Shown: piece after piece, positions 1 through 64,000 of the stretch | Layout: each line of letters begins with the position of its first letter | How positions within the stretch are numbered: the first letter of the stretch is position 1 | Assembly (NCBI GenBank): GCA_965215195.1 | Contig: CBDCDC010000002.1 | Coordinates: 4,288,001-4,352,000, forward strand | DNA from: Candidatus Latescibacterota bacterium | GTDB taxonomy: Bacteria > Latescibacterota > UBA2968 > UBA8231 | Length of the DNA stretch: 64,000 nt | Reading direction: 5' to 3' | Notes under the pieces: generated by a model | Databases searched by the model: none | The model's input: the letters and a program-made list of their open reading frames with translations, nothing else | Told to the model about the DNA's origin: nothing | Made by a program: the position numbers and the translations under genes

Positions 1-448
1 AGAGATCTACGCGACCGTCGTTGTCGTAATCTCCCGCGCAGACACCCATGCCATATCCTTCATCGCCGACGCCTGCTGCCGCGGTTATTTCTTCGAACTT
101 CCCATTGCCTCGGTTGCGATACAGGGCGTTTTGCGGTACGCGCCGCTCCAAAAAGCCCGGCAATGCGGCCCCATTGACCAAGTAGAGGTCTTCGTCGCCG
201 TCGCTGTCGTAATCGACAAAAGCCGCTCCCGAGCCATAGGTCTCCACGTAATAGAAGCGACCGCTGCCGCCGTTCACATGCACAAAGTGGATGCCGGCCG
301 CGGTCGTGGCATCGACGAATTTCGGCAGGGCCTTTCTAGCCAACTTGGGCTTGGGCGCAGTGGCTTTGGTCGCTGGAGCGGGAGTTTCATTTGAGCACCC
401 CGCGATCAGGGCCACACCCCAGCTAAAGAGAACCGCAACGATGGGCAT
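1..448 (-). CDS. CRTAC1/ASPIC-UnbV family FG-GAP repeat lipoprotein (runs off window start; absent from ORF track)
   Basis: Manual translation from ATG at 448: MPIVAVLFSWGVALIAGC (lipobox)...FVDATTAAGIHFVH...ETYGSGAAFVDYDSDGDEDLYLVNG...LYRNRGNGKFEEITAAAGVGDEGYGMGVCAGDYDNDGRVDL. Confidence 0.85.
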   Translation of the reverse strand, partial: MPIVAVLFSWGVALIAGCSNETPAPATKATAPKPKLARKALPKFVDATTAAGIHFVHVNGGSGRFYYVETYGSGAAFVDYDSDGDEDLYLVNGAALPGFLERRVPQNALYRNRGNGKFEEITAAAGVGDEGYGMGVCAGDYDNDGRVDL

Positions 449-489
449 GTACAAAGGGCACCTATCGCGGGAATCAGACTGCACAGGCG

Positions 490-3144
490 TTATTGCAATC
501 CGGCAAACATGCTCAGAAACAGCACCAGATCCGTCGTCGTCTCGTCGCGGAAATCGCGCCGCTCCCAGCGCCCGCCGATGTTGGTCATCAGGCGATAGCC
601 CAGATAGTCCGAGCGATTGGATAGCTGTGCAGCAATCACGAACTGTTCAAAATCATCTACGTATCCGGCGGGCAGCGGATCGGTGCGTGCAACCCTGTTC
701 CTAAAAATCTCGTACTCGATGCCAGACTCTAAGCGCATCGCGTTGATCAGCTCCTGCTGCCACACGAAGAAGAAAATTTCCGCCAGCTCGTCGTTCGCCA
801 GCTCGCTTTTATCCGTGGGCGAGCGCCGCTTGTAGAGTTGTTTCCACTTGGGCCACAGCACGTGTCGCCCCACCGGAATGGGCAGATCCGCCTTGGTGAT
901 CAGGGCGAAGAGCGTCTCGTCCTGCCAGTTTGTCGGCTGCTGGTCGCCGCGCTGGTGATAGATCTCGTACTTCAGCTTGGTCTCCAGATTGAACGGGGCG
1001 TATTTGCGCGTCCGCGCACTCAGAAAGGTGGTGTTGATCAGGGCATCCCGCGCGATCATGGGATCGGCAAAGGGGCGCATATCGCCCTGCGTGCGCGGAC
1101 TCTGCACCCACACAATGACGTCTTCGGGGATATTGTCCTCAACGCTGCGCAGGCCGTTGTAGAGCTGCATCTGCAAACCGTGGCGCGGCACCTCGTGCGT
1201 CAGGGTCAGCAAACCGTAGAGCGACTTGTTGCGGCGATTGCTGCTCAGCAGCCACTCGCGCATGCGACCGACCATTATGCGGCTGCCCGGCTTGATTTCA
1301 GCGCCGCCGTAGAGGTTGTAACCGCGGTGGTCGCGCGGATATGGATAGTCCGCTTCCTCGTCGTTCTCAAAGCGGTCGATCACCGTGTTGTTGTTCATGT
1401 CAGTGCCGTAGAGAAACTCCAGCGGATCGACATCGTAGCGCACAAAAGGCTCCAGATAGTCCGGCATGCCGTTGTCGTTTTGGTTGAAGTCCGACACGAG
1501 GTCGTTGTTTTCGTCGTAGCCGGGAAAGACCGCCACGTCAGCCCGCTGGATCAGCAAGCGCTCGGACGAGGAGCTGCTGAAGGTGCGCCGACGCCAGTCG
1601 GGAAAGCGGTCTTGGTCGTCGTTGTCGTCGACGAATTCATAGACGTTGTTTACAGAACTTTCGTAGTTAATGCGCCCGTTGCTGTCGGGCACGAACATAA
1701 AGGTCTGATAGCCCGGGTCCATGCTAAAAATTTCGCCATAGGCAAACCACGGGTACACATTGTGCGACGCCGTTGCGTAGTAGCCCTCGGCGCGCTCTTT
1801 TCCCAGCGCCTGATTGTAGGTGAAGTTCTGGTTGGGAAAGCGGCGGTATTTGCGGTTGATATTGTATTCGGCGCGCAAGTTAAACCCGCCGAAGAGGTCG
1901 TCGATTTCCATGGTGAGACCGGCGACTTCGTTGGCCGTCGGCAAGCCGTAGCTAAAGCGCACCACGCGCTGGTTGGAGCCGTCCTTGATATTCTTCTCCG
2001 CGCGGGCGACGGGCAAAAATACGGGCTCGCCCGTGTTGTTGACCTGCATATTGGAAGTGACTTCAACGGCGTAGTCGTTGGCCAAGACCAGCTCGATCTC
2101 GATCTTTTTGATTTCCTTGAAGTCGATGATTTCGTCTTCGTCGGGAATGGGCGTGAAGTCGCGCTCAATGTCGTAGGTAATGACGATGTTGTTGCCGCCG
2201 CTGGCCTCCCAGCGACCCTGCCGCCGAATGCCGCCGTCAACCAGCGCCCGGTCGGAAATTTCGGGATGCTCTACGCCATTTATGTACACGCGGTGCAAAA
2301 AGAGCAACGCCCCCCCTTCGCCGTCCTCGGGCGAATCGTCGGACAGACGCACCAAGAGGCGCTGCACGTTGCCCGCCTGTAGGTTGCCGCCGAGTGTGCC
2401 TTTGAGAGAGTTGTTGCCAAAGCTCTCCGAGCTGTTCCAGTGGCCGGCGTTGACGTAGGTGGTGCCCAGCTTGATAAAGTCGCCAACTTGGGCCGTGCCG
2501 CGCAGGCCGATCAGATTGGTGAAAATCGTGCGCACCGTGGCTCCTTGGTCGCGGTTGGTCGCCGTGGCTGCCAGAGCGGGGTTATCCGTGCGTGAGGCGA
2601 TTAGCGTCAGGGCGTATTTGTCGGAGAGGAAATCCCACTGCACGCCGTTGAACAGGGGTTTGGAAAAGGTCATCGGCGTCAGCGTCGTCCTCAGTTGCTC
2701 GCCCACGGTCAGGGCCATGTGGTATTGGCCTTGCGACGCCATTGAAATGACTAGGTTGTTGAACCAGTTGTTGAACTCCACGGACTTGTCGATCGCGCTG
2801 CCCGTTTCCGTGGGGTGCTGTTGCGCCCACTCGTAGATCTTCCAGCCGCGCGTGATGTAATTTCCGTAGATGTCGTAAAAGCGCTGGCCCTGCAGCACGA
2901 TGTCGGTATAGCGCTCGTAGCGATCTCTGGCGTAGTTGGTGTACTCCCAGTTTTTCCATCCGTAGATATCGTAGAGCGTCTGGGGCAGATACCATTTCCG
3001 CATAGTCGGCGCGATGGTCTGGGGCGATATCCGCACCCCACTGGTGACATAGGGGTTGAGAAAACCCGATTGCAGGCCTTCGGCTAACGCTCCACCTGCC
3101 AAAAGGCAACCCGTTAGCAGAGCACCGAAAAACTTCCGGCCCAT
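490..3144 (-). CDS. Large secreted hypothetical protein with acidic Ca-binding-like repeats; possible outer-membrane beta-barrel
   Basis: Start moved to MGRKFF (AGGGAGG upstream); signal peptide ending ALA-E; DDNDDQDRFPD, DENNDLVSDFNQNDNGMPD and DMNNNTVID motifs; amphipathic C-terminal strands. Confidence 0.75.
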   Translation of the reverse strand: MGRKFFGALLTGCLLAGGALAEGLQSGFLNPYVTSGVRISPQTIAPTMRKWYLPQTLYDIYGWKNWEYTNYARDRYERYTDIVLQGQRFYDIYGNYITRGWKIYEWAQQHPTETGSAIDKSVEFNNWFNNLVISMASQGQYHMALTVGEQLRTTLTPMTFSKPLFNGVQWDFLSDKYALTLIASRTDNPALAATATNRDQGATVRTIFTNLIGLRGTAQVGDFIKLGTTYVNAGHWNSSESFGNNSLKGTLGGNLQAGNVQRLLVRLSDDSPEDGEGGALLFLHRVYINGVEHPEISDRALVDGGIRRQGRWEASGGNNIVITYDIERDFTPIPDEDEIIDFKEIKKIEIELVLANDYAVEVTSNMQVNNTGEPVFLPVARAEKNIKDGSNQRVVRFSYGLPTANEVAGLTMEIDDLFGGFNLRAEYNINRKYRRFPNQNFTYNQALGKERAEGYYATASHNVYPWFAYGEIFSMDPGYQTFMFVPDSNGRINYESSVNNVYEFVDDNDDQDRFPDWRRRTFSSSSSERLLIQRADVAVFPGYDENNDLVSDFNQNDNGMPDYLEPFVRYDVDPLEFLYGTDMNNNTVIDRFENDEEADYPYPRDHRGYNLYGGAEIKPGSRIMVGRMREWLLSSNRRNKSLYGLLTLTHEVPRHGLQMQLYNGLRSVEDNIPEDVIVWVQSPRTQGDMRPFADPMIARDALINTTFLSARTRKYAPFNLETKLKYEIYHQRGDQQPTNWQDETLFALITKADLPIPVGRHVLWPKWKQLYKRRSPTDKSELANDELAEIFFFVWQQELINAMRLESGIEYEIFRNRVARTDPLPAGYVDDFEQFVIAAQLSNRSDYLGYRLMTNIGGRWERRDFRDETTTDLVLFLSMFAGLQ

Positions 3145-3185
3145 TTGTTCCCTCCCTTTTTTACTGCTGCACAACGCGTACTGGT

Positions 3186-5504
3186 TTAGTAGGCTAAACT
3201 AATGATGCGATATACCGACTGGTCGCCAGAGTCGGCTGCCATCTCGATGTGGCAGATGTACACACCCGGCGGCAAAACCGCTCCCGCCTCGTCCCGGCCA
3301 TCCCACGCGAAACCCGCGCTGCTCTGGTCGAGCGTCCGCAGGAGCGATCCGGTCAGATCGTAGATCGCCACGTTGGGATGGCCCTCAACTTGGACTACGA
3401 TAAAGTTGATTTGCGCTTCGTCGTTTACTCCATCGCCGTTGGGCGTAACGACCGGCGTCACCTGCACATGGCGCAGCAAACTCCCACCGGCTACATCGGG
3501 CACAAAAACGATCATCGAGCGCGGCTCTAAGGGTTCGACGCCTTGGCGCACATCCTGCTGGCTGTCCCCTGCCCAGGCCTCAAAGAGGGTGGCGTTGGTC
3601 GTTACCTGCGCAGTAAACTGCACTTCCACCGAGTCCTCCCGCACCCGCTCTGGCAGTCCGACTCGCAGCAGCCCGTCCGCTAGTTCAACTTCCTTCGGCT
3701 GTACGCGCTGGCCGCCGACTCGGACGCCAACCTCTTGCACAGCCCCCGGCACTTGGATAAAGACCTCGTCAAAGCCTTGGTCGTTGCGCGCCGAGGTCGG
3801 TTGCAGCAGATATGTAAAGCGTTGCAGCGAATCGAGGCCGACCTCGCGTGGCAATATGCGTGCGGCAATGCCGCCGCTAACGAGCGGATCGTCGAATGCT
3901 AAGGTCAGGGAGCGCAGCACCGGCGTTAGCTGCGGGTCGTCGTTGGCTAGGCGAACCTGTAGTTGCAAGAATTGTCTGGGCGTAGGCGAGAGGAATGCCT
4001 CTGCGGGAAAATCATAGGGCTGGCTCCAGCCGCTCCAATCCGGCCCTTTGAGCTTGAGGGTGTCGATGCGCCCGCGCACGCTCTTGGGCAGCTTACCAAA
4101 ACGGGCCGAATCCAGTTCGGTGCCGTTTTTGTGGTAATACTTCTTCTGGAGCTCAAAGGTATTGCCCGTCTGTGAGCGAATTTCGATCTGCGTACCGGCG
4201 GGTAGATCGGCGTCCCACGACAGCTTGCGCACGCTCTTCATGGAGCCTAGGTCGATGAAATCCGACACCATTTCCGTCGCCGCTACGTGCCCCTCGCCGT
4301 AGAGGATGTATTCAAAAATCGACTGGCGGATCTGCAAGCGCGTTGGAATGCCGCTGCGGTGGTAGAAGATGTAGCGGATTTTCCGCAGTGGGAATGCAAA
4401 GTGATACGACTGTTGGTTGGGGAATCTATCGTTGAATACGTCGCTGAGTTCCTCGTAGTCGAAATTGCTGCGAATGCGGTCGCTGGTCAGGCCGCTGGCC
4501 GGCGCGCCATCCGAGGTGGTGAGGATAAATAGCTTGGCCCCGTGCCCGTGGGAACCACGAGACCCCTCTCCGGCTCCGACAGTCAGGTCTAGGTGGGAAA
4601 GGTGATCCACCCAGAACGTGGTGCCCAGATCCCATTCGAACCAATCGCCGTCTTCGACGTAGGTCCTGAGATTGCCCTCCTTGGCTTGGTCGCCACCGAC
4701 GGCAACTCGCCAGTTGGTATTGACATCCCCGTCGAAGATCGTACCGATTTTGTCTGCGCTGCGCCCCGCTCGCACCGACCCGCCCCGTTCCACTGTACCT
4801 AGGGCGAGATTATCTCCGAGGGCATCCACTTCGATCTCAGCCAGTGCCGCGCCCGGATTCTTTTCCGTGGGTACTAGGCGCACGTGGTGGACGAGGTTAA
4901 AATTTAGCGTATCCCGCTCTATGAGATGTTCTCCGCTGGCCAGACCGAACTCAATTCGCTTCAGATCGACCTCAAAAACGCGCTCCACATTGGGCGTGGT
5001 GGTGACGGCGACCGGGTGGTAGGTTACGCCAAAGCGCGTATCGACACCGTTGCTTATGTACGTCGTGAAATTGCGAAAGGGCTTGGCGTCGGGTGTGTCC
5101 GGAAAGACAAAGCGCAACTTGTGCGCCAATACCGGCCGGCCGAGGTCGATTTCGATCCACCAATCGTCCAGCGGATCGTCGGCGGATGGCTGCCAGTAGG
5201 TCGATGGGTCTTGGTCAATGATATTAGCCGCATCTTGGGCGTTTGAATGGACTTGGCGGATGCCACCAAAAACCTGTTTCTTGCCCTCGCTGTGGGAAAA
5301 CTCTGCGGCATTGGCCACGGCGTTTATATTGCGGCGCATCCACGCTAGGCTGATGCTGCCGTCGTCGGCAATTTCCAGCGTACCTTGGGGAATGGTCCAC
5401 GTCTGCCAGTCCGCCGGGCTGCTCAGGCGCAGTTCGTCGGCATGGGCACCTGCTGTACACAGGGTGGCGACGAGCAAAATGCGAATCGCAGCGAATTTTC
5501 TCAT
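3186..5504 (-). CDS. Secreted protein, discoidin/F5-8-like N-terminal domain, C-terminal TPNGDGxND/FlgD-Ig (T9SS CTD-like) domain
   Basis: Signal peptide AHA-D; NIIDQDPSTYW...WWIEIDLG; C-term VTPNGDGVND...IYDLTG...WDGRD..G..LPPGVY...ISLAY. Confidence 0.8.
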   Translation of the reverse strand: MRKFAAIRILLVATLCTAGAHADELRLSSPADWQTWTIPQGTLEIADDGSISLAWMRRNINAVANAAEFSHSEGKKQVFGGIRQVHSNAQDAANIIDQDPSTYWQPSADDPLDDWWIEIDLGRPVLAHKLRFVFPDTPDAKPFRNFTTYISNGVDTRFGVTYHPVAVTTTPNVERVFEVDLKRIEFGLASGEHLIERDTLNFNLVHHVRLVPTEKNPGAALAEIEVDALGDNLALGTVERGGSVRAGRSADKIGTIFDGDVNTNWRVAVGGDQAKEGNLRTYVEDGDWFEWDLGTTFWVDHLSHLDLTVGAGEGSRGSHGHGAKLFILTTSDGAPASGLTSDRIRSNFDYEELSDVFNDRFPNQQSYHFAFPLRKIRYIFYHRSGIPTRLQIRQSIFEYILYGEGHVAATEMVSDFIDLGSMKSVRKLSWDADLPAGTQIEIRSQTGNTFELQKKYYHKNGTELDSARFGKLPKSVRGRIDTLKLKGPDWSGWSQPYDFPAEAFLSPTPRQFLQLQVRLANDDPQLTPVLRSLTLAFDDPLVSGGIAARILPREVGLDSLQRFTYLLQPTSARNDQGFDEVFIQVPGAVQEVGVRVGGQRVQPKEVELADGLLRVGLPERVREDSVEVQFTAQVTTNATLFEAWAGDSQQDVRQGVEPLEPRSMIVFVPDVAGGSLLRHVQVTPVVTPNGDGVNDEAQINFIVVQVEGHPNVAIYDLTGSLLRTLDQSSAGFAWDGRDEAGAVLPPGVYICHIEMAADSGDQSVYRIISLAY

Positions 5505-5522
5505 GGCACATCCTCGAAAGCG

Positions 5523-7472
5523 TTAGTAGGCCACCGCAATGGTGCGCGTGCGCGTGAAATCACCCGCGTCCGTCTCGACGGCAAGTCGGGCGAGGTATAG
5601 GCCCGGCGCCACGCGCCCCGTCCCCTCTCCCCGCCCATCCCACTCTTCGACATAACGCCCTTCGCTCCTCGAATCGGCCACTAGTGTGCGCACTTTGCGT
5701 CCGCGCAAATCGCAGATTGCAAAGACCACCCGGCTGGCCTGTACGCCCAGCAGTGAATAGGCCAGTTCAAGCGCGTCGTTGCGCCCGTCGCCATTCGGCG
5801 TCACTACGGCCGATCCCACGTCTAATGCGCTCAGCACCTCTAACCCCTCGCTCGGTGCCAGCACCTCGATGGAATTGGTCGATACCTCCGCGTTGGCATC
5901 TCCGGGATCGATAGATTGGGGCTGTCCTGCTCCCCCGACGACAAACACCTCGCCCTGAAACAGGGCGTTGAAACTGAAGATGCCCGTTTTGAACAGCAGC
6001 CGCAGGGGCCTGTTGTCTGCGGCCGCGATGCGATTGGACGGAAAATAGACGATCAGCTCGCTTTGTCTCTCCGCAATGCTGTCGGGCGCCACAGGGACCA
6101 AGGGGTCGCCCATTTCCAGTCCTATAAACTGGACGCGGGCCGGGGTGTGCAGCCTCAAGGCGTCAAAACCCGACTTGGTCGCCGACTCAAAGTCGGCCCG
6201 CACGTCAAAAGTGAAAATGCGCTCCTCGCCCAAGGGCACTTCCGTCTTGCGCCCGAGCGGCTGGGGTTCGTCCTGTAAGGCGACCTCCCCGACGACCGCA
6301 TCGACCAGCAGAGGCGAGTATTCTACGACCAGCGAATCCATCTGACCGTAGGTAAACAAATCCTCGCTCTTCATTGTGAAGTTGATTTTGAGATACTGCC
6401 GATTATCCGGCGAAAGGATCTCTAGGCCCTCGCCGCCGGACGCTTCTTGCGGCACCGACCAGAAGCTCCAGTTGTCCACGTCGGGCCGCTCCGGCCCCCG
6501 GGCTCTAGGGCGCACATAATCGTCGCGCGGCGCCTTATCCCATTCGGCAAAACTCACTTCGCGCTCGGTCCTCAGCTCGGTGTATATGCTGTAAATCTGT
6601 GGCGTATCGTCCCGGCCGGTCTGCGTTTCTAGCGAAAAGGAGATGGGATTTGCTGGCAAAAGTTCGGGTTCGCTGTCTATGCTCTCTTTGGAAAACCCGT
6701 TGAAATAGGGTATGGCCCGCCCGAAGTTGACCGGCTCGCCGATGTCGATCACCTTGGAGATGTATTGCGATTTTTGCACAAAACCCTCGCCGTAAAACTC
6801 CACCTCGGCGATGACGCCCAGTTGCGGGAAGTTTAAGAAAATGAACTGCAGGGGCTGGGTGGGAAAACGGGCATTGGCGATGCGCGTGGTCTGGTTGAGA
6901 TTCTGCTCCAGCAAAAGGTCAAACTGCCCTTGCTTAAAGCGCTCGCCATCAATGGCAGCCCAAACTTCATACAGCTTGGGATAGGCATTTTTGAGCGGCA
7001 AACCCGGCGTGATCCGCTTGCGGTCGTCGGTCTGCGTGCGCCCTTCGGCTGGAGCAAAAAAGCGGATGCGATTGATGGGCAATTCCCAACCTAGGTTGTA
7101 GTAATAAAAGCCGGAGACAATGGCTACTGACCGGGTCGTGTCGCCATCTACTGTATATATAAACCCATTATCTCCGAGGACCTCGGGCTGGCCGGGAATG
7201 AGGCGTGCGGCGTGCGGCCCAGCCCGTTCTCCCCCCCAGGGGTTGCCGAAGACATCCGCGCGCGAGCTGCCCTTCTTCTCGCCCAGCGCGATATTGACCG
7301 CTGGGTCCAATTCGTAGGGTTGCAGACTGCCGCCCACGACCCACATGCCGCCCATCAACTCGGCTAGTTCTTCCCAGCCGTTATCTCCTGTCCCCAGCAC
7401 CCATCGCTCTACCTGTGCCTCTGCAAAGCGAGGGGCCAATAGCAAAAGAGCTAGTGCCACTAGGTGCTTCAT
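5523..7472 (-). CDS. Secreted protein with C-terminal TPNGDGxND/FlgD-Ig domain (paralog 2)
   Basis: Signal peptide AEA-Q; VTPNGDGRND...DLRGRKVR...WDGR...APGLY...IAVAY. Confidence 0.8.
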   Translation of the reverse strand: MKHLVALALLLLAPRFAEAQVERWVLGTGDNGWEELAELMGGMWVVGGSLQPYELDPAVNIALGEKKGSSRADVFGNPWGGERAGPHAARLIPGQPEVLGDNGFIYTVDGDTTRSVAIVSGFYYYNLGWELPINRIRFFAPAEGRTQTDDRKRITPGLPLKNAYPKLYEVWAAIDGERFKQGQFDLLLEQNLNQTTRIANARFPTQPLQFIFLNFPQLGVIAEVEFYGEGFVQKSQYISKVIDIGEPVNFGRAIPYFNGFSKESIDSEPELLPANPISFSLETQTGRDDTPQIYSIYTELRTEREVSFAEWDKAPRDDYVRPRARGPERPDVDNWSFWSVPQEASGGEGLEILSPDNRQYLKINFTMKSEDLFTYGQMDSLVVEYSPLLVDAVVGEVALQDEPQPLGRKTEVPLGEERIFTFDVRADFESATKSGFDALRLHTPARVQFIGLEMGDPLVPVAPDSIAERQSELIVYFPSNRIAAADNRPLRLLFKTGIFSFNALFQGEVFVVGGAGQPQSIDPGDANAEVSTNSIEVLAPSEGLEVLSALDVGSAVVTPNGDGRNDALELAYSLLGVQASRVVFAICDLRGRKVRTLVADSRSEGRYVEEWDGRGEGTGRVAPGLYLARLAVETDAGDFTRTRTIAVAY

Positions 7473-7487
7473 GCTCAGTTTTCCGCG

Positions 7488-9380
7488 TTAATAGGCTACG
7501 TGGATTAGGCGCATGCGGTTGACTTCGTCGGCAGCCGCCTCTATCGAGGCTCTTGCGATATAGGTCCCCGGTGGCACCACAGCGCCGGCATTGTTCGTTC
7601 CGTCCCAGTGCCACTGGGTATAACGTCCGGCGGTTAGGGCATCGGAGAGCACGTTTTTTATTAAGCGACCCGAAAGATCGTATATGAGCAGTTCGGCCGC
7701 GACGGGCTGCACCAAGTGGATGAGCACAAAAGAGAAGATGGACGAATCGTTTATGCCATCGCCATTGGGCGTTATAGCCGGCGGAGAAACGGAAAAGGAC
7801 TGCAGTACGCTTTCGCCGCTGGCGAGGAAAATTACCTCCTGCGAATCCGTGCCCACTTCCCGCGTCGCGTCGCCTTCGGCAATGCGCTGGGGAAGGCTGC
7901 CGGTCGTATCTAGAAGTTGTCCCGTAAACTGGGTGGCAAAGAGCAGGGCTTGCGAGCGAAACGTAATCCGCAGACGCATGTCTTCTCCGGTGCTAATGCG
8001 CCGGGACGGAAAGTAAACGCGCAAACCCGTATCGTCCACGCGCACGCTATCCGGCTGTATTTCCGTTAATTCGTCCCCCATTTCGAGCTTGAGAAACTCG
8101 GGCTGTATCAGCGTTGAGATGCGCACGCCGTCAAAGCCCGTTCCCGCGCCCAAGTCGGCCTTTATGTCGTAGGTAAAAACCGTATCCCGACCGGCCGGAA
8201 CGGACGCGCGCCCACCGGCCGGAAAGGGATCGTCCAATAGAGCCACTTCGCTCCATGCCCGCGCGGCCAGCGGCGGCGTATGCACGATGGCTAGGCTATC
8301 GACCTGCATGCTCGCGGAGGTATTGCCCTCAAAGCGCAGGCGCACTTGAAAAAAATCGCGCGGCCCCGGCAGATCCAGCGGAATGGAGAACGCGCCGCTG
8401 GAGTCGGCGACGAGCGGCTCCGTCCAGGAGGACCAGTGCGTGGCGTCCGGGCGGATGCTGCCCTTGAGGACTGACGGTAGGTCGTCGTACTCTTCTTTGC
8501 TGACCAGCACTTCCGACTGGGTCTCTACGTCGGCGATCTGGTAGTAGTCGAGAGGCGTTTGGTCCGTGCCGTTGCGCATCTGCACGATCACCCGCACTTG
8601 CTCGTCGGCACCCGCGCTGCTTTCGCCTTCCTCGGACAGCGAAACTTTGCGCGCGCGAAAAGTCAATGCGCCGTAGTTGACGGGCTGGGCAAACTGGATG
8701 AGCTGGGTTTCGTAGAGCCCACGCGGCACAAAGCCTTCGCCGTGGACCTCGATTTCCGCCAGCTCAAAGGGGTTGGGTGAAAGCACTCTGAGTTGAATAA
8801 AGCGCACCAGTTGCGTTGGGAAGCGCGCATCCACTCTTGGATCGCGGTTGATCGTCACTTGGCGCACGGCCTCGTAAACGGGCGAGTCATTGGCGTCGAA
8901 AGTGCGCCCGTCATTGAGTGATATTTCGTAGCCAGCGACGAACTCATCCTCTCCTGCACGCGGGTAAAATACAATCTGGCTAACTGGGAACGAAGCCCCG
9001 AGATCTAAGAAAAAAATGCGTCCGCGCTGATTGACCCCCACTTCCTTAAAGCGATTTTCCGTGCTGGTCGTGCCATCTCCGTCCACCAGAACCTCAGACC
9101 CTGCAATGCCCCGCGCCGAATTGTTCCACACCCGTCCGTTGCCCTCGGCGATAAAGCTGCTGGGTGCGCCGACCCCCCAGACGATGAACTGAGTTATATT
9201 CTGATCGAGTGAAAAGCTGGCCGGCCCCAAGACTTGTCCTGCGCCTACTACTACCCCCGCCATAGTCTGCGCCGGCTCGGCCCAGTCTTGCCCGCCCAAG
9301 CCGACCCCCCAGACATCGGCTCGCAGGTCCGCCGCCCCAATACAGAACGGCAGGATTAGCCCGACCAAGGAAGCCCTCAT
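7488..9380 (-). CDS. Secreted protein with C-terminal TPNGDGxND/FlgD-Ig domain (paralog 3)
   Basis: Signal peptide; ITPNGDGIND...IYDLSGRLIK...WDGTNNAG..VPPGTY...IHVAY. Confidence 0.8.
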   Translation of the reverse strand: MRASLVGLILPFCIGAADLRADVWGVGLGGQDWAEPAQTMAGVVVGAGQVLGPASFSLDQNITQFIVWGVGAPSSFIAEGNGRVWNNSARGIAGSEVLVDGDGTTSTENRFKEVGVNQRGRIFFLDLGASFPVSQIVFYPRAGEDEFVAGYEISLNDGRTFDANDSPVYEAVRQVTINRDPRVDARFPTQLVRFIQLRVLSPNPFELAEIEVHGEGFVPRGLYETQLIQFAQPVNYGALTFRARKVSLSEEGESSAGADEQVRVIVQMRNGTDQTPLDYYQIADVETQSEVLVSKEEYDDLPSVLKGSIRPDATHWSSWTEPLVADSSGAFSIPLDLPGPRDFFQVRLRFEGNTSASMQVDSLAIVHTPPLAARAWSEVALLDDPFPAGGRASVPAGRDTVFTYDIKADLGAGTGFDGVRISTLIQPEFLKLEMGDELTEIQPDSVRVDDTGLRVYFPSRRISTGEDMRLRITFRSQALLFATQFTGQLLDTTGSLPQRIAEGDATREVGTDSQEVIFLASGESVLQSFSVSPPAITPNGDGINDSSIFSFVLIHLVQPVAAELLIYDLSGRLIKNVLSDALTAGRYTQWHWDGTNNAGAVVPPGTYIARASIEAAADEVNRMRLIHVAY

Positions 9381-10111
9381 TGCCTATTCACTAGTTCGGG
9401 CGGTGGCTGAAACCCCTTAAACACCTCGCGCTGAAAGTGAAAGGTCAGATCCTTGGTCTGCACGGGCTCGTTGCGGTAATTGTAGCGCAGTGCAATGCCT
9501 CGGACGTGGATGGAAAACTCCGTCACGTCCGGGGCTAGGCTCGGAAAAACGACAAAACCCTCTGCCTCTTGGCCGCTGAAGATGATCTGCTCCTGAAACA
9601 TAGTGCGCTTGAGCACGTCCTCGCGCTCGTTAAAGCGCCGGTATTCGTTGCCGGCATATCCCTGAATAAACGAATAGTAGTATTCTAGGAGCTGCAGTGG
9701 TTCTAAGGGCGCGTACTTGCGATACCCATCCTTTGAAACCAGCTCGATCTCGAGGGGATCGACGCCGACTTTGGGGTAGGCGTAGTTTTTAACTTTTAGC
9801 AGCCACACGCTGTGTTTGGGCGGCGTCCACTCTTCGCCCATGCGCTTCCAGTCGCCGAAAGTGTAGGGATTGGTCGATACGGGCCCCTGGGTGGAGTGCT
9901 GGGGGAATTTGCGGTTCAATTCGGCGTCGGTCATAGGGCGCAGACCGATCTCCAGCCGCTCGAACGAATAGGTGATCAAGCCATCGTCTTTAATCACCAT
10001 ATCGGCCTCCTGTTGCCCTTGCGGGGCTGGCTGAATTGGCCCGTCGAAATAACGCCCACATCCTGCCAACATCGCTAGGGAACAAAGCCACGAACCACAC
10101 CGCACCATCAT
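9377..10111 (-). CDS. Hypothetical lipoprotein
   Basis: Start MMVRCG after GAGG; lipobox LAGC; stop overlaps next start (ATGA). Confidence 0.75.
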   Translation of the reverse strand: MMVRCGSWLCSLAMLAGCGRYFDGPIQPAPQGQQEADMVIKDDGLITYSFERLEIGLRPMTDAELNRKFPQHSTQGPVSTNPYTFGDWKRMGEEWTPPKHSVWLLKVKNYAYPKVGVDPLEIELVSKDGYRKYAPLEPLQLLEYYYSFIQGYAGNEYRRFNEREDVLKRTMFQEQIIFSGQEAEGFVVFPSLAPDVTEFSIHVRGIALRYNYRNEPVQTKDLTFHFQREVFKGFQPPPELVNRQ

Positions 10112-10136
10112 GTTAACCTCGGGAAGTATAATTGTA

Positions 10137-10164
10137 TTGGGCGGCGGCATCTGCCGCCGCCCAA
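10137..10164. terminator. GC-rich hairpin downstream of the 10188-11114 gene (terminator or mRNA stabiliser)
   Basis: ttgggcggcggca-tc-tgccgccgcccaa inverted repeat; no strong U-tract. Confidence 0.6.
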
Positions 10165-10187
10165 CCTGTGGTCAAAGGACCGTTCAG

Positions 10188-11114
10188 TTAGTCGTTGAAG
10201 GTCGCTTTGATTCTTGCCCAGCTCTCGGATTCCACGGCGGTGCCTCCGCCATCGGCGCGATCGTACTCGTCCGCGCCGAGCAGCGTGTATTCCGAGCAGA
10301 CATCGCAGTTGCCCGAAGCGCCGTCCTCGCCGGTTGTTGCTAGCTGGTGCGTACGGCGATCTTCGGGATTATCCGCTTCGTTTAGCTGATAGGTCAGGCG
10401 GATGATCTGCCCGGCCTCGTTGTCGTGGCGGATGCTGTTGTCCGCACCGTCCAACGACGCAAAATCCCAAAGGGGAATGCTGTATTCGTAGTTGACCGTG
10501 ACGTTGGTCGAACCGGTGGTTGCTCCCGGAGGATTGGTCGTCACTCTGGACTCGGCGAACTCGTCCATCCAGTGGATTTCCTCGACCACCTGCCAGCGCA
10601 ACCACCACGAGCCATCGCCGCCATAGGGCGTTTCATACACGCCGGGAACCGGCAGGTGCATGGTAAACTGCTGCCCCTCGGCGCGTGTGCCCGACTCGCC
10701 GTCGCCGTCGTGCGGACCGCCGCTGGCATTGGCGTCGGTGATGATCTCGAGATCGTCGTCGCGCCAGCCGTCGTCAAAGACGTCCGAGGTGACGACCAGC
10801 GTGTCGTCGGTGGCGCGCACAAATCCGTAGAGCTTGTTGTCGCGGTCCGTGCCCGTCCACGCCGTCATGATGGCCACGTCGAGGTCGCTCTTGTCCAGCA
10901 CTTCGGCCTTCTGGATTTCGTACATCTCGTCGGGACCAACGGTGAAATTGGCGTCGAACCACGCCCAGTCGCCATCGTCGCCATCAATGGTGATGGTGAC
11001 ATCAGCAGGCACCTCTAAGGCAAAGTAGCCAATGCCGTTGGCATTGGACTGGCCGTAGGCGAAGCTCGCCAAGGCCACGGACAACACTGCTGCTATGAGT
11101 GCGTTCTTGTGCAT
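10188..11114 (-). CDS. Secreted acidic CBM9/DOMON-like sugar-binding protein with C-terminal WxxIK motif
   Basis: Signal peptide AYG-Q; ITIDGDDGDW, LYGFVRATDD, WRDDDLEI, YEYSIPLWD; ends GGGTAVESESWARIKATFND; SD TAAGGAG. Confidence 0.7.
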   Translation of the reverse strand: MHKNALIAAVLSVALASFAYGQSNANGIGYFALEVPADVTITIDGDDGDWAWFDANFTVGPDEMYEIQKAEVLDKSDLDVAIMTAWTGTDRDNKLYGFVRATDDTLVVTSDVFDDGWRDDDLEIITDANASGGPHDGDGESGTRAEGQQFTMHLPVPGVYETPYGGDGSWWLRWQVVEEIHWMDEFAESRVTTNPPGATTGSTNVTVNYEYSIPLWDFASLDGADNSIRHDNEAGQIIRLTYQLNEADNPEDRRTHQLATTGEDGASGNCDVCSEYTLLGADEYDRADGGGTAVESESWARIKATFND

Positions 11115-11124
11115 ATTTTTCTCC

Positions 11125-11187
11125 TTATTTGGATAGGGTAGAGATGTTGCTCTTCTCTGCTTCTGCAGTTGCGAATGCTGTATCCAT
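11125..11187 (-). promoter_or_regulatory. Possible 20-aa leader ORF preceded by a perfect SD (AAGGAGGTGA, 11188-11197)
   Basis: MDTAFATAEAEKSNISTLSK*; its TAA overlaps the downstream SD TAAGGAG; SD-ATG spacing unusually short. Confidence 0.3.
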
Positions 11188-11240
11188 TCACCTCCTTCCG
11201 CATTTAGAGTAGGGCGATCTGGGCTCGTCTATGGGTAGCG

Positions 11241-13004
11241 CTACTGCTCTAGGTTAGACAGGGCCTGTTCGTCAATAACTATCTCAGTCCTGTACTTATG
11301 CTTCAACTCATCTAGATAGCTATCAAAGTATTCTTCAATCGCGTGCCGATGGGCGTAGCGCAATTGACGCCATATTCTGGACTGCACCTTGGGGGCAGCA
11401 AAAGAGAGGGTCTTTTCCGGGCGCAGTGCCAGCACTTTGAGCACGAGGTACCCGGTCATAGCGCCGCTCAACTCAATGGGGAGCGGTCCCTTGATGCCGC
11501 CAACCGGCATATCCCGCACGGCTTGGATCATGGTGGCCATAGCGCCTTGGGCTGTCGCCGTGTCAGCCAGCGCGAAGTTAAATACGTCGAACTGACGTAC
11601 GCGCCCCTTAAATGCCGGATACGTGCGCATGATCTCGGCCATATCCTCGCCGGCGCGTACGCGCCGGGCGATGGCGTGCGAAGCCGTTTCCGAATCGACC
11701 AATGCACCGGCAAAAAATGTGCGCACCGGCAGGGTGAATTCCTCTGTTAGGTCCCGATATAGAATGCGCTGCTGTTCCTCTGTGACGAAGTGCGCTTCTA
11801 CTTCCATGCGCCGCAGCATCTCGATCATGGCCTCTTCGCGCGTATCCCGCACGAACTGAAGCACGGCCTCCTCGCGGTCCAACCCTTGTTGCTGGGCCAG
11901 CAGCGGTAGCAGGATTTTGCGCAACGCTTCGTGCTGGGCAAATTCGACCACCGCGCTGCTGTCTATGGCGTGGGGGCGACGCTTGGGTTCGGCCTCCTCT
12001 ACCAAAGCCACATACGCGTTCAGGTCAATGCGCCCTCCGCTATGGCGCAGCAGGATGCGCCCGTGGTCTCCTGCCTCCAGCACGGGCACACCGCCTTCGG
12101 CCAATCGCCCCCGTTGCAGCAAAACGCCCAATACCTGTGCATCTACTGAAAGACCAAAGTGCGCTTTCTGGTCGGCTAAGTATTTGGACCAGCGCTCTTT
12201 TTTTTGCTGCTTTTCCAGCGCTTGGCGCAGCGTTTTCTTTTGGCTCGCAAAACTGACGTAGCGCTCTTCATCGGCCCTGATCAGGTGGTACGTTCCCTGC
12301 GAGTCGCGGTACGGTTCGGACACCTCGCCGATCGGCAGGCGAAAAAGCTCGGCGACAAACCCGCTGTGCTGTGCTTCTTCCTCCTGCCAAAACCCCGTGT
12401 CTCCACCCTTGGCCGCCGATGTGCGATCGAGGGACTGCTCGCGCGCCAGTAGCGCAAAATCGGCACCTTGCCGCAACTGCTCCTGCACGGCCCGAGCTTC
12501 TTCGAGGCTGCCTACCTGAATGTGACTCGCCCGCAGCTCCCGCTTTTTGTGCAATCCGCTCTGGTGGAAATGCGACCGGAGTTCCTCTTCCGCTATGGAA
12601 ACGTCTCCGGTGACTTCCTCGTACAGACGCTCGACCAGCCTCCGGTCGTGCGCCTGTTGTACGCTTGCGACCACGTCGGGATGCTGATCCAAACCCTTCG
12701 CCCGGGCCTCTAAGACCAGCATCTTGCGCTCGATAAAAGGCTGTAGCATTTCCCGCGCATTGCCCGCTGTAAAGCGGCGCATCTTGCGCTCGGCGCGGAG
12801 CAAGTCATCTACCAGAATGACTTCGCTCCCGACCCTGGCCAGCACGACCGAATTCACAGCCCAGGCACCGCCGGCCATCAGCCCGACAATCGCCATCGCG
12901 GCCCAGCAGGTAGCCATCTGTCCAGCGCAAACCAGTGCTCTCTTTGCCGCTGCTAACTCAATGCTCATAAAGCAGTTATGTTCCATTGCAACCTGTGAAA
13001 GCAT
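11241..13004 (-). CDS. Periplasmic peptidyl-prolyl isomerase (PpiC/parvulin, SurA/PrsA-like); true start probably downstream
   Basis: RASHIQV...GADFALLAREQSLD.TSAAKGGDTG...GEVSEP...YHLI rotamase motif; degenerate second domain. Confidence 0.8.
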   Translation of the reverse strand: MLSQVAMEHNCFMSIELAAAKRALVCAGQMATCWAAMAIVGLMAGGAWAVNSVVLARVGSEVILVDDLLRAERKMRRFTAGNAREMLQPFIERKMLVLEARAKGLDQHPDVVASVQQAHDRRLVERLYEEVTGDVSIAEEELRSHFHQSGLHKKRELRASHIQVGSLEEARAVQEQLRQGADFALLAREQSLDRTSAAKGGDTGFWQEEEAQHSGFVAELFRLPIGEVSEPYRDSQGTYHLIRADEERYVSFASQKKTLRQALEKQQKKERWSKYLADQKAHFGLSVDAQVLGVLLQRGRLAEGGVPVLEAGDHGRILLRHSGGRIDLNAYVALVEEAEPKRRPHAIDSSAVVEFAQHEALRKILLPLLAQQQGLDREEAVLQFVRDTREEAMIEMLRRMEVEAHFVTEEQQRILYRDLTEEFTLPVRTFFAGALVDSETASHAIARRVRAGEDMAEIMRTYPAFKGRVRQFDVFNFALADTATAQGAMATMIQAVRDMPVGGIKGPLPIELSGAMTGYLVLKVLALRPEKTLSFAAPKVQSRIWRQLRYAHRHAIEEYFDSYLDELKHKYRTEIVIDEQALSNLEQ

Positions 13005-13144
13005 GAATAGCTTAAAAAAGACCCTGTGTCAAGTGGCCTCTTCCACGTCGATATTCATGGCCGGTGCTCGGCGACTCCCATCTTCCAGCACCTATTTTAG
13101 ACGCCAACGGGCCTAGCATCTAACCCGATCTTTTTTGCCGCGCC

Positions 13145-14713
13145 CTAAGTGTGTGATTGTTCTAAGGCGGCGTACAGGCCGATAAGCTCGTCGTACGCGG
13201 CTACGGCCTTTGGCTCCGGTTCGATGGTCGATCCGGCGACCGGCTGGGCGAATGGCTCGACAACTTCCGCCCACGAAGGCGCGTGGCCGGCTGTGGATTG
13301 GTGGGCGTGGGCGGCGCGCAAGGCCGCGCCTAGAGCCGCCGAATTGGTCGTCTCGAAGCGGTGGACCGGGCAGTTGTGGACATTGGCGAAGACGCGCAGG
13401 ATTGCGGCGTTGGCCGACGCGCCGCCGGTGACGTAGAGCGAGGAAATTTCTACGCCCATCCAGCGCGCGTGGATGCGCGAGGAAAGGGCTTGGGCCTCGA
13501 TGACGGCGCGGACATTGGCCGGCGCGTCCTCGGGGTCGAGGTTGGCGCGGACGACGTTGGGCCGGGGGACTTTGGGGACGATTTCCGGGGCGAAATAAGG
13601 GAGCATGAGTGCGCCGTTGTTGCCCGGCGGCGTGGTGTGCAAGGCTTGGGTAAACTGCTGCCAGTTCATGCCGTATTGGTCGCGCACGGCCTCGCGGGCC
13701 AAGCTGCCGTTGAGATAGCAAGTCAGGGCCATGTAGTGGGTGCCGTCGGGCGAGGCAAAGACCGCGCCCTCGCCGGCCGCAGAAGTGCGCGGCTGGTCCA
13801 TGCAGGCGAACAGGGTGTCCGAAGTGCCCAAGCTCAGGGCGACTTGGCCCGGGGCGACGAGTCCGAGGCCGATTAGGCTACACGGATTGTCGCCGGAAAA
13901 AGGCAACACGAGGCAGTCTCCTGCAAAGCCGTAGCGATCCACGTAATAGGGGCTGATAGGGCCGACGGGCTGGCCGGAGGGAGCGATGGGCAGCAGTTTG
14001 GCGGCTAGGCCGGGGGCGGTGGCGTCGAGCGCGAGCGCACTCCACTGGCGCGCGGCAATATCCATCATGTTGGTGCCGCTGCCGTCGCCGGGGTCAACGC
14101 CGACGAGCCGTCCCGCGAGCAGGCTGGCGATGTATGAGCTGACCAAGCCGATGTACGCAGTGTCGGCGTACGCAGCGGGTTCGGTCTGGTAAAACTTGCG
14201 GATCTGCGGGCCGCTGAAGCGCTCAAAGGCCGCGTTGCCCGTGAGCGCGAGCAGGCTTTCGCGCCCGCCGAGGCCCGCTTCGATCTCGGCGCATTGCGAG
14301 GCCGTGGAAGTGTCCATCCAGATGGGAGAGGTCGGGCGGGAGAAGATGGCGGCGAGCTGGTCTTTGAGCGGCTGACCGGGCGACAGACGCGCCAAGGCCG
14401 GGCCGGCGCGGGCGTTGAGATAGACGGTGCCGTGCTGCTGGCCGCTGCCGGCGACAGCCCGCACTGCGCTGAGATCGTGCCCTTGGTCGGCGAGCGTCTG
14501 CAGGAGCAGGTCCAGTGCTTCGGCCCACATCAGAGGTGCGCTGTGGATCGCGCCCGCGCCGAGATCGAAGACGCCGTTGACGACCTCATAAGCGGCTTTG
14601 AAGTGCTCGTCGAAGTTGATGGACGCTTCGGCGACGATGGTGCGCTGGTCTGCGTTGATGAGCAGGCCGGTGATGGACTGGGTGCTAGCGTCAATGCCCA
14701 AATAGTTGCTCAT
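13145..14713 (-). CDS. xylB: D-xylulokinase (FGGY family, eukaryote-like subtype)
   Basis: YLGIDASTQS, GSGQQHGTVY, SPIWMDTST, FERFSGPQIRK, GDNP, SLGTSDT, VTGGASAN. Confidence 0.85.
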   Translation of the reverse strand: MSNYLGIDASTQSITGLLINADQRTIVAEASINFDEHFKAAYEVVNGVFDLGAGAIHSAPLMWAEALDLLLQTLADQGHDLSAVRAVAGSGQQHGTVYLNARAGPALARLSPGQPLKDQLAAIFSRPTSPIWMDTSTASQCAEIEAGLGGRESLLALTGNAAFERFSGPQIRKFYQTEPAAYADTAYIGLVSSYIASLLAGRLVGVDPGDGSGTNMMDIAARQWSALALDATAPGLAAKLLPIAPSGQPVGPISPYYVDRYGFAGDCLVLPFSGDNPCSLIGLGLVAPGQVALSLGTSDTLFACMDQPRTSAAGEGAVFASPDGTHYMALTCYLNGSLAREAVRDQYGMNWQQFTQALHTTPPGNNGALMLPYFAPEIVPKVPRPNVVRANLDPEDAPANVRAVIEAQALSSRIHARWMGVEISSLYVTGGASANAAILRVFANVHNCPVHRFETTNSAALGAALRAAHAHQSTAGHAPSWAEVVEPFAQPVAGSTIEPEPKAVAAYDELIGLYAALEQSHT

Positions 14714-14787
14714 AAAAATGACCTTCTTTATTGTTTTTTTTATTCAGGACTACAACGTAACCAATTTGCCAAAGGGGAAGCAACGCA

Positions 14788-16107
14788 ATGGAGGCATGGG
14801 CGGAACAGCCTGCAACCGAGGAGACGCTGGCCACAGTGGACCCGGAAGTCGAGGCTATCATTCGCGCTGAAAACAGGCGTCAGCACCACAAAATTCGCCT
14901 GATCCCATCTGAAAATTACGCCAGTCGAGCCGTACTCGAAGCCAGCGGTTCAATCCTGACGAATAAGTACTCCGAAGGATACGCGGGTGCGCGCTACTAC
15001 GAGGGCCAGCGAGAGATCGACAAGATCGAGCGGCTCTGCGTCGAGCGCGCCAAGGAGGTTTTTGGAGCCGAGCACGTCAATGTGCAGCCCTATTCGGGCT
15101 CGCCAGCCAATCAAGCCGTGTACGTCGGCTTGTGCGAGCCGGGCGACGCGGTCATGGGCTTGGCGCTGGCGCACGGAGGCCATCTGACGCACGGCGACCG
15201 CGTCAGCATCTCGGGGATGCACTACAAGTCCGTGCAATACGGAGTGTGCCGGGATAGCGGCCAGATCGACTTCGACCAAGTCGAATCGCTGGCCAAAGAG
15301 CACCGGCCCAAGCTGATCTTCTGCGGGGGCACGGCCTATCCGCGCATCATCGACTTTGCGCGCTTTGCCGAGATCGGGCATTCCGTGGGAGCCATTGTGG
15401 TCGCCGACATCGCGCATATTGCCGGGTTGGTGGCCGCCGGGGTGCATCCCAGCCCGGTGCCGCACGTGGATGTAGTAACGACTACAACTCACAAGTCGCT
15501 GCGGGGGCCGCGCGGCGGGATGATCTTGTGCCGGGCGCAGTACGCTGCGGCCCTCGATAGAGCGGTGTTCCCAGGCTTGCAGGGCGGGCCGCACAACAGC
15601 ACCACGGCCGCGATTGCCGTCGCGCTCAAGGAGGCGATGAGCGAGGCGTTTGCAGTGTATGCCCAGCAGATTGTCGCCAACGCTCAGACCTTGGCCGCCG
15701 CTCTGTCGGCGCACGGTTTTGCCCTCAGTTCGGGCGGGACCGACAACCACCTTATTCTCATGGACATGACCGATAAAGGCATTGCTGGTTATGCGATGGC
15801 CAAGGCCCTTGACGCATCGGGCATCGTCTGCAACTTCAATTGCGTGCCCTTTGATCCGCGGCCGGCGCGCAAGCCCAGCGGCATCCGCATTGGCACGCCG
15901 GCGATTACCAGCCGGGGCTTTGGTGCCGAGGAGATGAGGCAGGTGGCCGAGTGGATGGAGCGGGTCGCCCGAGTCCGCGCCGACAAACGGCTGGAACTCA
16001 ACGACCGGAAAGTGGAGTACGCCGAGGTGGCGGCTGAGGTGCGGGCGCTGTGTGCTCGCTTTCCAGCACCTGGTTTGCTCTACGATGGCGAGGGAAGGCC
16101 GATTTGA
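14788..16107 (+). CDS. glyA: Serine hydroxymethyltransferase
   Basis: LIPSEN, NKYSEGY, HGGHLTHG, TTTTHKSLRGPRGG, PGLQGGP, SGIRIGTPA. Confidence 0.97.
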   Translation: MEAWAEQPATEETLATVDPEVEAIIRAENRRQHHKIRLIPSENYASRAVLEASGSILTNKYSEGYAGARYYEGQREIDKIERLCVERAKEVFGAEHVNVQPYSGSPANQAVYVGLCEPGDAVMGLALAHGGHLTHGDRVSISGMHYKSVQYGVCRDSGQIDFDQVESLAKEHRPKLIFCGGTAYPRIIDFARFAEIGHSVGAIVVADIAHIAGLVAAGVHPSPVPHVDVVTTTTHKSLRGPRGGMILCRAQYAAALDRAVFPGLQGGPHNSTTAAIAVALKEAMSEAFAVYAQQIVANAQTLAAALSAHGFALSSGGTDNHLILMDMTDKGIAGYAMAKALDASGIVCNFNCVPFDPRPARKPSGIRIGTPAITSRGFGAEEMRQVAEWMERVARVRADKRLELNDRKVEYAEVAAEVRALCARFPAPGLLYDGEGRPI

Positions 16108-16154
16108 CCTACGTGATTGAAAAAGGCCCGGTACGGGCGTAAAAAAGGCTTCTA

Positions 16155-17354
16155 ATGAATATATACGACGAACTAGGCGTTGATCCCATTGTCAACGCCG
16201 TGGGACCGGCGACGCGGTTGAGCGGGTCAATTATGCATCCGGACGTGGCCGAGGCCATGCGGCAGGCTTCGGAGTGCTGCGTGGATATAGCGCAGATGCA
16301 GGCGCGAGCCGGAGAAGTGATCGCCGAGATCACCGGCGCGGAGGCCGGGTACGTGACCAGTGGGGCGGCGGCGGGCTTGTTGCTGGGGACGGCCGCTTGT
16401 GTGACCGGCTTGGACCCGGGGAAGATGAACCGCTTGCCGGATACGTCCGGGATGAAGAACGAAGTGATCATGGCGCGCAGCCACCGGAACTTCTACGACC
16501 ACGCGGTGCGCTCGGTGGGGATTGAGCTGGTGGAGGTGGGGATCGCCGATCGCTTTTCCGGGGCGGGTGTGCGCGATGCCGAAGGATGGGAGATTGAGGC
16601 GGCGATTAGCGAGCGGACGGCCGCGATAGTGTACGTGGCGTACGCGCATACCCAGCCATCGCTGGAGGGGGTGGTGGCCGCCGCGCGCAAGGGCGGTGTG
16701 CCGGTGATCGTGGATGCGGCCGGGCAGTTGCCGCCGGCGAGCAACTTGCAGCGCTTCATTGCGGCCGGGGCCGATCTGGTCGCCTTTAGCGGCGGCAAGG
16801 CCATAGGCGGGCCGCAGGCTTCGGGAATTTTGTGCGGCCGGCGGGATTTGATCGCCGCGGCCGCCCTGCAACACCAGGACCTCGACGTGATGCCCGAGCT
16901 GTGGGATCCGCCGGCGAGTTTGATCGACAAGTCCCAGCTACCCGGTGCCCCACAGCATGGCATTGGGCGGCCCTGCAAGGTCGGCAAGGAGGAGATCGCG
17001 GGGTTGGTGAAGGCGCTGCGTCTTTTTGTGGCCGAGGACCCGGCCGCGCGGCGGCGGCACTGGTCTGCGCTGATGGAGGAACTAGTCGCCGCGTGTGGCG
17101 TGCTGCGACACGCCGAGATTGCGGTGGTAGCCGACCGCAAGCGCACCGAGATTCCGACCGCGCGGCTGGTGCTCGACGAGGAAGCTGCGGGCACGACGGC
17201 GCTGGAACTGGTCAAGGCGCTACAGGAAGGCCGACCGCCGATTGCCGCCAACCCCACAGAAGTCCACGAGGGTGTGGTGATTTTTGGGCCGATGTGTCTC
17301 AAGGAGGGCGAGCCTGAACAGATCGGCCGACGGCTCAGGGAATTGCTCGGCTAA
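16155..17354 (+). CDS. SelA-like PLP-dependent enzyme (DgaE/class V aminotransferase-like)
   Basis: IYDELGVDPIVNAVGPATRLSGS, IVDAA, DLVAFSGGKAIGGPQASG, GIGRPCKVGKEE. Confidence 0.85.
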   Translation: MNIYDELGVDPIVNAVGPATRLSGSIMHPDVAEAMRQASECCVDIAQMQARAGEVIAEITGAEAGYVTSGAAAGLLLGTAACVTGLDPGKMNRLPDTSGMKNEVIMARSHRNFYDHAVRSVGIELVEVGIADRFSGAGVRDAEGWEIEAAISERTAAIVYVAYAHTQPSLEGVVAAARKGGVPVIVDAAGQLPPASNLQRFIAAGADLVAFSGGKAIGGPQASGILCGRRDLIAAAALQHQDLDVMPELWDPPASLIDKSQLPGAPQHGIGRPCKVGKEEIAGLVKALRLFVAEDPAARRRHWSALMEELVAACGVLRHAEIAVVADRKRTEIPTARLVLDEEAAGTTALELVKALQEGRPPIAANPTEVHEGVVIFGPMCLKEGEPEQIGRRLRELLG

Positions 17355-17386
17355 AACTGCGCTCCGAGCGCGAGCTAAAAGGCCAA

Positions 17387-17419
17387 AAGCCCCGCCGGGT
17401 ATAGTCTCGGCGGGGCTTG
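17387..17419. terminator. Terminator hairpin after SelA-like gene (copy 1)
   Basis: aagccccgccgg-gtatagt-ctcggcggggctt. Confidence 0.7.
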
Positions 17420-17631
17420 CTGAGTTAAAAGCAATCTTAAAGGATGATATTGCGCGGGTTGAGAGCGATCTTAAAGCCGATATTGCGCGGGTTGAGAGCA
17501 GTTTTAAGGACGACATTGCGCGCGTACAAGCCGATATTGCCGAACTCAAGGGTAGCGTCAAAATTTTGCTTGTAGTGATGACTTCCGGTTTAGCTCTGCT
17601 CAATATCGTTTTGCGATTCTGGCCTTCGTAA
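17416..17631 (+). pseudogene. 5'-truncated duplicate of the coiled-coil gene at 19876-20139
   Basis: Near-identical to 19957-20139 with one extra 33-bp unit; begins in the terminator arm with no start codon or SD. Confidence 0.8.
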
Positions 17632-17687
17632 GCGGCGCTGCCGCCTTATTCATAGACTAGCTCCATCACGTAACTCTTACTATGGCC

Positions 17688-17787
17688 TTTGGATGATTCT
17701 AAACCTGCGCCCGGAAAGGCCGGCCGCCGATTGCCGCCAACCAAAAGACAACAAGCCCCGCCGAGACCATTTGCTCGGCGGGGCTTG
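17688..17787. repeat. Mosaic duplication junction: glk 3' end + SelA-like 3' fragment + second terminator copy
   Basis: 17688-17712 matches 20359-20383; 17713-17742 matches 17225-17253; 17753-17787 matches 17387-17419. Confidence 0.8.
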
Positions 17788-17901
17788 TTGGTGAAGAGGC
17801 CGGACGCGGATTTTCCTCGGCTCAGCGTCAGGGCCGAGGGATAGGCGCGAAATGTTGCGAGCGACTTATCCGGCTGTTAGCTTCCAATCTGCGCTGCCGC
17901 C

Positions 17902-19713
17902 TTACTGACAGCTTCCCAGAAGGTCCATTACGTAAATGTCAAGATTGTCGTCATTGCCGTCGCGCCGAGACAAAAAGGCTATTTTTCGTCCGTCGGGCGA
18001 CCAAGCGGGAGAATGGTCGTAATCGCTGTTGTTGGTCAGCCGGCGCTGATTAGATCCATCCGCGTCCATTACGTAAATGTACCTATCGTCCGAATCGTCG
18101 CTGTCGCGATTAGACACAAAGGCGATCTGTGTTCCATCGGGCGACCAAGCGGGAAAACCCTCGTAATTCCAAGTGTAGGCCAGCCAGCGCTGGTTAGATC
18201 CGTCCGCGTCCATCACGTAAATGTCCGAATCGCCGTCGCGATTAGACTGAAAGGCGATCTGTGTTCCGTCGGGCGACCAAGTGGGCTGCCCGTCGTATCC
18301 ATCGTTGTTGGTCAGCCGGCGCAGGTATTCGTCTTCGCCATCCGCATCCATTACGTAAATGTCCCAATCGCCGCTGCGATTAGACACAAAGGCGATCTGT
18401 GTTCCGTCGGGCGACCAAGTGGGCTGCCCGTCGTATCCATCGTCGTTGGTTAGCCGGTGGAAAATATCCTCCTCTATATCCAGCAAAAGAATGTCCCGAT
18501 TGCCGTCGTGCTCAGAGTCGAAAGCGATATACCGTCTGTTGGGTGACCAAACGGGATTTGCTTGGTCGGCACTGCCGTGGATCGACCGGGACACGGAAGA
18601 TCTATCCGCTGCCGCCACATAATAAATATCCCGATTGCCGTCAATCTCAGAGCTGAAATAGATATACTGTCCGTTGGGGGACCAAACGTTTGTGCCGAGT
18701 CCAACTTCAATATCGTTGGTCAGCCGGCGTATCGGCCCAGCCACCCAGTTCACTCTCGTTGCCGCTTGCCCGATCCCCGCCGACAGGGACGCATCCGACG
18801 GATTCGTGACATACGTCATAATCGCCAATAAGTCGTCCAAGTTGACCGTCCCATCGTCGGTGACGTCGCCCAAGCCCATATTGCCGTTATTCGGAGCCGT
18901 AATAGACGGATCGATGTTGAATACCACCACCAGTAGCGCGTCGGCCAAGTCAACCTGCCCGTCGTTGTTCACATCACCCAACATACCGCAGGTCAACGCC
19001 TTGCCCCGCGGCAGTTCCTCCACCGATTCAACCACGAACTCCACCGGAGCCATCCCCGCCCGGACGCCAAAGGCCGCATCCACATAGGGCACCACGCCCG
19101 CGCCCGAAACGACGATACCATAGGTCCGCTCCGCCGGTTCAGAGGTCGCACCGACCGCCGGTTCGAGCGCCTCGCTGACCGATACCGGACGCTGCCCGGC
19201 CTGCCCGTCAATGAGCACCATCCGCCGCGTCAACTCCACCCCGTCGCCGAGCAGCCGGTAGATATACACCCCGGCCGCCACGGCCTGCCCGGCCGCATTC
19301 GTCGCGTCCCACAGCGCCGTGTGAAACCCGGCTGGTCGCTCCTCATCCACCAGCGTCGCAAGGTGCTGTCCCAACACGTTGAATACTTCCAGCCGCACGT
19401 GCGCGGCCGTGGGGAGCTGATACGGAATAATCGTCGAAGGGTTGAACGGATTGGGATAGTTCTGCCCCAGCGCAAACCCCTGCGGCCGTGCAGGGCGACC
19501 CAACGACGCCAGCGGCAGCGCGAAATAGCCGTCCGCGTCGGTCGTCGCCCGCGCCACCAAGCGCAAATCAGCCAAGTCGAATACCATCACTTGCGCTGCC
19601 GCCGCTGCTTCACCGGAAGAAAGGCGCACACGCCCCTCTACCAGCGGCTCGGCCACCAGATGGGCCGCCAACACCAGTCCGACGAACGCGACGATGAATG
19701 TTTTTTGCATCAT
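17902..19713 (-). CDS. Secreted modular protein: internal T9SS-A/FlgD-like domain, dockerin-like domain, PD40/TolB beta-propeller
   Basis: LGQNYPNPFNPST...VFNVLGQ...WDATNAAGQAVAAGVYIYRL; GDVNNDGQVDLADAL and GDVTDDGTVNLDDL; repeated PxWSPDGxxIAFxSxRDG. Confidence 0.88.
   Translation of the reverse strand: MMQKTFIVAFVGLVLAAHLVAEPLVEGRVRLSSGEAAAAAQVMVFDLADLRLVARATTDADGYFALPLASLGRPARPQGFALGQNYPNPFNPSTIIPYQLPTAAHVRLEVFNVLGQHLATLVDEERPAGFHTALWDATNAAGQAVAAGVYIYRLLGDGVELTRRMVLIDGQAGQRPVSVSEALEPAVGATSEPAERTYGIVVSGAGVVPYVDAAFGVRAGMAPVEFVVESVEELPRGKALTCGMLGDVNNDGQVDLADALLVVVFNIDPSITAPNNGNMGLGDVTDDGTVNLDDLLAIMTYVTNPSDASLSAGIGQAATRVNWVAGPIRRLTNDIEVGLGTNVWSPNGQYIYFSSEIDGNRDIYYVAAADRSSVSRSIHGSADQANPVWSPNRRYIAFDSEHDGNRDILLLDIEEDIFHRLTNDDGYDGQPTWSPDGTQIAFVSNRSGDWDIYVMDADGEDEYLRRLTNNDGYDGQPTWSPDGTQIAFQSNRDGDSDIYVMDADGSNQRWLAYTWNYEGFPAWSPDGTQIAFVSNRDSDDSDDRYIYVMDADGSNQRRLTNNSDYDHSPAWSPDGRKIAFLSRRDGNDDNLDIYVMDLLGSCQ
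18250..18443. repeat. Identical 56-bp direct repeat between two PD40 blades (period 138 bp)
   Basis: 18250-18305 equals 18388-18443. Confidence 0.85.
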
Positions 19714-19875
19714 TAAGACTCCTTGAGATGTAGGGAAAAATTGAACCGTTGACCCCGTTACATTAAGGCGATTTTAGACAGCAAGCAAAAAGTAGATTTT
19801 TCATTGACGCCGCTCTATCTCGTCCTATATGTTCACAGTACACCCCCAAACCCCAACGAAAGGAGCGCAACGACG

Positions 19876-20139
19876 ATGGCGACTATACCTCCAACTATTG
19901 AGGAGCGGTTAGCACGGCTCGAAGGCGTGTACGATCATCTCGCTTCCAAAGGAGACCTTGCTGAGTTAAAAGCAATCTTAAAGGATGACATTGCGCGGGT
20001 TGAAAGCTATCTCAAAGCCGATATTGCGCGCGTACAGGCCGATATTGCCGAACTCAAGGGTAGCGTCAAAATTCTGCTGGTAGCGATGACTTCTGGTTTA
20101 GCTCTGCTCAATATCGTTTTGCGATTCTGGCCTTCGTAA
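19876..20139 (+). CDS. Small coiled-coil protein with C-terminal membrane anchor (DUF1640/CCDC90-like)
   Basis: AGGAG then MATIPPTIEERLARLEG...LASKGDLAELK; 11-aa repeats KxDIARVESxL; hydrophobic C-terminus. Confidence 0.75.
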   Translation: MATIPPTIEERLARLEGVYDHLASKGDLAELKAILKDDIARVESYLKADIARVQADIAELKGSVKILLVAMTSGLALLNIVLRFWPS

Positions 20140-20369
20140 GCCATGCCTAAACTGAAAGGGCAATTCCACTACGCGGCGGTCTCCCCGACAAAACGCTACT
20201 CCGACGACAGCTAAATCCGCACTGCCGCCTCATTCATTAAAAGACTCGCTCCAAATTCACAAGGTGATCCGCAGGTGGACGCAGATAGACGCAGGATAGG
20301 ATGCATAAGACGATCCACCGCTCGAATCGTTCAAATCATTCTGGATTGCTATAGTGTCTTTGGATGATT

Positions 20370-21340
20370 CTAAAACTGCGCCCCCCAATAGGCCGCACCG
20401 AGCAGCGCGGTCTTGTCGTTGAGCACGACGTGGACGGGCATGGCCGCGAGGGGTGCGCCCATGCGGCCCTTGTCCATAAAGCCCTCCATAAAGCGGCCGT
20501 CGCGCAGCTTGGCGAGGACCTTGGGCGCGATGCCGCCGCCGACGAAAACCCCCCCCGAAGACATTAGCTTGAGCGCCAAGTTCCCGGCTTCGCGGCCGTA
20601 GAGGAGCGCAAAGAGGTCGAGGGCCGCTACGGCCAGCGCAGAGTGGCCTTCGAGGCCGGTGCGAGCAATGGCGTCGGCGCGGTCGGGCTGTGTGGCCTCT
20701 GGAGCCAAAGAGGCATCGGCGCGGTCGGGATGCCGTGCGCAGAGAAAGTCGTAGATCGCGGCCAAGCCCTGGCCCGAGACGACCCGTTCCCAGCTAACGT
20801 GGCCGTAGCGCTTGTTGAGAAAACGCCAAAGTTCGATTTCGAGCGACGAACTTGGCCCGAAGGTCGCGTGGCCTCCCTCAGAGGCGATTGCTGCGTAGCG
20901 GCCCTCGGCCCAGCACAAGCCCCCCTCGCCCAACCCGGTGCCAGCGGCAATGACGGCGATGTTGCCCTTGGGGTCGCGTGGCCCTTGGTTGAGCGGACAC
21001 AGGTCGTCCGGCTCCAACGCCAAGGTGCCGTAGGAAGTCGCTTGCAGGTCGTTGAGTAGGTGAACTTCGCTGCCGTTGAGCACCGCGGAAATTTCGCTGG
21101 GGTCGATGAGATAGGGCAGATTGACGGCGCGGACGGGAAGCTGATGGACCGGGCCAGGTACGCCTAAGACCGTGCGGCTGGGGTCGATCTGCGCCTCGTC
21201 GGCGAAGGCCTTGAGCAGCGCACCAGCGCTAGGGTAGGACGCAGTTTGGTAGCGCCGCTCGACGAAGGGGTCAAAGCCTTGGGCGGCTGGGTCGAAAGCG
21301 GCGAGGTACGTTTTGGTGCCGCCGACATCACCGGCGATGA

Positions 21341-21344
<4 letters not shown>
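20370..21344 (-). CDS. glk: Glucokinase
   Basis: GTG start overlapping zwf stop; IAGDVGGTKT, LLNDL, AGTGLGEG, SEGGH, WERVVSGQG, GGGIAPK. Confidence 0.93.
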
Positions 21345-22825
<1,481 letters not shown>

Positions 22826-23168
22826 AGTGTGTGATCTTAAGTACACGACCTAAGGTTTCCGCCGGGTGCGCGGGCAGCCTGCCCGCCGACAGAGGTTCTT
22901 GTTTATCATTTTTATCAATTTTTATGACTATATAATTGATAACGCATTCGCATTCAAGGGCGTCTTACCATCGAGCACGAACGGACCCACAGGAGGGTGT
23001 ACTTAGGTATAGATAATAAAAAAGGCCACAGCGCACGCCATGGCCTCCCACACCGCCTCGTGTGAGTTTTGCAAATATACAAGAGCGGGCGCATATCAAC
23101 AAGTTGAGGCGTTGTGTGCGGCCGCCCTGCTGTTGATATTAGCGCGGCCAACTTTGATGCGAGGAAAT

Positions 23169-24116
23169 ATGGGTCGGTATTTGGTCACAGGTGGGGCCGG
23201 GTTTATTGGTTCCCACCTATGTCAGCGCCTGTGTGCAGAAGGGCACGTAGTGCGGGTCCTAGACGACTTGAGCACCGGGCGGCGCGAAAACTTGGCCGCG
23301 CTCCTAGGCGAGATAGAGTTCGTGGAGGGCGATATCCGCGACGCGGCCTTGCTCGCCGAGGTAGTGCAGCAGGTTGATTGCGTCCTGCACCACGCAGCCT
23401 GGGTGTCGGTGCCAGCTTCGGTCGAGCAGCCCCTCGTCGAGCAGGAAGTCAACGCCGTGGGAACACTGCGGCTTTTGCACGCGGCGCGGCAGGCCGGGGT
23501 GCGCCGCGTGGTTTTTGCCAGTTCGGCCGCGGTGTATGGCAACAACCCGCAAATGCCCAAGCGCGAGGACATGCCGCTCGAACCCGAGTCGCCCTACGCC
23601 GTTTCCAAGGCCATGGGCGAGCACTACGCCCGAGTGTACAGCCGGCTCTACGGTTTGGAGGTGGTTGGCCTGCGCTACTTCAATGTCTTTGGTCCGCGGC
23701 AAGTGCCGTCTTCTCCGTACTCGGGCGTCATCTCGATTTTTGTCGCGCGGATGCGGGCGGGCAAGTCACCGACCGTTTGCGGCGACGGCCACCAGTCGCG
23801 CGATTTTGTCTATGTCGGCGATGTGGTAGAGGCCAATATGAGGGCCAGTACTACTCCGGGAGTTGCCGGGCGGATATACAATATCGGCTGCGGCCGCAGC
23901 GCGTCGCTGCTGGAATTGATCGCCGCGCTCAACCAGATTTTGGGGACCGAGTTGGCCCCGGTATTCGCCCCGCCTCGGGCTGGCGACATCCGCTTCTCAT
24001 CAGCCGACATATCGCGCGCCCGGGCCGAGTTGGGCTACGAGCCGAGGGTCGGGTTTGCCGAGGGGTTGGAGCGGACGATAGCGGCGTGGGAAGACGCCCG
24101 CGCCGCGAAGCAATAA
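23169..24116 (+). CDS. NAD-dependent nucleotide-sugar epimerase/dehydratase (extended SDR)
   Basis: LVTGGAGFIGSH, ASSAAVYG, YAVSK, LRYFNVFGPRQ, SRDFVYV. Confidence 0.92.
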   Translation: MGRYLVTGGAGFIGSHLCQRLCAEGHVVRVLDDLSTGRRENLAALLGEIEFVEGDIRDAALLAEVVQQVDCVLHHAAWVSVPASVEQPLVEQEVNAVGTLRLLHAARQAGVRRVVFASSAAVYGNNPQMPKREDMPLEPESPYAVSKAMGEHYARVYSRLYGLEVVGLRYFNVFGPRQVPSSPYSGVISIFVARMRAGKSPTVCGDGHQSRDFVYVGDVVEANMRASTTPGVAGRIYNIGCGRSASLLELIAALNQILGTELAPVFAPPRAGDIRFSSADISRARAELGYEPRVGFAEGLERTIAAWEDARAAKQ

Positions 24117-24131
24117 AAAGTACCGCTTATT

Positions 24132-25307
24132 GTGGCAACCATAGTCGATGGCAAAAAGCGCATCCCCTTTATGCGCGGGATGCTGGTACACTACCTAATT
24201 GAGCGCGGCTTCGGCTACGAAGACGCCCGCGCCGTGGCCAATGAGGTGCGTGCGTCTTTGGGCAAAGTGGAGCTCGTGCGCAAAAAGGACATGGTGCAGC
24301 TCGTAAACAGGGCCATTCGCAAGGGGTTCGGCAAATACGAGGCCGGCGACCTCATTTTCTGGGAACGCCAGCCCACCACCATCATCGTCGAGCGCAAAAG
24401 CGGGTCGCGGCCTTTCTCCAAGGAGTTGCTGTCGGATTCCATTCAGGCGTCCGGGCTGCCGCCAGACCAAAGCTACGAGATTGCGCGGGCGATTGAAGCT
24501 CGCTTGATAGACCAGCGCCGCCAGCACATCGCGCACTGGGAACTGGAGGAGCTGGCGGCCGAGCTGATCGAAAAGTCCTTTGACAAGTCCTTTGCCGAGC
24601 GCTACTGCCTGTGGCGAGCTTGGGGCGATGTAGATAAACCCCTGATCATCCTCATCGGCGGTGCCAGCGGAGTTGGCAAGACCACGTTGGCGATTGCGCT
24701 GGCCAATTTGCTCGATATTCCTCGGGTGGTAGCTACTGACGATTTGCGCCAAGTCATGCGCCTGACGCTTGCACAGGAGCTGATGCCGGCCCTGCACGCC
24801 TCCTCGTACACTGCCTATAAGGTCGTTCCTGCGACCGGGCACCTCGACGCGGTCGTCGCCGGGTTTCGCGAGCAGGCACGCAGCGTCTGCGTTGGGGTCA
24901 AGGCCATCATCAGCCGCTGCATCGAGGAAAACACCAGCGTCATCATCGACGGCGTGCATCTAATCAGCGACATGCTGGACTTAGAGGGATATGCTGGCGA
25001 TGCCTTTATTACGCCGGTCTGTCTGGAGCTTCCTGGCCGCGATGCCTTTGAGAATCGCTTTGCCCAGCGCGCCAGCGAGGCTCCGTCGCGCTCGGCCCAT
25101 CGCTATATGGAGCACTTGGAGGACATTCTCAAAATTCAGAACTATCTCATCGAAACGAGTGCGGCCCACGGCATTCCGGTGATTACCACAACCTCGGTTG
25201 AGAGCCTGACGAGCGAGGTCTCCATGGTGGTCAGTGAGCAGCTACAAGAGCAGGAGGAAATCCGCAAGGCCCTGAGTGCCTTCCGCAAAAAGCGCGCGGC
25301 CAACTGA
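24132..25307 (+). CDS. 2-phosphoglycerate kinase family protein with two ATP-cone-like domains
   Basis: PFMRGML and PFSKELL cone starts; P-loop GGASGVGKTT; TDDLRQVMR; LHASSY; IIDGVHL. Confidence 0.8.
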   Translation: MATIVDGKKRIPFMRGMLVHYLIERGFGYEDARAVANEVRASLGKVELVRKKDMVQLVNRAIRKGFGKYEAGDLIFWERQPTTIIVERKSGSRPFSKELLSDSIQASGLPPDQSYEIARAIEARLIDQRRQHIAHWELEELAAELIEKSFDKSFAERYCLWRAWGDVDKPLIILIGGASGVGKTTLAIALANLLDIPRVVATDDLRQVMRLTLAQELMPALHASSYTAYKVVPATGHLDAVVAGFREQARSVCVGVKAIISRCIEENTSVIIDGVHLISDMLDLEGYAGDAFITPVCLELPGRDAFENRFAQRASEAPSRSAHRYMEHLEDILKIQNYLIETSAAHGIPVITTTSVESLTSEVSMVVSEQLQEQEEIRKALSAFRKKRAAN

Positions 25308-25410
25308 CGGGGCGCATCGCTTGTTGATTCGCCCGACGCTGGATTGTATTGTATATTGCAAAAATCGCGGCTAAGGGGCCGTGAAAACGCGCAACCAAGT
25401 TGGGATATAA

Positions 25411-25851
25411 ATGCTGGGCAACAAAAAAAACAGAAGTGCTTCCACGTCTAGCAGCGGCCAGGCACTCAATACGATTATCGGCCGCGGTAGCTGCTTTGAA
25501 GGCAAGCTGACGGTCGATAACAGCGTCAGAATAGACGGCGTATTCAAGGGCGAACTGGCCTGCACTGGGGAGCTGACGATCAGCCAGTCGGGCGAGGCCG
25601 AGGCCGATTTGCAGTGCAAAGACGCGTACATCGACGGCGTCGTGAGTGGCACTGTGCGCGCCGATAAGGTGCGGTTGGATACGCAGTCGCGCTTTACCGG
25701 CGAAGTGTACACCGACTCGTTCACGGTCTCCGAGGGCGCGATCTTCCACGGCTCTTGTTCGATGGAAAACCACGAGAAAAAGAGCGAGTCGCCCCCAAGC
25801 GGCGAAGAGGCAAAGCCCCCCTCGCCCAAACCCCAAGCCAAAAAGCAATAG
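25411..25851 (+). CDS. Bactofilin (polymer-forming cytoskeletal protein)
   Basis: NTIIGRGSCFEGKL, VRIDGVFKGEL, IDGVVSGTV, VSEGAIFHGSCSM. Confidence 0.92.
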   Translation: MLGNKKNRSASTSSSGQALNTIIGRGSCFEGKLTVDNSVRIDGVFKGELACTGELTISQSGEAEADLQCKDAYIDGVVSGTVRADKVRLDTQSRFTGEVYTDSFTVSEGAIFHGSCSMENHEKKSESPPSGEEAKPPSPKPQAKKQ

Positions 25852-25874
25852 CGCTTTCCCATCTCGTTTTGCGC

Positions 25875-25907
25875 GAAAAATCCATCTGCCCCGCGGATGG
25901 ATTTTTC
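25875..25907. terminator. Intrinsic terminator after bactofilin
   Basis: aaaaatccatc...gatggattttt. Confidence 0.65.
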
Positions 25908-25916
25908 TTATTGCCG

Positions 25917-27674
25917 ATGAGCCAACGCGACCATACCGCGTCCAAGCGCCGCCGTCACCGCCGCTCGGCTCCAATTTCGAGTGCGCGGCAGCGGCCGGCA
26001 AAGGGCGCGGTGCCTATCGGCGGCTGGCGGCGCTGGCCGCGCGGTGCCCTAGCCAACTTGGGCGCGTCGCCGGTTTTCCGCGCGTACATCTTTCTCGGCA
26101 GCATTGCCGCTATTTTGGCCTTCCTGCTCTACAACGAGTCGATCATCGCCGAATTGCGCGAACACGAAAAGAACCGGGTCGATCTCTATGCACACCTGAT
26201 CTCGTTCGCGCCGCAGGCATCGGAAGGCCAGATTCCCACCCTTTTCACCGAGGTGATTACCAAGGTCGATTTCCCGCGCATCATCACCAACCACCGCGGC
26301 GAGATCATCCAGGCCGAGGACATCGATACTGCGAGCTTCTTGGACACTTGGGCCTTTTGGCGCAGCGAAGCGACGGACGCGCACGCCGTATCGACCGCTC
26401 AGCTACACAGGCTGATCGAGGAAATGGACGTTCAGAATCCGCCTATTTCCTTTTATTGGTCGCCAGAGACCTTGGGGCGGCTCTACTGCGAGGACGGCCG
26501 CGTCGTCATCGCGGATACCCAAGGGGCCATCGCGGCTTGGCAGGGGACGGGCCTGCCAGCGAGCAGCGACACTTCGGCGGCTGCGCTCGCCGAGGTGCAA
26601 CGGGCGTTGCAGGAGATGGAGGCCGGAAAACCGCTGTCCTTCAGCGCACCGGCCGCTAGCTTTAGCTATCTGCACTGGGACGGGACCAACGCGATCATCG
26701 CGGATGCCGAGGGCCAGTTTAGGGCTTGGGTGGGGGCTGGGTTGCCGCCGGCTAGCGACGATTCCAGCAAAGCGGTTCAAGATCAGGTCCGAGCCTTTGT
26801 CGATAGCTTGGCCCGCCAACGCCCGCCCCTAGAGTTCAGGATCCCGGCCGAGCACTATATCCACTACGGCGACACGAGCTTGGTCGGCCGCATTTCCCTC
26901 GCCCCTTTCGTGCAGATCGGCGTATTGTTTCTCTTTCTGCTCGTCGGCTATATCGGCTACCGCAACATTAAGCGCAGCCAGCAGCGCTCGCTTTGGGTGG
27001 GCATGGCCAAGGAGACGGCCCACCAGCTTGGGACCCCGCTCTCCTCCCTGTCCGGGTGGCTGGAACTGCTGCGCGGCGAGGTCGCCACCGCCCCGAAGCC
27101 GGACCGAGACGAGCGCTGGGAGCGCGTCGATCAGATGATCGGGGAGATCCAGCAGGACATGCGCCGCCTCGACCAAATTGCCTCGCGCTTCAGTCAGATC
27201 GGCTCGGTGCCCGAACTAGAGGAAAAGGACGTAGCTGCCGTGCTGGAGGAGACGATTGAGTACTTCCGGCGTCGCGTTTCGCAGTTCGGGCGGCAGGAAA
27301 TCGAACTGGAGTGCCTAGGCGAGTTGCCTCCGGTGCCGGTCAACGCCGAATTGATGAGCTGGGCGTTTGAGAATCTGTGCAAGAACGCCATCGACGCCAT
27401 GGATGGCCAGACGGGCCGCTTGTGCATCCGCATGGAGCTTTTGCCCGAAGGCCGCGCCGTGCAGGTCGCGTTTCAGGACGACGGGCGCGGCATTGAACCC
27501 GAGCACGTCAAGCGCATCTTCGAGCCGGGGTTCAGCACCAAGAAGCGCGGCTGGGGGCTGGGGTTGGTGTTTGTCAAGCGCATCGTCGAAGAATACCACA
27601 AGGGCAAGATCAGCTTGGTGCATAGTGCGCCGGGCGAGGGCACGACCTTTGAGGTGGTTTTGCCTCTAGGATGA
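25917..27674 (+). CDS. Membrane sensor histidine kinase
   Basis: Two TM segments; H-box WVGMAKETAHQLGTPLSSL; ENLCKNAIDAM; DDGRG; FEPGFSTKKRGWGLGL. Confidence 0.93.
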   Translation: MSQRDHTASKRRRHRRSAPISSARQRPAKGAVPIGGWRRWPRGALANLGASPVFRAYIFLGSIAAILAFLLYNESIIAELREHEKNRVDLYAHLISFAPQASEGQIPTLFTEVITKVDFPRIITNHRGEIIQAEDIDTASFLDTWAFWRSEATDAHAVSTAQLHRLIEEMDVQNPPISFYWSPETLGRLYCEDGRVVIADTQGAIAAWQGTGLPASSDTSAAALAEVQRALQEMEAGKPLSFSAPAASFSYLHWDGTNAIIADAEGQFRAWVGAGLPPASDDSSKAVQDQVRAFVDSLARQRPPLEFRIPAEHYIHYGDTSLVGRISLAPFVQIGVLFLFLLVGYIGYRNIKRSQQRSLWVGMAKETAHQLGTPLSSLSGWLELLRGEVATAPKPDRDERWERVDQMIGEIQQDMRRLDQIASRFSQIGSVPELEEKDVAAVLEETIEYFRRRVSQFGRQEIELECLGELPPVPVNAELMSWAFENLCKNAIDAMDGQTGRLCIRMELLPEGRAVQVAFQDDGRGIEPEHVKRIFEPGFSTKKRGWGLGLVFVKRIVEEYHKGKISLVHSAPGEGTTFEVVLPLG

Positions 27675-27720
27675 GGTAGAAGTTGAGGAACGGGCGCGAG
27701 CTTAGATCGTCATCTTAAGA

Positions 27721-29307
27721 ATGAAATTTTACAAAAAGGCGGGCATGGAAGGGGACAAGCGAAAGATACTCTGGGCCGACGACGAGATCGACCTGTTGCG
27801 GGCGCATCGGCGCTTTCTCGACGAAAGGGGTTACGCGGTGACGCCGGTGAGCAACGGCAAGGACGCCATCGCCCTGATTGCCCAAGCGCCCTTTGACATC
27901 GTGCTGCTCGACGAGATGATGCCGGGGCTGGACGGGCTTTCGACCTTGGAACAGATCAAGATGACCGATCCCAACGTGCCGGTGATTATGATCACCAAGA
28001 ACGAAGAAGAACACCTGATGGACGAGGCCATTGGCCGCCGCATCGACAACTATCTGACGAAGCCGGTCAATCCCAGCCAGATTTTCATGGCTTGCAAACA
28101 GCTCCTCGACGCGCGGCAGATTCGCCAAAGCCAAGCCGGGCAGCACTACGTCGCTAGGGCTGGCCAGATCCGCGAGCAGCTCGCGGGCGCGGTCACTTGG
28201 CAGACTTGGGTTGACGTACACCGGCAGCTCTGCAAGTGGGACATCGAAGTGGCGCGCTTGGGCGACGCGGGTCTCGGCCAGATGATTGGGGATCAGCGGC
28301 GCGAGTGCAACCGCGAGTTCGGGCGCTTTGTCGAACAGCATTACGCGCGCTGGATAGCGGACGAAGATGATTCGCCGCCGCTATCGGTGGATGTGGTGCC
28401 CGAGTTCGTGGTGCCCTATCTCGAACAGGGCCGGCAGGTATTCTTTATCGTGGTCGATTGCCTGCGCTTGGATCACTGGATGGTGATGGAGCCGCAATTG
28501 GCCGAGTACTTCAACATCAAGCACTCCTACCACTACTCGATTTTGCCTACGGCCACGCCCTTTGCGCGCAACGCGATCTTCAGCGGGCTTTTCCCCAAAG
28601 AGATCGCCGACAAGTATCGCACCACGTGGCGCGAGGCCCAAGACAACGAATACAGCCTCAACCGGCACGAGCACCAATTCATCGACGACTTGGTCTGCGA
28701 CATGGGCGTCGCGCTCAAGCCGGGTTCGCACTACGTCAAGGTGCTAGACACCAGCGAGGCGCGGAAATTGACCCGCAAGATACCGTCGCTGGGCAAGTGG
28801 CCGCTCGTGTCGGTGGTGTACAACTTTCTCGACATGCTGGTACACAGTCAGGCGCAGTCGGACCTGCTCAAGGAAATGGCCCCTAACGAGGCGGCATTTC
28901 GCGCATTGGTGCAGACGTGGTTTGGCAATGCGTCGCTCTTTGAGACCCTCAAGGGCATTGCCCGCACCGACGCGGTGGTAGTGCTGACGACCGACCACGG
29001 CTCAACGCGCGGTACGCGCGCTTCGGTGGTGCATGGGGACCGCAGCACGTCTTCGAGCCTGCGCTACAAGTATGGCCAGAACCTCCGCTGCGAGAAAAAG
29101 GACGCGCTGCTGATCGCCGACCCGGAAGCCTACGGGCTGCCTTCGACCGGCCTCGGGCACAGCTTCGTCATCGCCCGCGAGGACTTTTACTTCGTCTATC
29201 CGACCCAGTTCAACAAGTACCAGCGCCGCTATAAGGGCAGCTTCCAGCACGGCGGCATCTCTCTGGAGGAAATGATTTTGCCCGTGGCGATTATGGAGCC
29301 TAAGTAG
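27721..29307 (+). CDS. porX: PorX-type response regulator with PglZ/alkaline-phosphatase-fold domain
   Basis: ILWADDEIDLL, LLDEMMPG, YLTKPVNPSQI; VVDCLRLD, SILPTATPFARNAIFSG, TTDHG, FQHGGISLEEM; followed by tsaE. Confidence 0.88.
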   Translation: MKFYKKAGMEGDKRKILWADDEIDLLRAHRRFLDERGYAVTPVSNGKDAIALIAQAPFDIVLLDEMMPGLDGLSTLEQIKMTDPNVPVIMITKNEEEHLMDEAIGRRIDNYLTKPVNPSQIFMACKQLLDARQIRQSQAGQHYVARAGQIREQLAGAVTWQTWVDVHRQLCKWDIEVARLGDAGLGQMIGDQRRECNREFGRFVEQHYARWIADEDDSPPLSVDVVPEFVVPYLEQGRQVFFIVVDCLRLDHWMVMEPQLAEYFNIKHSYHYSILPTATPFARNAIFSGLFPKEIADKYRTTWREAQDNEYSLNRHEHQFIDDLVCDMGVALKPGSHYVKVLDTSEARKLTRKIPSLGKWPLVSVVYNFLDMLVHSQAQSDLLKEMAPNEAAFRALVQTWFGNASLFETLKGIARTDAVVVLTTDHGSTRGTRASVVHGDRSTSSSLRYKYGQNLRCEKKDALLIADPEAYGLPSTGLGHSFVIAREDFYFVYPTQFNKYQRRYKGSFQHGGISLEEMILPVAIMEPK

Positions 29308-29312
29308 GAAAA

Positions 29313-29792
29313 GTGAAAAAGGTTTTCACCACGCACTCGGCCGCCCAGACCCACGCGTTGGGCGCTGCGCTGGGCCGGCTTTTGGCACCGGGCGATGTAG
29401 TCGCCTTTCGCGGCGACTTGGGCAGCGGCAAGACCTGCATGATCCAAGGCGTGTGCGAGGCCCTGCAAGTGGCCGATTACGTCACGAGCCCGACCTTTAT
29501 CCTGATCAACGAATACGCCGGGCAATACCGGGGCCGCGATCTGCCCGTCTATCACTTTGATCTCTATAGGCTGAGGAGTGCTGACGAGCTTGAGGAATTA
29601 GGGGCAGAAGAGTACTTTTACGGCTGCGGCGTCTGCTTGGTTGAGTGGGCCGAGCGCGCCGATGGCTCGTTGCCCGCTAGGTGCTGCCACGTGTGGCTAG
29701 AGCACGGCGAGGCTTCGGCCCGAGCTCAGCCGAGGGCTTGCGAGCGGCGGATTACCTTGCAGGGGGATGGGGTCGGCGAAATAGAGTTCTGA
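29313..29792 (+). CDS. tsaE: tRNA threonylcarbamoyladenosine biosynthesis ATPase TsaE
   Basis: GDLGSGKT, VTSPTF, YHFDLYRL, LVEWAER. Confidence 0.95.
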   Translation: MKKVFTTHSAAQTHALGAALGRLLAPGDVVAFRGDLGSGKTCMIQGVCEALQVADYVTSPTFILINEYAGQYRGRDLPVYHFDLYRLRSADELEELGAEEYFYGCGVCLVEWAERADGSLPARCCHVWLEHGEASARAQPRACERRITLQGDGVGEIEF

Positions 29793-29813
29793 GAAATTGC
29801 CAAAGGGGGGACT

Positions 29814-30542
29814 TTGCAGCGGCTGATACTGTGTCTTTGCGTTGCCGCTGGACCGGCAGCGGCCGACCGGGCCGAGCTGACGAGCTTGGTCGATAGCCCG
29901 ACGGCCGGGCTGGTCAACAAGGGGCACTATGCGGTGAATGTTCGCCTGTTTGCCGACGGGGGGGCTGTCGCCCGCTTGCACCTTGGCGTGCTCAAGCGTC
30001 TGAGCGTGAGCGCGTCTTTTGGCGGCGAGCGGCTCATTGGCACGGGTGCGGTCAATTGGTACCCGCGAGTGGGATGGGCCACCCGCTGCCGAATCCTCGA
30101 AGAGGGCTACACGTGGCCGGCGCTGGTCGTGGGCTTCGATAGTCAGGGCGTCGGGCCGTATAGAGGCCAGCGCTACCAAGTCAAATCCAAGGGAATCTAC
30201 TTGGTACTGAGCAAGAATTACACCTCAATGTTAGGGGAACTCGGCGTCCACGCGGGTGCCAATCTGTCGCGCGAGGATGCCGACGACAGCGACTGGTCGG
30301 CGTGGTTGGGCATAGACAAGAGCTTGCGGTTTATGGCCCTGTTCGCCGAGTACGACTTGGGCCGCAGCAACGGCCTACCGAGTCAAGGCGTGGAAGATGG
30401 CTATTTGAACGTCGGAGGGGCGTGGACCGTATCGCCGCAGCTAAAATTCGCGTACTACGTCAAAAACGCGCTAAAAAGCGATCACTTCGGCTCCCAATCC
30501 ATTCGGGAGTTGTCCGTCACGTACAGGAGGAAATTCCGATGA
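29814..30542 (+). CDS. Putative outer-membrane beta-barrel protein (YjbH-like)
   Basis: Signal peptide; LVDSPTAGL; PALVVGFDSQG; amphipathic strands. Confidence 0.6.
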   Translation: MQRLILCLCVAAGPAAADRAELTSLVDSPTAGLVNKGHYAVNVRLFADGGAVARLHLGVLKRLSVSASFGGERLIGTGAVNWYPRVGWATRCRILEEGYTWPALVVGFDSQGVGPYRGQRYQVKSKGIYLVLSKNYTSMLGELGVHAGANLSREDADDSDWSAWLGIDKSLRFMALFAEYDLGRSNGLPSQGVEDGYLNVGGAWTVSPQLKFAYYVKNALKSDHFGSQSIRELSVTYRRKFR

Positions 30543-31906
30543 AGCTACTGGCTATTGCTTTGCTTGGCGTTTGGGTTGGTGGCGCAGTGGCCCAAGAGGA
30601 GCGGGCCATCGACAACTTTGCCGGGGTCGGGGTGCGGGCCATGGGCATGGGCGGTGCTTTTGTGGGGGTGGCCGACGACTTCACGGCCATGTACTGGAAC
30701 CCGGCGGGCTTGGCCCAGATGCAGCGGCGCGAGGTGCAGGTGTCTTTTCTGCGCAATAGCCGCGCCAACGACTCGATTTTCAACGGCACCCCGGGGAGCA
30801 GCGAGCTGACCAATACGCGCTTTGGCTCACTCGGCTTTGTCTATCCCTATCCGGTCTATCGCGGCAGCTTGGTCTTGGCGGCCGGTCTGACCCGCATCAA
30901 GGACTTCGACTGGAGCCTCAATCACAAAGGCGACGAAGACGGACTTGCTGCCGACCACGCCTTCCAGCACGAGGGCGAGTTGGCTTTGGCGGGAGTGTCC
31001 GCGGCCATTGACGTGTCGCCGGCCGTTTCGCTGGGCGCGACCCTCGGTTTGGTAAGCGGCGAAAACGAGGCCGTCAATGAATTTGACTGGGCCGATCCGC
31101 AGGACGAATTCTTCGAGCAGCGATTTCTCGCGCGCGACACCTTTACAGACGAATACCAGTGGACTCCGTATGCTGTCTTGGGCGCGATGCTGCGCACGCC
31201 GCGCGACAAGCTCCGCTACCGATTGGGCGCGACGTTTGCCACCGGGGGGACGCACAAAATTCGCTACGTCTTCCGCGGAGCCTCCTCCTATGGCAAACAA
31301 GACCCTTGCCAACACTTGCTCCCGGAAGCTACTCCAGACTCATTCCTTGAAGGGGATTACAGCTCCATTACGTGCGACGACGGGACCGTAGGGGAATTCC
31401 CGGAAGCGGTTGTGCGTAGCGCGTACGAACTGTCGCTGCCTTTTGAGTTTGGCGTGGGTGCTTCGGCCGAGGCCCTGCCGGGCCTGACACTCGCGGGCAG
31501 CCTGCACTTGGCCGAGTGGTCGCAGAGCGAGTACAAGGGGGCCGATGAGCATGGCTTGCGCGCTGATACCTCGTTTGAGACTCAGTACAGAGACGTCTTG
31601 CGCTATCACTTCGGCGTCGAGTACCAAGTGCCGATCGTCGCGCTGGATCTGCGGGCAGGCTACTTTGTGGACCCGATCCCCTTTGTCGGCCCGCGCGACC
31701 CCGGCTCCGACGATCCGCCCCTCCGCATTGAGGAGGACCGGCGCTTTATCACCCTCGGAGCCGGGATACTGCTCGACGAGGCCGTACAAGTCGATCTGGC
31801 TTGGGTGCGGGGTGCGTTTAAGCAAGTAGAAGAATACTCGGGCAATGAACTCAGCGAGGACTACGCGATCAATCGCCTAGTCGTCGGCGTGGGCTACAAC
31901 TTTTAG
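30539..31906 (+). CDS. FadL/OmpP1/PorV-like outer-membrane protein
   Basis: Signal peptide MKLLAIALL; GVRAMGMGGAFVGVADDFTAMYWNPAGL; C-terminal VGVGYNF. Confidence 0.85.
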   Translation: MKLLAIALLGVWVGGAVAQEERAIDNFAGVGVRAMGMGGAFVGVADDFTAMYWNPAGLAQMQRREVQVSFLRNSRANDSIFNGTPGSSELTNTRFGSLGFVYPYPVYRGSLVLAAGLTRIKDFDWSLNHKGDEDGLAADHAFQHEGELALAGVSAAIDVSPAVSLGATLGLVSGENEAVNEFDWADPQDEFFEQRFLARDTFTDEYQWTPYAVLGAMLRTPRDKLRYRLGATFATGGTHKIRYVFRGASSYGKQDPCQHLLPEATPDSFLEGDYSSITCDDGTVGEFPEAVVRSAYELSLPFEFGVGASAEALPGLTLAGSLHLAEWSQSEYKGADEHGLRADTSFETQYRDVLRYHFGVEYQVPIVALDLRAGYFVDPIPFVGPRDPGSDDPPLRIEEDRRFITLGAGILLDEAVQVDLAWVRGAFKQVEEYSGNELSEDYAINRLVVGVGYNF

Positions 31907-31986
31907 GATTCTTTTTTTTGCTGCGATTGCTGGTTTGTGTATATTCAGGTCGAGAGATGAGTTTAACGCTCCTCAAGGAGGTAGTC

Positions 31987-32682
31987 ATGAAAATGAAGGC
32001 TTTGATTTTGTATTCGGCCCTGCCGCTAACCGCGCTGATGGCCAGCGGCTGCTACACGGTGCTCAGCAGCCCGTACGAGGTGGCCAGCCTGCACGAGGAG
32101 GCACCGACCCGCGATGCAGAGGCACCGACGATTGGCAAGTTCGACGACCGCGACTACATGGACGACTTTTATCGCTATCCGGGTGTGCGCGGCGGCTACG
32201 GCGGCTATGGTGGCGGCTATGGCGGCTACGGTCGCTATGGTGGCTACTATCCTACTGCTCGCTATGTACCCTACTACTACGGCTACGGCTACGGCGGCTA
32301 CCCTTACTATTATGGCGGCTATGGGCCCTATAGTTATGGCTACGATCCGTACTATCGGAGTTCACGCGGTTACTACGTGTCGCCAGGTTATGAACTGGTC
32401 AGCACACGCGAGCTCGACGATTTGCGTGCGGCGAGCCGGCGGAATACGACTCCGATGACGGTCGATCCGGCAGCAGCAGCCGAAGTACAGCGCCGCGAAG
32501 AAGAAGTGTGGCAAAGGCGAGTAGAGCCTCGAGTGCGCAATACACCTACGCCTACGCCGCGGTCCTCGGTCAGCACTCCGCCGAGTGCGCCGGCGACGAG
32601 AGCGCCCGCAACGACGTCGGCATCAGCCTCAAAGAAGACGGAAACCAAGAAGTCGGCCACGCCCAAGAAGCGACGGCGCTAG
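31987..32682 (+). CDS. Gly/Tyr-rich low-complexity lipoprotein
   Basis: AAGGAGG SD; lipobox ASGC; GGYGGYGGGYGGY tract; Pro/Thr and basic tail. Confidence 0.8.
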   Translation: MKMKALILYSALPLTALMASGCYTVLSSPYEVASLHEEAPTRDAEAPTIGKFDDRDYMDDFYRYPGVRGGYGGYGGGYGGYGRYGGYYPTARYVPYYYGYGYGGYPYYYGGYGPYSYGYDPYYRSSRGYYVSPGYELVSTRELDDLRAASRRNTTPMTVDPAAAAEVQRREEEVWQRRVEPRVRNTPTPTPRSSVSTPPSAPATRAPATTSASASKKTETKKSATPKKRRR

Positions 32683-32710
32683 CGTTTATCCGACCGAGTA
32701 CGCACAAAGA

Positions 32711-32751
32711 AGCGGAGGTCCTTTCGTGGCCCTCCGCTTCTTTTATGCCTA
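32711..32751. terminator. Terminator hairpin (left copy, duplicated at 33555-33593)
   Basis: agcggagg-tcctttcgtggc-cctccgct-tctttt. Confidence 0.75.
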
Positions 32752-32785
32752 AGCGGCAGCCGATCTCCTTTGGCTTTTGCCATGC

Positions 32786-32835
32786 TTGACACTCGGATCT
32801 AAAATTACGTAAATTTTCAAAAAAATAATACGTAT
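32786..32835 (+). promoter_or_regulatory. Toxin-antitoxin promoter with palindromic operator candidates
   Basis: TTGACA at 32786-32791, TAAATT at 32810-32815; TACGTA at 32806-32811 and 32829-32834. Confidence 0.6.
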
Positions 32836-32846
32836 AGGAGGCTAAG

Positions 32847-33101
32847 ATGGCTGTTAAAAAGCTGACCCTGAGTGCGCCAGAGGAAGTTATCGCCGAGACC
32901 AAGCGGATCGCAGCAAAAAAGAAAACCAGCGTTTCGGCCCTTTTCGTCCGGCTTTTTCGAATTATTGACCAAGAATGCGATCCTAAAGACACCTTAGGCC
33001 CGATTGCGCTCAGTGCATCTGGAATCGTGAAGTTGCCAACGGATCGAACGAAGGGCGAGTTGCTCGAAAGTGCGCTTGCTGAAAAATATGGGGTGCGGTA
33101 G
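32847..33101 (+). CDS. Antitoxin (DUF6364/ribbon-helix-helix-like)
   Basis: KKLTLS...AKKKTSVSALF; ends LAEKY; overlaps PIN gene start. Confidence 0.8.
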   Translation: MAVKKLTLSAPEEVIAETKRIAAKKKTSVSALFVRLFRIIDQECDPKDTLGPIALSASGIVKLPTDRTKGELLESALAEKYGVR

Positions 33102-33532
33102 TGATCGCGCTGGTAGATACCAACGTTCTGCTGGATGTACTCACGCGCCGCGAACCCCACTATCGAGCCTCTGCATGCGTTTGGACGCTGGCCGAGCGCG
33201 GGGAAATTGCGGCGTTTATCTCAGCCATTAGCTTCAACAACATTTACTACATTGTGCGAAAAGCCGAAAGCAAAACAAAGGCCGAAAAAGTATTGCAACT
33301 GTTGCGGGATACCTTCGACTCCGTAGCTCCCGATGCTAAAATCATCAATCAGGCTATCGACTCAGCCTGCGATGATTTCGAGGATGCCATCCAGTTCCAT
33401 TCTGCCATTCGAGTTGGATCCCACGTTCTAATCACGCGCAATCCGCACGACTTCCCACAGCTAGGGGTCAGCATTGCGACGCCTGAGGAGTTCCTGCAAA
33501 TATGGACAGATCGACTCAAAGAATGCCCCTAA
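33101..33532 (+). CDS. PIN-domain (VapC-like) toxin
   Basis: LVDTNVLLDVL, DFEDAIQ, LITRNPHDF. Confidence 0.92.
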   Translation: MIALVDTNVLLDVLTRREPHYRASACVWTLAERGEIAAFISAISFNNIYYIVRKAESKTKAEKVLQLLRDTFDSVAPDAKIINQAIDSACDDFEDAIQFHSAIRVGSHVLITRNPHDFPQLGVSIATPEEFLQIWTDRLKECP

Positions 33533-33554
33533 GCGCACTCAGCAGAGGAGCACC

Positions 33555-33593
33555 AGCGGAGGTCCTTTTGCGGCCTCCGCTTTTTTGTGCCTA
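33555..33593. terminator. Terminator hairpin (right copy)
   Basis: agcggagg-tccttttgcgg-cctccgct-ttttt. Confidence 0.75.
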
Positions 33594-34280
33594 GTCGCCG
33601 CTTAGATCGAAGTGGCGGGCCTGCGGCTTGGGCGGCGGGGCGATGCGGAAGAGGAAGCGTTGCAGCGGGCGGGCGAGGGCCATGAGCAGTTGGCGCTCGC
33701 CTTGTTTATTGCCGCCGAAGAGCTGTACTTGCACCGGCTGGAAATTGCGCTGTGTGCCCCCCTGCTGCCAGACTTGGTTGGTGTTGAGGTTGATTAGGCT
33801 GACCTTGAGATCTATCGTCAGGTCTATGCCGGGGTTGGGCGACATGCCGTAGGGCGTGGGCGACATGGGCATCATCCGCGCCTGTAAGTGCCTCAGCTCG
33901 ACTAAGACCAAGGCGTCGAGCTCGAGCTCTTCCCTGAGAACGGCCCGTACCGAGTCTTGGTGGACGCTGGTCGAATCGAGGCGAATGTCCTTGAGCCTGT
34001 AGGTGATTTCGTCTTGGTTCATCACCTCGGTCTTGGGCATGTTGCCGAGGCTCCGCACCACGGCGTTGGACAGACGCGCCATGACCTTCTCGATGTCCAG
34101 TTCTCGGAAGGGTTCGATGTTGGTCGCGCAAACGACGCCGATGTGATCGACTTCCGCGAGGAAGGGGCGCAAGACCGGGTCGGGTTGCGCCGGGGCGCGG
34201 AATTCGACGCGCGTGAAAGCACCGCGGCCGCCGCAGCCCGCTAGGCCAATGAGCAGTGCGAGGATGGCGACGCGGATCAA
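33591..34280 (-). CDS. Hypothetical lipoprotein (possible CsgG/TolB-N-like fold)
   Basis: Lipobox LAGC; coupled to the Omp85 gene. Confidence 0.7.
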   Translation of the reverse strand: MIRVAILALLIGLAGCGGRGAFTRVEFRAPAQPDPVLRPFLAEVDHIGVVCATNIEPFRELDIEKVMARLSNAVVRSLGNMPKTEVMNQDEITYRLKDIRLDSTSVHQDSVRAVLREELELDALVLVELRHLQARMMPMSPTPYGMSPNPGIDLTIDLKVSLINLNTNQVWQQGGTQRNFQPVQVQLFGGNKQGERQLLMALARPLQRFLFRIAPPPKPQARHFDLSGD

Positions 34281-37200
34281 AAGCTCTGTCCAAAGCTGAA
34301 GTGGAACTTGAAGTCCGAGAAGTTGCCCTGCATGTCCATTTGCCGGGCGAATTCAAAGTTCATCGGCAACAAGAAGTACACTAAGAAGCCAAAGCCGACG
34401 CTGGCGTGTACCTGCCGCGGGGAGGACGCGGGTGCGTCGTGGGGGTTGTGGAAAGGCCACAGATCGATTTCGTCGTCCTCGTCCCAAGCCATGCCCACAT
34501 CCACAAACAGGCTGCCGTCAATAGCCGGAATCAGGAAGGTGCCGGGCCAGCCAAAGAGGATGCCGCGCACAAAGGGGACGCGCAGCTCGGCATTGGTCAG
34601 CAGAACCCGGCTGCCGGTGAAGGTCGAGAACGGATAGCCGCGCAGCGGGCCAGTGTTGAGGTTGAAGCCCGTGTAGAAGGGCAGATACCAAACCGGCCCC
34701 CCTAAGTTGTATTCGAGGGCGTTGCGGCCCAAAGACCCCACGCCATAGGCTCTCAAGCCCAGCACCGACCAACGCCCCAGCCGCACGTATTGGCGATAGT
34801 CCAATTCGAGGTGCGAAAAAGAGCGCGTGGCCGACCCGAGGTCGAGTGTGCGCCCCACCGAGAGAAAGTAGCGCTTGCCAGCGGTGGCACCCAAAAGACC
34901 GTAGGTAATGGAGTCGTGGACGTATGCGGTCTTGAACAGATGAGTACTGGTAGCAGTAGAATCTGCTTCGTAGATGGGACTGATCTGTTCTTCTTGCTCG
35001 CCGACATACGTATAGCTCAGGTCGAGGCGGCGGTAGAGATCGAGCGGATAGCTGGCGTTGGCCAAGGCCCCGCGCTGCTGGAGACGACTAATGCCCCGAG
35101 TCGGGGAGCGGCCTGGGACGATGAAGTTGCGGTTGTTGATGAAGTACTGGTTCCAGTTGAAAATAGATACGCGGTACGTGGGCCGCTTGCCGTAGTAGTT
35201 GTAACTGGCGGCAAAGTTAAAATCATTGCTGATGTCCTGCGCGGCCACGTAATCCGTGGCCAAGATCAGCGAGTGATTGCCCAAGAGGTCGCTCATGCTC
35301 AGTTGGGCAACCGACGATAAGAATCCATCGAAATAGCCCATCTGCACGGAGATGCCATCAAATTCGAGCTTGGGGGTGTAGCGGCGACGGCGCAGTTCCA
35401 ATTCGCCATCGTCGGCCGCGAGTTGGACGGCAGCTTGCGGCTCTTGGGGTTTGGTGGGTGCTGCCGGGCCGCTGGCTTCGGTGGGCGGTGCCGGGCCGCT
35501 GGATTCGGCTAGGAGCACGGCGGCGTCCGAGATCCCCTGATCCTTCAGGGCCAAGACCTGCCCTAGGTCCGGGGTGCCGCCTTGGTCGGAGAGCGCGGCG
35601 TCGCCCTGTACCGCGGGCCGCGCTGGAGGCGGCTCTGGGGCTGGGGCCTCGGTGGCTGCTGGCGGTGCTGCTTCGGCCACGCGCGCCAGCAACTGGGCGT
35701 CTTTGCGCTTGACCTCGGGCCATTCGGGCATGGCCATGCGGTAGAGGTGACTGCGGCCCTTGAAGTAGGTGTTGAACACGATCTGCCGCCCATCGGGCGA
35801 GAGGGCGGGGTTCATAATGCCGCTGAGGCTGCGGGTCAGGCGGAATTCGCGGCCCTCGTCGAGGTGATAGACGAAGAGGTCGTTGATCTTGTCGCGGGTG
35901 GAGACGAAGAGCAGCTTGTTGCCTTCGGGCAGCCACTGAGGCCACAGGTCGTCGGTGGGGCTGGATATGGCCGTGTGCGCCACATCCTCGGTTAGATCGT
36001 AAACTTTGATGTTGAACTGGTTGCGGTACTTGGTGCTAAAGGCGATGCGTTGGCCATCGGGCGACCAATTCGGGTAATCTTCGCGCTCGGGCGTGCCCGT
36101 GAGTTGACGCCGCTCGCCGGTCTGCACGTCAATGATGTAGAGATCGCTCTGGCCCTGTCCGGTGCCTATAAAGGCGAGGCGGCGGCTGTCGGGTGCCCAA
36201 GTTAGGCTCTCGACGAGATCCATATCGGGCAGGGTCAGGGTCTGCACGAGCTCCTTGTCGTAGAGATTCCACAGCATGATGCGGTCGCGGGGGCCTTCTT
36301 TGGCGACAAAGGCGATGGTCTGGCCGTCTTGTGCCCATGCCACAGTACCGCTGCCGATGCTGAGATGATCGTAGTCGGCGGCGCGCATGCTCTCGGTGAC
36401 GCGCTCGACGAGCGAGGCGTCGCGCAGGCGGATGATGTCCACGTGCTGTTCGATCCCGTCTGAGGAGTGGACGGCGAGCATGTCGCCGCTGAGCGACCAG
36501 CAGGCGCTGGAGAAGCTGTGGATATTCTCGTCGTCGCCTATTTTCTCGGCGAATTCAGAGGTGTAGTCGCGCGTCTGCAAGAGGGGCCAATAGGTTTTGC
36601 GCATTTGGGCCGACCAGCGCTCGTCGAGGGTCTTCAAGTCCATGCCAATCAGGCGATCCATGAGCTTGTCGGTGTCGTGCTGGCTGTCCCACAGGCGGAG
36701 GATGCGGCTGATTTTTTCCGGGCCGTACTGCTGGGCAATGTATTCCATGAGCGCGTGGCTCTGCTTGTACGCGAGGAATACGTTGCCTTGGCCCCAAGCC
36801 TGATTCATGGTTTCGAGGGGGATGAGGCCGTCGGTGAGCACGGCGTCGCGGAGGACCATTTCATCGACCGTGTTGCGGCCCGGGGTGGTGTATTCGGCCA
36901 TGCCCTCCATGAGCCAAGTGGGCGGCTGGACGATCGGGCTGGTGATGCGGCGAATGGGGCCTTTGTGAACGATGTCGTACTGGAAAATGTGGGTCAGCTC
37001 GTGGACGAGGACATTGCGGAACTCGTCGAGATCGCCGGCAAAGGGGACGACCATGCGAAAGCGCAGCGGCTCGGCAAAGCCGGCGACCCCGGGCGGCAGA
37101 AAGTCGGGGAAGATATTGGTCTGCTGGAACTGGTAGTGAGACTGATAGATGACGACCGGCGGCCGGTGCGACAGCTCGTGGTGCAGAATTTGGCTGATGT

Positions 37201-37444
37201 GATCGTAGCCCTCTTCGAGGTACTCGATCGCCCGCACGGCCAGATTTTGGAATTCAGGCTCAAAGTGCAGCTCTATGTGCTCGCTTTCGAGGATCTCCCA
37301 CTGGAAGTCTCGATAGCGGACCTTGTTTTTCCCGAATCCCTGCTGTAACTGCAAGGTGAGGATGTCTTGGGCGCCGAGGTCTGCGGTGCCCCAAGCGAGC
37401 AGGGCGGCGCAGGCGAGGCTGCGAAATCTCGTTATAGCCTGCAC
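34277..37444 (-). CDS. Omp85/BamA-family protein with N-terminal MA-clan metallopeptidase domain and PD40 propeller
   Basis: GTG start 7 nt after AGGAG; FGKNKVRY; HELTH...WLMEGMAEY; WSPDG repeats; LRGY, NAELRVP, FVDVGMAW; ends FGQSF. Confidence 0.88.
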   Translation of the reverse strand: MQAITRFRSLACAALLAWGTADLGAQDILTLQLQQGFGKNKVRYRDFQWEILESEHIELHFEPEFQNLAVRAIEYLEEGYDHISQILHHELSHRPPVVIYQSHYQFQQTNIFPDFLPPGVAGFAEPLRFRMVVPFAGDLDEFRNVLVHELTHIFQYDIVHKGPIRRITSPIVQPPTWLMEGMAEYTTPGRNTVDEMVLRDAVLTDGLIPLETMNQAWGQGNVFLAYKQSHALMEYIAQQYGPEKISRILRLWDSQHDTDKLMDRLIGMDLKTLDERWSAQMRKTYWPLLQTRDYTSEFAEKIGDDENIHSFSSACWSLSGDMLAVHSSDGIEQHVDIIRLRDASLVERVTESMRAADYDHLSIGSGTVAWAQDGQTIAFVAKEGPRDRIMLWNLYDKELVQTLTLPDMDLVESLTWAPDSRRLAFIGTGQGQSDLYIIDVQTGERRQLTGTPEREDYPNWSPDGQRIAFSTKYRNQFNIKVYDLTEDVAHTAISSPTDDLWPQWLPEGNKLLFVSTRDKINDLFVYHLDEGREFRLTRSLSGIMNPALSPDGRQIVFNTYFKGRSHLYRMAMPEWPEVKRKDAQLLARVAEAAPPAATEAPAPEPPPARPAVQGDAALSDQGGTPDLGQVLALKDQGISDAAVLLAESSGPAPPTEASGPAAPTKPQEPQAAVQLAADDGELELRRRRYTPKLEFDGISVQMGYFDGFLSSVAQLSMSDLLGNHSLILATDYVAAQDISNDFNFAASYNYYGKRPTYRVSIFNWNQYFINNRNFIVPGRSPTRGISRLQQRGALANASYPLDLYRRLDLSYTYVGEQEEQISPIYEADSTATSTHLFKTAYVHDSITYGLLGATAGKRYFLSVGRTLDLGSATRSFSHLELDYRQYVRLGRWSVLGLRAYGVGSLGRNALEYNLGGPVWYLPFYTGFNLNTGPLRGYPFSTFTGSRVLLTNAELRVPFVRGILFGWPGTFLIPAIDGSLFVDVGMAWDEDDEIDLWPFHNPHDAPASSPRQVHASVGFGFLVYFLLPMNFEFARQMDMQGNFSDFKFHFSFGQSF

Positions 37445-37446
37445 GT

Positions 37447-38034
37447 TCACTCTCCTGTGGATGTAGGTGAATTGTCTGGGCGTCCGGTCCGCGGCGGCTG
37501 GCCATGGTTCAACTTGAATATATCGAGTGAGCCTGTAGAGTCGAGGCTGGCCTGTTGGTATTGTTGCAAGTGGCGCAAATTGGCTGCATAGGCTTCTTGG
37601 GCGGGGTTGAGGGCCTGCGCCCGGCCGTAGAATTGAGCGGCTTTGTCGGTCATGCCGAGCCGCTCGTAGATGACCCCGAGGTTGTTGTGCAGGCTGGCCG
37701 ACAAGCTGTCTTGCGCTAGGGCGCGCTCCAGGTGCGACTGGGCCTCGTTCCACATGGCGTTCTCAATGCACCAGAGCGCGTATTTGTTGACCTGCTCGAT
37801 GTTTTGCAACTGCTGGCGCGAGCGCTTGGGGCGATCTACGACGACTAGCACCGGCGTGGGTTGCACGGCTGCCGCGCTCGCGGCCGTGGTGTCGGCGGCA
37901 CTGACTCGCTCGTAGCCGATGGGTGCGCCCGCTGGCGGCCGGCGCACCAGATCTAGACAGCCGTGCAGACACAGCGCACCCAAGCCAAAGGCCACGAGGC
38001 GCAAGGTGTTTTTCAAGGAGCCATTCACGCGCAA
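37447..38034 (-). CDS. TPR-repeat lipoprotein
   Basis: Lipobox LHGC; ASLHNNLGVIYERLGMTDKAAQFYGRAQALNP. Confidence 0.8.
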   Translation of the reverse strand: MRVNGSLKNTLRLVAFGLGALCLHGCLDLVRRPPAGAPIGYERVSAADTTAASAAAVQPTPVLVVVDRPKRSRQQLQNIEQVNKYALWCIENAMWNEAQSHLERALAQDSLSASLHNNLGVIYERLGMTDKAAQFYGRAQALNPAQEAYAANLRHLQQYQQASLDSTGSLDIFKLNHGQPPRTGRPDNSPTSTGE

Positions 38035-38372
38035 TTTTCCTAGGCGCGAGGTCGTTCTCGCCTTGCGCCATTATAATTAGAAATATAACAAACAGAAACA
38101 CTTTGAACTATTTTCCGCGCTGCTGCCTCCGCAAGCCATCTGTTCCCATCCGGCGACGAGCTAGTTCGGTGCCGCATAAGAGCAAGCGAAAAGGCGCGTT
38201 ATGGCAGAACTTGATTATAGAGAGACAGCGCAAGGGGGCGATTCGTTCCTTTTACTTTATCGCCATCGGCTGGCGGTCCACCGCAAGCTGCGCGGATCGG
38301 TAGCATCCCATCTGCATGCGGGCAATGCGGACGGCTGCATAGCACATAAACTACTTTAGCGAGGGGCGATCT

Positions 38373-39476
38373 ATGCTGAATCGGGTCCTTAAAATTGCGG
38401 CGGCCTTGGCGTGCGCGTGGGCGTGTCCGAGCGGTGCCCAGCCGGTCCACGAGACAGTTGGCTGGCGCCCGACCGCGGTGCCGCTGCTGAATTTTAGCTC
38501 GGACGACGGCATCGGATACGGGCTGCGGGCCAATCTCTTCGAATACGACGGCCAGAGCGTACCCTATCGCCGCAAATACAGCGCCCAAGTATTTATCTCA
38601 ACCAAGGGCAAGTGGGTACATCACCTGCTCGTCGACGCGCCCGAATTCCGGCGCGGACAGCGGCTCGAGGTCGAACTGGTTTACGAGAAGGAGGATTTCG
38701 CCAATTACTACGGCGGCCTCAGCGACGAGGATATCGCCGGGTATTCGCGAGACCAGAGGACGTTCCGGTACGCTTTCCCGGAATTCAAAGTCAAGTGGAT
38801 CCGGACCTTGCGCTTGCCTTGGCGTCTGCGCATCGGGGGGCGTTTGAGCCACAGCGATATCGAGCCAAACGCGGCCGATGGCGTCCTCTCTGCGCTCGAC
38901 CCCCCCGGCGCGGACGGGGGCGCGTTCGCCCAGCTCGTCGGCTCGCTGCGCTACGACACGCGCGACAACTACAACAACGCGACCTCGGGCGTACTGGAGG
39001 AGTTGCTGGTGGACTTAGGGGTTGGTGGCGGTGGAGATTACCGGGGGGCGACGCTCAGTTTCGACCACCGGCACTTCCACGCCTTGGGGCGCGGGCTGGT
39101 GGCCGCCAACCGCCTGCGCGTCAACTGGACCATCGGTGCCCTACCCTTCTACGAGGAACTGGACATGGGGGGCAGCGGCACGGTCCGCGGCCTAGCCAGT
39201 GCTAGGGAGCGGGGCGAAGCGCGGATCGTGTTCAACGGCGAGCTGCGCTGGCGCGGGCTGCCGGTATGGCGTCGGCAGCACCTGTATCTGGGGCTGGTGG
39301 CCTTCGGCGACATCGGGCAGATCTTCGCCCGCGACGCGCTGCCAACGAGCGGCGGGTGGCGTCGCGGCCGCGGCATGGGGCTGCGTTGCCACTGGCAGAG
39401 CACGATCGTGCGGGCCGACTACGGCACCTCGGGTGGCCGCAGGGCACTCTACATCACCTTTTCACAGGTTTTCTGA
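38373..39476 (+). CDS. Barrel-only Omp85/TamA-family protein (no POTRA domains)
   Basis: PLLNFSSDDGIGYG, YDTRDN, GGSGTVRG, FGDIGQ, RADYG, ends FSQVF. Confidence 0.82.
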   Translation: MLNRVLKIAAALACAWACPSGAQPVHETVGWRPTAVPLLNFSSDDGIGYGLRANLFEYDGQSVPYRRKYSAQVFISTKGKWVHHLLVDAPEFRRGQRLEVELVYEKEDFANYYGGLSDEDIAGYSRDQRTFRYAFPEFKVKWIRTLRLPWRLRIGGRLSHSDIEPNAADGVLSALDPPGADGGAFAQLVGSLRYDTRDNYNNATSGVLEELLVDLGVGGGGDYRGATLSFDHRHFHALGRGLVAANRLRVNWTIGALPFYEELDMGGSGTVRGLASARERGEARIVFNGELRWRGLPVWRRQHLYLGLVAFGDIGQIFARDALPTSGGWRRGRGMGLRCHWQSTIVRADYGTSGGRRALYITFSQVF

Positions 39477-39492
39477 GAATCCTCAGGGCGGC

Positions 39493-40191
39493 ATGGAACT
39501 ATTCTCGGCGCGCCACCTGTTCTGGATCGGAGTGGCCGCGCTCTTCGCTGCGGGCTGCGCCAATATGAGGCGCTGGCCGCCGACTGGGCGAGCCCATGCG
39601 GCCTTCCGGCTCGCGCTTTTCGCCCTTGTGCTGGTCAACGAACTCGGCTGGTTCGCCTATCGGCACTTCGTCGTTGGCATCCCCATCGCCGACAACTTGC
39701 CCCTGCACCTGTGCGACTTGTCGGTATTCGTCCTGTTCGCCGGGCTGGCAACAGGTGGGAGGCTGTGGTCCGAACTGGCGTATTACGCGGGGGTAGTCGG
39801 TGCTCTGCTGGCGGTGTGTTTCCCGGCGATCTCAGAGACCGGGTCAATCCGCTTCATCGCCGAAATCCGCTATTTCCTAACCCATGTGGCCTTGGTCGGC
39901 GCGGGGTTCTATTTCACCTTTGGCTGCTGCTACCGCCCGCCAGCGCAGGCGATCCTGCGCAGCTATATCGCCGTCCACCTCTACGCCTTGGCCATTACCC
40001 CGCTCAATCTGTATCTCGGGACTAATTACTTTTTTACGCTCTCAGCCCCTAAACAGCTCGCCTTTATCCACGCCTACCCGCACGGGCTCTTCCTAGTGGC
40101 CGTCTCGGCCATCTTTCTCACTGTTTTCGCTCTAATGCACCTGCCCTTTGCGTGGCAGCGTAGTCGTCGCGGCGACTCGGCCCGCCAATGA
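39493..40191 (+). CDS. YwaF/TMEM164-like integral membrane protein
   Basis: LPLHLCD, YFLTH, NLYLGTNYFF. Confidence 0.8.
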   Translation: MELFSARHLFWIGVAALFAAGCANMRRWPPTGRAHAAFRLALFALVLVNELGWFAYRHFVVGIPIADNLPLHLCDLSVFVLFAGLATGGRLWSELAYYAGVVGALLAVCFPAISETGSIRFIAEIRYFLTHVALVGAGFYFTFGCCYRPPAQAILRSYIAVHLYALAITPLNLYLGTNYFFTLSAPKQLAFIHAYPHGLFLVAVSAIFLTVFALMHLPFAWQRSRRGDSARQ

Positions 40192-41500
40192 AGCGCCAGC
40201 AGGCCGTGGTGCTGAGGAGCAAGTAAAAAGGCGCGTATTGCGCCCACAAAACCCACGGCTTTTCGCGCCACACGCCTTCGCTGCCATAGCCGATCTGCAC
40301 CTCGTAAGCGAGGAAGATCAAGCCGCTGAGGAGCATCCAAGCGGGACTAAAAAAAAAGGCGAGGAATGGGAGGATCCAAAGCAAGTACCAAGGATGCACG
40401 GTCGGCGAGAGCAGGACGTAAGCACCGAGGGTTGCAAAGGCGGCTCGGTAGGGGTCGCGGCAGCGGATTTGGACGCCGAGGGCTATCACGGCGAAAAGGG
40501 CCGTGCAGAGCCAGCGAGCGTGTGCGTAGGCGTGGCCGTCCCACGGCTGCAAGGCAAAGCGCAAGAGCGAGTAGGCCGCCGCATTGAAGTGCCAGTGTTG
40601 CACGTAGGTCATAAGGCCGGTCGCGAGCTTTTCTCCGGCGTCGGCAAAAGGCCAAAAGACCAACAGCCCCAGCATTGGAAACAGCAGCAGGGCACTGCGC
40701 TGGCGGAAGCTGAACCAAGGGGCGCGAGGGCGACGCCAAAAGGAGGGCAACAGCGCAAGGGGCACTAGTTTGACGAGAAAGGCCCCGGCGAGGGCGCAGA
40801 TGGCTGCGGCCCAGCGCTGGCTGTGGAGTGCGTACAGGGCCGCGAAGAGGAGCAGCACGCCTAGCGCGTCAATGTGGCCGCTACCGGCGACCTCGACTAG
40901 GGGCAGGGGATTCCAAGCGTAGAGCACGACGCGGCGCGGGTCTTGGCCGCGCCGGCCGAGGATGTGTGCCAAGAGCAGGCAGAGGCCCCAGTCGCAGAGC
41001 AGCAGGGCCAATTTGAACGCGGCCGGCGTCGCGCTTAGCGCGCAAATCGCGCGAAAGAAAAGCTGCGCCAGCGGCGGATAAATCGTGGGAATGGCGGCGT
41101 GGTTGACGCTGGGGTAGAGCGCGTCGCGCAGGTGCGCCACCTGTGGTGCCGAGGGCGCGTAGAGGTACGGATTGATGCCGGCTAGCTGGACGCGGCCATC
41201 CCAGACGTAGCGGAAAATGTCGTCCGAGAGCGTGGCCGGGCTCCACCACAGCGTCAGGCGGAAGACGAGGGCCGCGCCGAGAATTAGGTGTGGTCGCCCG
41301 GAGGGCGCGCCGGGTCGCAGGACGAGGTACGCGGCGAGCGCGTAGCAGCAAAAAGCGGGAAAGACGCCGGCCCACAGCGCCCCGATCTGGCGCTGGAGAT
41401 CGCCGAGAAAGACCAGATAGCAGCAACAGGCTTCAATGGCACTGGCGAGCAGCAGCAGGCGGATGGGCACGTCAGTGCTTGACGCGCCGAGCGCCGACAT
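40118..41500 (-). CDS. GT-C fold membrane glycosyltransferase (GT87/DUF2029-like)
   Basis: LSDDIFRYVWDGRV, GINPY, TIYPPLAQ, YAWNPL, GSGHID, PTVHPWY; many TM segments. Confidence 0.85.
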   Translation of the reverse strand: MSALGASSTDVPIRLLLLASAIEACCCYLVFLGDLQRQIGALWAGVFPAFCCYALAAYLVLRPGAPSGRPHLILGAALVFRLTLWWSPATLSDDIFRYVWDGRVQLAGINPYLYAPSAPQVAHLRDALYPSVNHAAIPTIYPPLAQLFFRAICALSATPAAFKLALLLCDWGLCLLLAHILGRRGQDPRRVVLYAWNPLPLVEVAGSGHIDALGVLLLFAALYALHSQRWAAAICALAGAFLVKLVPLALLPSFWRRPRAPWFSFRQRSALLLFPMLGLLVFWPFADAGEKLATGLMTYVQHWHFNAAAYSLLRFALQPWDGHAYAHARWLCTALFAVIALGVQIRCRDPYRAAFATLGAYVLLSPTVHPWYLLWILPFLAFFFSPAWMLLSGLIFLAYEVQIGYGSEGVWREKPWVLWAQYAPFYLLLSTTACWRFIGGPSRRDDYAATQRAGALERKQ

Positions 41501-41981
41501 AGCGGAGGCGGAAATAAGGGTGGTCGAGCGCGGTAATGGTCGCCCCGGTGCTCACGCCCACGTGGGCGAAGCGCCCCTTGCCGAGGTAAATCCCAATGTG
41601 AGAAACGCCCGGTCCTGAGAAGGTATCTCTAAAGAAAACCAGATCCCCTGATTTGAGGTCCTGCCGTCGGTTGACAGTGCGGCCAACTCGGTATATCTGC
41701 CTAGTGGTGCGAGGCAGTTCGATGCCATAAGTCTGGCGGAAAATGGCGCGGGCAAAGGCCGAGCAGTCCATGCCAGCGCGGGTGGTGCCACCCCACTTGT
41801 AGGGTACGCCGAGATAGCCTTCGACGACGCGAGCGAGGCGGTTGGGGCTGGCGCGGCGGCGTTCTTTGAGTTCGCGCACCACGCTGTCCGAATCCGCGGA
41901 GTCGGCGGTATAACGCGGGGCCGAGCGGATTGAGCAGCTACAGGTGGCGAGGAGGCACAAGCAGAGCAGGCGGCACAACAT
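41472..41981 (-). CDS. NlpC/P60 (C40) peptidoglycan peptidase lipoprotein
   Basis: YLGVPYKWGG, GMDCSAF, LPRT, GDLVFF, HIGIYLG. Confidence 0.93.
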   Translation of the reverse strand: MLCRLLCLCLLATCSCSIRSAPRYTADSADSDSVVRELKERRRASPNRLARVVEGYLGVPYKWGGTTRAGMDCSAFARAIFRQTYGIELPRTTRQIYRVGRTVNRRQDLKSGDLVFFRDTFSGPGVSHIGIYLGKGRFAHVGVSTGATITALDHPYFRLRYVGARRVKH

Positions 41982-41985
41982 GCGG

Positions 41986-42837
41986 TCATGGATACGAGAA
42001 AAACCCGCGGCCCGTCTTGCGCCCCAGCGCGCCTTGATCGACTAGCTGGCGCAGCAGGGGGCAGGGGCGGTATTTGGGGTTGCCGAAGCGTTGTTCAAAA
42101 GATTCGAGGATGTGCAAGGTCACGTCGAGTCCGACGAAGTCGGCAAGGGCTAGGGGGCCTAGGGGATGGCTCGCCCCCAGCACCATCACCCGGTCGATGT
42201 CTGCGGCGCTGGCCACGCCTTCGGCGAGGGCGTAGATGGCTTCGTTGATCATGGGAAAGAGGATGCGGTTGGCCGCAAACCCCGGGCTGTTGGCGACTGA
42301 GATGGGGGTCTTGCCTAGGTCTTGGGCCAAGGCCATGATGGCGGCAAAGGTCTCGTCCGAAGTCTCAGCTGCGCGCACCACTTCGACGAGGGGCATGATC
42401 GGGGGTGGGTTGAAGAAGTGCATGCCGATTACTTTGTCCGGCCGCCCGGCCGCGGCCGCGAGGGCGTCGATGTCGAGGCCAGAGGTATTGCTGGCGAGGA
42501 TGGCCTCGGGTCGGGCGAGTTGGCCGAGGCGAGCGAAGACCGCGCATTTGAGATCGAGGCGTTCGGGCACGGCTTCGATAACTAGGTCGGCAATGCTCGC
42601 GTCGGCCATATCGTCGATGCCGCGTAGGGCGGCGGTGGCCGCTTCGCTGGCGGCCGGCTCTAATCGACCTTTGGCGGCTTGTTGGCACAGGCGTGCGGCG
42701 ATGGAGGCGAGGCCCTGTGCGCGGGCGCAGGGGTCTGCGTCGTAGAGCAAGACTTCCCGGCTGGCCTGGGCCAAAACTTGGGCAATGCCGCGCCCCATAG
42801 TGCCGGCCCCAATGACGGCAATGCGTTTGAGATTCAT
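41986..42837 (-). CDS. hbd: 3-hydroxybutyryl-CoA dehydrogenase
   Basis: [51 protein letters not shown]. Confidence 0.9.
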
Positions 42838-42980
42838 ATCGTCGCCCGGAGGTGGGTTTTAATCGGCCGTACCATGTTACCCAGTAGCGGCTTACTAACT
42901 AAATATATTGCGGGAGCCAAGAGATCGCCTAGATTGATTGCCTCGCCGCTGGGGCGCAACAATAAAAGCAGGGGAAAATT

Positions 42981-44702
42981 ATGGCAGCAGATCGCGGAAA
43001 ACTGAGGAGCGCCGACTGGTTTGGACGCGAGGACAAAGGCGGGTTCATTCACCGCAGCTGGATGAAGCGCGGCCTGCCCGAACACGAATTCGACGGCCGC
43101 CCGGTCATCGGCATCTGCAACACGTGGTCCGAACTAACGCCGTGCAATATCCACTTCCGCGACTTGGCCGAAGCCGTCAAGCGCGGCGTGTACGAAGCCG
43201 GGGGGTTGCCGGTGGAATTCCCGGTCACCTCGCTGGGCGAGCCCATCATGCGGCCGACGACCATGCTCTTCCGCAACTTGGCGAGCATGGACGTGGAGGA
43301 GTGCATTCGCGCCAACCCGGTCGACGGCGTGGTGCTCCTGACCGGGTGCGACAAGACCACGCCAGCGTGCTTGATGGGGGCGGCCAGCGTAGATTTGCCG
43401 ACGATTGTCGTGCCCGGCGGCCCCATGCTCAACGGCAAGTACCGCGGCAGCGATATTGGTTCGGGAACAGACGTGTGGAAGTTCAGCGAGGACTTTCGCG
43501 CCGGGAAGATGACGCGCGAGGAGTTCGGCCTGGCCGAGGACGGCATGACGCGCTCGGATGGGCACTGCATGACGATGGGCACGGCCTCGACGATGGCCTG
43601 TATGGTCGAGGCCCTCGGCATGACCCTGCCCGGCGGCGCGGCGATCCCGGCCCCGGACTCGCGGCGCAAGGTGCTGGCGCATCTGGCCGGGTCGCGCATC
43701 GTCGAGATGGTGGGCGAAGACCTCAAGATGTCCAACATCCTCGGGCGTACGGCCTTTGAGAATGCCATCAAGGTCAACGCGGCCATCGGCGGTTCGACCA
43801 ACTGCGTCGTCCACTTGCTGGCCCTCGCCGGGCGCGTCGGCGTCGAGTTGTCCTTGGACGACTTCGACCGCCTCGGCAGCGAGCTGCCGCTATTGGTCAA
43901 TTTGATGCCCGCCGGCAAGTACCTGATGGAGGATTTTTATTACGCCGGTGGCTTGCCGGTGGTGATCCAAGAACTGAAGAATTCCCTGCATCTAGACGCT
44001 TTGACGGCGACGGGCCAGTCGCTCGGCGAGAATATCGCCGGGGCAGTCTGCTACAATCGCGCCGTGATTGCGCCGCTAGATGAGCCGTTGATCGAGGCCG
44101 CGGGTTTGGCCGTGCTGCGGGGCAATGTTTGCGAGGACGGGGCGATCATCAAGCCATCGGCCGCCGCGCCCGAGCTGATGCAGCACCGCGGCCGAGCGGT
44201 GGTCTTCGAGACGATTGAGGACTATCACCAACGGATCGACAGCCCGGATTTGGCCGTGGATGAGTCGAGTGTATTGGTCTTGCAAAACGTCGGGCCGGTT
44301 GGCTATCCAGGCATGGCCGAAGTCGGCAATATGGGCTTGCCCAAGAAGTTGCTCGAAAAGGGCGTACGGGACATGGTGCGCATTTCCGATGGCCGCATGA
44401 GCGGCACGGCTTATGGTACCGTGATCCTGCACGTGGCCCCGGAAGCGGCCATTGGCGGCTCGCTGGCGCTGGTGCGCGATGGCGACGCGATCGAGCTCGA
44501 CGTAGCAAGCCGGCGGCTGCACCTAGACGTGCCGGACGAGGAGCTGGCGCGCCGCCGGGCGGCTTGGCAGCCCCCCGCGCCCCACGATACCCGGGGCTAC
44601 GTCAGCCTCTATATCGACCACGTGATGCAGGCCGACAAAGGAGTTGACTTCGACTTCTTGGTCGGCAAGTCCAGTGCCGTTGTAACGCGCGAGGCGCACT
44701 AA
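42981..44702 (+). CDS. IlvD/Edd-family sugar-acid dehydratase (pentonate dehydratase-like)
   Basis: NTWSELTPCN, GCDKTTP, GHCMTMGTASTM, GGSTN, SDGRMSGTAYG. Confidence 0.9.
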   Translation: MAADRGKLRSADWFGREDKGGFIHRSWMKRGLPEHEFDGRPVIGICNTWSELTPCNIHFRDLAEAVKRGVYEAGGLPVEFPVTSLGEPIMRPTTMLFRNLASMDVEECIRANPVDGVVLLTGCDKTTPACLMGAASVDLPTIVVPGGPMLNGKYRGSDIGSGTDVWKFSEDFRAGKMTREEFGLAEDGMTRSDGHCMTMGTASTMACMVEALGMTLPGGAAIPAPDSRRKVLAHLAGSRIVEMVGEDLKMSNILGRTAFENAIKVNAAIGGSTNCVVHLLALAGRVGVELSLDDFDRLGSELPLLVNLMPAGKYLMEDFYYAGGLPVVIQELKNSLHLDALTATGQSLGENIAGAVCYNRAVIAPLDEPLIEAAGLAVLRGNVCEDGAIIKPSAAAPELMQHRGRAVVFETIEDYHQRIDSPDLAVDESSVLVLQNVGPVGYPGMAEVGNMGLPKKLLEKGVRDMVRISDGRMSGTAYGTVILHVAPEAAIGGSLALVRDGDAIELDVASRRLHLDVPDEELARRRAAWQPPAPHDTRGYVSLYIDHVMQADKGVDFDFLVGKSSAVVTREAH

Positions 44703-44717
44703 CGAAAGGACTAGACG

Positions 44718-45851
44718 GTGAAGATCGCCAAGATCGAACAGTTTTTCCCGCGCCAGCGCATGCGCTTGGTCAAAATTACCACGGACAACGGGCTAGTCGG
44801 CTGGGGTGAAACGACCCTAGAGGGCAAGCCCAAGAGCACTTGGGCCGCAGTAGAGGAGTTGGCCGAATACTTCGTCGGCAAGGACCCACTCCGCATTGAG
44901 CACCACTGGCAGCACGTCTATCGCTCGGCCTTTTTCCGCGGCGGCAATGTGCTGATGAGCGCGCTGTCGGGCATTGACCAAGCACTGTGGGACATTGCCG
45001 GCAAGTACTACAATGTCCCCGCCTATATGCTCTTGGGCGGGGCAGTGCGCGACCGGATTCGCGTGTACGCGCACTGGGGCATCCACGGCCAGACCGACGA
45101 GGCACTCGCGGCGGCGCGGGCGCGGCTCGACGTGCTGAAAGGTTACACGGCCTTTAAGACCGGGCCGGGGGGCACGTGGCGCGCCCACGAGCCACCAGCG
45201 CGAATCGACGCGTTTGTCAAAGACGCCTATACCATGCGCGAATGGGTCGGCGACGAGGTAGAGTTGTGCTTTGACTTTCACGGCAAGATGACGCCGGGGC
45301 TGGCGATTGAGGTGTGTGGCCAGCTTGCGGGGATGCGGCCGATGTTCGTCGAAGAGCCGATTCCGCAGGAGAATGTGGATGCGCTCAAGGAGGTCTCCGA
45401 TCACGTGCCGTTCCCCATTGCCACGGGCGAGCGCCTGCTCTCGCGCTGGGAGTTTCGGGAGATTTTTGAAAAGCAGGCCGTCTCCTACATCCAACCCGAT
45501 GGCTCGCACGCCGGCGGGATCACCGAGCTGAAAAAGATCGCCAATATGGCCGAGGTCTATTACATCCACATCATGCCGCACTGCGCCATCGGCCCGGTGG
45601 CCTTTGCCGCCTGTATGCAGGTTGATGCGGTGGTGCCCAATTTCTTGGTGCAGGAACAGGTCGACGTGGGGTTGGGCGAAGGGCTGCTCACCGCGCCTTG
45701 GCAGGTGATTGACGGCCACATTGAGCTGCCGACCAAGCCGGGGTTGGGGTTTGACTTGATCGAGTCCGAGGTGGAAAAGACGCTCGAGTACACAGAGGAA
45801 TTGGGCGGCGAACTCTACTACGAAAGCGACGGCAGCGTCGCCGACTGGTAG
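44718..45851 (+). CDS. dgoD: Galactonate dehydratase-like enzyme (enolase superfamily)
   Basis: GWGE, FFRGG, SGIDQALWDIAGK, DFHG, FVEEP, ATGERL, QPD..HAGGITE, PHC. Confidence 0.8.
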   Translation: MKIAKIEQFFPRQRMRLVKITTDNGLVGWGETTLEGKPKSTWAAVEELAEYFVGKDPLRIEHHWQHVYRSAFFRGGNVLMSALSGIDQALWDIAGKYYNVPAYMLLGGAVRDRIRVYAHWGIHGQTDEALAAARARLDVLKGYTAFKTGPGGTWRAHEPPARIDAFVKDAYTMREWVGDEVELCFDFHGKMTPGLAIEVCGQLAGMRPMFVEEPIPQENVDALKEVSDHVPFPIATGERLLSRWEFREIFEKQAVSYIQPDGSHAGGITELKKIANMAEVYYIHIMPHCAIGPVAFAACMQVDAVVPNFLVQEQVDVGLGEGLLTAPWQVIDGHIELPTKPGLGFDLIESEVEKTLEYTEELGGELYYESDGSVADW

Positions 45852-45858
45852 CGTTGCC

Positions 45859-46227
45859 GTGCGCCGCCGCGCGTTTGAGAAGCTGGTGGAAAGGGCCCTT
45901 CAGCACCTGCCAGAAGAGTTTCGTCAAGTGCTGGACAACCTAGCCATCGTCGTGGAGGACTGGCCCGACCCCGCCTTGGTCGAGGAGGTAACCGGCGATC
46001 CAGAGGAAGTGCTCTACGGGCTTTTCACGGGCACACCCCTGCCCGAGCGCCGCCTCGAAGACAGCGGAGACCTGCCGCCGGTAATCGCGCTCTATCAGGG
46101 GCCTTTGGAGGAGGACTTCCCCGAGCGGGGCGAGCTGGCGCGGGAGGTGGAAACGACCTTGGTACACGAATTGGCGCACTTTATGGGCTTTGACGAAGAC
46201 GCAGTTAGAAAGTACGGCTATGAATAG
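45859..46227 (+). CDS. Minimal zincin-like metallopeptidase (DUF1025-like)
   Basis: LYGLFTGTPL, IALYQGPL, LVHELAHFMG. Confidence 0.85.
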   Translation: MRRRAFEKLVERALQHLPEEFRQVLDNLAIVVEDWPDPALVEEVTGDPEEVLYGLFTGTPLPERRLEDSGDLPPVIALYQGPLEEDFPERGELAREVETTLVHELAHFMGFDEDAVRKYGYE

Positions 46228-47167
46228 CACCGACTTGCAAAAGGCCATAGACGAGGGCGAGTTAGACGCCTTGGCGACCCTGCTGCGCCAGCACCCGCAC
46301 CTAATGCACCAGCGCGTCGAATGCGCAAACGGGCAGAGCTATACCCCCTTGCAATACGCCGACCGCATCGCCGCTAGCTTGGACGCCATGCGCCTGTTGG
46401 TCGAATTAGGTGCCGATTTGCGCGAATTGAACGGAGTGCTCTTTGGGTGTTGTGAGAACCATAATTTAGACCACATGCAGCGCCTGCTAAAGCTGGGCGT
46501 CCACCCGGACGACGCATACAATGAAGGCTGGGACTGCCGAGTCCTCTACGGGCTTTTGCAGACGTACCACCGCTCGCCCCCCGCCCATCTGCACGCCTGC
46601 GTCGAAGCGCTCATCAAAGCGGGAGCCGCCTTTGAGGACGGGCCGACGATGGATATCCACCGCGGCCGCCTCGACCAACTGGAGCAGTGCCTCGACCGCT
46701 GTCCCGACTTGGTGGAGACGCGCTTCTGGCTCGACTACGGCGACCATCTCACCCTGCGGGGTGCCACCCTCCTGCACGTGGCGGTCGAATATCACGAGCT
46801 AGAGGCCGTGCGCCTGCTGCTGAGGCGCGGTGCCGATTTGAATGCCCGCGCCGAAATCGGCCGCAACGGCGTGGGCGGCCAGACGCCCCTCTTTCACGCC
46901 ATTGGTGCCAACCAAGGAACGGGCTGGGAAACCTTCGAGTACCTGTTGGACAAGGGGGCGGACTTGACGGCCAAGGCACGCATCCAGCGCAACCCGGCGG
47001 CTGACGACAAAGTGATGGACTGCATTCACAAGGGGCAGGATCACTTTTTTCCCGAGGTCGAGGAACTCACGCCGCTGGGCTACGCCCGGCGCTGCGAATT
47101 CGGCCCGGCGTGGCGCTCCACACCGCGCGAAGTGGCCCGGCTGCGGGCACTGCATGCCCCGATGTAA
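46220..47167 (+). CDS. Ankyrin-repeat protein
   Basis: GATLLHVAVEY...LLRRGADLNA; GQTPLFHAI...LLDKGADL. Confidence 0.85.
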   Translation: MNSTDLQKAIDEGELDALATLLRQHPHLMHQRVECANGQSYTPLQYADRIAASLDAMRLLVELGADLRELNGVLFGCCENHNLDHMQRLLKLGVHPDDAYNEGWDCRVLYGLLQTYHRSPPAHLHACVEALIKAGAAFEDGPTMDIHRGRLDQLEQCLDRCPDLVETRFWLDYGDHLTLRGATLLHVAVEYHELEAVRLLLRRGADLNARAEIGRNGVGGQTPLFHAIGANQGTGWETFEYLLDKGADLTAKARIQRNPAADDKVMDCIHKGQDHFFPEVEELTPLGYARRCEFGPAWRSTPREVARLRALHAPM

Positions 47168-47256
47168 TCCGCGCCGCGCTTGGGTAGTTGCTCCTCCCGG
47201 CGATATGGTTTAATTTTTTTCCCTCGCAACACACCACTATCTAAGCAGCTTTTCCC

Positions 47257-48966
47257 GTGAATGTACCTCAACACGACATACTGATCGTCGGCGGCGGCGG
47301 CGCAGGTCTGCGGGCGGCGATTGCCGCTGTCGAGCTCGATCCAAACCTCAGCGTCGGCTTGGTGTCCAAAGTGTACCCTATGCGCAGCCACACGGTGTCA
47401 GCCGAGGGCGGCTCGGCCGCGGTGATACGCGATGACGACAGCTTCGACGGCCATGCCTTCGACACTATCAAGGGCAGCGACTTCCTCGCCGACCAAGACG
47501 TAGTCGAGATCTTTGTCAAGGAGGCCCGCGACGAGCTGATCCAATTGGAGCACTGGGGCTGCCCGTGGAGCCGCGACGACGACGGCCGGATCAGCGTACG
47601 CGCTTTCGGCGGCATGTCGGTCAAGCGCACCCTGTACGCGGCCGACAAGACCGGCTTCCACATGCTGCATGCCCTCTTCCAGACTTCGCTCAAATACGAC
47701 CGCATCCAGCGCTACGACGAGTGGTTCGGGACGCGACTGCTGCTCGACGACAACGGCGCGGCTTGCGGCGTGGCAGCGATCGACGTGCGCTCGGGGGCCA
47801 TGCAGGCGATCCCGGCCAAGGCCGTGATCATCTGCACGGGCGGCGGCGGGCGCATTTTTCCCTTTACGACCAATGCCGCCATCAAGACCGGCGACGGCAT
47901 GTCCATGGCCTACCGAGCGGGCTGCCCACTCAAGGACATGGAATTTGTGCAGTACCATCCCACCGGGCTGCCGGGCACGGGCATCCTGATGACCGAGGCA
48001 TCGCGCGGCGAGGGCGGCTACCTGATCAACAACAAGGGCGACCGCTACCTCAGCGAGTACCTGCCCGACAAGATGGAGCTAGGCCCGCGCGACATGGTTT
48101 CGCGGGCGTTTGTCCACGAGGAGCGAGCCGGTCGGGTCTTTTCCGGCCCGTACGGCACTTACGTCCATCTCGATTTGCGGCACTTGGGCGAAAAGAAAAT
48201 CGACGAGCGCATCCCCTTTGTGCGCGAGCTGACCAAAAATTACGTAGGCATCGATCCCGTGTACGAGCCGGTGCCCGTGCGCCCGGTGGTCCACTACATG
48301 ATGGGCGGCATTCACACTGACATTACTACGGCGACGCCGATTCCGGGCCTGTACGCGGCCGGCGAAACGGCCTGTGTCACCATCAACGGAGCCAATCGCC
48401 TCGGCTCCAACTCGCTGTCCGAGCTTTTGGTCTTCGGCGCTCGGGCCGGCCAGTATGCGGCCGAGTACGCCGCGGAAGCCAAGACACCGCCGTACAGCAG
48501 CTTGGAGCAGATGGCGGCCGATGAGTGGCAGCGGATTGAGAATGCGTTTTTCAAAAACAAAGGCAGCGAGCGAATCGCCGACATTCGCACGGATCTGCAA
48601 AAGACGATGGAGCAAGGGGTGGGCATCTATCGCGAACAGGAGAGCCTAGCGGCGACCTGCGCCGAGCTGCCCAAGCTCAAGGAACGCTATACTCGGGTCC
48701 AGCTCGACGACAGCTCAGCGGTCTTCAACACCGAACTGACCGCCGCTTTGGAACTGGGCTCGCTGCTCGACGTGGCCGAGACCGTAGCCCATGCGGCCCT
48801 TTTGCGCCGGGAGTCGCGCGGCTCGCATTCGCGCATGGACTACGAGGAGCGCGACGACGACAACTTCCTCAGCCACTCCTTGGCGTACCGCACCGATGGC
48901 GAGCCGCGCATCGAATACCAAGACGTCGTCATCACTCGCTGGCAGCCCCAAGAGCGCACCTACTGA
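47257..48966 (+). CDS. frdA: Fumarate reductase/succinate dehydrogenase flavoprotein subunit
   Basis: [52 protein letters not shown]. Confidence 0.95.
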
Positions 48967-48978
48967 TTGAGAGGAGCT

Positions 48979-49725
48979 ATGAGCGACAAGACCATTGGCA
49001 TCCGGGTGACCCGCTTCCGGCCTGAGCAGGAGGACGCCCCCACCGAGCAGGTTTACGAGGTTCCCTATCAGGAGGACTGGGTCGTCCTCGACGCGCTCAA
49101 CTACATCAAAGACTACATCGACGGCACCCTCTCGTACCGCTGGTCGTGCCGCATGGGCGTGTGCGGGTCTTGCGGCATGATGGTCAACGGCGAGCCTAAG
49201 TTGACCTGCGCGGCCTTCCTCAAGGACTACTACCCGAATGAGCTGGTGGTCCAGCCTCTCGCCCACTTCCCAATCGTTCGCGACTTGGTCGTCGATGTAG
49301 AAGACTTCATGGCCAAGCTCAAGGCGGTCCAGCCGTGGATCATTCGCGCAGAAGAAAAGCCGGTTGCCGAAGGCGAGTACTTGCAGTCGCCCGCGGAGCT
49401 AAAGGAGTTCAAGCAGTTCAGTCAGTGCATCAACTGCCTGCTGTGCTACGCGGCCTGTCCCGTCTATGGGCTGGAAGACGTCTTCGTTGGCCCGGCGGCC
49501 CTCGCGCTTTCCTACCGCTACAACCTCGACTCGCGCGACGAAGGCTACGCCCAGCGCACGGTCGTCGCCGCTAGCAGTGAGGGCATCTGGGAATGTACCT
49601 TTATCGGTGAATGCTCGGTGGTCTGTCCCAAGGACGTGGACCCGGCCGCCGCCATCCAGCGCACCAAGCTCGAGACCACGACTAACTGGTTCAAATCCTT
49701 TCTCATGCCTTGGGGGAACAAATGA
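48979..49725 (+). CDS. frdB: Fumarate reductase iron-sulfur subunit
   Basis: [35 protein letters not shown]. Confidence 0.95.
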
Positions 49726-50126
49726 GCCAGTCGTACAAAACCTACAAGCCAAAGCTATCTCCAGCTTGGTGGCTGAAGAGCCGTCGCTACTTCCTGTTTA
49801 TGATGCGAGAATTGAGCAGCGTCTTCATCGCCGCCTTCGTCCTCCTCTTCCTCTACCAGCTCTTTGCGCTGGCCAAGGGGCCGGAAGCGTATGCGGCTTG
49901 CCGCTCTGCACTGGCGAGGCCGGCGTTTGTGGTCTTTTACGCGGTTGCGTTTGTCTTTGCGCTCTACCACACGATCACTTGGCTGGGGGTAATGGGTCGG
50001 GTCCAAGTCGTGCGGATGGGCACATTTACCGTGCCGCCCAAATTGGTAACGGCTGGTGCCTTCGTCGGGTTTTTCTTAGTGTCGGCGGCCGTTGGCTACA
50101 TTTTCCTGTACGCGCTAGCGCCATGA
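49722..50126 (+). CDS. frdC: Fumarate reductase subunit C
   Basis: WWLK...[21 protein letters not shown]; three TM segments. Confidence 0.88.
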
Positions 50127-50485
50127 GCTACAAACAAGACAAAACCGAACCTTTCTGGTGGAGCCTGTTTTCCGCTGGCGGCGTGGTAGCCGCCATGCTA
50201 ATCCCGGTGCTGATCTACTTCGCCGGGCTGGCCGAGCCGCTGGGCTTGATAGGCGCGGAGGCGAGCCGATACGAGGCCATGCGCGAGTTGCTCAGCTACC
50301 CTCTGGCCAAAGTGTTCTTTTTCGTCGTGGCCGTCCTACCGCTCTACCACGCGGCGCACCGCATCCGCTTCATGCTCCACGAGTTCGGGGTGCGGAAGCT
50401 GATCCTTCCCATTCACTACTTCTGCTACGGCGGTGCCGTAGTCGGCACTGGGCTGGCGGCCTATATCTTCTTCCATCTGCTCTAA
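50123..50485 (+). CDS. frdD: Fumarate reductase subunit D
   Basis: EPFWWSLFSAGGVVAAMLIP, LPLYHAAHRIR, CYG. Confidence 0.88.
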   Translation: MSYKQDKTEPFWWSLFSAGGVVAAMLIPVLIYFAGLAEPLGLIGAEASRYEAMRELLSYPLAKVFFFVVAVLPLYHAAHRIRFMLHEFGVRKLILPIHYFCYGGAVVGTGLAAYIFFHLL

Positions 50486-50617
50486 CTGGACGTGGTCGGG
50501 CAGGTCGTCGCGCAAAACAAGGCCGTGTGCGGATTCGTTGGAGGAGACGATCGCGCGTTTTGTGCGCTTGGCGGCCTCTTAGGCAGTTTCACTAAAGCAA
50601 GGAAAGGAAGAACGTCG

Positions 50618-51040
50618 ATGCCTGTGGGAGACAAAAACGCTATAATCGCCGGTTGTGGGATGCACCACGTGGCCGTGCAGACGCGCGATTGGGAAACGTC
50701 GCTGTGCTTTTACCGAGATGTGCTGGGTATGGAGATCGTCGCCGAATTTGGTTCGCCCGAGCGCAAGATCGCGCTCTTGGACGCGGGTGACGGAAGTCAC
50801 CTCGAACTCTTCGCCCCCACGGCCGAGTCCCCCGCACCTAAAGCCGAAAGCCCCAACGATCCGGTGACGCATTTTGCCTTGGCGGTTACAGACGCACGCG
50901 CCGCCACGGAGCGGGTGCGAGCGGCCGGATGCGAGATCTCGGTCGAACCCAAGGATCTGACGCTGGACAGGCTGAACGTGACGATCGCCTTTTTCAAAGG
51001 CCCCAACGGCGAAGTCGTGGAGTTTTTCCAGACTCACTAG
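50618..51040 (+). CDS. VOC/glyoxalase family protein
   Basis: MHHVAV, FYRDVLG, HFALAV, FFKGPNGEVVE. Confidence 0.9.
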   Translation: MPVGDKNAIIAGCGMHHVAVQTRDWETSLCFYRDVLGMEIVAEFGSPERKIALLDAGDGSHLELFAPTAESPAPKAESPNDPVTHFALAVTDARAATERVRAAGCEISVEPKDLTLDRLNVTIAFFKGPNGEVVEFFQTH

Positions 51041-51054
51041 GCCGAGTCGGCATA

Positions 51055-51088
51055 AAAAAGCGCGGGTGCCCCAAGGCCCCGCGCTTCT
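51055..51088. terminator. Terminator between convergent VOC and cold-shock genes
   Basis: aaaaaagcgcggg...cccgcgctt. Confidence 0.7.
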
Positions 51089-51104
51089 CGTGTTTGTGTA
51101 GGGA

Positions 51105-51344
51105 TTATTGCGGAGTTTCGGTTTCAGGGGCCGCGCCGATGACAACCACGTCTCGGGCTTGGAGGCCCTTGGGGCTAGCGACCGTTTCAAATTCCACCCG
51201 CTGACCTTCCTCTAGGGAGCGGAAACCATCGCCGCGAATCGCGCTGTAATGGACGAAGACGTCGTCTTGTCCCTCGCGCTGAATAAAACCAAACCCCTTG
51301 GAACTATCGAACCATTTGACGGATCCACTTTGACGTTCAGACAT
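51105..51344 (-). CDS. Cold-shock domain protein
   Basis: [35 protein letters not shown]. Confidence 0.95.
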
Positions 51345-51443
51345 GATGAAGGTTACCTCCCTTCGATTGCTAATGGCATTAAGCTGAGTGTTCCAAGCTG
51401 GGCTTAAGGACGCCGACCAACAGGGTCGGCTTACAAAAGAAAC

Positions 51444-51737
51444 CTAGCGCGAGCTACGTCCACCGGCCCCGCGTCCACCGGCTCCGCGCCCACCGACCCC
51501 GCGCCCACTGGCCCCGTGCGCACCGCGGACGAAGCCGACCTCGGCCATGCGAATGGCCTTCTGCTGCCGGCGGATGCTCTTTTGGCGATTGATCTTCTTC
51601 TGGACCGAGGGTTTAGTATAGAAACGCCGCTTCTTCAAGTCGCGCAATAAGCCGGCTTTGCGGGTTTTGGACGTAAAGCGCCGCAGCGCCTTTTCAAAGG
51701 GTTCGTCCGATCTGACCTCAACGCTAAAATTGCTCAT
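51444..51737 (-). CDS. rpsU: 30S ribosomal protein S21 with RGG-rich tail
   Basis: VEVRSDEPFEKALRRF...GLLRDLKKRRFYTKPS. Confidence 0.9.
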   Translation of the reverse strand: MSNFSVEVRSDEPFEKALRRFTSKTRKAGLLRDLKKRRFYTKPSVQKKINRQKSIRRQQKAIRMAEVGFVRGAHGASGRGVGGRGAGGRGAGGRSSR

Positions 51738-51786
51738 GTGCTGCTCCTAACCCTTGGCTTTTCAGTCTCTACATGAAGAAAATATA

Positions 51787-51815
51787 ATTTTACGCTATGG
51801 GTTGCTCTTAGTCAA
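51787..51815 (-). promoter_or_regulatory. Sigma70-type promoter of rpsU
   Basis: TTGACT-17 nt-TAAAAT on minus strand. Confidence 0.65.
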
Positions 51816-51980
51816 GAGCCGTCTTGGCGGCAGTGCTGACCCAAGGTAAGGGGGCGATAAAAGTAGTTGCGATTTTGGACGGATGGCCTTTTTTTGTAAA
51901 AAGACTCCCCTACTCAGAGAGAAGTCGTGCGTCGCCGTTCGACTTCTATGCTTCCTCTATATTGCACGTAAGGAGATGCC

Positions 51981-52178
51981 ATGGTTTTTTCGCATACGAA
52001 TTCCAAGGGGGTCGCGTATATTCTGCATTCCCGGACCACGACCCTCAAAAACGGGAACTCGCAGACGATTTACTTCTTTTCCAAAACTGAGAAGGAAGGT
52101 GCTCTCGACGCGGTGCCGGATGGCTATGAGGTGTCTGAGAGCAAAAACGGCCTACCAGTGCTAAAGCGCAGCAAGTAG
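51981..52178 (+). CDS. Small hypothetical protein (65 aa)
   Basis: TAAGGAG SD; HTNSKG..YILH, QTIYFFSK, PDGYEVSE..NGLPVLK; own terminator. Confidence 0.8.
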   Translation: MVFSHTNSKGVAYILHSRTTTLKNGNSQTIYFFSKTEKEGALDAVPDGYEVSESKNGLPVLKRSK

Positions 52179-52201
52179 GTTGCCTCGGCTGCGCCTCGTT
52201 C

Positions 52202-52255
52202 AGGCCGGTTCCTTTTCTCGGTATTCCCCATCGAGAAAAGGAACCGGCCTTTTTT
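52202..52255 (+). terminator. Intrinsic terminator
   Basis: aggccggttccttttctcg...cgagaaaaggaaccggcct then T-tract. Confidence 0.85.
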
Positions 52256-52317
52256 GTGCCAAAAAGCGGGTGCTGTCGCGCTTTTGCCGAGTGCAGCGTT
52301 GTCCTATACTATGGGGC

Positions 52318-53034
52318 ATGGTGCCAAAAACGGTAAGAGAACAGGCTGCGGCCAACTTGCAGCAACGGCTAGCCGAAAACCCCTATGTAGGCCGCGGCAT
52401 TGTCATTGGCCGGGCCGCGGAGGGGGCTTGGATGCAGGTTTACTGGATCGCGGGGCGCAGTGCCAACAGCCGCAACCGCATCTTCGTGGCCGCGGGCGAC
52501 GTGCTGCGGACCGAAGCGGCCGATCCCGCGCAGTTGAGCGACCCCACGCTCATCATTTACAACGCCATGCGAGTTTGCGCCCGACGCAGCATTGTCTCCA
52601 ATGGGGTCCATACCGACGCCATATACGAGGGTTTTGCGGCCGGCCGCAGTTTTGCCGAGAGCTTGGCTGGCTGGCTACACGAGCCGGATCCGCCCAATTA
52701 CACGCCGCGCATAGCGGGCTATGTCGATTTGGAGGCCGATGAAGCTTGGCTCGCCATACTCAAGGCCAGCCCCTTTGACCCCGAGCGCAGCGAACGCCAT
52801 TTCTTCCGCTTCGACTGGGTCGAGCCGGGCTATGGCTATGCCATTACCACGTACGACTCAGATGGCGACCCGCTGCCCTCGTTTTCTGGAGTTCCCTACC
52901 TGTTACCCCTCGCCGACGCACCCGCCCGCCTCTGGGAAGCCCTAAATTCCGAGCATCGGATCGCGCTTGCAGTGCGCCGCATTGCCGCCGGCGCAGTCGA
53001 AACCAAGATCATCAACCGCTATGAGGCGGTCTAG
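52318..53034 (+). CDS. purO: PurO-like (archaeal-type) IMP cyclohydrolase
   Basis: YVGRGIVIG, YWIAGRSANSRNR, IIYNA, IVSNGVHTD, EPDPPNYTPRIAG. Confidence 0.8.
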   Translation: MVPKTVREQAAANLQQRLAENPYVGRGIVIGRAAEGAWMQVYWIAGRSANSRNRIFVAAGDVLRTEAADPAQLSDPTLIIYNAMRVCARRSIVSNGVHTDAIYEGFAAGRSFAESLAGWLHEPDPPNYTPRIAGYVDLEADEAWLAILKASPFDPERSERHFFRFDWVEPGYGYAITTYDSDGDPLPSFSGVPYLLPLADAPARLWEALNSEHRIALAVRRIAAGAVETKIINRYEAV

Positions 53035-54035
53035 CCTCTGGACGCACGGTGGCAAAGGAAAAGCGCGGCCGCGAACAGGGCCACGGCCATTGCCTGATGC
53101 AGTGAGGCCAAGGCCAAGGGCACGTGCGCGACGACCGTGCCGATCCCCAAGCCGATCTGAATCACTACCAAGCAGAGGATTAGGCCGGCCCCAGTTTTCA
53201 GGGCCGTGCGGTGTGCAGCTACCCACAGGGCTAGTGCCAGCCCAAGGACCGCAAAGGCGAAGAAGCGGTGTTGGAAGTGGACGGTAGTGGGGTTGTCGAG
53301 CAGGTTTACGAGCGGCGGCTGCATAGACCCCAAGCCGGTCGGCACCCAAACCCCGAACATCTTGGGAAAGGTATCCGACAGGTAGCCGGCCTTGAGCCCG
53401 GCCACTAGGCCACCAGCGGCGATCTGGAGGCAGACAGCGGCAAACAGCCCAGCGCAAAGGCGGCGCGCGGTGCGGGGCACCGGCCGCGCCTCGGCCGCAG
53501 ACGACAGATAGCCGAGGGCCTGCCAGAGGCAAGCGGCCAAAAGGGCCAGAGCGCAACAAAGGTGCAAGGTCAAGCGCAGGTGACTTACTTGAGGCCGGTC
53601 GCCTAGGCCGCTTTTGACCATCAGCCAGCCCACTAAGCCCTGAAGGGCGAAAAGCAGGCCAATGCCCAGATAGGCCGGTATGTGGACGCGGGGAATGGCT
53701 CGCCGGCAGAGGAAATAGAGCAGGGGCACCACAAAGAGCAACCCGGCCAGCCGGCCGAGCAAGCGGTGGCCGAACTCCATGTAGTAGATAAACTTGAATT
53801 CGTCCAGCCCCATCCCATAGTTGACGAGCCGGTATTCGGGCGTCTGTTGGTACTTGGCGAATTCGCTTTCCCAGGCCGCAGCACTTAACGGCGGAACGAC
53901 GCCGGTGACGACGTTCCACTCGACGATGGATAGGCCCGAGCGGGTCAGGCGCACCCAGCCTCCGTACACCACGAGAACGACGATGAGGGCCGAGACAGCG
54001 AGGAGCCAAGCGGCGATTTGGCGATTAGTGATCAT
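53031..54035 (-). CDS. ctaA: Heme A synthase (COX15/CtaA)
   Basis: GGWVRLTRSGLSIVEW, EFGHRLLGR, QGLVGWLMVKSGL, RLTLH, HFQHR, LHQ. Confidence 0.93.
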   Translation of the reverse strand: MITNRQIAAWLLAVSALIVVLVVYGGWVRLTRSGLSIVEWNVVTGVVPPLSAAAWESEFAKYQQTPEYRLVNYGMGLDEFKFIYYMEFGHRLLGRLAGLLFVVPLLYFLCRRAIPRVHIPAYLGIGLLFALQGLVGWLMVKSGLGDRPQVSHLRLTLHLCCALALLAACLWQALGYLSSAAEARPVPRTARRLCAGLFAAVCLQIAAGGLVAGLKAGYLSDTFPKMFGVWVPTGLGSMQPPLVNLLDNPTTVHFQHRFFAFAVLGLALALWVAAHRTALKTGAGLILCLVVIQIGLGIGTVVAHVPLALASLHQAMAVALFAAALFLCHRASRG

Positions 54036-54131
54036 CTGGCGGAATTTGAACAAATTACTCGTAGAAAATACCCCATGGCGATATATCGGCAACTTTTGCC
54101 GCGTCGCCGCACGCAATAGAGGGAGGTAAGC

Positions 54132-54872
54132 GTGAAACTGGCAAACAAAGATGCGTTGGTAACGGGCGGAGCTACCGGCATTGGCCGGGCCACGGCCGTG
54201 CTCTTCGCCCGAGAAGGAGCGCGCGTCCACATCGCGGATTACAACGCGGCCGAGGGCCAAGCCGCCGTGGCGCAGATCGAGGCCGCCGGGGGCCAAGCGC
54301 ATTTCTACGCCACGGACGTGCGCTTGGAAGAGAGCGTGGCCGCGTCGGTCGCGCAAATCAGAGAGCACACCGCCCGCCTCGATGTGGCGGTTTTCGCGGC
54401 CGGAGTCTTGACGGGGGCGTACAAGACCATTGAGGAGCTGTCCGAGGAGGATTGGGACGCGACGCTCGACACCAACCTGAAGGGCACCTTCCTCTCGGCC
54501 AAATACGCGACGCCGCTCTTGGCGGCAGCCGGCAAGTCCGTACTGCTGATCATCGCCTCGGGAGCCGGGGTGCGGGGCGGCTCCTCGTCCTATGCCTATG
54601 CAGCGAGCAAGGCTGGGCAGCACGGTTTGCACTACAAGCTGGAAGGTGAGCTAGGGTCTAAGGGGGTGCGCTTGCACGTGATTTGCCCCGGGGGGATTGC
54701 AACGCCCCTGAAGCTGGAGAATATAGCGCAGGCGGCAGAGGCCACAGGCCGCGATCCAGAGGAAGCAAAGCGGAACGCCGTGCTGGGGGATCCAATGGGG
54801 GTGGCGCGGGTCTTGGCGTTTTTGGCTTCCGAGGAAGGGTCTTACGTGCGGGGGACGGTGTTCACTCGGTAG
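54132..54872 (+). CDS. SDR family oxidoreductase
   Basis: TGGATGIG, NLKGTF, YAASK. Confidence 0.9.
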   Translation: MKLANKDALVTGGATGIGRATAVLFAREGARVHIADYNAAEGQAAVAQIEAAGGQAHFYATDVRLEESVAASVAQIREHTARLDVAVFAAGVLTGAYKTIEELSEEDWDATLDTNLKGTFLSAKYATPLLAAAGKSVLLIIASGAGVRGGSSSYAYAASKAGQHGLHYKLEGELGSKGVRLHVICPGGIATPLKLENIAQAAEATGRDPEEAKRNAVLGDPMGVARVLAFLASEEGSYVRGTVFTR

Positions 54873-54874
54873 CG

Positions 54875-55714
54875 TTAGGCGCGCTCCCAACGGCTGGGAT
54901 CCATGCCCAGCGCCTCGGAGGCCATATTCGGAGGCTTGTTGCCGCCGTGGTAGTCCCAGTGGCGGGTGTTGCGGTCGGCGAAGAGCGGGCGGATTTCGTC
55001 GGGCAAGGTCTGGAGGTCTTCTTCGCTCCAAGGGCTGATCTCGTCAACTGGCCCGGCCCAAGCGGGTCGGTAGGCGATGGCCAGCATTTCGCGCGGGTAG
55101 GTGCCGACATTGGGGAAGTTGCCGTGGAAGACGCGGTGGTGAATGAGCACGGCAGAACCGGCCTTGCAGGGAACCATGACTTCTTCGGGGTGGGATTTGT
55201 AGCGCGTATAGGGGTTGGCGTGGGCGTGCAGGCACAGGTGCGAGCGCGGCACCACGCGGAAAGGCGAGACTTCTGGGATGAGGTCGTCGAGATAGTAGAG
55301 CACTCGTATCAACACCGGGCAAGAGCCTTCAAAGCCGAAAATTTTGGAGCCGTAGGGTTGGCCATCGGCGTGGAGGCTGATGCCGGGGTGGCCGGGTTCG
55401 GAGCGCGCATAGCCGTAGTGCATGAAGATCACTTCGTCGCCCAACAGTTCGCGCAGAAACGCGAGCGTCGGCGGGTGGCCGAGCAGGGCGGTGATTTCGC
55501 CGCCGTCGAATTGGATGTTGCTGCGGCCGCGCTGGCGTTCGCTGTAATCGACGGCTTTGGTCTCAAAAGTAGCGGTGATGGCTTTGAGACGGGCGACGTG
55601 GTCGGCGTTGAGCAGGTCGGGCAAGACGAGGTAGCCCTCGACTTCGAGTTGGCGGATGCGCTGGCCAGTGGTGAAGGCCGACCAGTCGCGGTCGTCAATG
55701 CGGGGTGTGGCCAT
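54875..55714 (-). CDS. Phytanoyl-CoA dioxygenase (PhyH) family Fe(II)/2OG oxygenase
   Basis: EGYLVLPDLL, LHADG (HxD), YYLDD, VVPRSH, FHG...R. Confidence 0.85.
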   Translation of the reverse strand: MATPRIDDRDWSAFTTGQRIRQLEVEGYLVLPDLLNADHVARLKAITATFETKAVDYSERQRGRSNIQFDGGEITALLGHPPTLAFLRELLGDEVIFMHYGYARSEPGHPGISLHADGQPYGSKIFGFEGSCPVLIRVLYYLDDLIPEVSPFRVVPRSHLCLHAHANPYTRYKSHPEEVMVPCKAGSAVLIHHRVFHGNFPNVGTYPREMLAIAYRPAWAGPVDEISPWSEEDLQTLPDEIRPLFADRNTRHWDYHGGNKPPNMASEALGMDPSRWERA

Positions 55715-55889
55715 GGTGGTCCTCCTTGTGTAAGGGGTATCGCCGAAAGGATACGGCATTGAGCAGCCGCAATCAACGGCGGCGAGTTGCACGAGACAGA
55801 TCGCTATGCCGGTCTGAAGTGATTCTGTGATGCTTGCATAGAAAGCGTATATTCGACCGACTTAAGACGGAAGGAGATTATTCAAAATC

Positions 55890-56804
55890 ATGCCTGTTCC
55901 AAATAAGAAAGAACTGTGTCGGCCAATTCTCGAAATAGCGGATGGCGCACAAGAAGACGTAGTCCCCAAGCAGTATATCAGGGAGAAGGTTATCGAACGT
56001 TTCTCACTGACGAATGATGATATACTAGAGAAGACCTCGTCGGGAGGAGGAACGAGGTTGGAAATTCGCGTTTCTTGGGCACTCTTCGAGTTAAAAAAAG
56101 CTGGTTTTTTGCAGTCTCCTTCGCGTGGGCACTTCCAAATCACCCCGCAGGGGAAAGAACTGCTCGCAACGGGCGATGATCTTCTTTCATTGCGATGGAA
56201 AGACTTAGATGCAGTGCGGCAGGGTGGAGGTGAGGCAGACGCGCCTGACACCGCTGTCAACGATGACGTCGGCAGCGACTCTGAGGATAGTACGCCCGAT
56301 GAGCAAATTGCGGCGCTTTATCGGGAATTGAGTGACAGACTTGCCGACGAGCTATTGGAGCGGGTGAAAAGGGTATCGCCCGCCGATTTTGAACGATTGG
56401 TAGTCCGTTTGCTCGAGAAAATGGGCTATGGCCAAGGTCAGACCGTTGGAGGCAGCGGCGATGGCGGCATAGACGGCATCATCGATCAGGATGCCTTGGG
56501 GCTTGAGAAGGTGTACATCCAAGCGAAACGCTGGCAAAATCCGGTTGGCGAACCTGAGATTCGCAACTTCTCCGGTAGCCTTGACGGAGAGGGAGCAAAC
56601 AAGGGCGTATTTATCACGTCATCAACTTTCAGTTCGCCGGCTCGAGAAAGAGCGAAAGCCATCTCGCAGGGCAATAAGTTTATCCGGTTAATAGACGGTG
56701 AGGAGCTGGCCCGTCTGATGATAAATCACGGCGTCGGCGTGGTCTCCGAAATCACATACGACGTAAAAAAGTTGGACGAAAACTACTTTGCCGAGGATTT
56801 GTAA
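55890..56804 (+). CDS. mrr: Mrr-family (type IV) restriction endonuclease
   Basis: N-terminal wHTH RVSWALFELKKAG...RGHFQIT; FERLVVRLLEKMGYG, DGGIDGII, YIQAKRW, GVFITSSTFS, LIDGEELA. Confidence 0.92.
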   Translation: MPVPNKKELCRPILEIADGAQEDVVPKQYIREKVIERFSLTNDDILEKTSSGGGTRLEIRVSWALFELKKAGFLQSPSRGHFQITPQGKELLATGDDLLSLRWKDLDAVRQGGGEADAPDTAVNDDVGSDSEDSTPDEQIAALYRELSDRLADELLERVKRVSPADFERLVVRLLEKMGYGQGQTVGGSGDGGIDGIIDQDALGLEKVYIQAKRWQNPVGEPEIRNFSGSLDGEGANKGVFITSSTFSSPARERAKAISQGNKFIRLIDGEELARLMINHGVGVVSEITYDVKKLDENYFAEDL

Positions 56805-56843
56805 CGGCGAAGCAGTAGAGTTTTCACAGAAATTATAGCATCC

Positions 56844-57962
56844 ATGCAAACCACCGCTAAGCTGATATGCGGCCCTGCCCAGTCCATGGCGGGAATCGCG
56901 GATGAATCGGTTGATTTGATCGTCACCTCGCCGCCCTATCCGATGGTAGAAATGTGGGATGAGATTTTCGCGCTCCAAGACGGCCGCATCCGGGAGCAAC
57001 TGTCGCACGGCAACGGACGGGCCGCCTTCGCGCTCATGCACGAGCTGCTCGATGCAGTGTGGATGCAGTGCAGCCGCGTCATGAAGCCGGGGGCCATTGC
57101 CTGCGTCAACATTGGCGACGCCACCCGAACCTTGGATGGCGACTTCCAGTTATACTCCAATCACTCCCGCATCCTCAGCAGCTTCATAGGCCAAGGTTTT
57201 GCGGCCTTGCCCGATATACTCTGGCGCAAACAGACCAACGCACCCAACAAATTTATGGGGTCTGGGATGCTGCCCGTAGGGGCGTATGTGACCTACGAGC
57301 ACGAGTACATTCTCGTGGTTAGAAAAGGGCGGCGGCGAACCTTCACAACGGCTGCCGAGAAAGCCAACCGCCGAGCGAGCGCCTTCTTCTGGGAGGAGCG
57401 CAACGTCTGGTTCTCAGACGTGTGGTTCGATGTAAAGGGAACTTCGCAAGGGCTCGTTGATGCGCCGACCCGCGAGCGCAATGCGGCCTTCCCGTTTGAA
57501 TTGGCCTACCGGCTCGTCTGCATGTTTTCCGTCAAAGAAGACTTGGTGCTCGATCCGTTTGCGGGCACTGGAACGACACTCGCAGCCGCCCTAACAGCGG
57601 GAAGAAACTCGGTCGGCGTGGAGATTGACGAGACATTGGTGCCGGTCGCGCAAAACCAGCTTCGCTCCACACCCCCAGCCGCCAACGAGTACAACCACGC
57701 CCGGCTAGCTCGGCACGCAGAGTGGGCGGCCGTGCGCAAGACAGAGAGCGGTCCGTTGAAATACGCGAACCGCCATTACGGATTTCCGGTAATGACGGCT
57801 CAGGAACAAGACCTGTTGCTAAACGACGTAACGGGAATTGCCGGCGAGGCCGACGGCATGGCACTGGTGGCTCAGTACAGCGCGGAACCGAATGATTGCT
57901 TTGCAGCGCATCCGCGCAAAAGCAAGGCCGCCGCTCAAACGCTGCTGCCGCTAAGCTCTTAA
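56844..57962 (+). CDS. Beta-class DNA amino-methyltransferase (probably N4-cytosine)
   Basis: DLIVTSPPY precedes VLDPFAGTGTT; ILWRK; HEYIL. Confidence 0.9.
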   Translation: MQTTAKLICGPAQSMAGIADESVDLIVTSPPYPMVEMWDEIFALQDGRIREQLSHGNGRAAFALMHELLDAVWMQCSRVMKPGAIACVNIGDATRTLDGDFQLYSNHSRILSSFIGQGFAALPDILWRKQTNAPNKFMGSGMLPVGAYVTYEHEYILVVRKGRRRTFTTAAEKANRRASAFFWEERNVWFSDVWFDVKGTSQGLVDAPTRERNAAFPFELAYRLVCMFSVKEDLVLDPFAGTGTTLAAALTAGRNSVGVEIDETLVPVAQNQLRSTPPAANEYNHARLARHAEWAAVRKTESGPLKYANRHYGFPVMTAQEQDLLLNDVTGIAGEADGMALVAQYSAEPNDCFAAHPRKSKAAAQTLLPLSS

Positions 57963-58282
57963 TCGGCGTTGCGCTCTCCAGCCGTGCGCACCGTGCTCTG
58001 CAGCGCTTCATAGGCCGCCTCGCAATCCGCGAGCGCAGCACTCTGTTCCTTGATTTGTTGGTTTAGGGCTTGTACTTGATCGTCGGCCACTGGATCGTTA
58101 CCGGCTTCGAGGAGCTGGTGAACCCGCGCCCCCAGATCCGCTTGGGTGCGGTGGAGTTGGGTCCTAGCAGCGGCGATATCGAGCCGGGCACGCGCTAGAC
58201 GGGTCAGGTCGCCGGCCTTGTCGGCCGCGGCGGCCGCGCCTTCTTGTAGCCCTTTCACGAGATTGTTCCACAGGTTGTCCAC
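57959..58282 (-). CDS. Hypothetical coiled-coil protein
   Basis: GTG start after GAGG; LWNNLVKGLQEGAAAAADKAGDLTRLARARLDI. Confidence 0.65.
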   Translation of the reverse strand: MDNLWNNLVKGLQEGAAAAADKAGDLTRLARARLDIAAARTQLHRTQADLGARVHQLLEAGNDPVADDQVQALNQQIKEQSAALADCEAAYEALQSTVRTAGERNAD

Positions 58283-58298
58283 TGAGACCTCATATCGT

Positions 58299-58748
58299 TT
58301 AAGTGTCTGGTGCCGAGGCGCGGCGCAATTCGCGGAGGAGCGTCTCTTTGTTGGCCCGCGAAATTTGGCGGCCCTTGAGCTGAGCATGGGGTAGCTGGCG
58401 CACGAGTTGGCGCAGGCGGGCGACTGGCAAACCCTCTAGTTCATCGGGGGATGGCTGCGTTGGCGGGGTGGCTGCTTGGGGCTGGTGCAGGAGCAGGTTT
58501 TCTATGTCTAAATGGGGGGCGGGAATGACGCGGTGGCTAATCACCTCGCTGACCTTGCGTGCGGCTTCGACGCCAGCTTGCACGGCTACTTGAACGGCGG
58601 CAACCTCACCTCTAAAGTGCGTTGAAACCAGCCCGGCACCGACGCGCTTGATGCCGAGGAGCTCGACCGGAGCGGATTTTACGGCTGCGTCGGCTGCTTC
58701 GACGACGCCGACGAGACCGCGAGTCTCAATCAGCCCTAGGGCAGCCAT
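58299..58748 (-). CDS. Bacterial microcompartment hexamer (BMC-H) shell protein with C-terminal extension
   Basis: ALGLIETRGLVGVVEAADAAVKSAPVEL, GEVAAVQVAV, HRVIPAPH; Pro-rich linker and helical tail. Confidence 0.92.
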   Translation of the reverse strand: MAALGLIETRGLVGVVEAADAAVKSAPVELLGIKRVGAGLVSTHFRGEVAAVQVAVQAGVEAARKVSEVISHRVIPAPHLDIENLLLHQPQAATPPTQPSPDELEGLPVARLRQLVRQLPHAQLKGRQISRANKETLLRELRRASAPDT

Positions 58749-58766
58749 TGGGCGAGCTTGGCCCGG

Positions 58767-58994
58767 TCAACGAGTGTCGTCGATGGTGTGGGGGACGAGG
58801 GCCAAATAGCGGGCGCGCTTGATGGCGCGGACGACGTGCGTCTGCTGCTTGCGCGTGGCACCGGTGCGCCGGGCCGATTCGATCTTGCCGGTCGGCGTGA
58901 TAAACTTGACTAGGACATCGAGGCGCTTGTAGTCGATGTCTTCGGACTTGAGCTTGGCTACGGCCTCTCGGCGCGTACTGCGGAACTTGGCGAT
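58767..58994 (-). CDS. rpsR: 30S ribosomal protein S18 (Cys-free form; probable ATC start)
   Basis: IDYK, FITPTGKI, RRTG, QQ...AIKRARYLAL; AAGGAG 7 nt before in-frame ATC. Confidence 0.9.
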   Translation of the reverse strand: MAKFRSTRREAVAKLKSEDIDYKRLDVLVKFITPTGKIESARRTGATRKQQTHVVRAIKRARYLALVPHTIDDTR

Positions 58995-59051
58995 GACGAC
59001 GCTCCTTTTTAAGGCACCCGCTTGGGCGGGCACGTACATTTAGAAGGGCAG

Positions 59052-59080
59052 AAAATACAGGAGGGACCGGGGCATGTCAA
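59052..59080 (-). promoter_or_regulatory. Sigma70-type promoter of rpsR
   Basis: TTGACA-17 nt-TATTTT on minus strand. Confidence 0.7.
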
Positions 59081-59107
59081 TATGTTGCCCCAGCCCCGGC
59101 ACCCGCG

Positions 59108-60274
59108 TTAGCGCGGGTTCATTTCGTCGTGGAGCTGGCGCATGATTTGATGATGCCCCATGCCCTCGTCCCAGAGCTTTTTGTACCTCGTCTCGTCGAT
59201 GCCGTCGCGCTTGAGAAAGCCGCGGATGTCGTAGCGGCCCTCGACTTCTACGGGCAGGCCGCCCTCCTCGACCATGAGCTGGAGGGGATAGCCCTTTTCT
59301 TGCAGCGGCAGGTGGATTGCGCGGTTGCGGCGCGCCGATTCGTAGAGGGCCATCATAATTTCCACGGTGTCGCGGGCCGTGGTGCCGGCATTGCGGTGCG
59401 CGGCCTTGTGGCCTTCGAGGCAGGCGATGAGTTCGCGGACTTGGGCGGCATTGGTGTTGCCTCCAATGGCCTTACTGCCTTCAGTGAGCGCGAGATCGAC
59501 TTCCCGCCAGCCGCCAGAGGAGGCGTTCATAAGCTGGAGCCGGGTCTCGCTCACCGATAAAATCCCTTCGCGGCCGCGGATTTCAAAGTGGCCGGCACCA
59601 GCCCCCTCGCGCATGAGGTCGGACTGAATGAAAAGCTGGAGATCGCCGGCGAAGTGGACCAAGCCCATGCAGGCGTCTTCGATCATGGTGTCGCGCTCGT
59701 AGCGGTCGGTGCGGCGCTCGACCGCGCCCATGACCCATTGGGCGCAAGGGTCGCCGAGCACGAAGCGCGAGCCGTCAATGGAGTGCGTGCCCCAGTTGGT
59801 CAGGCCGTCGGCGACCTTGTTGGTGACGAACAGCGGTGTGCCAATCGCGCCCTCTTCGATTAGGGCCTTGGCCTTTTCCCAGCCCGGGGTAAAGCGGCGT
59901 TGATGGCTGATGACCAGTTGGGTGCCGTGCGCCTCGCAGGCATCGACCATGGAGTCGGCCGCGGCCATGCCGATGGCCATGGGCTTTTCGCAGATGACGG
60001 CGCGGGCACCGCCCGCGGCCGCGGCCATGGTGGGTGCCGGATGCAAAAGATGCCAAGTGCAGACGCTGACGATGTCGGGCCGGGCCTTTTCCATCATCTC
60101 TTCGACCGTCTCAAATTCCTGCGGGATGCCGTATGCGTCTAGGTAGGTCTTGCGAGCCATGGCGACCGGGTCGGCGACGGCGATCACCTCGACCTCGTCC
60201 ACGAGATTGTAGCCTTCCATGTGGGCGTTGCCTATGGAGCCACAGCCGACAATTGCCGCGGTATAGCGTTTCAT
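59108..60274 (-). CDS. Gfo/Idh/MocA family oxidoreductase
   Basis: IVGCGSIG, DIVSVCT, ICEKPMA, HQRRF, NWGTHSID. Confidence 0.92.
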   Translation of the reverse strand: MKRYTAAIVGCGSIGNAHMEGYNLVDEVEVIAVADPVAMARKTYLDAYGIPQEFETVEEMMEKARPDIVSVCTWHLLHPAPTMAAAAGGARAVICEKPMAIGMAAADSMVDACEAHGTQLVISHQRRFTPGWEKAKALIEEGAIGTPLFVTNKVADGLTNWGTHSIDGSRFVLGDPCAQWVMGAVERRTDRYERDTMIEDACMGLVHFAGDLQLFIQSDLMREGAGAGHFEIRGREGILSVSETRLQLMNASSGGWREVDLALTEGSKAIGGNTNAAQVRELIACLEGHKAAHRNAGTTARDTVEIMMALYESARRNRAIHLPLQEKGYPLQLMVEEGGLPVEVEGRYDIRGFLKRDGIDETRYKKLWDEGMGHHQIMRQLHDEMNPR

Positions 60275-60406
60275 AGAGCGTATCTCCTTGGCGAAAACGT
60301 AAGAGCGGATTTACTATGGGACATAATAAAGAATAGACATTAGGTTATCTTCAAGTCTTTAAGGCCGCACAACCCAAGCCTGCAGGTTCGGGAGCTAGCG
60401 CCAATT

Positions 60407-60829
60407 ATGGAAACCCTGTACGTCTCGCCCACGCTCTCCATCCCGCTTTCCGAGCTGCGCTTCAAGTTTCGCCGCAGTTCTGGGCCGGGGGGACAAAACG
60501 TCAACAAGCTCAATACCTCGGTTGAGCTACAGTTTGACTTTGTCCACAGTGCGGCGCTCAGCGACGAGCAGCGCCAGCAGATTGCCGAGAAGCTCGCCAT
60601 GCGGCTGAACAGCACGGGCGCGCTCTCGATTCAGTCGGAGCGATTTCGTACGCAGGGACGCAATCGCGCCGACTGCCTCAACAAGCTGGCCGCCCTGCTC
60701 GCCGAGGCGCTCAAGAAGCCGCCTAAACGCGAAAAAACCAAGCCCAGCCGCGCCGCCCAAGCGCGTCGCCTCGACGGCAAGCGGCGTCATTCCGAGAAAA
60801 AAAAGAGCCGCCGACCGCCTTTGGATTGA
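60407..60829 (+). CDS. arfB: Alternative ribosome-rescue factor ArfB
   Basis: RSSGPGGQNVNK, RTQGRNR, basic tail KTKPSRAAQARRLDGKR. Confidence 0.93.
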   Translation: METLYVSPTLSIPLSELRFKFRRSSGPGGQNVNKLNTSVELQFDFVHSAALSDEQRQQIAEKLAMRLNSTGALSIQSERFRTQGRNRADCLNKLAALLAEALKKPPKREKTKPSRAAQARRLDGKRRHSEKKKSRRPPLD

Positions 60830-60948
60830 ACGTTTGGCCTTCTTGGTGCGTCAAAAGATAGTATTTGCACATGTTCACTTGGTATTCTACCTTCAACTTT
60901 AACGTGAACGTAAAGGTTGTTATCTCTCTAAAAATGTTGAGGCCTTAA

Positions 60949-61794
60949 ATGAACGCATACAATAAAGAGACAATGTACTCGGCGACCGATCTCTACTGGC
61001 GCGACATAAAAAATGCCGAGCCGCTCAGTCGCCAGCAAGAAATCGCCCTCTTCAAGTGCGCCAAAGCAGGGGACGAAGAGGCGCGTCAGGTGCTGGTGCA
61101 GGCCAATTTGCGCTTTGTGGTTCGCGTCGCCCGCGAGTACCACGACTGTGGTCTCTCGCTGATTGAGTTGATTTCCGAGGGCAACCTCGGGCTGCTCGAA
61201 GCCGTTCAGCGCTTCGACGAGACGCGCGGCTTTAAGTTCATCACCTATGCCGTGTGGTGGATTCGCCAGGCCATCCTGCGCGCCTTAGCCGAACACAGCA
61301 AAATTGCCCGCCCGCCCCTGAGCCGGATCAGCGACCGGCAGAAGGTCGAAAAGGAGGCCGCGGTCCTCGCTCAGCAACTAGGGCGCTCTCCGACAGTTGA
61401 GGAGATCGCCGCCTGCGTCGATTTCTCGGCCGAGCGCATCCGCAACGCCTTTGAGATGGGGCAGCCGGATCTGCCCTTGGACGCCCCGGCCTTTGCCGAT
61501 GGCGAGATGACGTTTGCGCAGACCTTTGTCTCGGCCGAGCCCAGCTCGCACGAGCGCTTCGTCGACGGGGAAATGCGTGCGGCTGTGGCCGATTGTCTGA
61601 AGGTGCTCGACTCCCGCGAGTCCCACATCGTCCGCGCTTATTTTGGCCTCGACGACAGCTCGCCCAAGACCTTGGAGGAGATCGGCGAGTCCATGGGCGT
61701 CACCCGCGAGCGCGTGCGGCAGTTGCGGAACAGGGCTTTGGAAAAAATGAAAGACGAGTGCGGCGGGCAGTTGGTCGAGTTTTCGCGCAACTGA
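60949..61794 (+). CDS. Sigma70-family alternative sigma factor (regions 1.2-4, no region 1.1)
   Basis: ANLRFVV, EGNLGLLEAVQRFDETRGFKFITYAVWWIRQAI, TLEEIG...VTRERVRQ. Confidence 0.93.
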   Translation: MNAYNKETMYSATDLYWRDIKNAEPLSRQQEIALFKCAKAGDEEARQVLVQANLRFVVRVAREYHDCGLSLIELISEGNLGLLEAVQRFDETRGFKFITYAVWWIRQAILRALAEHSKIARPPLSRISDRQKVEKEAAVLAQQLGRSPTVEEIAACVDFSAERIRNAFEMGQPDLPLDAPAFADGEMTFAQTFVSAEPSSHERFVDGEMRAAVADCLKVLDSRESHIVRAYFGLDDSSPKTLEEIGESMGVTRERVRQLRNRALEKMKDECGGQLVEFSRN

Positions 61795-61849
61795 GCGGGC
61801 GAGAGGCCCATTGCCGGGGGCTGTGCCGCGTCCTATTATTGAATACCCT

Positions 61850-62134
61850 ATGGCCCAGCTCCGGCAGAAATTATTGGTGCTCTACGCCCATTCTCCCGAT
61901 TTGCACAGCCAAACCGTGGCTTGGTCGCTCTACGACGGCACGGGCGAGGAGCGATCCAGCAGCGGCGATAGCGAGGTGCCCCCCTATCCTTCGGTGGTGG
62001 CGGCCATGCGGGATGGGTGGAGGGTGGTTCAGTTCCCGCAGCAGTACCCGGCCTATCGAGGCATGGAATACAATACATCCTATCTGAAATACGAGTACAT
62101 CCTCGAAAAGATGGAGGCAATCGATGGTCGATAA
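61850..62134 (+). CDS. Small hypothetical protein overlapping the PhyH gene
   Basis: VAWSLYDG, PPYPSVVAAMRDGWRVVQ; 11-bp overlap with next gene. Confidence 0.7.
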   Translation: MAQLRQKLLVLYAHSPDLHSQTVAWSLYDGTGEERSSSGDSEVPPYPSVVAAMRDGWRVVQFPQQYPAYRGMEYNTSYLKYEYILEKMEAIDGR

Positions 62135-62936
62135 GCAATATCTCCTGAATACCAAGCAAATGGCCCAGTTTGTCGCCGACGGCTTGTTGCGCTTTGATGA
62201 ACTGGTGCCCGACGAGCTGAATCGCGCCGCGTGCGCGGAGATGGAAACCGGGATTCCGCGGGGCAAAGCCGGCGCGCCGCTCGCCGAACTGTGGACCGAT
62301 GCGGCGGTTGGCCAAGTCGTGCGCCTGCCCAGTGTGCAGGGGATCATTCACAGCTTAGTCGGCCCCGACCCCCTCTACGACCACCACGCCGTGCATACGG
62401 TTGATGCCCACCACGAGCACGGGCAGATCTGGCACGCCGACGCGATCATCGACACCCGGCTGCACTTTGACATCCAGCTCTTTTACTTTGCCCACGACAC
62501 GCCGCGGGAGATGGGCGGCACCATGTTCCTTCCCGGCAGTATCTATCGCCGCATCAGCGAGTCGGACATCGCTCGCTATCAAAACTTCCTCGGGCAGATG
62601 CCAATGGTCTGCAAGGCCGGCACAGTGGCTGTGGCCCACCACGGCATCTGGCACTGCGCCCAGCCCAACCTAACCGGCCGCAAGCGCTACATGTTCAAGC
62701 TGCGGCTCAACCCCACGGTGCGGCAGAAGAAGCTGTGGAATACCGACGATATCGACGACGCGGATATACCCGCCCTGCTCAATGCCAACCACCGCTGGTA
62801 CGGCAACGAGGTGCGCTTAGAGGTCGTCAACCGCATCAAGCTGTGGCGCTTCTTGACCGGCGACGAAAGCTACGACGTGTCCTACTGGCTGTCGCGGCTG
62901 GAGAACGCGCCCGAAAACGAGCTGCGGGTAGCGTGA
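62124..62936 (+). CDS. Phytanoyl-CoA dioxygenase (PhyH) family oxygenase
   Basis: FVADG, WHADA (HxD), GGTMFLPGS, HGIWHC, RYMFKLR. Confidence 0.82.
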   Translation: MVDKQYLLNTKQMAQFVADGLLRFDELVPDELNRAACAEMETGIPRGKAGAPLAELWTDAAVGQVVRLPSVQGIIHSLVGPDPLYDHHAVHTVDAHHEHGQIWHADAIIDTRLHFDIQLFYFAHDTPREMGGTMFLPGSIYRRISESDIARYQNFLGQMPMVCKAGTVAVAHHGIWHCAQPNLTGRKRYMFKLRLNPTVRQKKLWNTDDIDDADIPALLNANHRWYGNEVRLEVVNRIKLWRFLTGDESYDVSYWLSRLENAPENELRVA

Positions 62937-62962
62937 GCCCAAGCACAATTCAGGCTACAATA

Positions 62963-62995
62963 GGAGCCGACTTGCAACCGCAGGTCGGCTCTTTT
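62963..62995 (+). terminator. Intrinsic terminator
   Basis: gagccgact...ggtcggctc-tttt. Confidence 0.75.
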
Positions 62996-63012
62996 GCGTT
63001 TTATACGCGACG

Positions 63013-63768
63013 TTAATCGGCAGACGATGGCAATGCGGCGGGTGCGGGGCTTGTGAAGACCAAGCGCGGCAATTCGTCGAAGACAGCCACGTCAGTGTGC
63101 TGACGCTCGCCGCGGCCATCGGAGAGCAGGATGGCTCCGTGGTGCTGCCAGTTGGTCCAGGGACCAGTAAAGCGCGGTTCGGCGTCGGCCGCGTCGCGGT
63201 AGAACGCCCATTGGGTCACTAACCGCGATTCTTGGTCGATCCAGACCGCGTATTTGTTCTGCGGGGTGACGCCGACGCCTTTGAACGCGAGCTCTAGCAC
63301 TTCGGCTGGGCGGCCGTCTTGGGTGGCTTCGAGGCCCCGGTAGCGCAGGGTGACGCCGGTGTCCTTGAGCTTGTAGGGCATGACCAGCCAGTACGAGTCG
63401 TTGATCCAGGCGCGGTAGCCGTGGTCGAGTTTAGCTGCGAGGGTGTCGGGGTCGCTGATCTCCACACCAGCGGCGAAGGCTCGGCCCTCTTTGCTGTGGA
63501 TGTTCATCAGCACTGTCAAATCGCCTTGCTCGAAGCGGATGTCCCCAGTCCACTTGTCCCACACGTGTAAGCGGAAACCGAAAAAGCGCCAAGTGATGTA
63601 GCGAGTGGCGTCCCAGTTGGCGCGGCCGCCCATCGCGGCCATGACTTCGTCGGCTAGAGCGATGGCTTTGGGGTCGGAACCGGCGGCGTTGAAGCCGGGG
63701 GCCGAGGGGTTGTCGCCGGCGTGGGCCGGGCCGATGAAAAAGACGAGGGGCAGGAGTAGGCGGGGCAT
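63013..63768 (-). CDS. Secreted hypothetical protein (DUF6503/LolA-like)
   Basis: Signal peptide AHA-G; AMGGRANWD, WINDSYWLVMPYKLKD.GV, VGVTP. Confidence 0.7.
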   Translation of the reverse strand: MPRLLLPLVFFIGPAHAGDNPSAPGFNAAGSDPKAIALADEVMAAMGGRANWDATRYITWRFFGFRLHVWDKWTGDIRFEQGDLTVLMNIHSKEGRAFAAGVEISDPDTLAAKLDHGYRAWINDSYWLVMPYKLKDTGVTLRYRGLEATQDGRPAEVLELAFKGVGVTPQNKYAVWIDQESRLVTQWAFYRDAADAEPRFTGPWTNWQHHGAILLSDGRGERQHTDVAVFDELPRLVFTSPAPAALPSSAD

Positions 63769-63832
63769 GAGGGCTTTTCCCGGAGAGGGTTTGCGCTAAA
63801 TGCGTTTAGAGGGAATCTCTTAGTATATGACA

Positions 63833-64000
63833 CTAAGTCTCGGGCATTACTGCTGGTAGCAATTTTTCCAGTTCGGCCAGCGGGGCCTCCAAGGTCTGGA
63901 TCGCCTCGGTCCAGAACTGAGTGTCTTCGAGGTCGCGGCCCAAGGCCCGGCGGGCCACGCCCTCGGCCGTGTCGCTGCCAGTGAGGCGGAGGAATTCCTC
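63833..64000 (-). CDS. C-terminal end of probable M3B oligoendopeptidase F (partial)
   Basis: Manual translation EEFLRLTGSDTAEGVARRALGRDLEDTQFWTEAIQTLE...*. Confidence 0.6.
   Translation of the reverse strand, partial: EEFLRLTGSDTAEGVARRALGRDLEDTQFWTEAIQTLEAPLAELEKLLPAVMPET

Follow-up and report, generated by a model that had tools for sequence, protein, structure and literature searches.

The window analysed here, a 64,000-nucleotide stretch of DNA from a Candidatus Latescibacterota bacterium, opens at positions 1–13004 with eight co-oriented, tightly packed minus-strand open reading frames (ORFs), all of envelope type as judged from the ORF list and its translations. They are designated A to H as follows.

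A, 2–484, minus strand: FG-GAP lipoprotein of putative ASPIC-UnbV (CRTAC1-like) type, N-terminal 161 aa
B, 490–3174, minus strand: 894-aa ORF, probable start at 3144 giving 884 aa; predicted outer-membrane β-barrel
C, 3186–5504, minus strand: 772 aa, secreted; two discoidin/lectin-like domains and a C-terminal T9SS-type CTD
D, 5523–7472, minus strand: 649 aa; E paralogue with a C-terminal T9SS-type CTD
E, 7488–9380, minus strand: 630 aa; D paralogue with a C-terminal T9SS-type CTD
F, 9377–10150, minus strand: lipoprotein; probable start Met13/14, lipidated Cys31
G, 10188–11114, minus strand: 308 aa, secreted, CBM9-like; conserved C-terminal tail
H, 11241–13004, minus strand: PrsA/SurA/PpiD-like periplasmic parvulin chaperone; start codon uncertain

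From A to H, neighbouring genes are separated by 5, 11, 18 and 15 nt, a 4-nt overlap (E/F), 37 nt and 126 nt. Leaders were judged by eye from the translations: B, C, D, E and G have signal-peptide-like N-termini, lipoboxes are present in F and A, and the N-terminus of H is a hydrophobic segment. A preliminary description of this DNA had listed the same eight tightly spaced envelope genes, in this order and with these leaders, and had recognized no TonB-dependent receptor, SusD, glycoside hydrolase or core secretion component among them; all of this was borne out, as no such family was matched by the eight genes in Pfam or NCBIfam. Copies elsewhere in the genome, the extension of the cluster past the window and the PorX gene of the host (see below) were not part of that description. 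The left window edge cuts the cluster, and orthologous loci add the remainder of A and a TPR lipoprotein. A scan for promoters and terminators gave nothing exceeding shuffled expectation. Immediately upstream of H is a gene for xylulokinase.

The preliminary description had proposed conserved synteny around B as a check, and the homologues of B proved not to be scattered. At least 563 relatives of B were found in reference genomes, and the best 80 of these loci all belong to Latescibacterota-type MAGs. A single chromosome carries up to five loci (OZ244897.1, with L009, L019, L041, L049 and L057). Partner genes were counted over 41 divergent loci with full flanks, in which B is 46–62% identical. 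CTD paralogues of the C/D/E type were found beside B in 41/41 loci, 35 of which contain exactly one gene of each type. Lipoprotein F accompanies B in 38 loci and the TPR lipoprotein in 34; G was also counted in 34, an underestimate because two tail-bearing G-like ORFs were missed by BLAST. Parvulin H occurs in 31 of the 41 (identity 24–42%), so the idea that the cluster encodes its own chaperone is backed by the co-occurrence of a cassette-specific paralogue, and A occurs within 10 kb in 19. The same gene set was found in four different gene orders, and the tree of B resolves into about seven orthogroups.

Pairwise identities of the partners track those of B, with Spearman r values of 0.82 (C), 0.86 (D), 0.80 (E), 0.78 (G), 0.60 (F), 0.55 (H) and 0.43 (A); label shuffles reached the observed values in 0 to 5 of 500 cases. 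Such tracking speaks for inheritance as a unit rather than for physical contact. Median identity between cassettes is 0.48 for B and 0.45 for F, compared to 0.34 for C, 0.33 for D, 0.34 for E and 0.28 for G, making B and F the slowest-evolving members and C, D, E and G the fastest. Because the set recurs in paralogous loci, its grouping goes beyond chance: A to H and the off-window TPR lipoprotein recur as a unit, the window cluster reads as a single representative of a conserved Latescibacterota envelope gene module that has expanded by paralogy, and we are confident that its genes are co-functional.

Neither Pfam, NCBIfam nor the PDB sequences yielded a family for B, and none of 33 close relatives matched any Pfam family. 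In an AF2 model (pLDDT 64.9, pTM 0.61), strand hairpins run from 141 to 892 and form a β-barrel of about 30 strands, although the N-terminal 110 residues and an insert are unmodelled, and the strand number and loop side are estimates. The best Foldseek match of the model was the Deinococcus radiodurans protein SlpA (PDB 8ae1, 4.3e-7), yet with a TM score of 0.21; MtrB, FimD/PapC and LptD followed, with E values of 6e-7 to 2e-4 for barrels of the MtrB, usher and LptD types and TM about 0.2 throughout. B is thus likely to be an outer-membrane barrel, which suits its earlier portrayal as a channel or scaffold. The size given then for this ~880-aa acidic protein also stands (884 aa from the probable start), and the protein as a whole is mildly acidic (pI 5.17). 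It contains an acidic insert at 486–615, in which 34% of 130 residues are D/E/N and four DxD/NxD/N motifs occur. Most of the invariant columns of B fall within this insert, which appears to be the most conserved piece of the protein, looks calcium-binding and, by an estimate from strand count, would be placed at the outer face or within the lumen. An aromatic-rich N-terminal region (residues about 56–140) is also conserved. Clustered at 50% identity, the barrel superfamily accounts for 957 clusters in a representative library; relatives with a named source are from MAGs of KSB1, Zixibacteria, Marinimicrobia and Ignavibacteriales, and each of them is annotated as ‘hypothetical’. The closest named Atlas cluster is DUF6029 (score 0.89), noted as a lead only.

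Lipoprotein F is the second conserved core protein of the module. Its lipobox Cys31 is invariant in 32/32 aligned homologues, and no Pfam, NCBIfam or PDB sequence family was matched. F was modelled by AF2 as a β-sandwich with a helical insertion (pLDDT 88.9, pTM 0.82), for which Foldseek returned YjhA (3cfu, 8.8e-4, TMt 0.54) as the best match, followed by ApaG, MPT63 and YcdA. An Atlas lead to DUF4352 reached only 0.79.

C, D and E had been described as three paralogous T9SS-CTD-like proteins, and their C-termini bear this out. C contains F5/8 type C, CHU_C (33.5 bits, cut-off 27) and FlgD_ig domains in Pfam; its discoidin/lectin-like pair lies in the N-terminal half and its CTD at about residues 681–772. 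The C profile matched FlgD in the PDB (3osv, 2.2e-6), and its second domain (213–307) matched the F-type lectin FBP32 (3cqo, 2.4e-4). D and E share about 30% identity along their whole length and have weaker C-terminal FlgD_ig/CHU_C matches than C, which aligns to them over its last ~400 residues. Across the C-type family, CHU_C was matched in 23/23 proteins (E ≤ 0.01), F5_F8_type_C in 21/23 and FlgD_ig in 14/23; the figures for the D/E family are 33/38 (CHU_C, E ≤ 0.01), 10/38 and 37/38, respectively. The C-terminal CTD characteristic of T9SS cargo is therefore present, while its type is ambiguous in D/E, as TIGR04131 (type B) and TIGR04183 (type A) each matched 10/38, all below cut-off. Although no core secretion component is found in the eight genes, T9SS-related genes do occur 13–19 kb from the cluster in the same window: one encodes PorX (640.6 bits; cut-off 300), and the product of another resembles PorV/PorQ but, at 53.8 bits, stays short of its cut-off of 90. 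Of these, only PorX points to a T9SS in the host.

G is very acidic (pI 4.05) and ends in a tail with the consensus TAVExSSWGxIKxxF. The WxxIK tail noted earlier is real and specific to this family, being present in 50/54 G-family ORFs and in 14 of about 4000 other locus ORFs. The accompanying label ‘CBM9-like’ holds at the family level, where CBM9_1 matched 17/30 members (best E 1.8e-6) and the family profile matched the Thermotoga Xyn10A CBM9 (PDB 1i82) over about 100 residues (E = 2.1e-4), but not for the window copy, which matched no Pfam family. H is a parvulin PPIase, as had been recognized: Rotamase, Rotamase_2 (49.2 bits, cut-off 27) and Rotamase_3 were all above cut-off. It fits the PrsA/SurA/PpiD type, with a PpiC-type rotamase flanked by chaperone regions and an exported or anchored N-terminus, and matched PrsA (4wo7, 4.6e-15), SurA (1m5y, 2.4e-9) and PpiD (2kgj, 2.6e-7) in the PDB. 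The NCBIfam models PRK00059, PrsA, PpiD and SurA scored below cut-off; since all equivalog models were far below, H is none of the named orthologues. For A, previously called a CRTAC1-like lipoprotein, the lipobox and FG-GAP_3 (49.1 bits, cut-off 26.9) were found in the truncated window copy, while the only UnbV_ASPIC match came from an A-like L057 fragment, which also carries FG-GAP_3. Full-length orthologues of 542–597 aa come after B in L001–L011, one of which (L009:12720–14462) matched no NCBIfam model.

Our preferred reading, held tentatively and at slightly less than an even chance, is that the module is a cell-surface capture platform. In its best form, the barrel and lipoprotein would be the core, T9SS-delivered lectin-like subunits would be the variable face, and the function would be capture, probably with uptake, of glycans. 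This reading draws on F5/8 type C domains in 21/23 C-type proteins, the F-lectin-like second domain and the CBM9 similarity of G; it is these lectin- and CBM-like domains that suggest a glycan as the ligand. Uptake is suggested by membrane proteins at some loci, namely a polytopic DUF6785/6784 protein in 23/80 loci (in one case immediately between B and E) and SBP_bac_1 with two permeases after the window-type cassette in seven loci, together with the xylulokinase gene by H. The adjoining transporters vary, however, and may be a coincidence in genomes rich in such genes. That B is also the conduit for uptake is possible, though we consider it doubtful.

A sequence of events can be proposed for such a platform. 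B would be inserted into the outer membrane with the help of the cassette chaperone H and the TPR lipoprotein, and F would join it as a fixed partner. The host type IX secretion system would carry C, D and E across the outer membrane, after which they would be held on B at the surface, comparable to PorP/SprF barrels with linked CTD cargo, while G would dock through its conserved C-terminal tail; the proteins may in this way form one physical complex. An extracellular glycan or glycoconjugate would then be bound by the discoidin/lectin-like and CBM9-like domains. The wide barrel would probably admit the ligand or its pieces to the periplasm without TonB, and ABC importers encoded nearby, or the DUF6785/6784 membrane protein, would complete uptake. 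Different ligands would be handled by different paralogous cassettes, as in the polysaccharide utilization loci (PULs) of Bacteroidota.

Several observations count against parts of this scheme. PULs normally carry glycoside hydrolases, lyases, sulfatases and sensors/regulators, and none of these was seen among 55 flank ORFs from 11 loci. The model of B is only moderate (pLDDT 64.9), and A was found within 10 kb in just 19/41 loci. The T9SS step is weakened by the ambiguous CTD type, by the lack of a PorP/SprF-family gene in the cassettes (B itself was not homologous to PorP in the searches run) and by a host T9SS indicated by PorX only.

A structural role, in which abundant SlpA-like B proteins scaffold a coat or surface layer of C, D, E and G with no uptake, and the paralogous cassettes represent alternative or layered coats, is fairly unlikely but has several points in its favour. 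SlpA is the best fold match to B, with a similar strand number. According to PMC9388160, this 30-strand barrel has metal-binding insertions in its pore, comparable to the conserved acidic, probably metal-binding insert of B, together with a bound β-sandwich accessory protein, and may anchor an S-layer. Many distant relatives of B bear a precomputed SlpA_C (PF21620) label, 3/12 distant representatives matched SlpA_C below cut-off (best 30.2 bits versus 35), and the B family is homologous to the SlpA_C-labelled distant relatives by hhalign (probability 100, E 6.2e-95). The fixed one-each set of C, D and E in 35/41 loci would fit a defined lattice, and the missing catabolic enzymes would be expected. 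However, B has neither the SLH domain nor the coiled-coil stalk that define SlpA-type connectors, its model lacks a long helix after the signal peptide, SlpA_C was unmatched by B and by 33/33 close relatives, and profiles A1 and A5 gave no sequence match to SlpA. We also know of no comparable gene cassette for SlpA. At least five complete cassettes per genome, with their own chaperones and fast-evolving lectin-like domains, suit ligand diversification better than a coat, in which the polytopic membrane protein of some cassettes has no obvious role.

An adhesion platform is unlikely. In this case C, D and E would be adhesins that T9SS delivers and B retains, in the manner of SprB and SprF; they would bind particles, host matrix or other cells, with cassettes differing in adhesive specificity. 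Adhesion proteins often contain discoidin and FG-GAP/ASPIC domains. The CTD proteins are genetically linked to an outer-membrane barrel, and retention of T9SS cargo by a linked barrel has precedents in SprB–SprF and PG1035–PorP (PMC9143113, PMC12618676). On the other hand, at 630–772 aa C, D and E are of moderate length and have none of the long repeat arrays that mark known gliding adhesins, the window and the scanned flanks showed no gld/spr motility genes, and adhesion leaves the linked membrane transporters and the wide barrel unexplained.

An export or assembly role is improbable. Here B would be an usher-like or LptD-like translocon that works with H and, independently of T9SS, moves G to the surface, perhaps along with C, D, E or some polymer other than protein. 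In favour, Foldseek matched B to FimD/PapC ushers and LptD among others (4e-5 to 2e-4), a periplasmic chaperone is encoded within the cassette, some cassettes include the polytopic inner-membrane protein, and G, with a Sec signal and a conserved strand-like C-terminal tail but no CTD, needs a route to the surface. Against this, C, D and E already bear T9SS-type CTDs in a host with PorX, no usher, PapD-like, LptD/OstA or LptE family was matched, F is a β-sandwich and not LptE-like, and the cassettes showed no ATPase, glycosyltransferase or polymerase. That unrelated envelope genes came together by chance, which would be compatible with a promoter/terminator scan not exceeding shuffled expectation, is of negligible probability given recurrence of the set in 41 divergent loci, in four orders and with co-divergence.

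We know of no cultured, genetically tractable Latescibacterota. The module comprises 9–10 genes, is kept as at least five complete paralogous copies per genome, and has as its two most conserved proteins, B and F, members of no described family. It may be a new bacterial way of capturing material at the surface, and the breadth of the B superfamily points to a major unstudied part of FCB-group envelope biology. Its defined parts list (B, F, C/D/E, the G tail and H) renders the ideas of capture and retention directly testable.

A described system matching the module was found neither in Pfam, NCBIfam or PDB sequences nor in the literature searched, where no printed description of it was encountered either; the earlier view that this is not an already characterized system therefore holds. 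LptD–LptE, MtrB–MtrA/C and chaperone–usher systems, whose large barrels house a protein partner, also place the barrel beside a small lipoprotein or periplasmic chaperone. LptD/LptE identity was rejected, with no OstA/LptD family match and LptE absent among the matches listed for the β-sandwich F; an MtrCAB-type electron conduit was rejected, with no CxxCH haem motif in A–H; and chaperone–usher identity was rejected, with no usher, PapD-like or pilin Pfam family and a parvulin as H. In Pfam DUF5916 proteins, a CBM9-like domain is fused to a large uncharacterized barrel; a similar pairing, noted as a lead only, is divided in the module between separate genes, G and B, although B and its relatives match neither DUF5916 nor any other Pfam family.

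The PorP/SprF barrels of T9SS resemble the module more broadly. In type B systems, as in the module, CTD proteins are encoded beside an outer-membrane barrel and cognate sets are duplicated in the genome, and the regulator PorX also occurs in the host of the module. Both have an associated TPR-containing envelope protein, PorE having a TPR domain (PMC12773672). In contrast, B, at about 880 aa and some 30 strands, has no match among PorP/SprF families, each B barrel has three fixed cargo paralogues whose CTDs are not clearly type B, and F, G, H and A are extra fixed partners. No adjacent PorP/SprF-family barrel was found in the window cluster or the 55 flank ORFs. If B retains T9SS cargo, the known modes of T9SS surface decoration would be broadened beyond Bacteroidota.

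Sus-like PULs share with the module an outer-membrane barrel, lipoproteins, surface proteins with carbohydrate-binding-like domains and many paralogous cassettes per genome, and some module cassettes adjoin inner-membrane importers. The module differs in lacking a TonB-dependent receptor, plug, SusD, CAZyme and hybrid sensor, and its surface proteins bear T9SS CTDs instead of lipid anchors. TonB_dep_Rec, Plug and CarboxypepD_reg were matched nowhere in A–H or the 55 flank ORFs of 11 loci, and neither TonB/ExbBD nor a plug domain was found. Identity as a Sus-like PUL was thus rejected, with SusC-like receptor, SusD, linked CAZymes and sensor all absent from A–H and the flanks, and the distinction from SusC/D drawn initially is upheld. 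If glycans are captured and admitted, the module would stand as a TonB-free alternative to the Sus model. A bolder combination of ideas, to which we assign a rather low probability as a whole, is that B-type barrels are an unrecognized FCB-wide class of ~30-strand, calcium-stabilized, TonB-independent capture-and-entry gates for macromolecular nutrients. Each would form a hetero-oligomer with a fixed T9SS-delivered trio, its dedicated lipoprotein and a CBM9-like protein docked by the tail, and each paralogue would be assembled by its own SurA-like chaperone. Such gates would be the counterpart of SusC/D in Sus-less phyla and would represent a second, PorP-independent mode of T9SS cargo retention.

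The preliminary description had read positions 1–13004 as eight co-oriented envelope genes with their own chaperone, and the eight minus-strand ORFs were recovered as described, with spacings of 5–126 nt and one 4-nt overlap. Their N-terminal leaders and lipoboxes were read by eye from the translations.

Gene cluster and its upstream neighbor, all on the minus strand, with the eight cluster genes listed from first to last in transcription order
13145–14713, minus: xylulokinase gene, upstream of H
11241–13004, minus: H, parvulin, 587 aa
10188–11114, minus: G, CBM9-like protein, 308 aa
9377–10150, minus: F, lipoprotein, 257-aa ORF
7488–9380, minus: E, protein with a C-terminal type IX secretion system (T9SS)-type sorting domain (CTD), 630 aa
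5523–7472, minus: D, CTD protein, 649 aa
3186–5504, minus: C, CTD protein, 772 aa
490–3174, minus: B, predicted barrel, 894-aa ORF, probably 884 aa from 3144
2–484, minus: A, FG-GAP lipoprotein, first 161 aa only, the window edge cutting the gene

The remainder of the window contains housekeeping and envelope genes at a G+C content of ~60%. Scanning for sigma-70 promoters and terminators gave no enrichment over shuffled sequences, and the sole match to known RNA families at window positions 1–15000 was a sub-threshold JUMPstart within the xylulokinase gene.

The gene set recurs around B homologs in other genomes. Relatives of B numbered 928 among 8,000 scored candidates from a set of 5.8 billion proteins; nearly all were 868–893 aa long, and the named ones were annotated as 'hypothetical'. 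At least 563 encoded B relatives emerged when one genome per species was scanned. The best 80 of these loci were all from MAGs, 67 titled Latescibacterota or Latescibacteria and the other 13 titled Gemmatimonadetes, Gemmatimonadota or Gemmatimonadaceae. Because only the best 80 of the 563 were kept, copies per chromosome are lower bounds, with at least five loci on OZ244897.1 and at least four on each of three other chromosomes. When the eight window proteins were compared with these loci by tblastn, the same gene set was found around paralogous B genes of just 46–62% identity, in four gene orders.

Gene orders of the cassette
Order 1: H G F E D C B A
Order 2: G F E D C B, with H and A on the other strand
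Order 3: D E C B G F H
Order 4: A H F D G, divergent from B E C

Presence was counted in the 49 of 80 loci with full 10-kb flanks, 41 of which were divergent copies. Among these 41, C, D and E were present in every locus, F in 38, G in 34, the TPR lipoprotein (encoded off the window) in 34, H in 31, and A and a DUF6785 protein in 19 each. The conserved synteny of B with the lipoprotein, the CTD paralogs and the WxxIK-tailed protein G, for which the preliminary description had proposed a search, was borne out in these loci. Since C, D and E cross-match, best matches were resolved per interval, and exactly one C-type, one D-type and one E-type gene was then found in 35 of 41 loci. Some of the missing components are explained by insertions moving genes out of the flank, and by sequence divergence; for example, two G-like ORFs with the tail fell below the BLAST threshold and were missed in the G count.

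The B tree comprised ~7 orthogroups. Across 24 non-redundant loci, pairwise identities of the partners tracked those of B, with Spearman r values of 0.82 (C), 0.86 (D), 0.80 (E), 0.78 (G), 0.60 (F), 0.55 (H) and 0.43 (A), which were reached by 0 to 5 of 500 label shuffles. That the partners follow B in identity shows that duplication and divergence acted on whole cassettes, but says nothing of contact between the proteins. The cassette is a co-inherited module in which B and F form a slow-evolving core, while the lectin-like members C, D, E and G evolve fast.

Mobile or selfish insertions were seen within two cassettes, namely a HEPN/nucleotidyltransferase pair between F and D in locus L041 (5784–6609, minus strand) and an IS4/5-family transposase just after B in locus L070 (13832–14770, minus strand). 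Locus L070 also contains a phage-capsid-family ORF at 225–1247.

Orthologous loci show that the window-type cassette extends beyond A to the TPR-repeat lipoprotein (400–512 aa, lipoboxes read), present in 50 of 80 loci, followed by a DHDPS-family gene and an SBP_bac_1 ABC importer. A polytopic DUF6785/DUF6784 protein of ~640 aa with 9–11 hydrophobic segments was encoded in 23 of 80 loci, in L041 directly between B and E. Neither the PDB nor NCBIfam gave a match for it, and no open-access paper naming DUF6785 was found. The 55 flank ORFs of 11 loci included no glycoside hydrolase, lyase, sulfatase, TonB/ExbBD, SusC/D or PorP/SprF family.

B was modeled with AlphaFold2 from 33 sequences (pLDDT 64.9, pTM 0.61). 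The model contains ~30 strands arranged as hairpins over residues 141–892 and gives no fold for the N-terminal residues 22–140 or for most of an insert (516–604). The top Foldseek matches in the PDB were all large outer-membrane barrels, SlpA (8ae1, 4.3e-7) and MtrB (6.1e-7), with FimD/PapC (4e-5) and LptD (1.5e-4) further down; at TM-scores of ~0.2, these matches support the barrel class and no particular relative. The model thus points to a very large outer-membrane barrel. An MtrB-like cytochrome sheath was rejected, as there are no CxxCH motifs. Most invariant columns of the family are located in the insert (486–615), which is 34% D/E/N and contains four DxD/NxD/N motifs. Counting 15 strands back from the C terminus, with short turns at 628–631, 810–813 and 857–860, would place the insert on the outer or lumenal side. 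We take this acidic insert to resemble calcium-binding loops.

None of the 33 close B relatives matched any Pfam family. B and F had no match in Pfam, NCBIfam or PDB sequences, and PDB sequence searches with B, F, distant-B and DUF6785 queries gave nothing useful. When 1.84 billion representatives were searched with a profile, the B superfamily grew to 957 clusters at E ≤ 1e-3 (306 at E ≤ 1e-30). Its distant branches (870–1050 aa) are full-length homologs (hhalign probability 100, E 6.2e-95, 782 columns), and the named ones, from KSB1, Zixibacteria, Marinimicrobia, Ignavibacteriales and 'Bacteroidetes' MAGs, are always 'hypothetical'. Many of the distant relatives carry a precomputed SlpA_C (PF21620) label; when scanned directly, 3 of 12 matched this family, all below the cut-off. 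In one distant branch of ~980-aa proteins (P0162-like, including P0300, P0310 and P0329), 15 of the 120 listed clusters share a longest contig of 5,870,491 bp, a coincidence that suggests a genome with at least 15 barrel paralogs.

The partner proteins were characterized by domain scans and modeling. The lipobox cysteine of F is invariant, and F was modeled confidently (pLDDT 88.9) as a lipoprotein β-sandwich with a helical insertion. Its sole fold match at E ≤ 0.001 was the Bacillus lipoprotein-like YjhA (3cfu, TMt 0.54), followed by ApaG, MPT63 and YcdA; an LptE-like plug was rejected on the basis of the predicted β-sandwich. The PpiC-type rotamase domain of H exceeds the Pfam cut-offs; the protein is PrsA/SurA/PpiD-like, yet scores below every NCBIfam equivalog cut-off. 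FG-GAP repeats were found in A. C combines an F5/8 type C domain with a C-terminal CHU_C/FlgD_ig domain, and its second domain is lectin-like (F-lectin FBP32, 2.4e-4). D and E share ~30% identity across their full length and have the same C-terminal domain as C, which aligns with both over its last ~400 residues. In family-wide scans, CHU_C was detected in 23 of 23 C-type and 33 of 38 D/E-type proteins, and F5/8 type C in 21 of 23 and 10 of 38, respectively. The NCBIfam models for type A and type B CTDs each matched 10 of the 38 D/E-type proteins, all below the cut-off, which leaves the CTD type undecided; 32 of the 38 resembled the PorU C-terminal region (NCBIfam).

CBM9 was matched by 17 of 30 G family members (1i82 at 2.1e-4), a match at family level only. 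The conserved C-terminal tail TAVExSSWGxIKxxF was present in 50 of 54 G-type ORFs; elsewhere in the loci it occurred in just 14 ORFs, the majority of them apparently encoding further G-like proteins. The tail as a general sorting tag was rejected, since it is confined to G-type proteins. Divergent-arrangement cassettes at five loci (L034, L039, L043, L078 and L079; about 18.9–21.8 kb) contain a pair of G-type genes, the first lying upstream of B on the opposite strand and the second following C. The C terminus of the second copy differs, being longer and lacking the WGxIK tail.

A strong Shine–Dalgarno-like motif, RAAGGRGGK, precedes the start codon of 25 of the 51 G genes; it was found in the window at 11189–11198 (minus strand) and upstream of G genes in 24 loci. 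Its distance to the G start is nearly fixed (74–101 nt, mostly 82–85), and it is kept across cassettes whose G proteins share just 25–30% identity. A conserved small ORF was rejected, as start codons and frame are not kept among close orthologs. Rfam gave no match for the region, and folding of the window copy was only modestly better than that of shuffles (z −2.2). The motif may be a 5′-UTR translational control element.

Elsewhere in the window, a full-length PorX, the T9SS regulator, is encoded at 27721–29307 (plus strand; NF052313, 640.6 bits, cut-off 300), preceded by a histidine kinase (25755–27674, plus strand); the two are a T9SS regulatory pair. PorX is followed by tsaE and then by a FadL/PorV/PorQ-like protein (30302–31906, plus strand; 534 aa, below the cut-off), after which comes a 254-aa protein with no family. 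No paper mentioning a T9SS in Latescibacterota was found in the open-access literature. In Bacteroidota, genetically linked PorP/SprF barrels retain type B CTD proteins (PMC9143113; PMC12618676).

Other window genes were also recorded. A 603-aa TolB-like PD40 propeller protein (17902–19713, minus strand) has a T9SS type A sorting-domain/FlgD_ig-like module near its N terminus (residues 86–166) rather than at its C terminus (TIGR04183, 35.1 bits, cut-off 23). A 1158-aa protein (34277–37753, minus strand) joins Peptidase_MA_2, PD40/TolB-like β-propeller repeats and a C-terminal Omp85-type barrel, an unusual fusion that adjoins a second, small Omp85-family gene (38373–39476). At 55890–57962 (plus strand) and 58299–58748 (minus strand), a Mrr-type restriction endonuclease adjoins an N6/N4 DNA methylase, and a lone BMC-domain shell protein is encoded with no microcompartment locus visible in the window.

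We propose that the module captures glycans. H and the TPR lipoprotein would aid assembly; C, D and E would be exported by the T9SS and then held on B, and G would dock via its own tail. The lectin-like domains would bind glycan, which the barrel may let in for uptake by adjacent importers. The capture reading is weakened by the lack of degradative enzymes or regulators. One rival is a structural role, with a coat scaffolded in a SlpA-like manner; over this, capture is favored by how many complete paralogous cassettes there are, by the ligand-facing parts evolving faster and by the linked membrane transporters. The gene set could alternatively form an adhesin platform or a self-contained export apparatus.

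No description of the module was found in Pfam, NCBIfam, PDB sequences or open-access papers, and open-access papers on Latescibacterota yielded nothing relevant on the cassette domains or secretion. Judged by the membership tests of each, the module falls outside LptDE, MtrCAB and chaperone–usher systems and, with no SLH domain or coiled-coil stalk in B, probably outside the SlpA-type connectors; it likewise falls outside both PorP/SprF cargo anchors and Sus-like capture systems. On our reading, it works like a cross between these last two.
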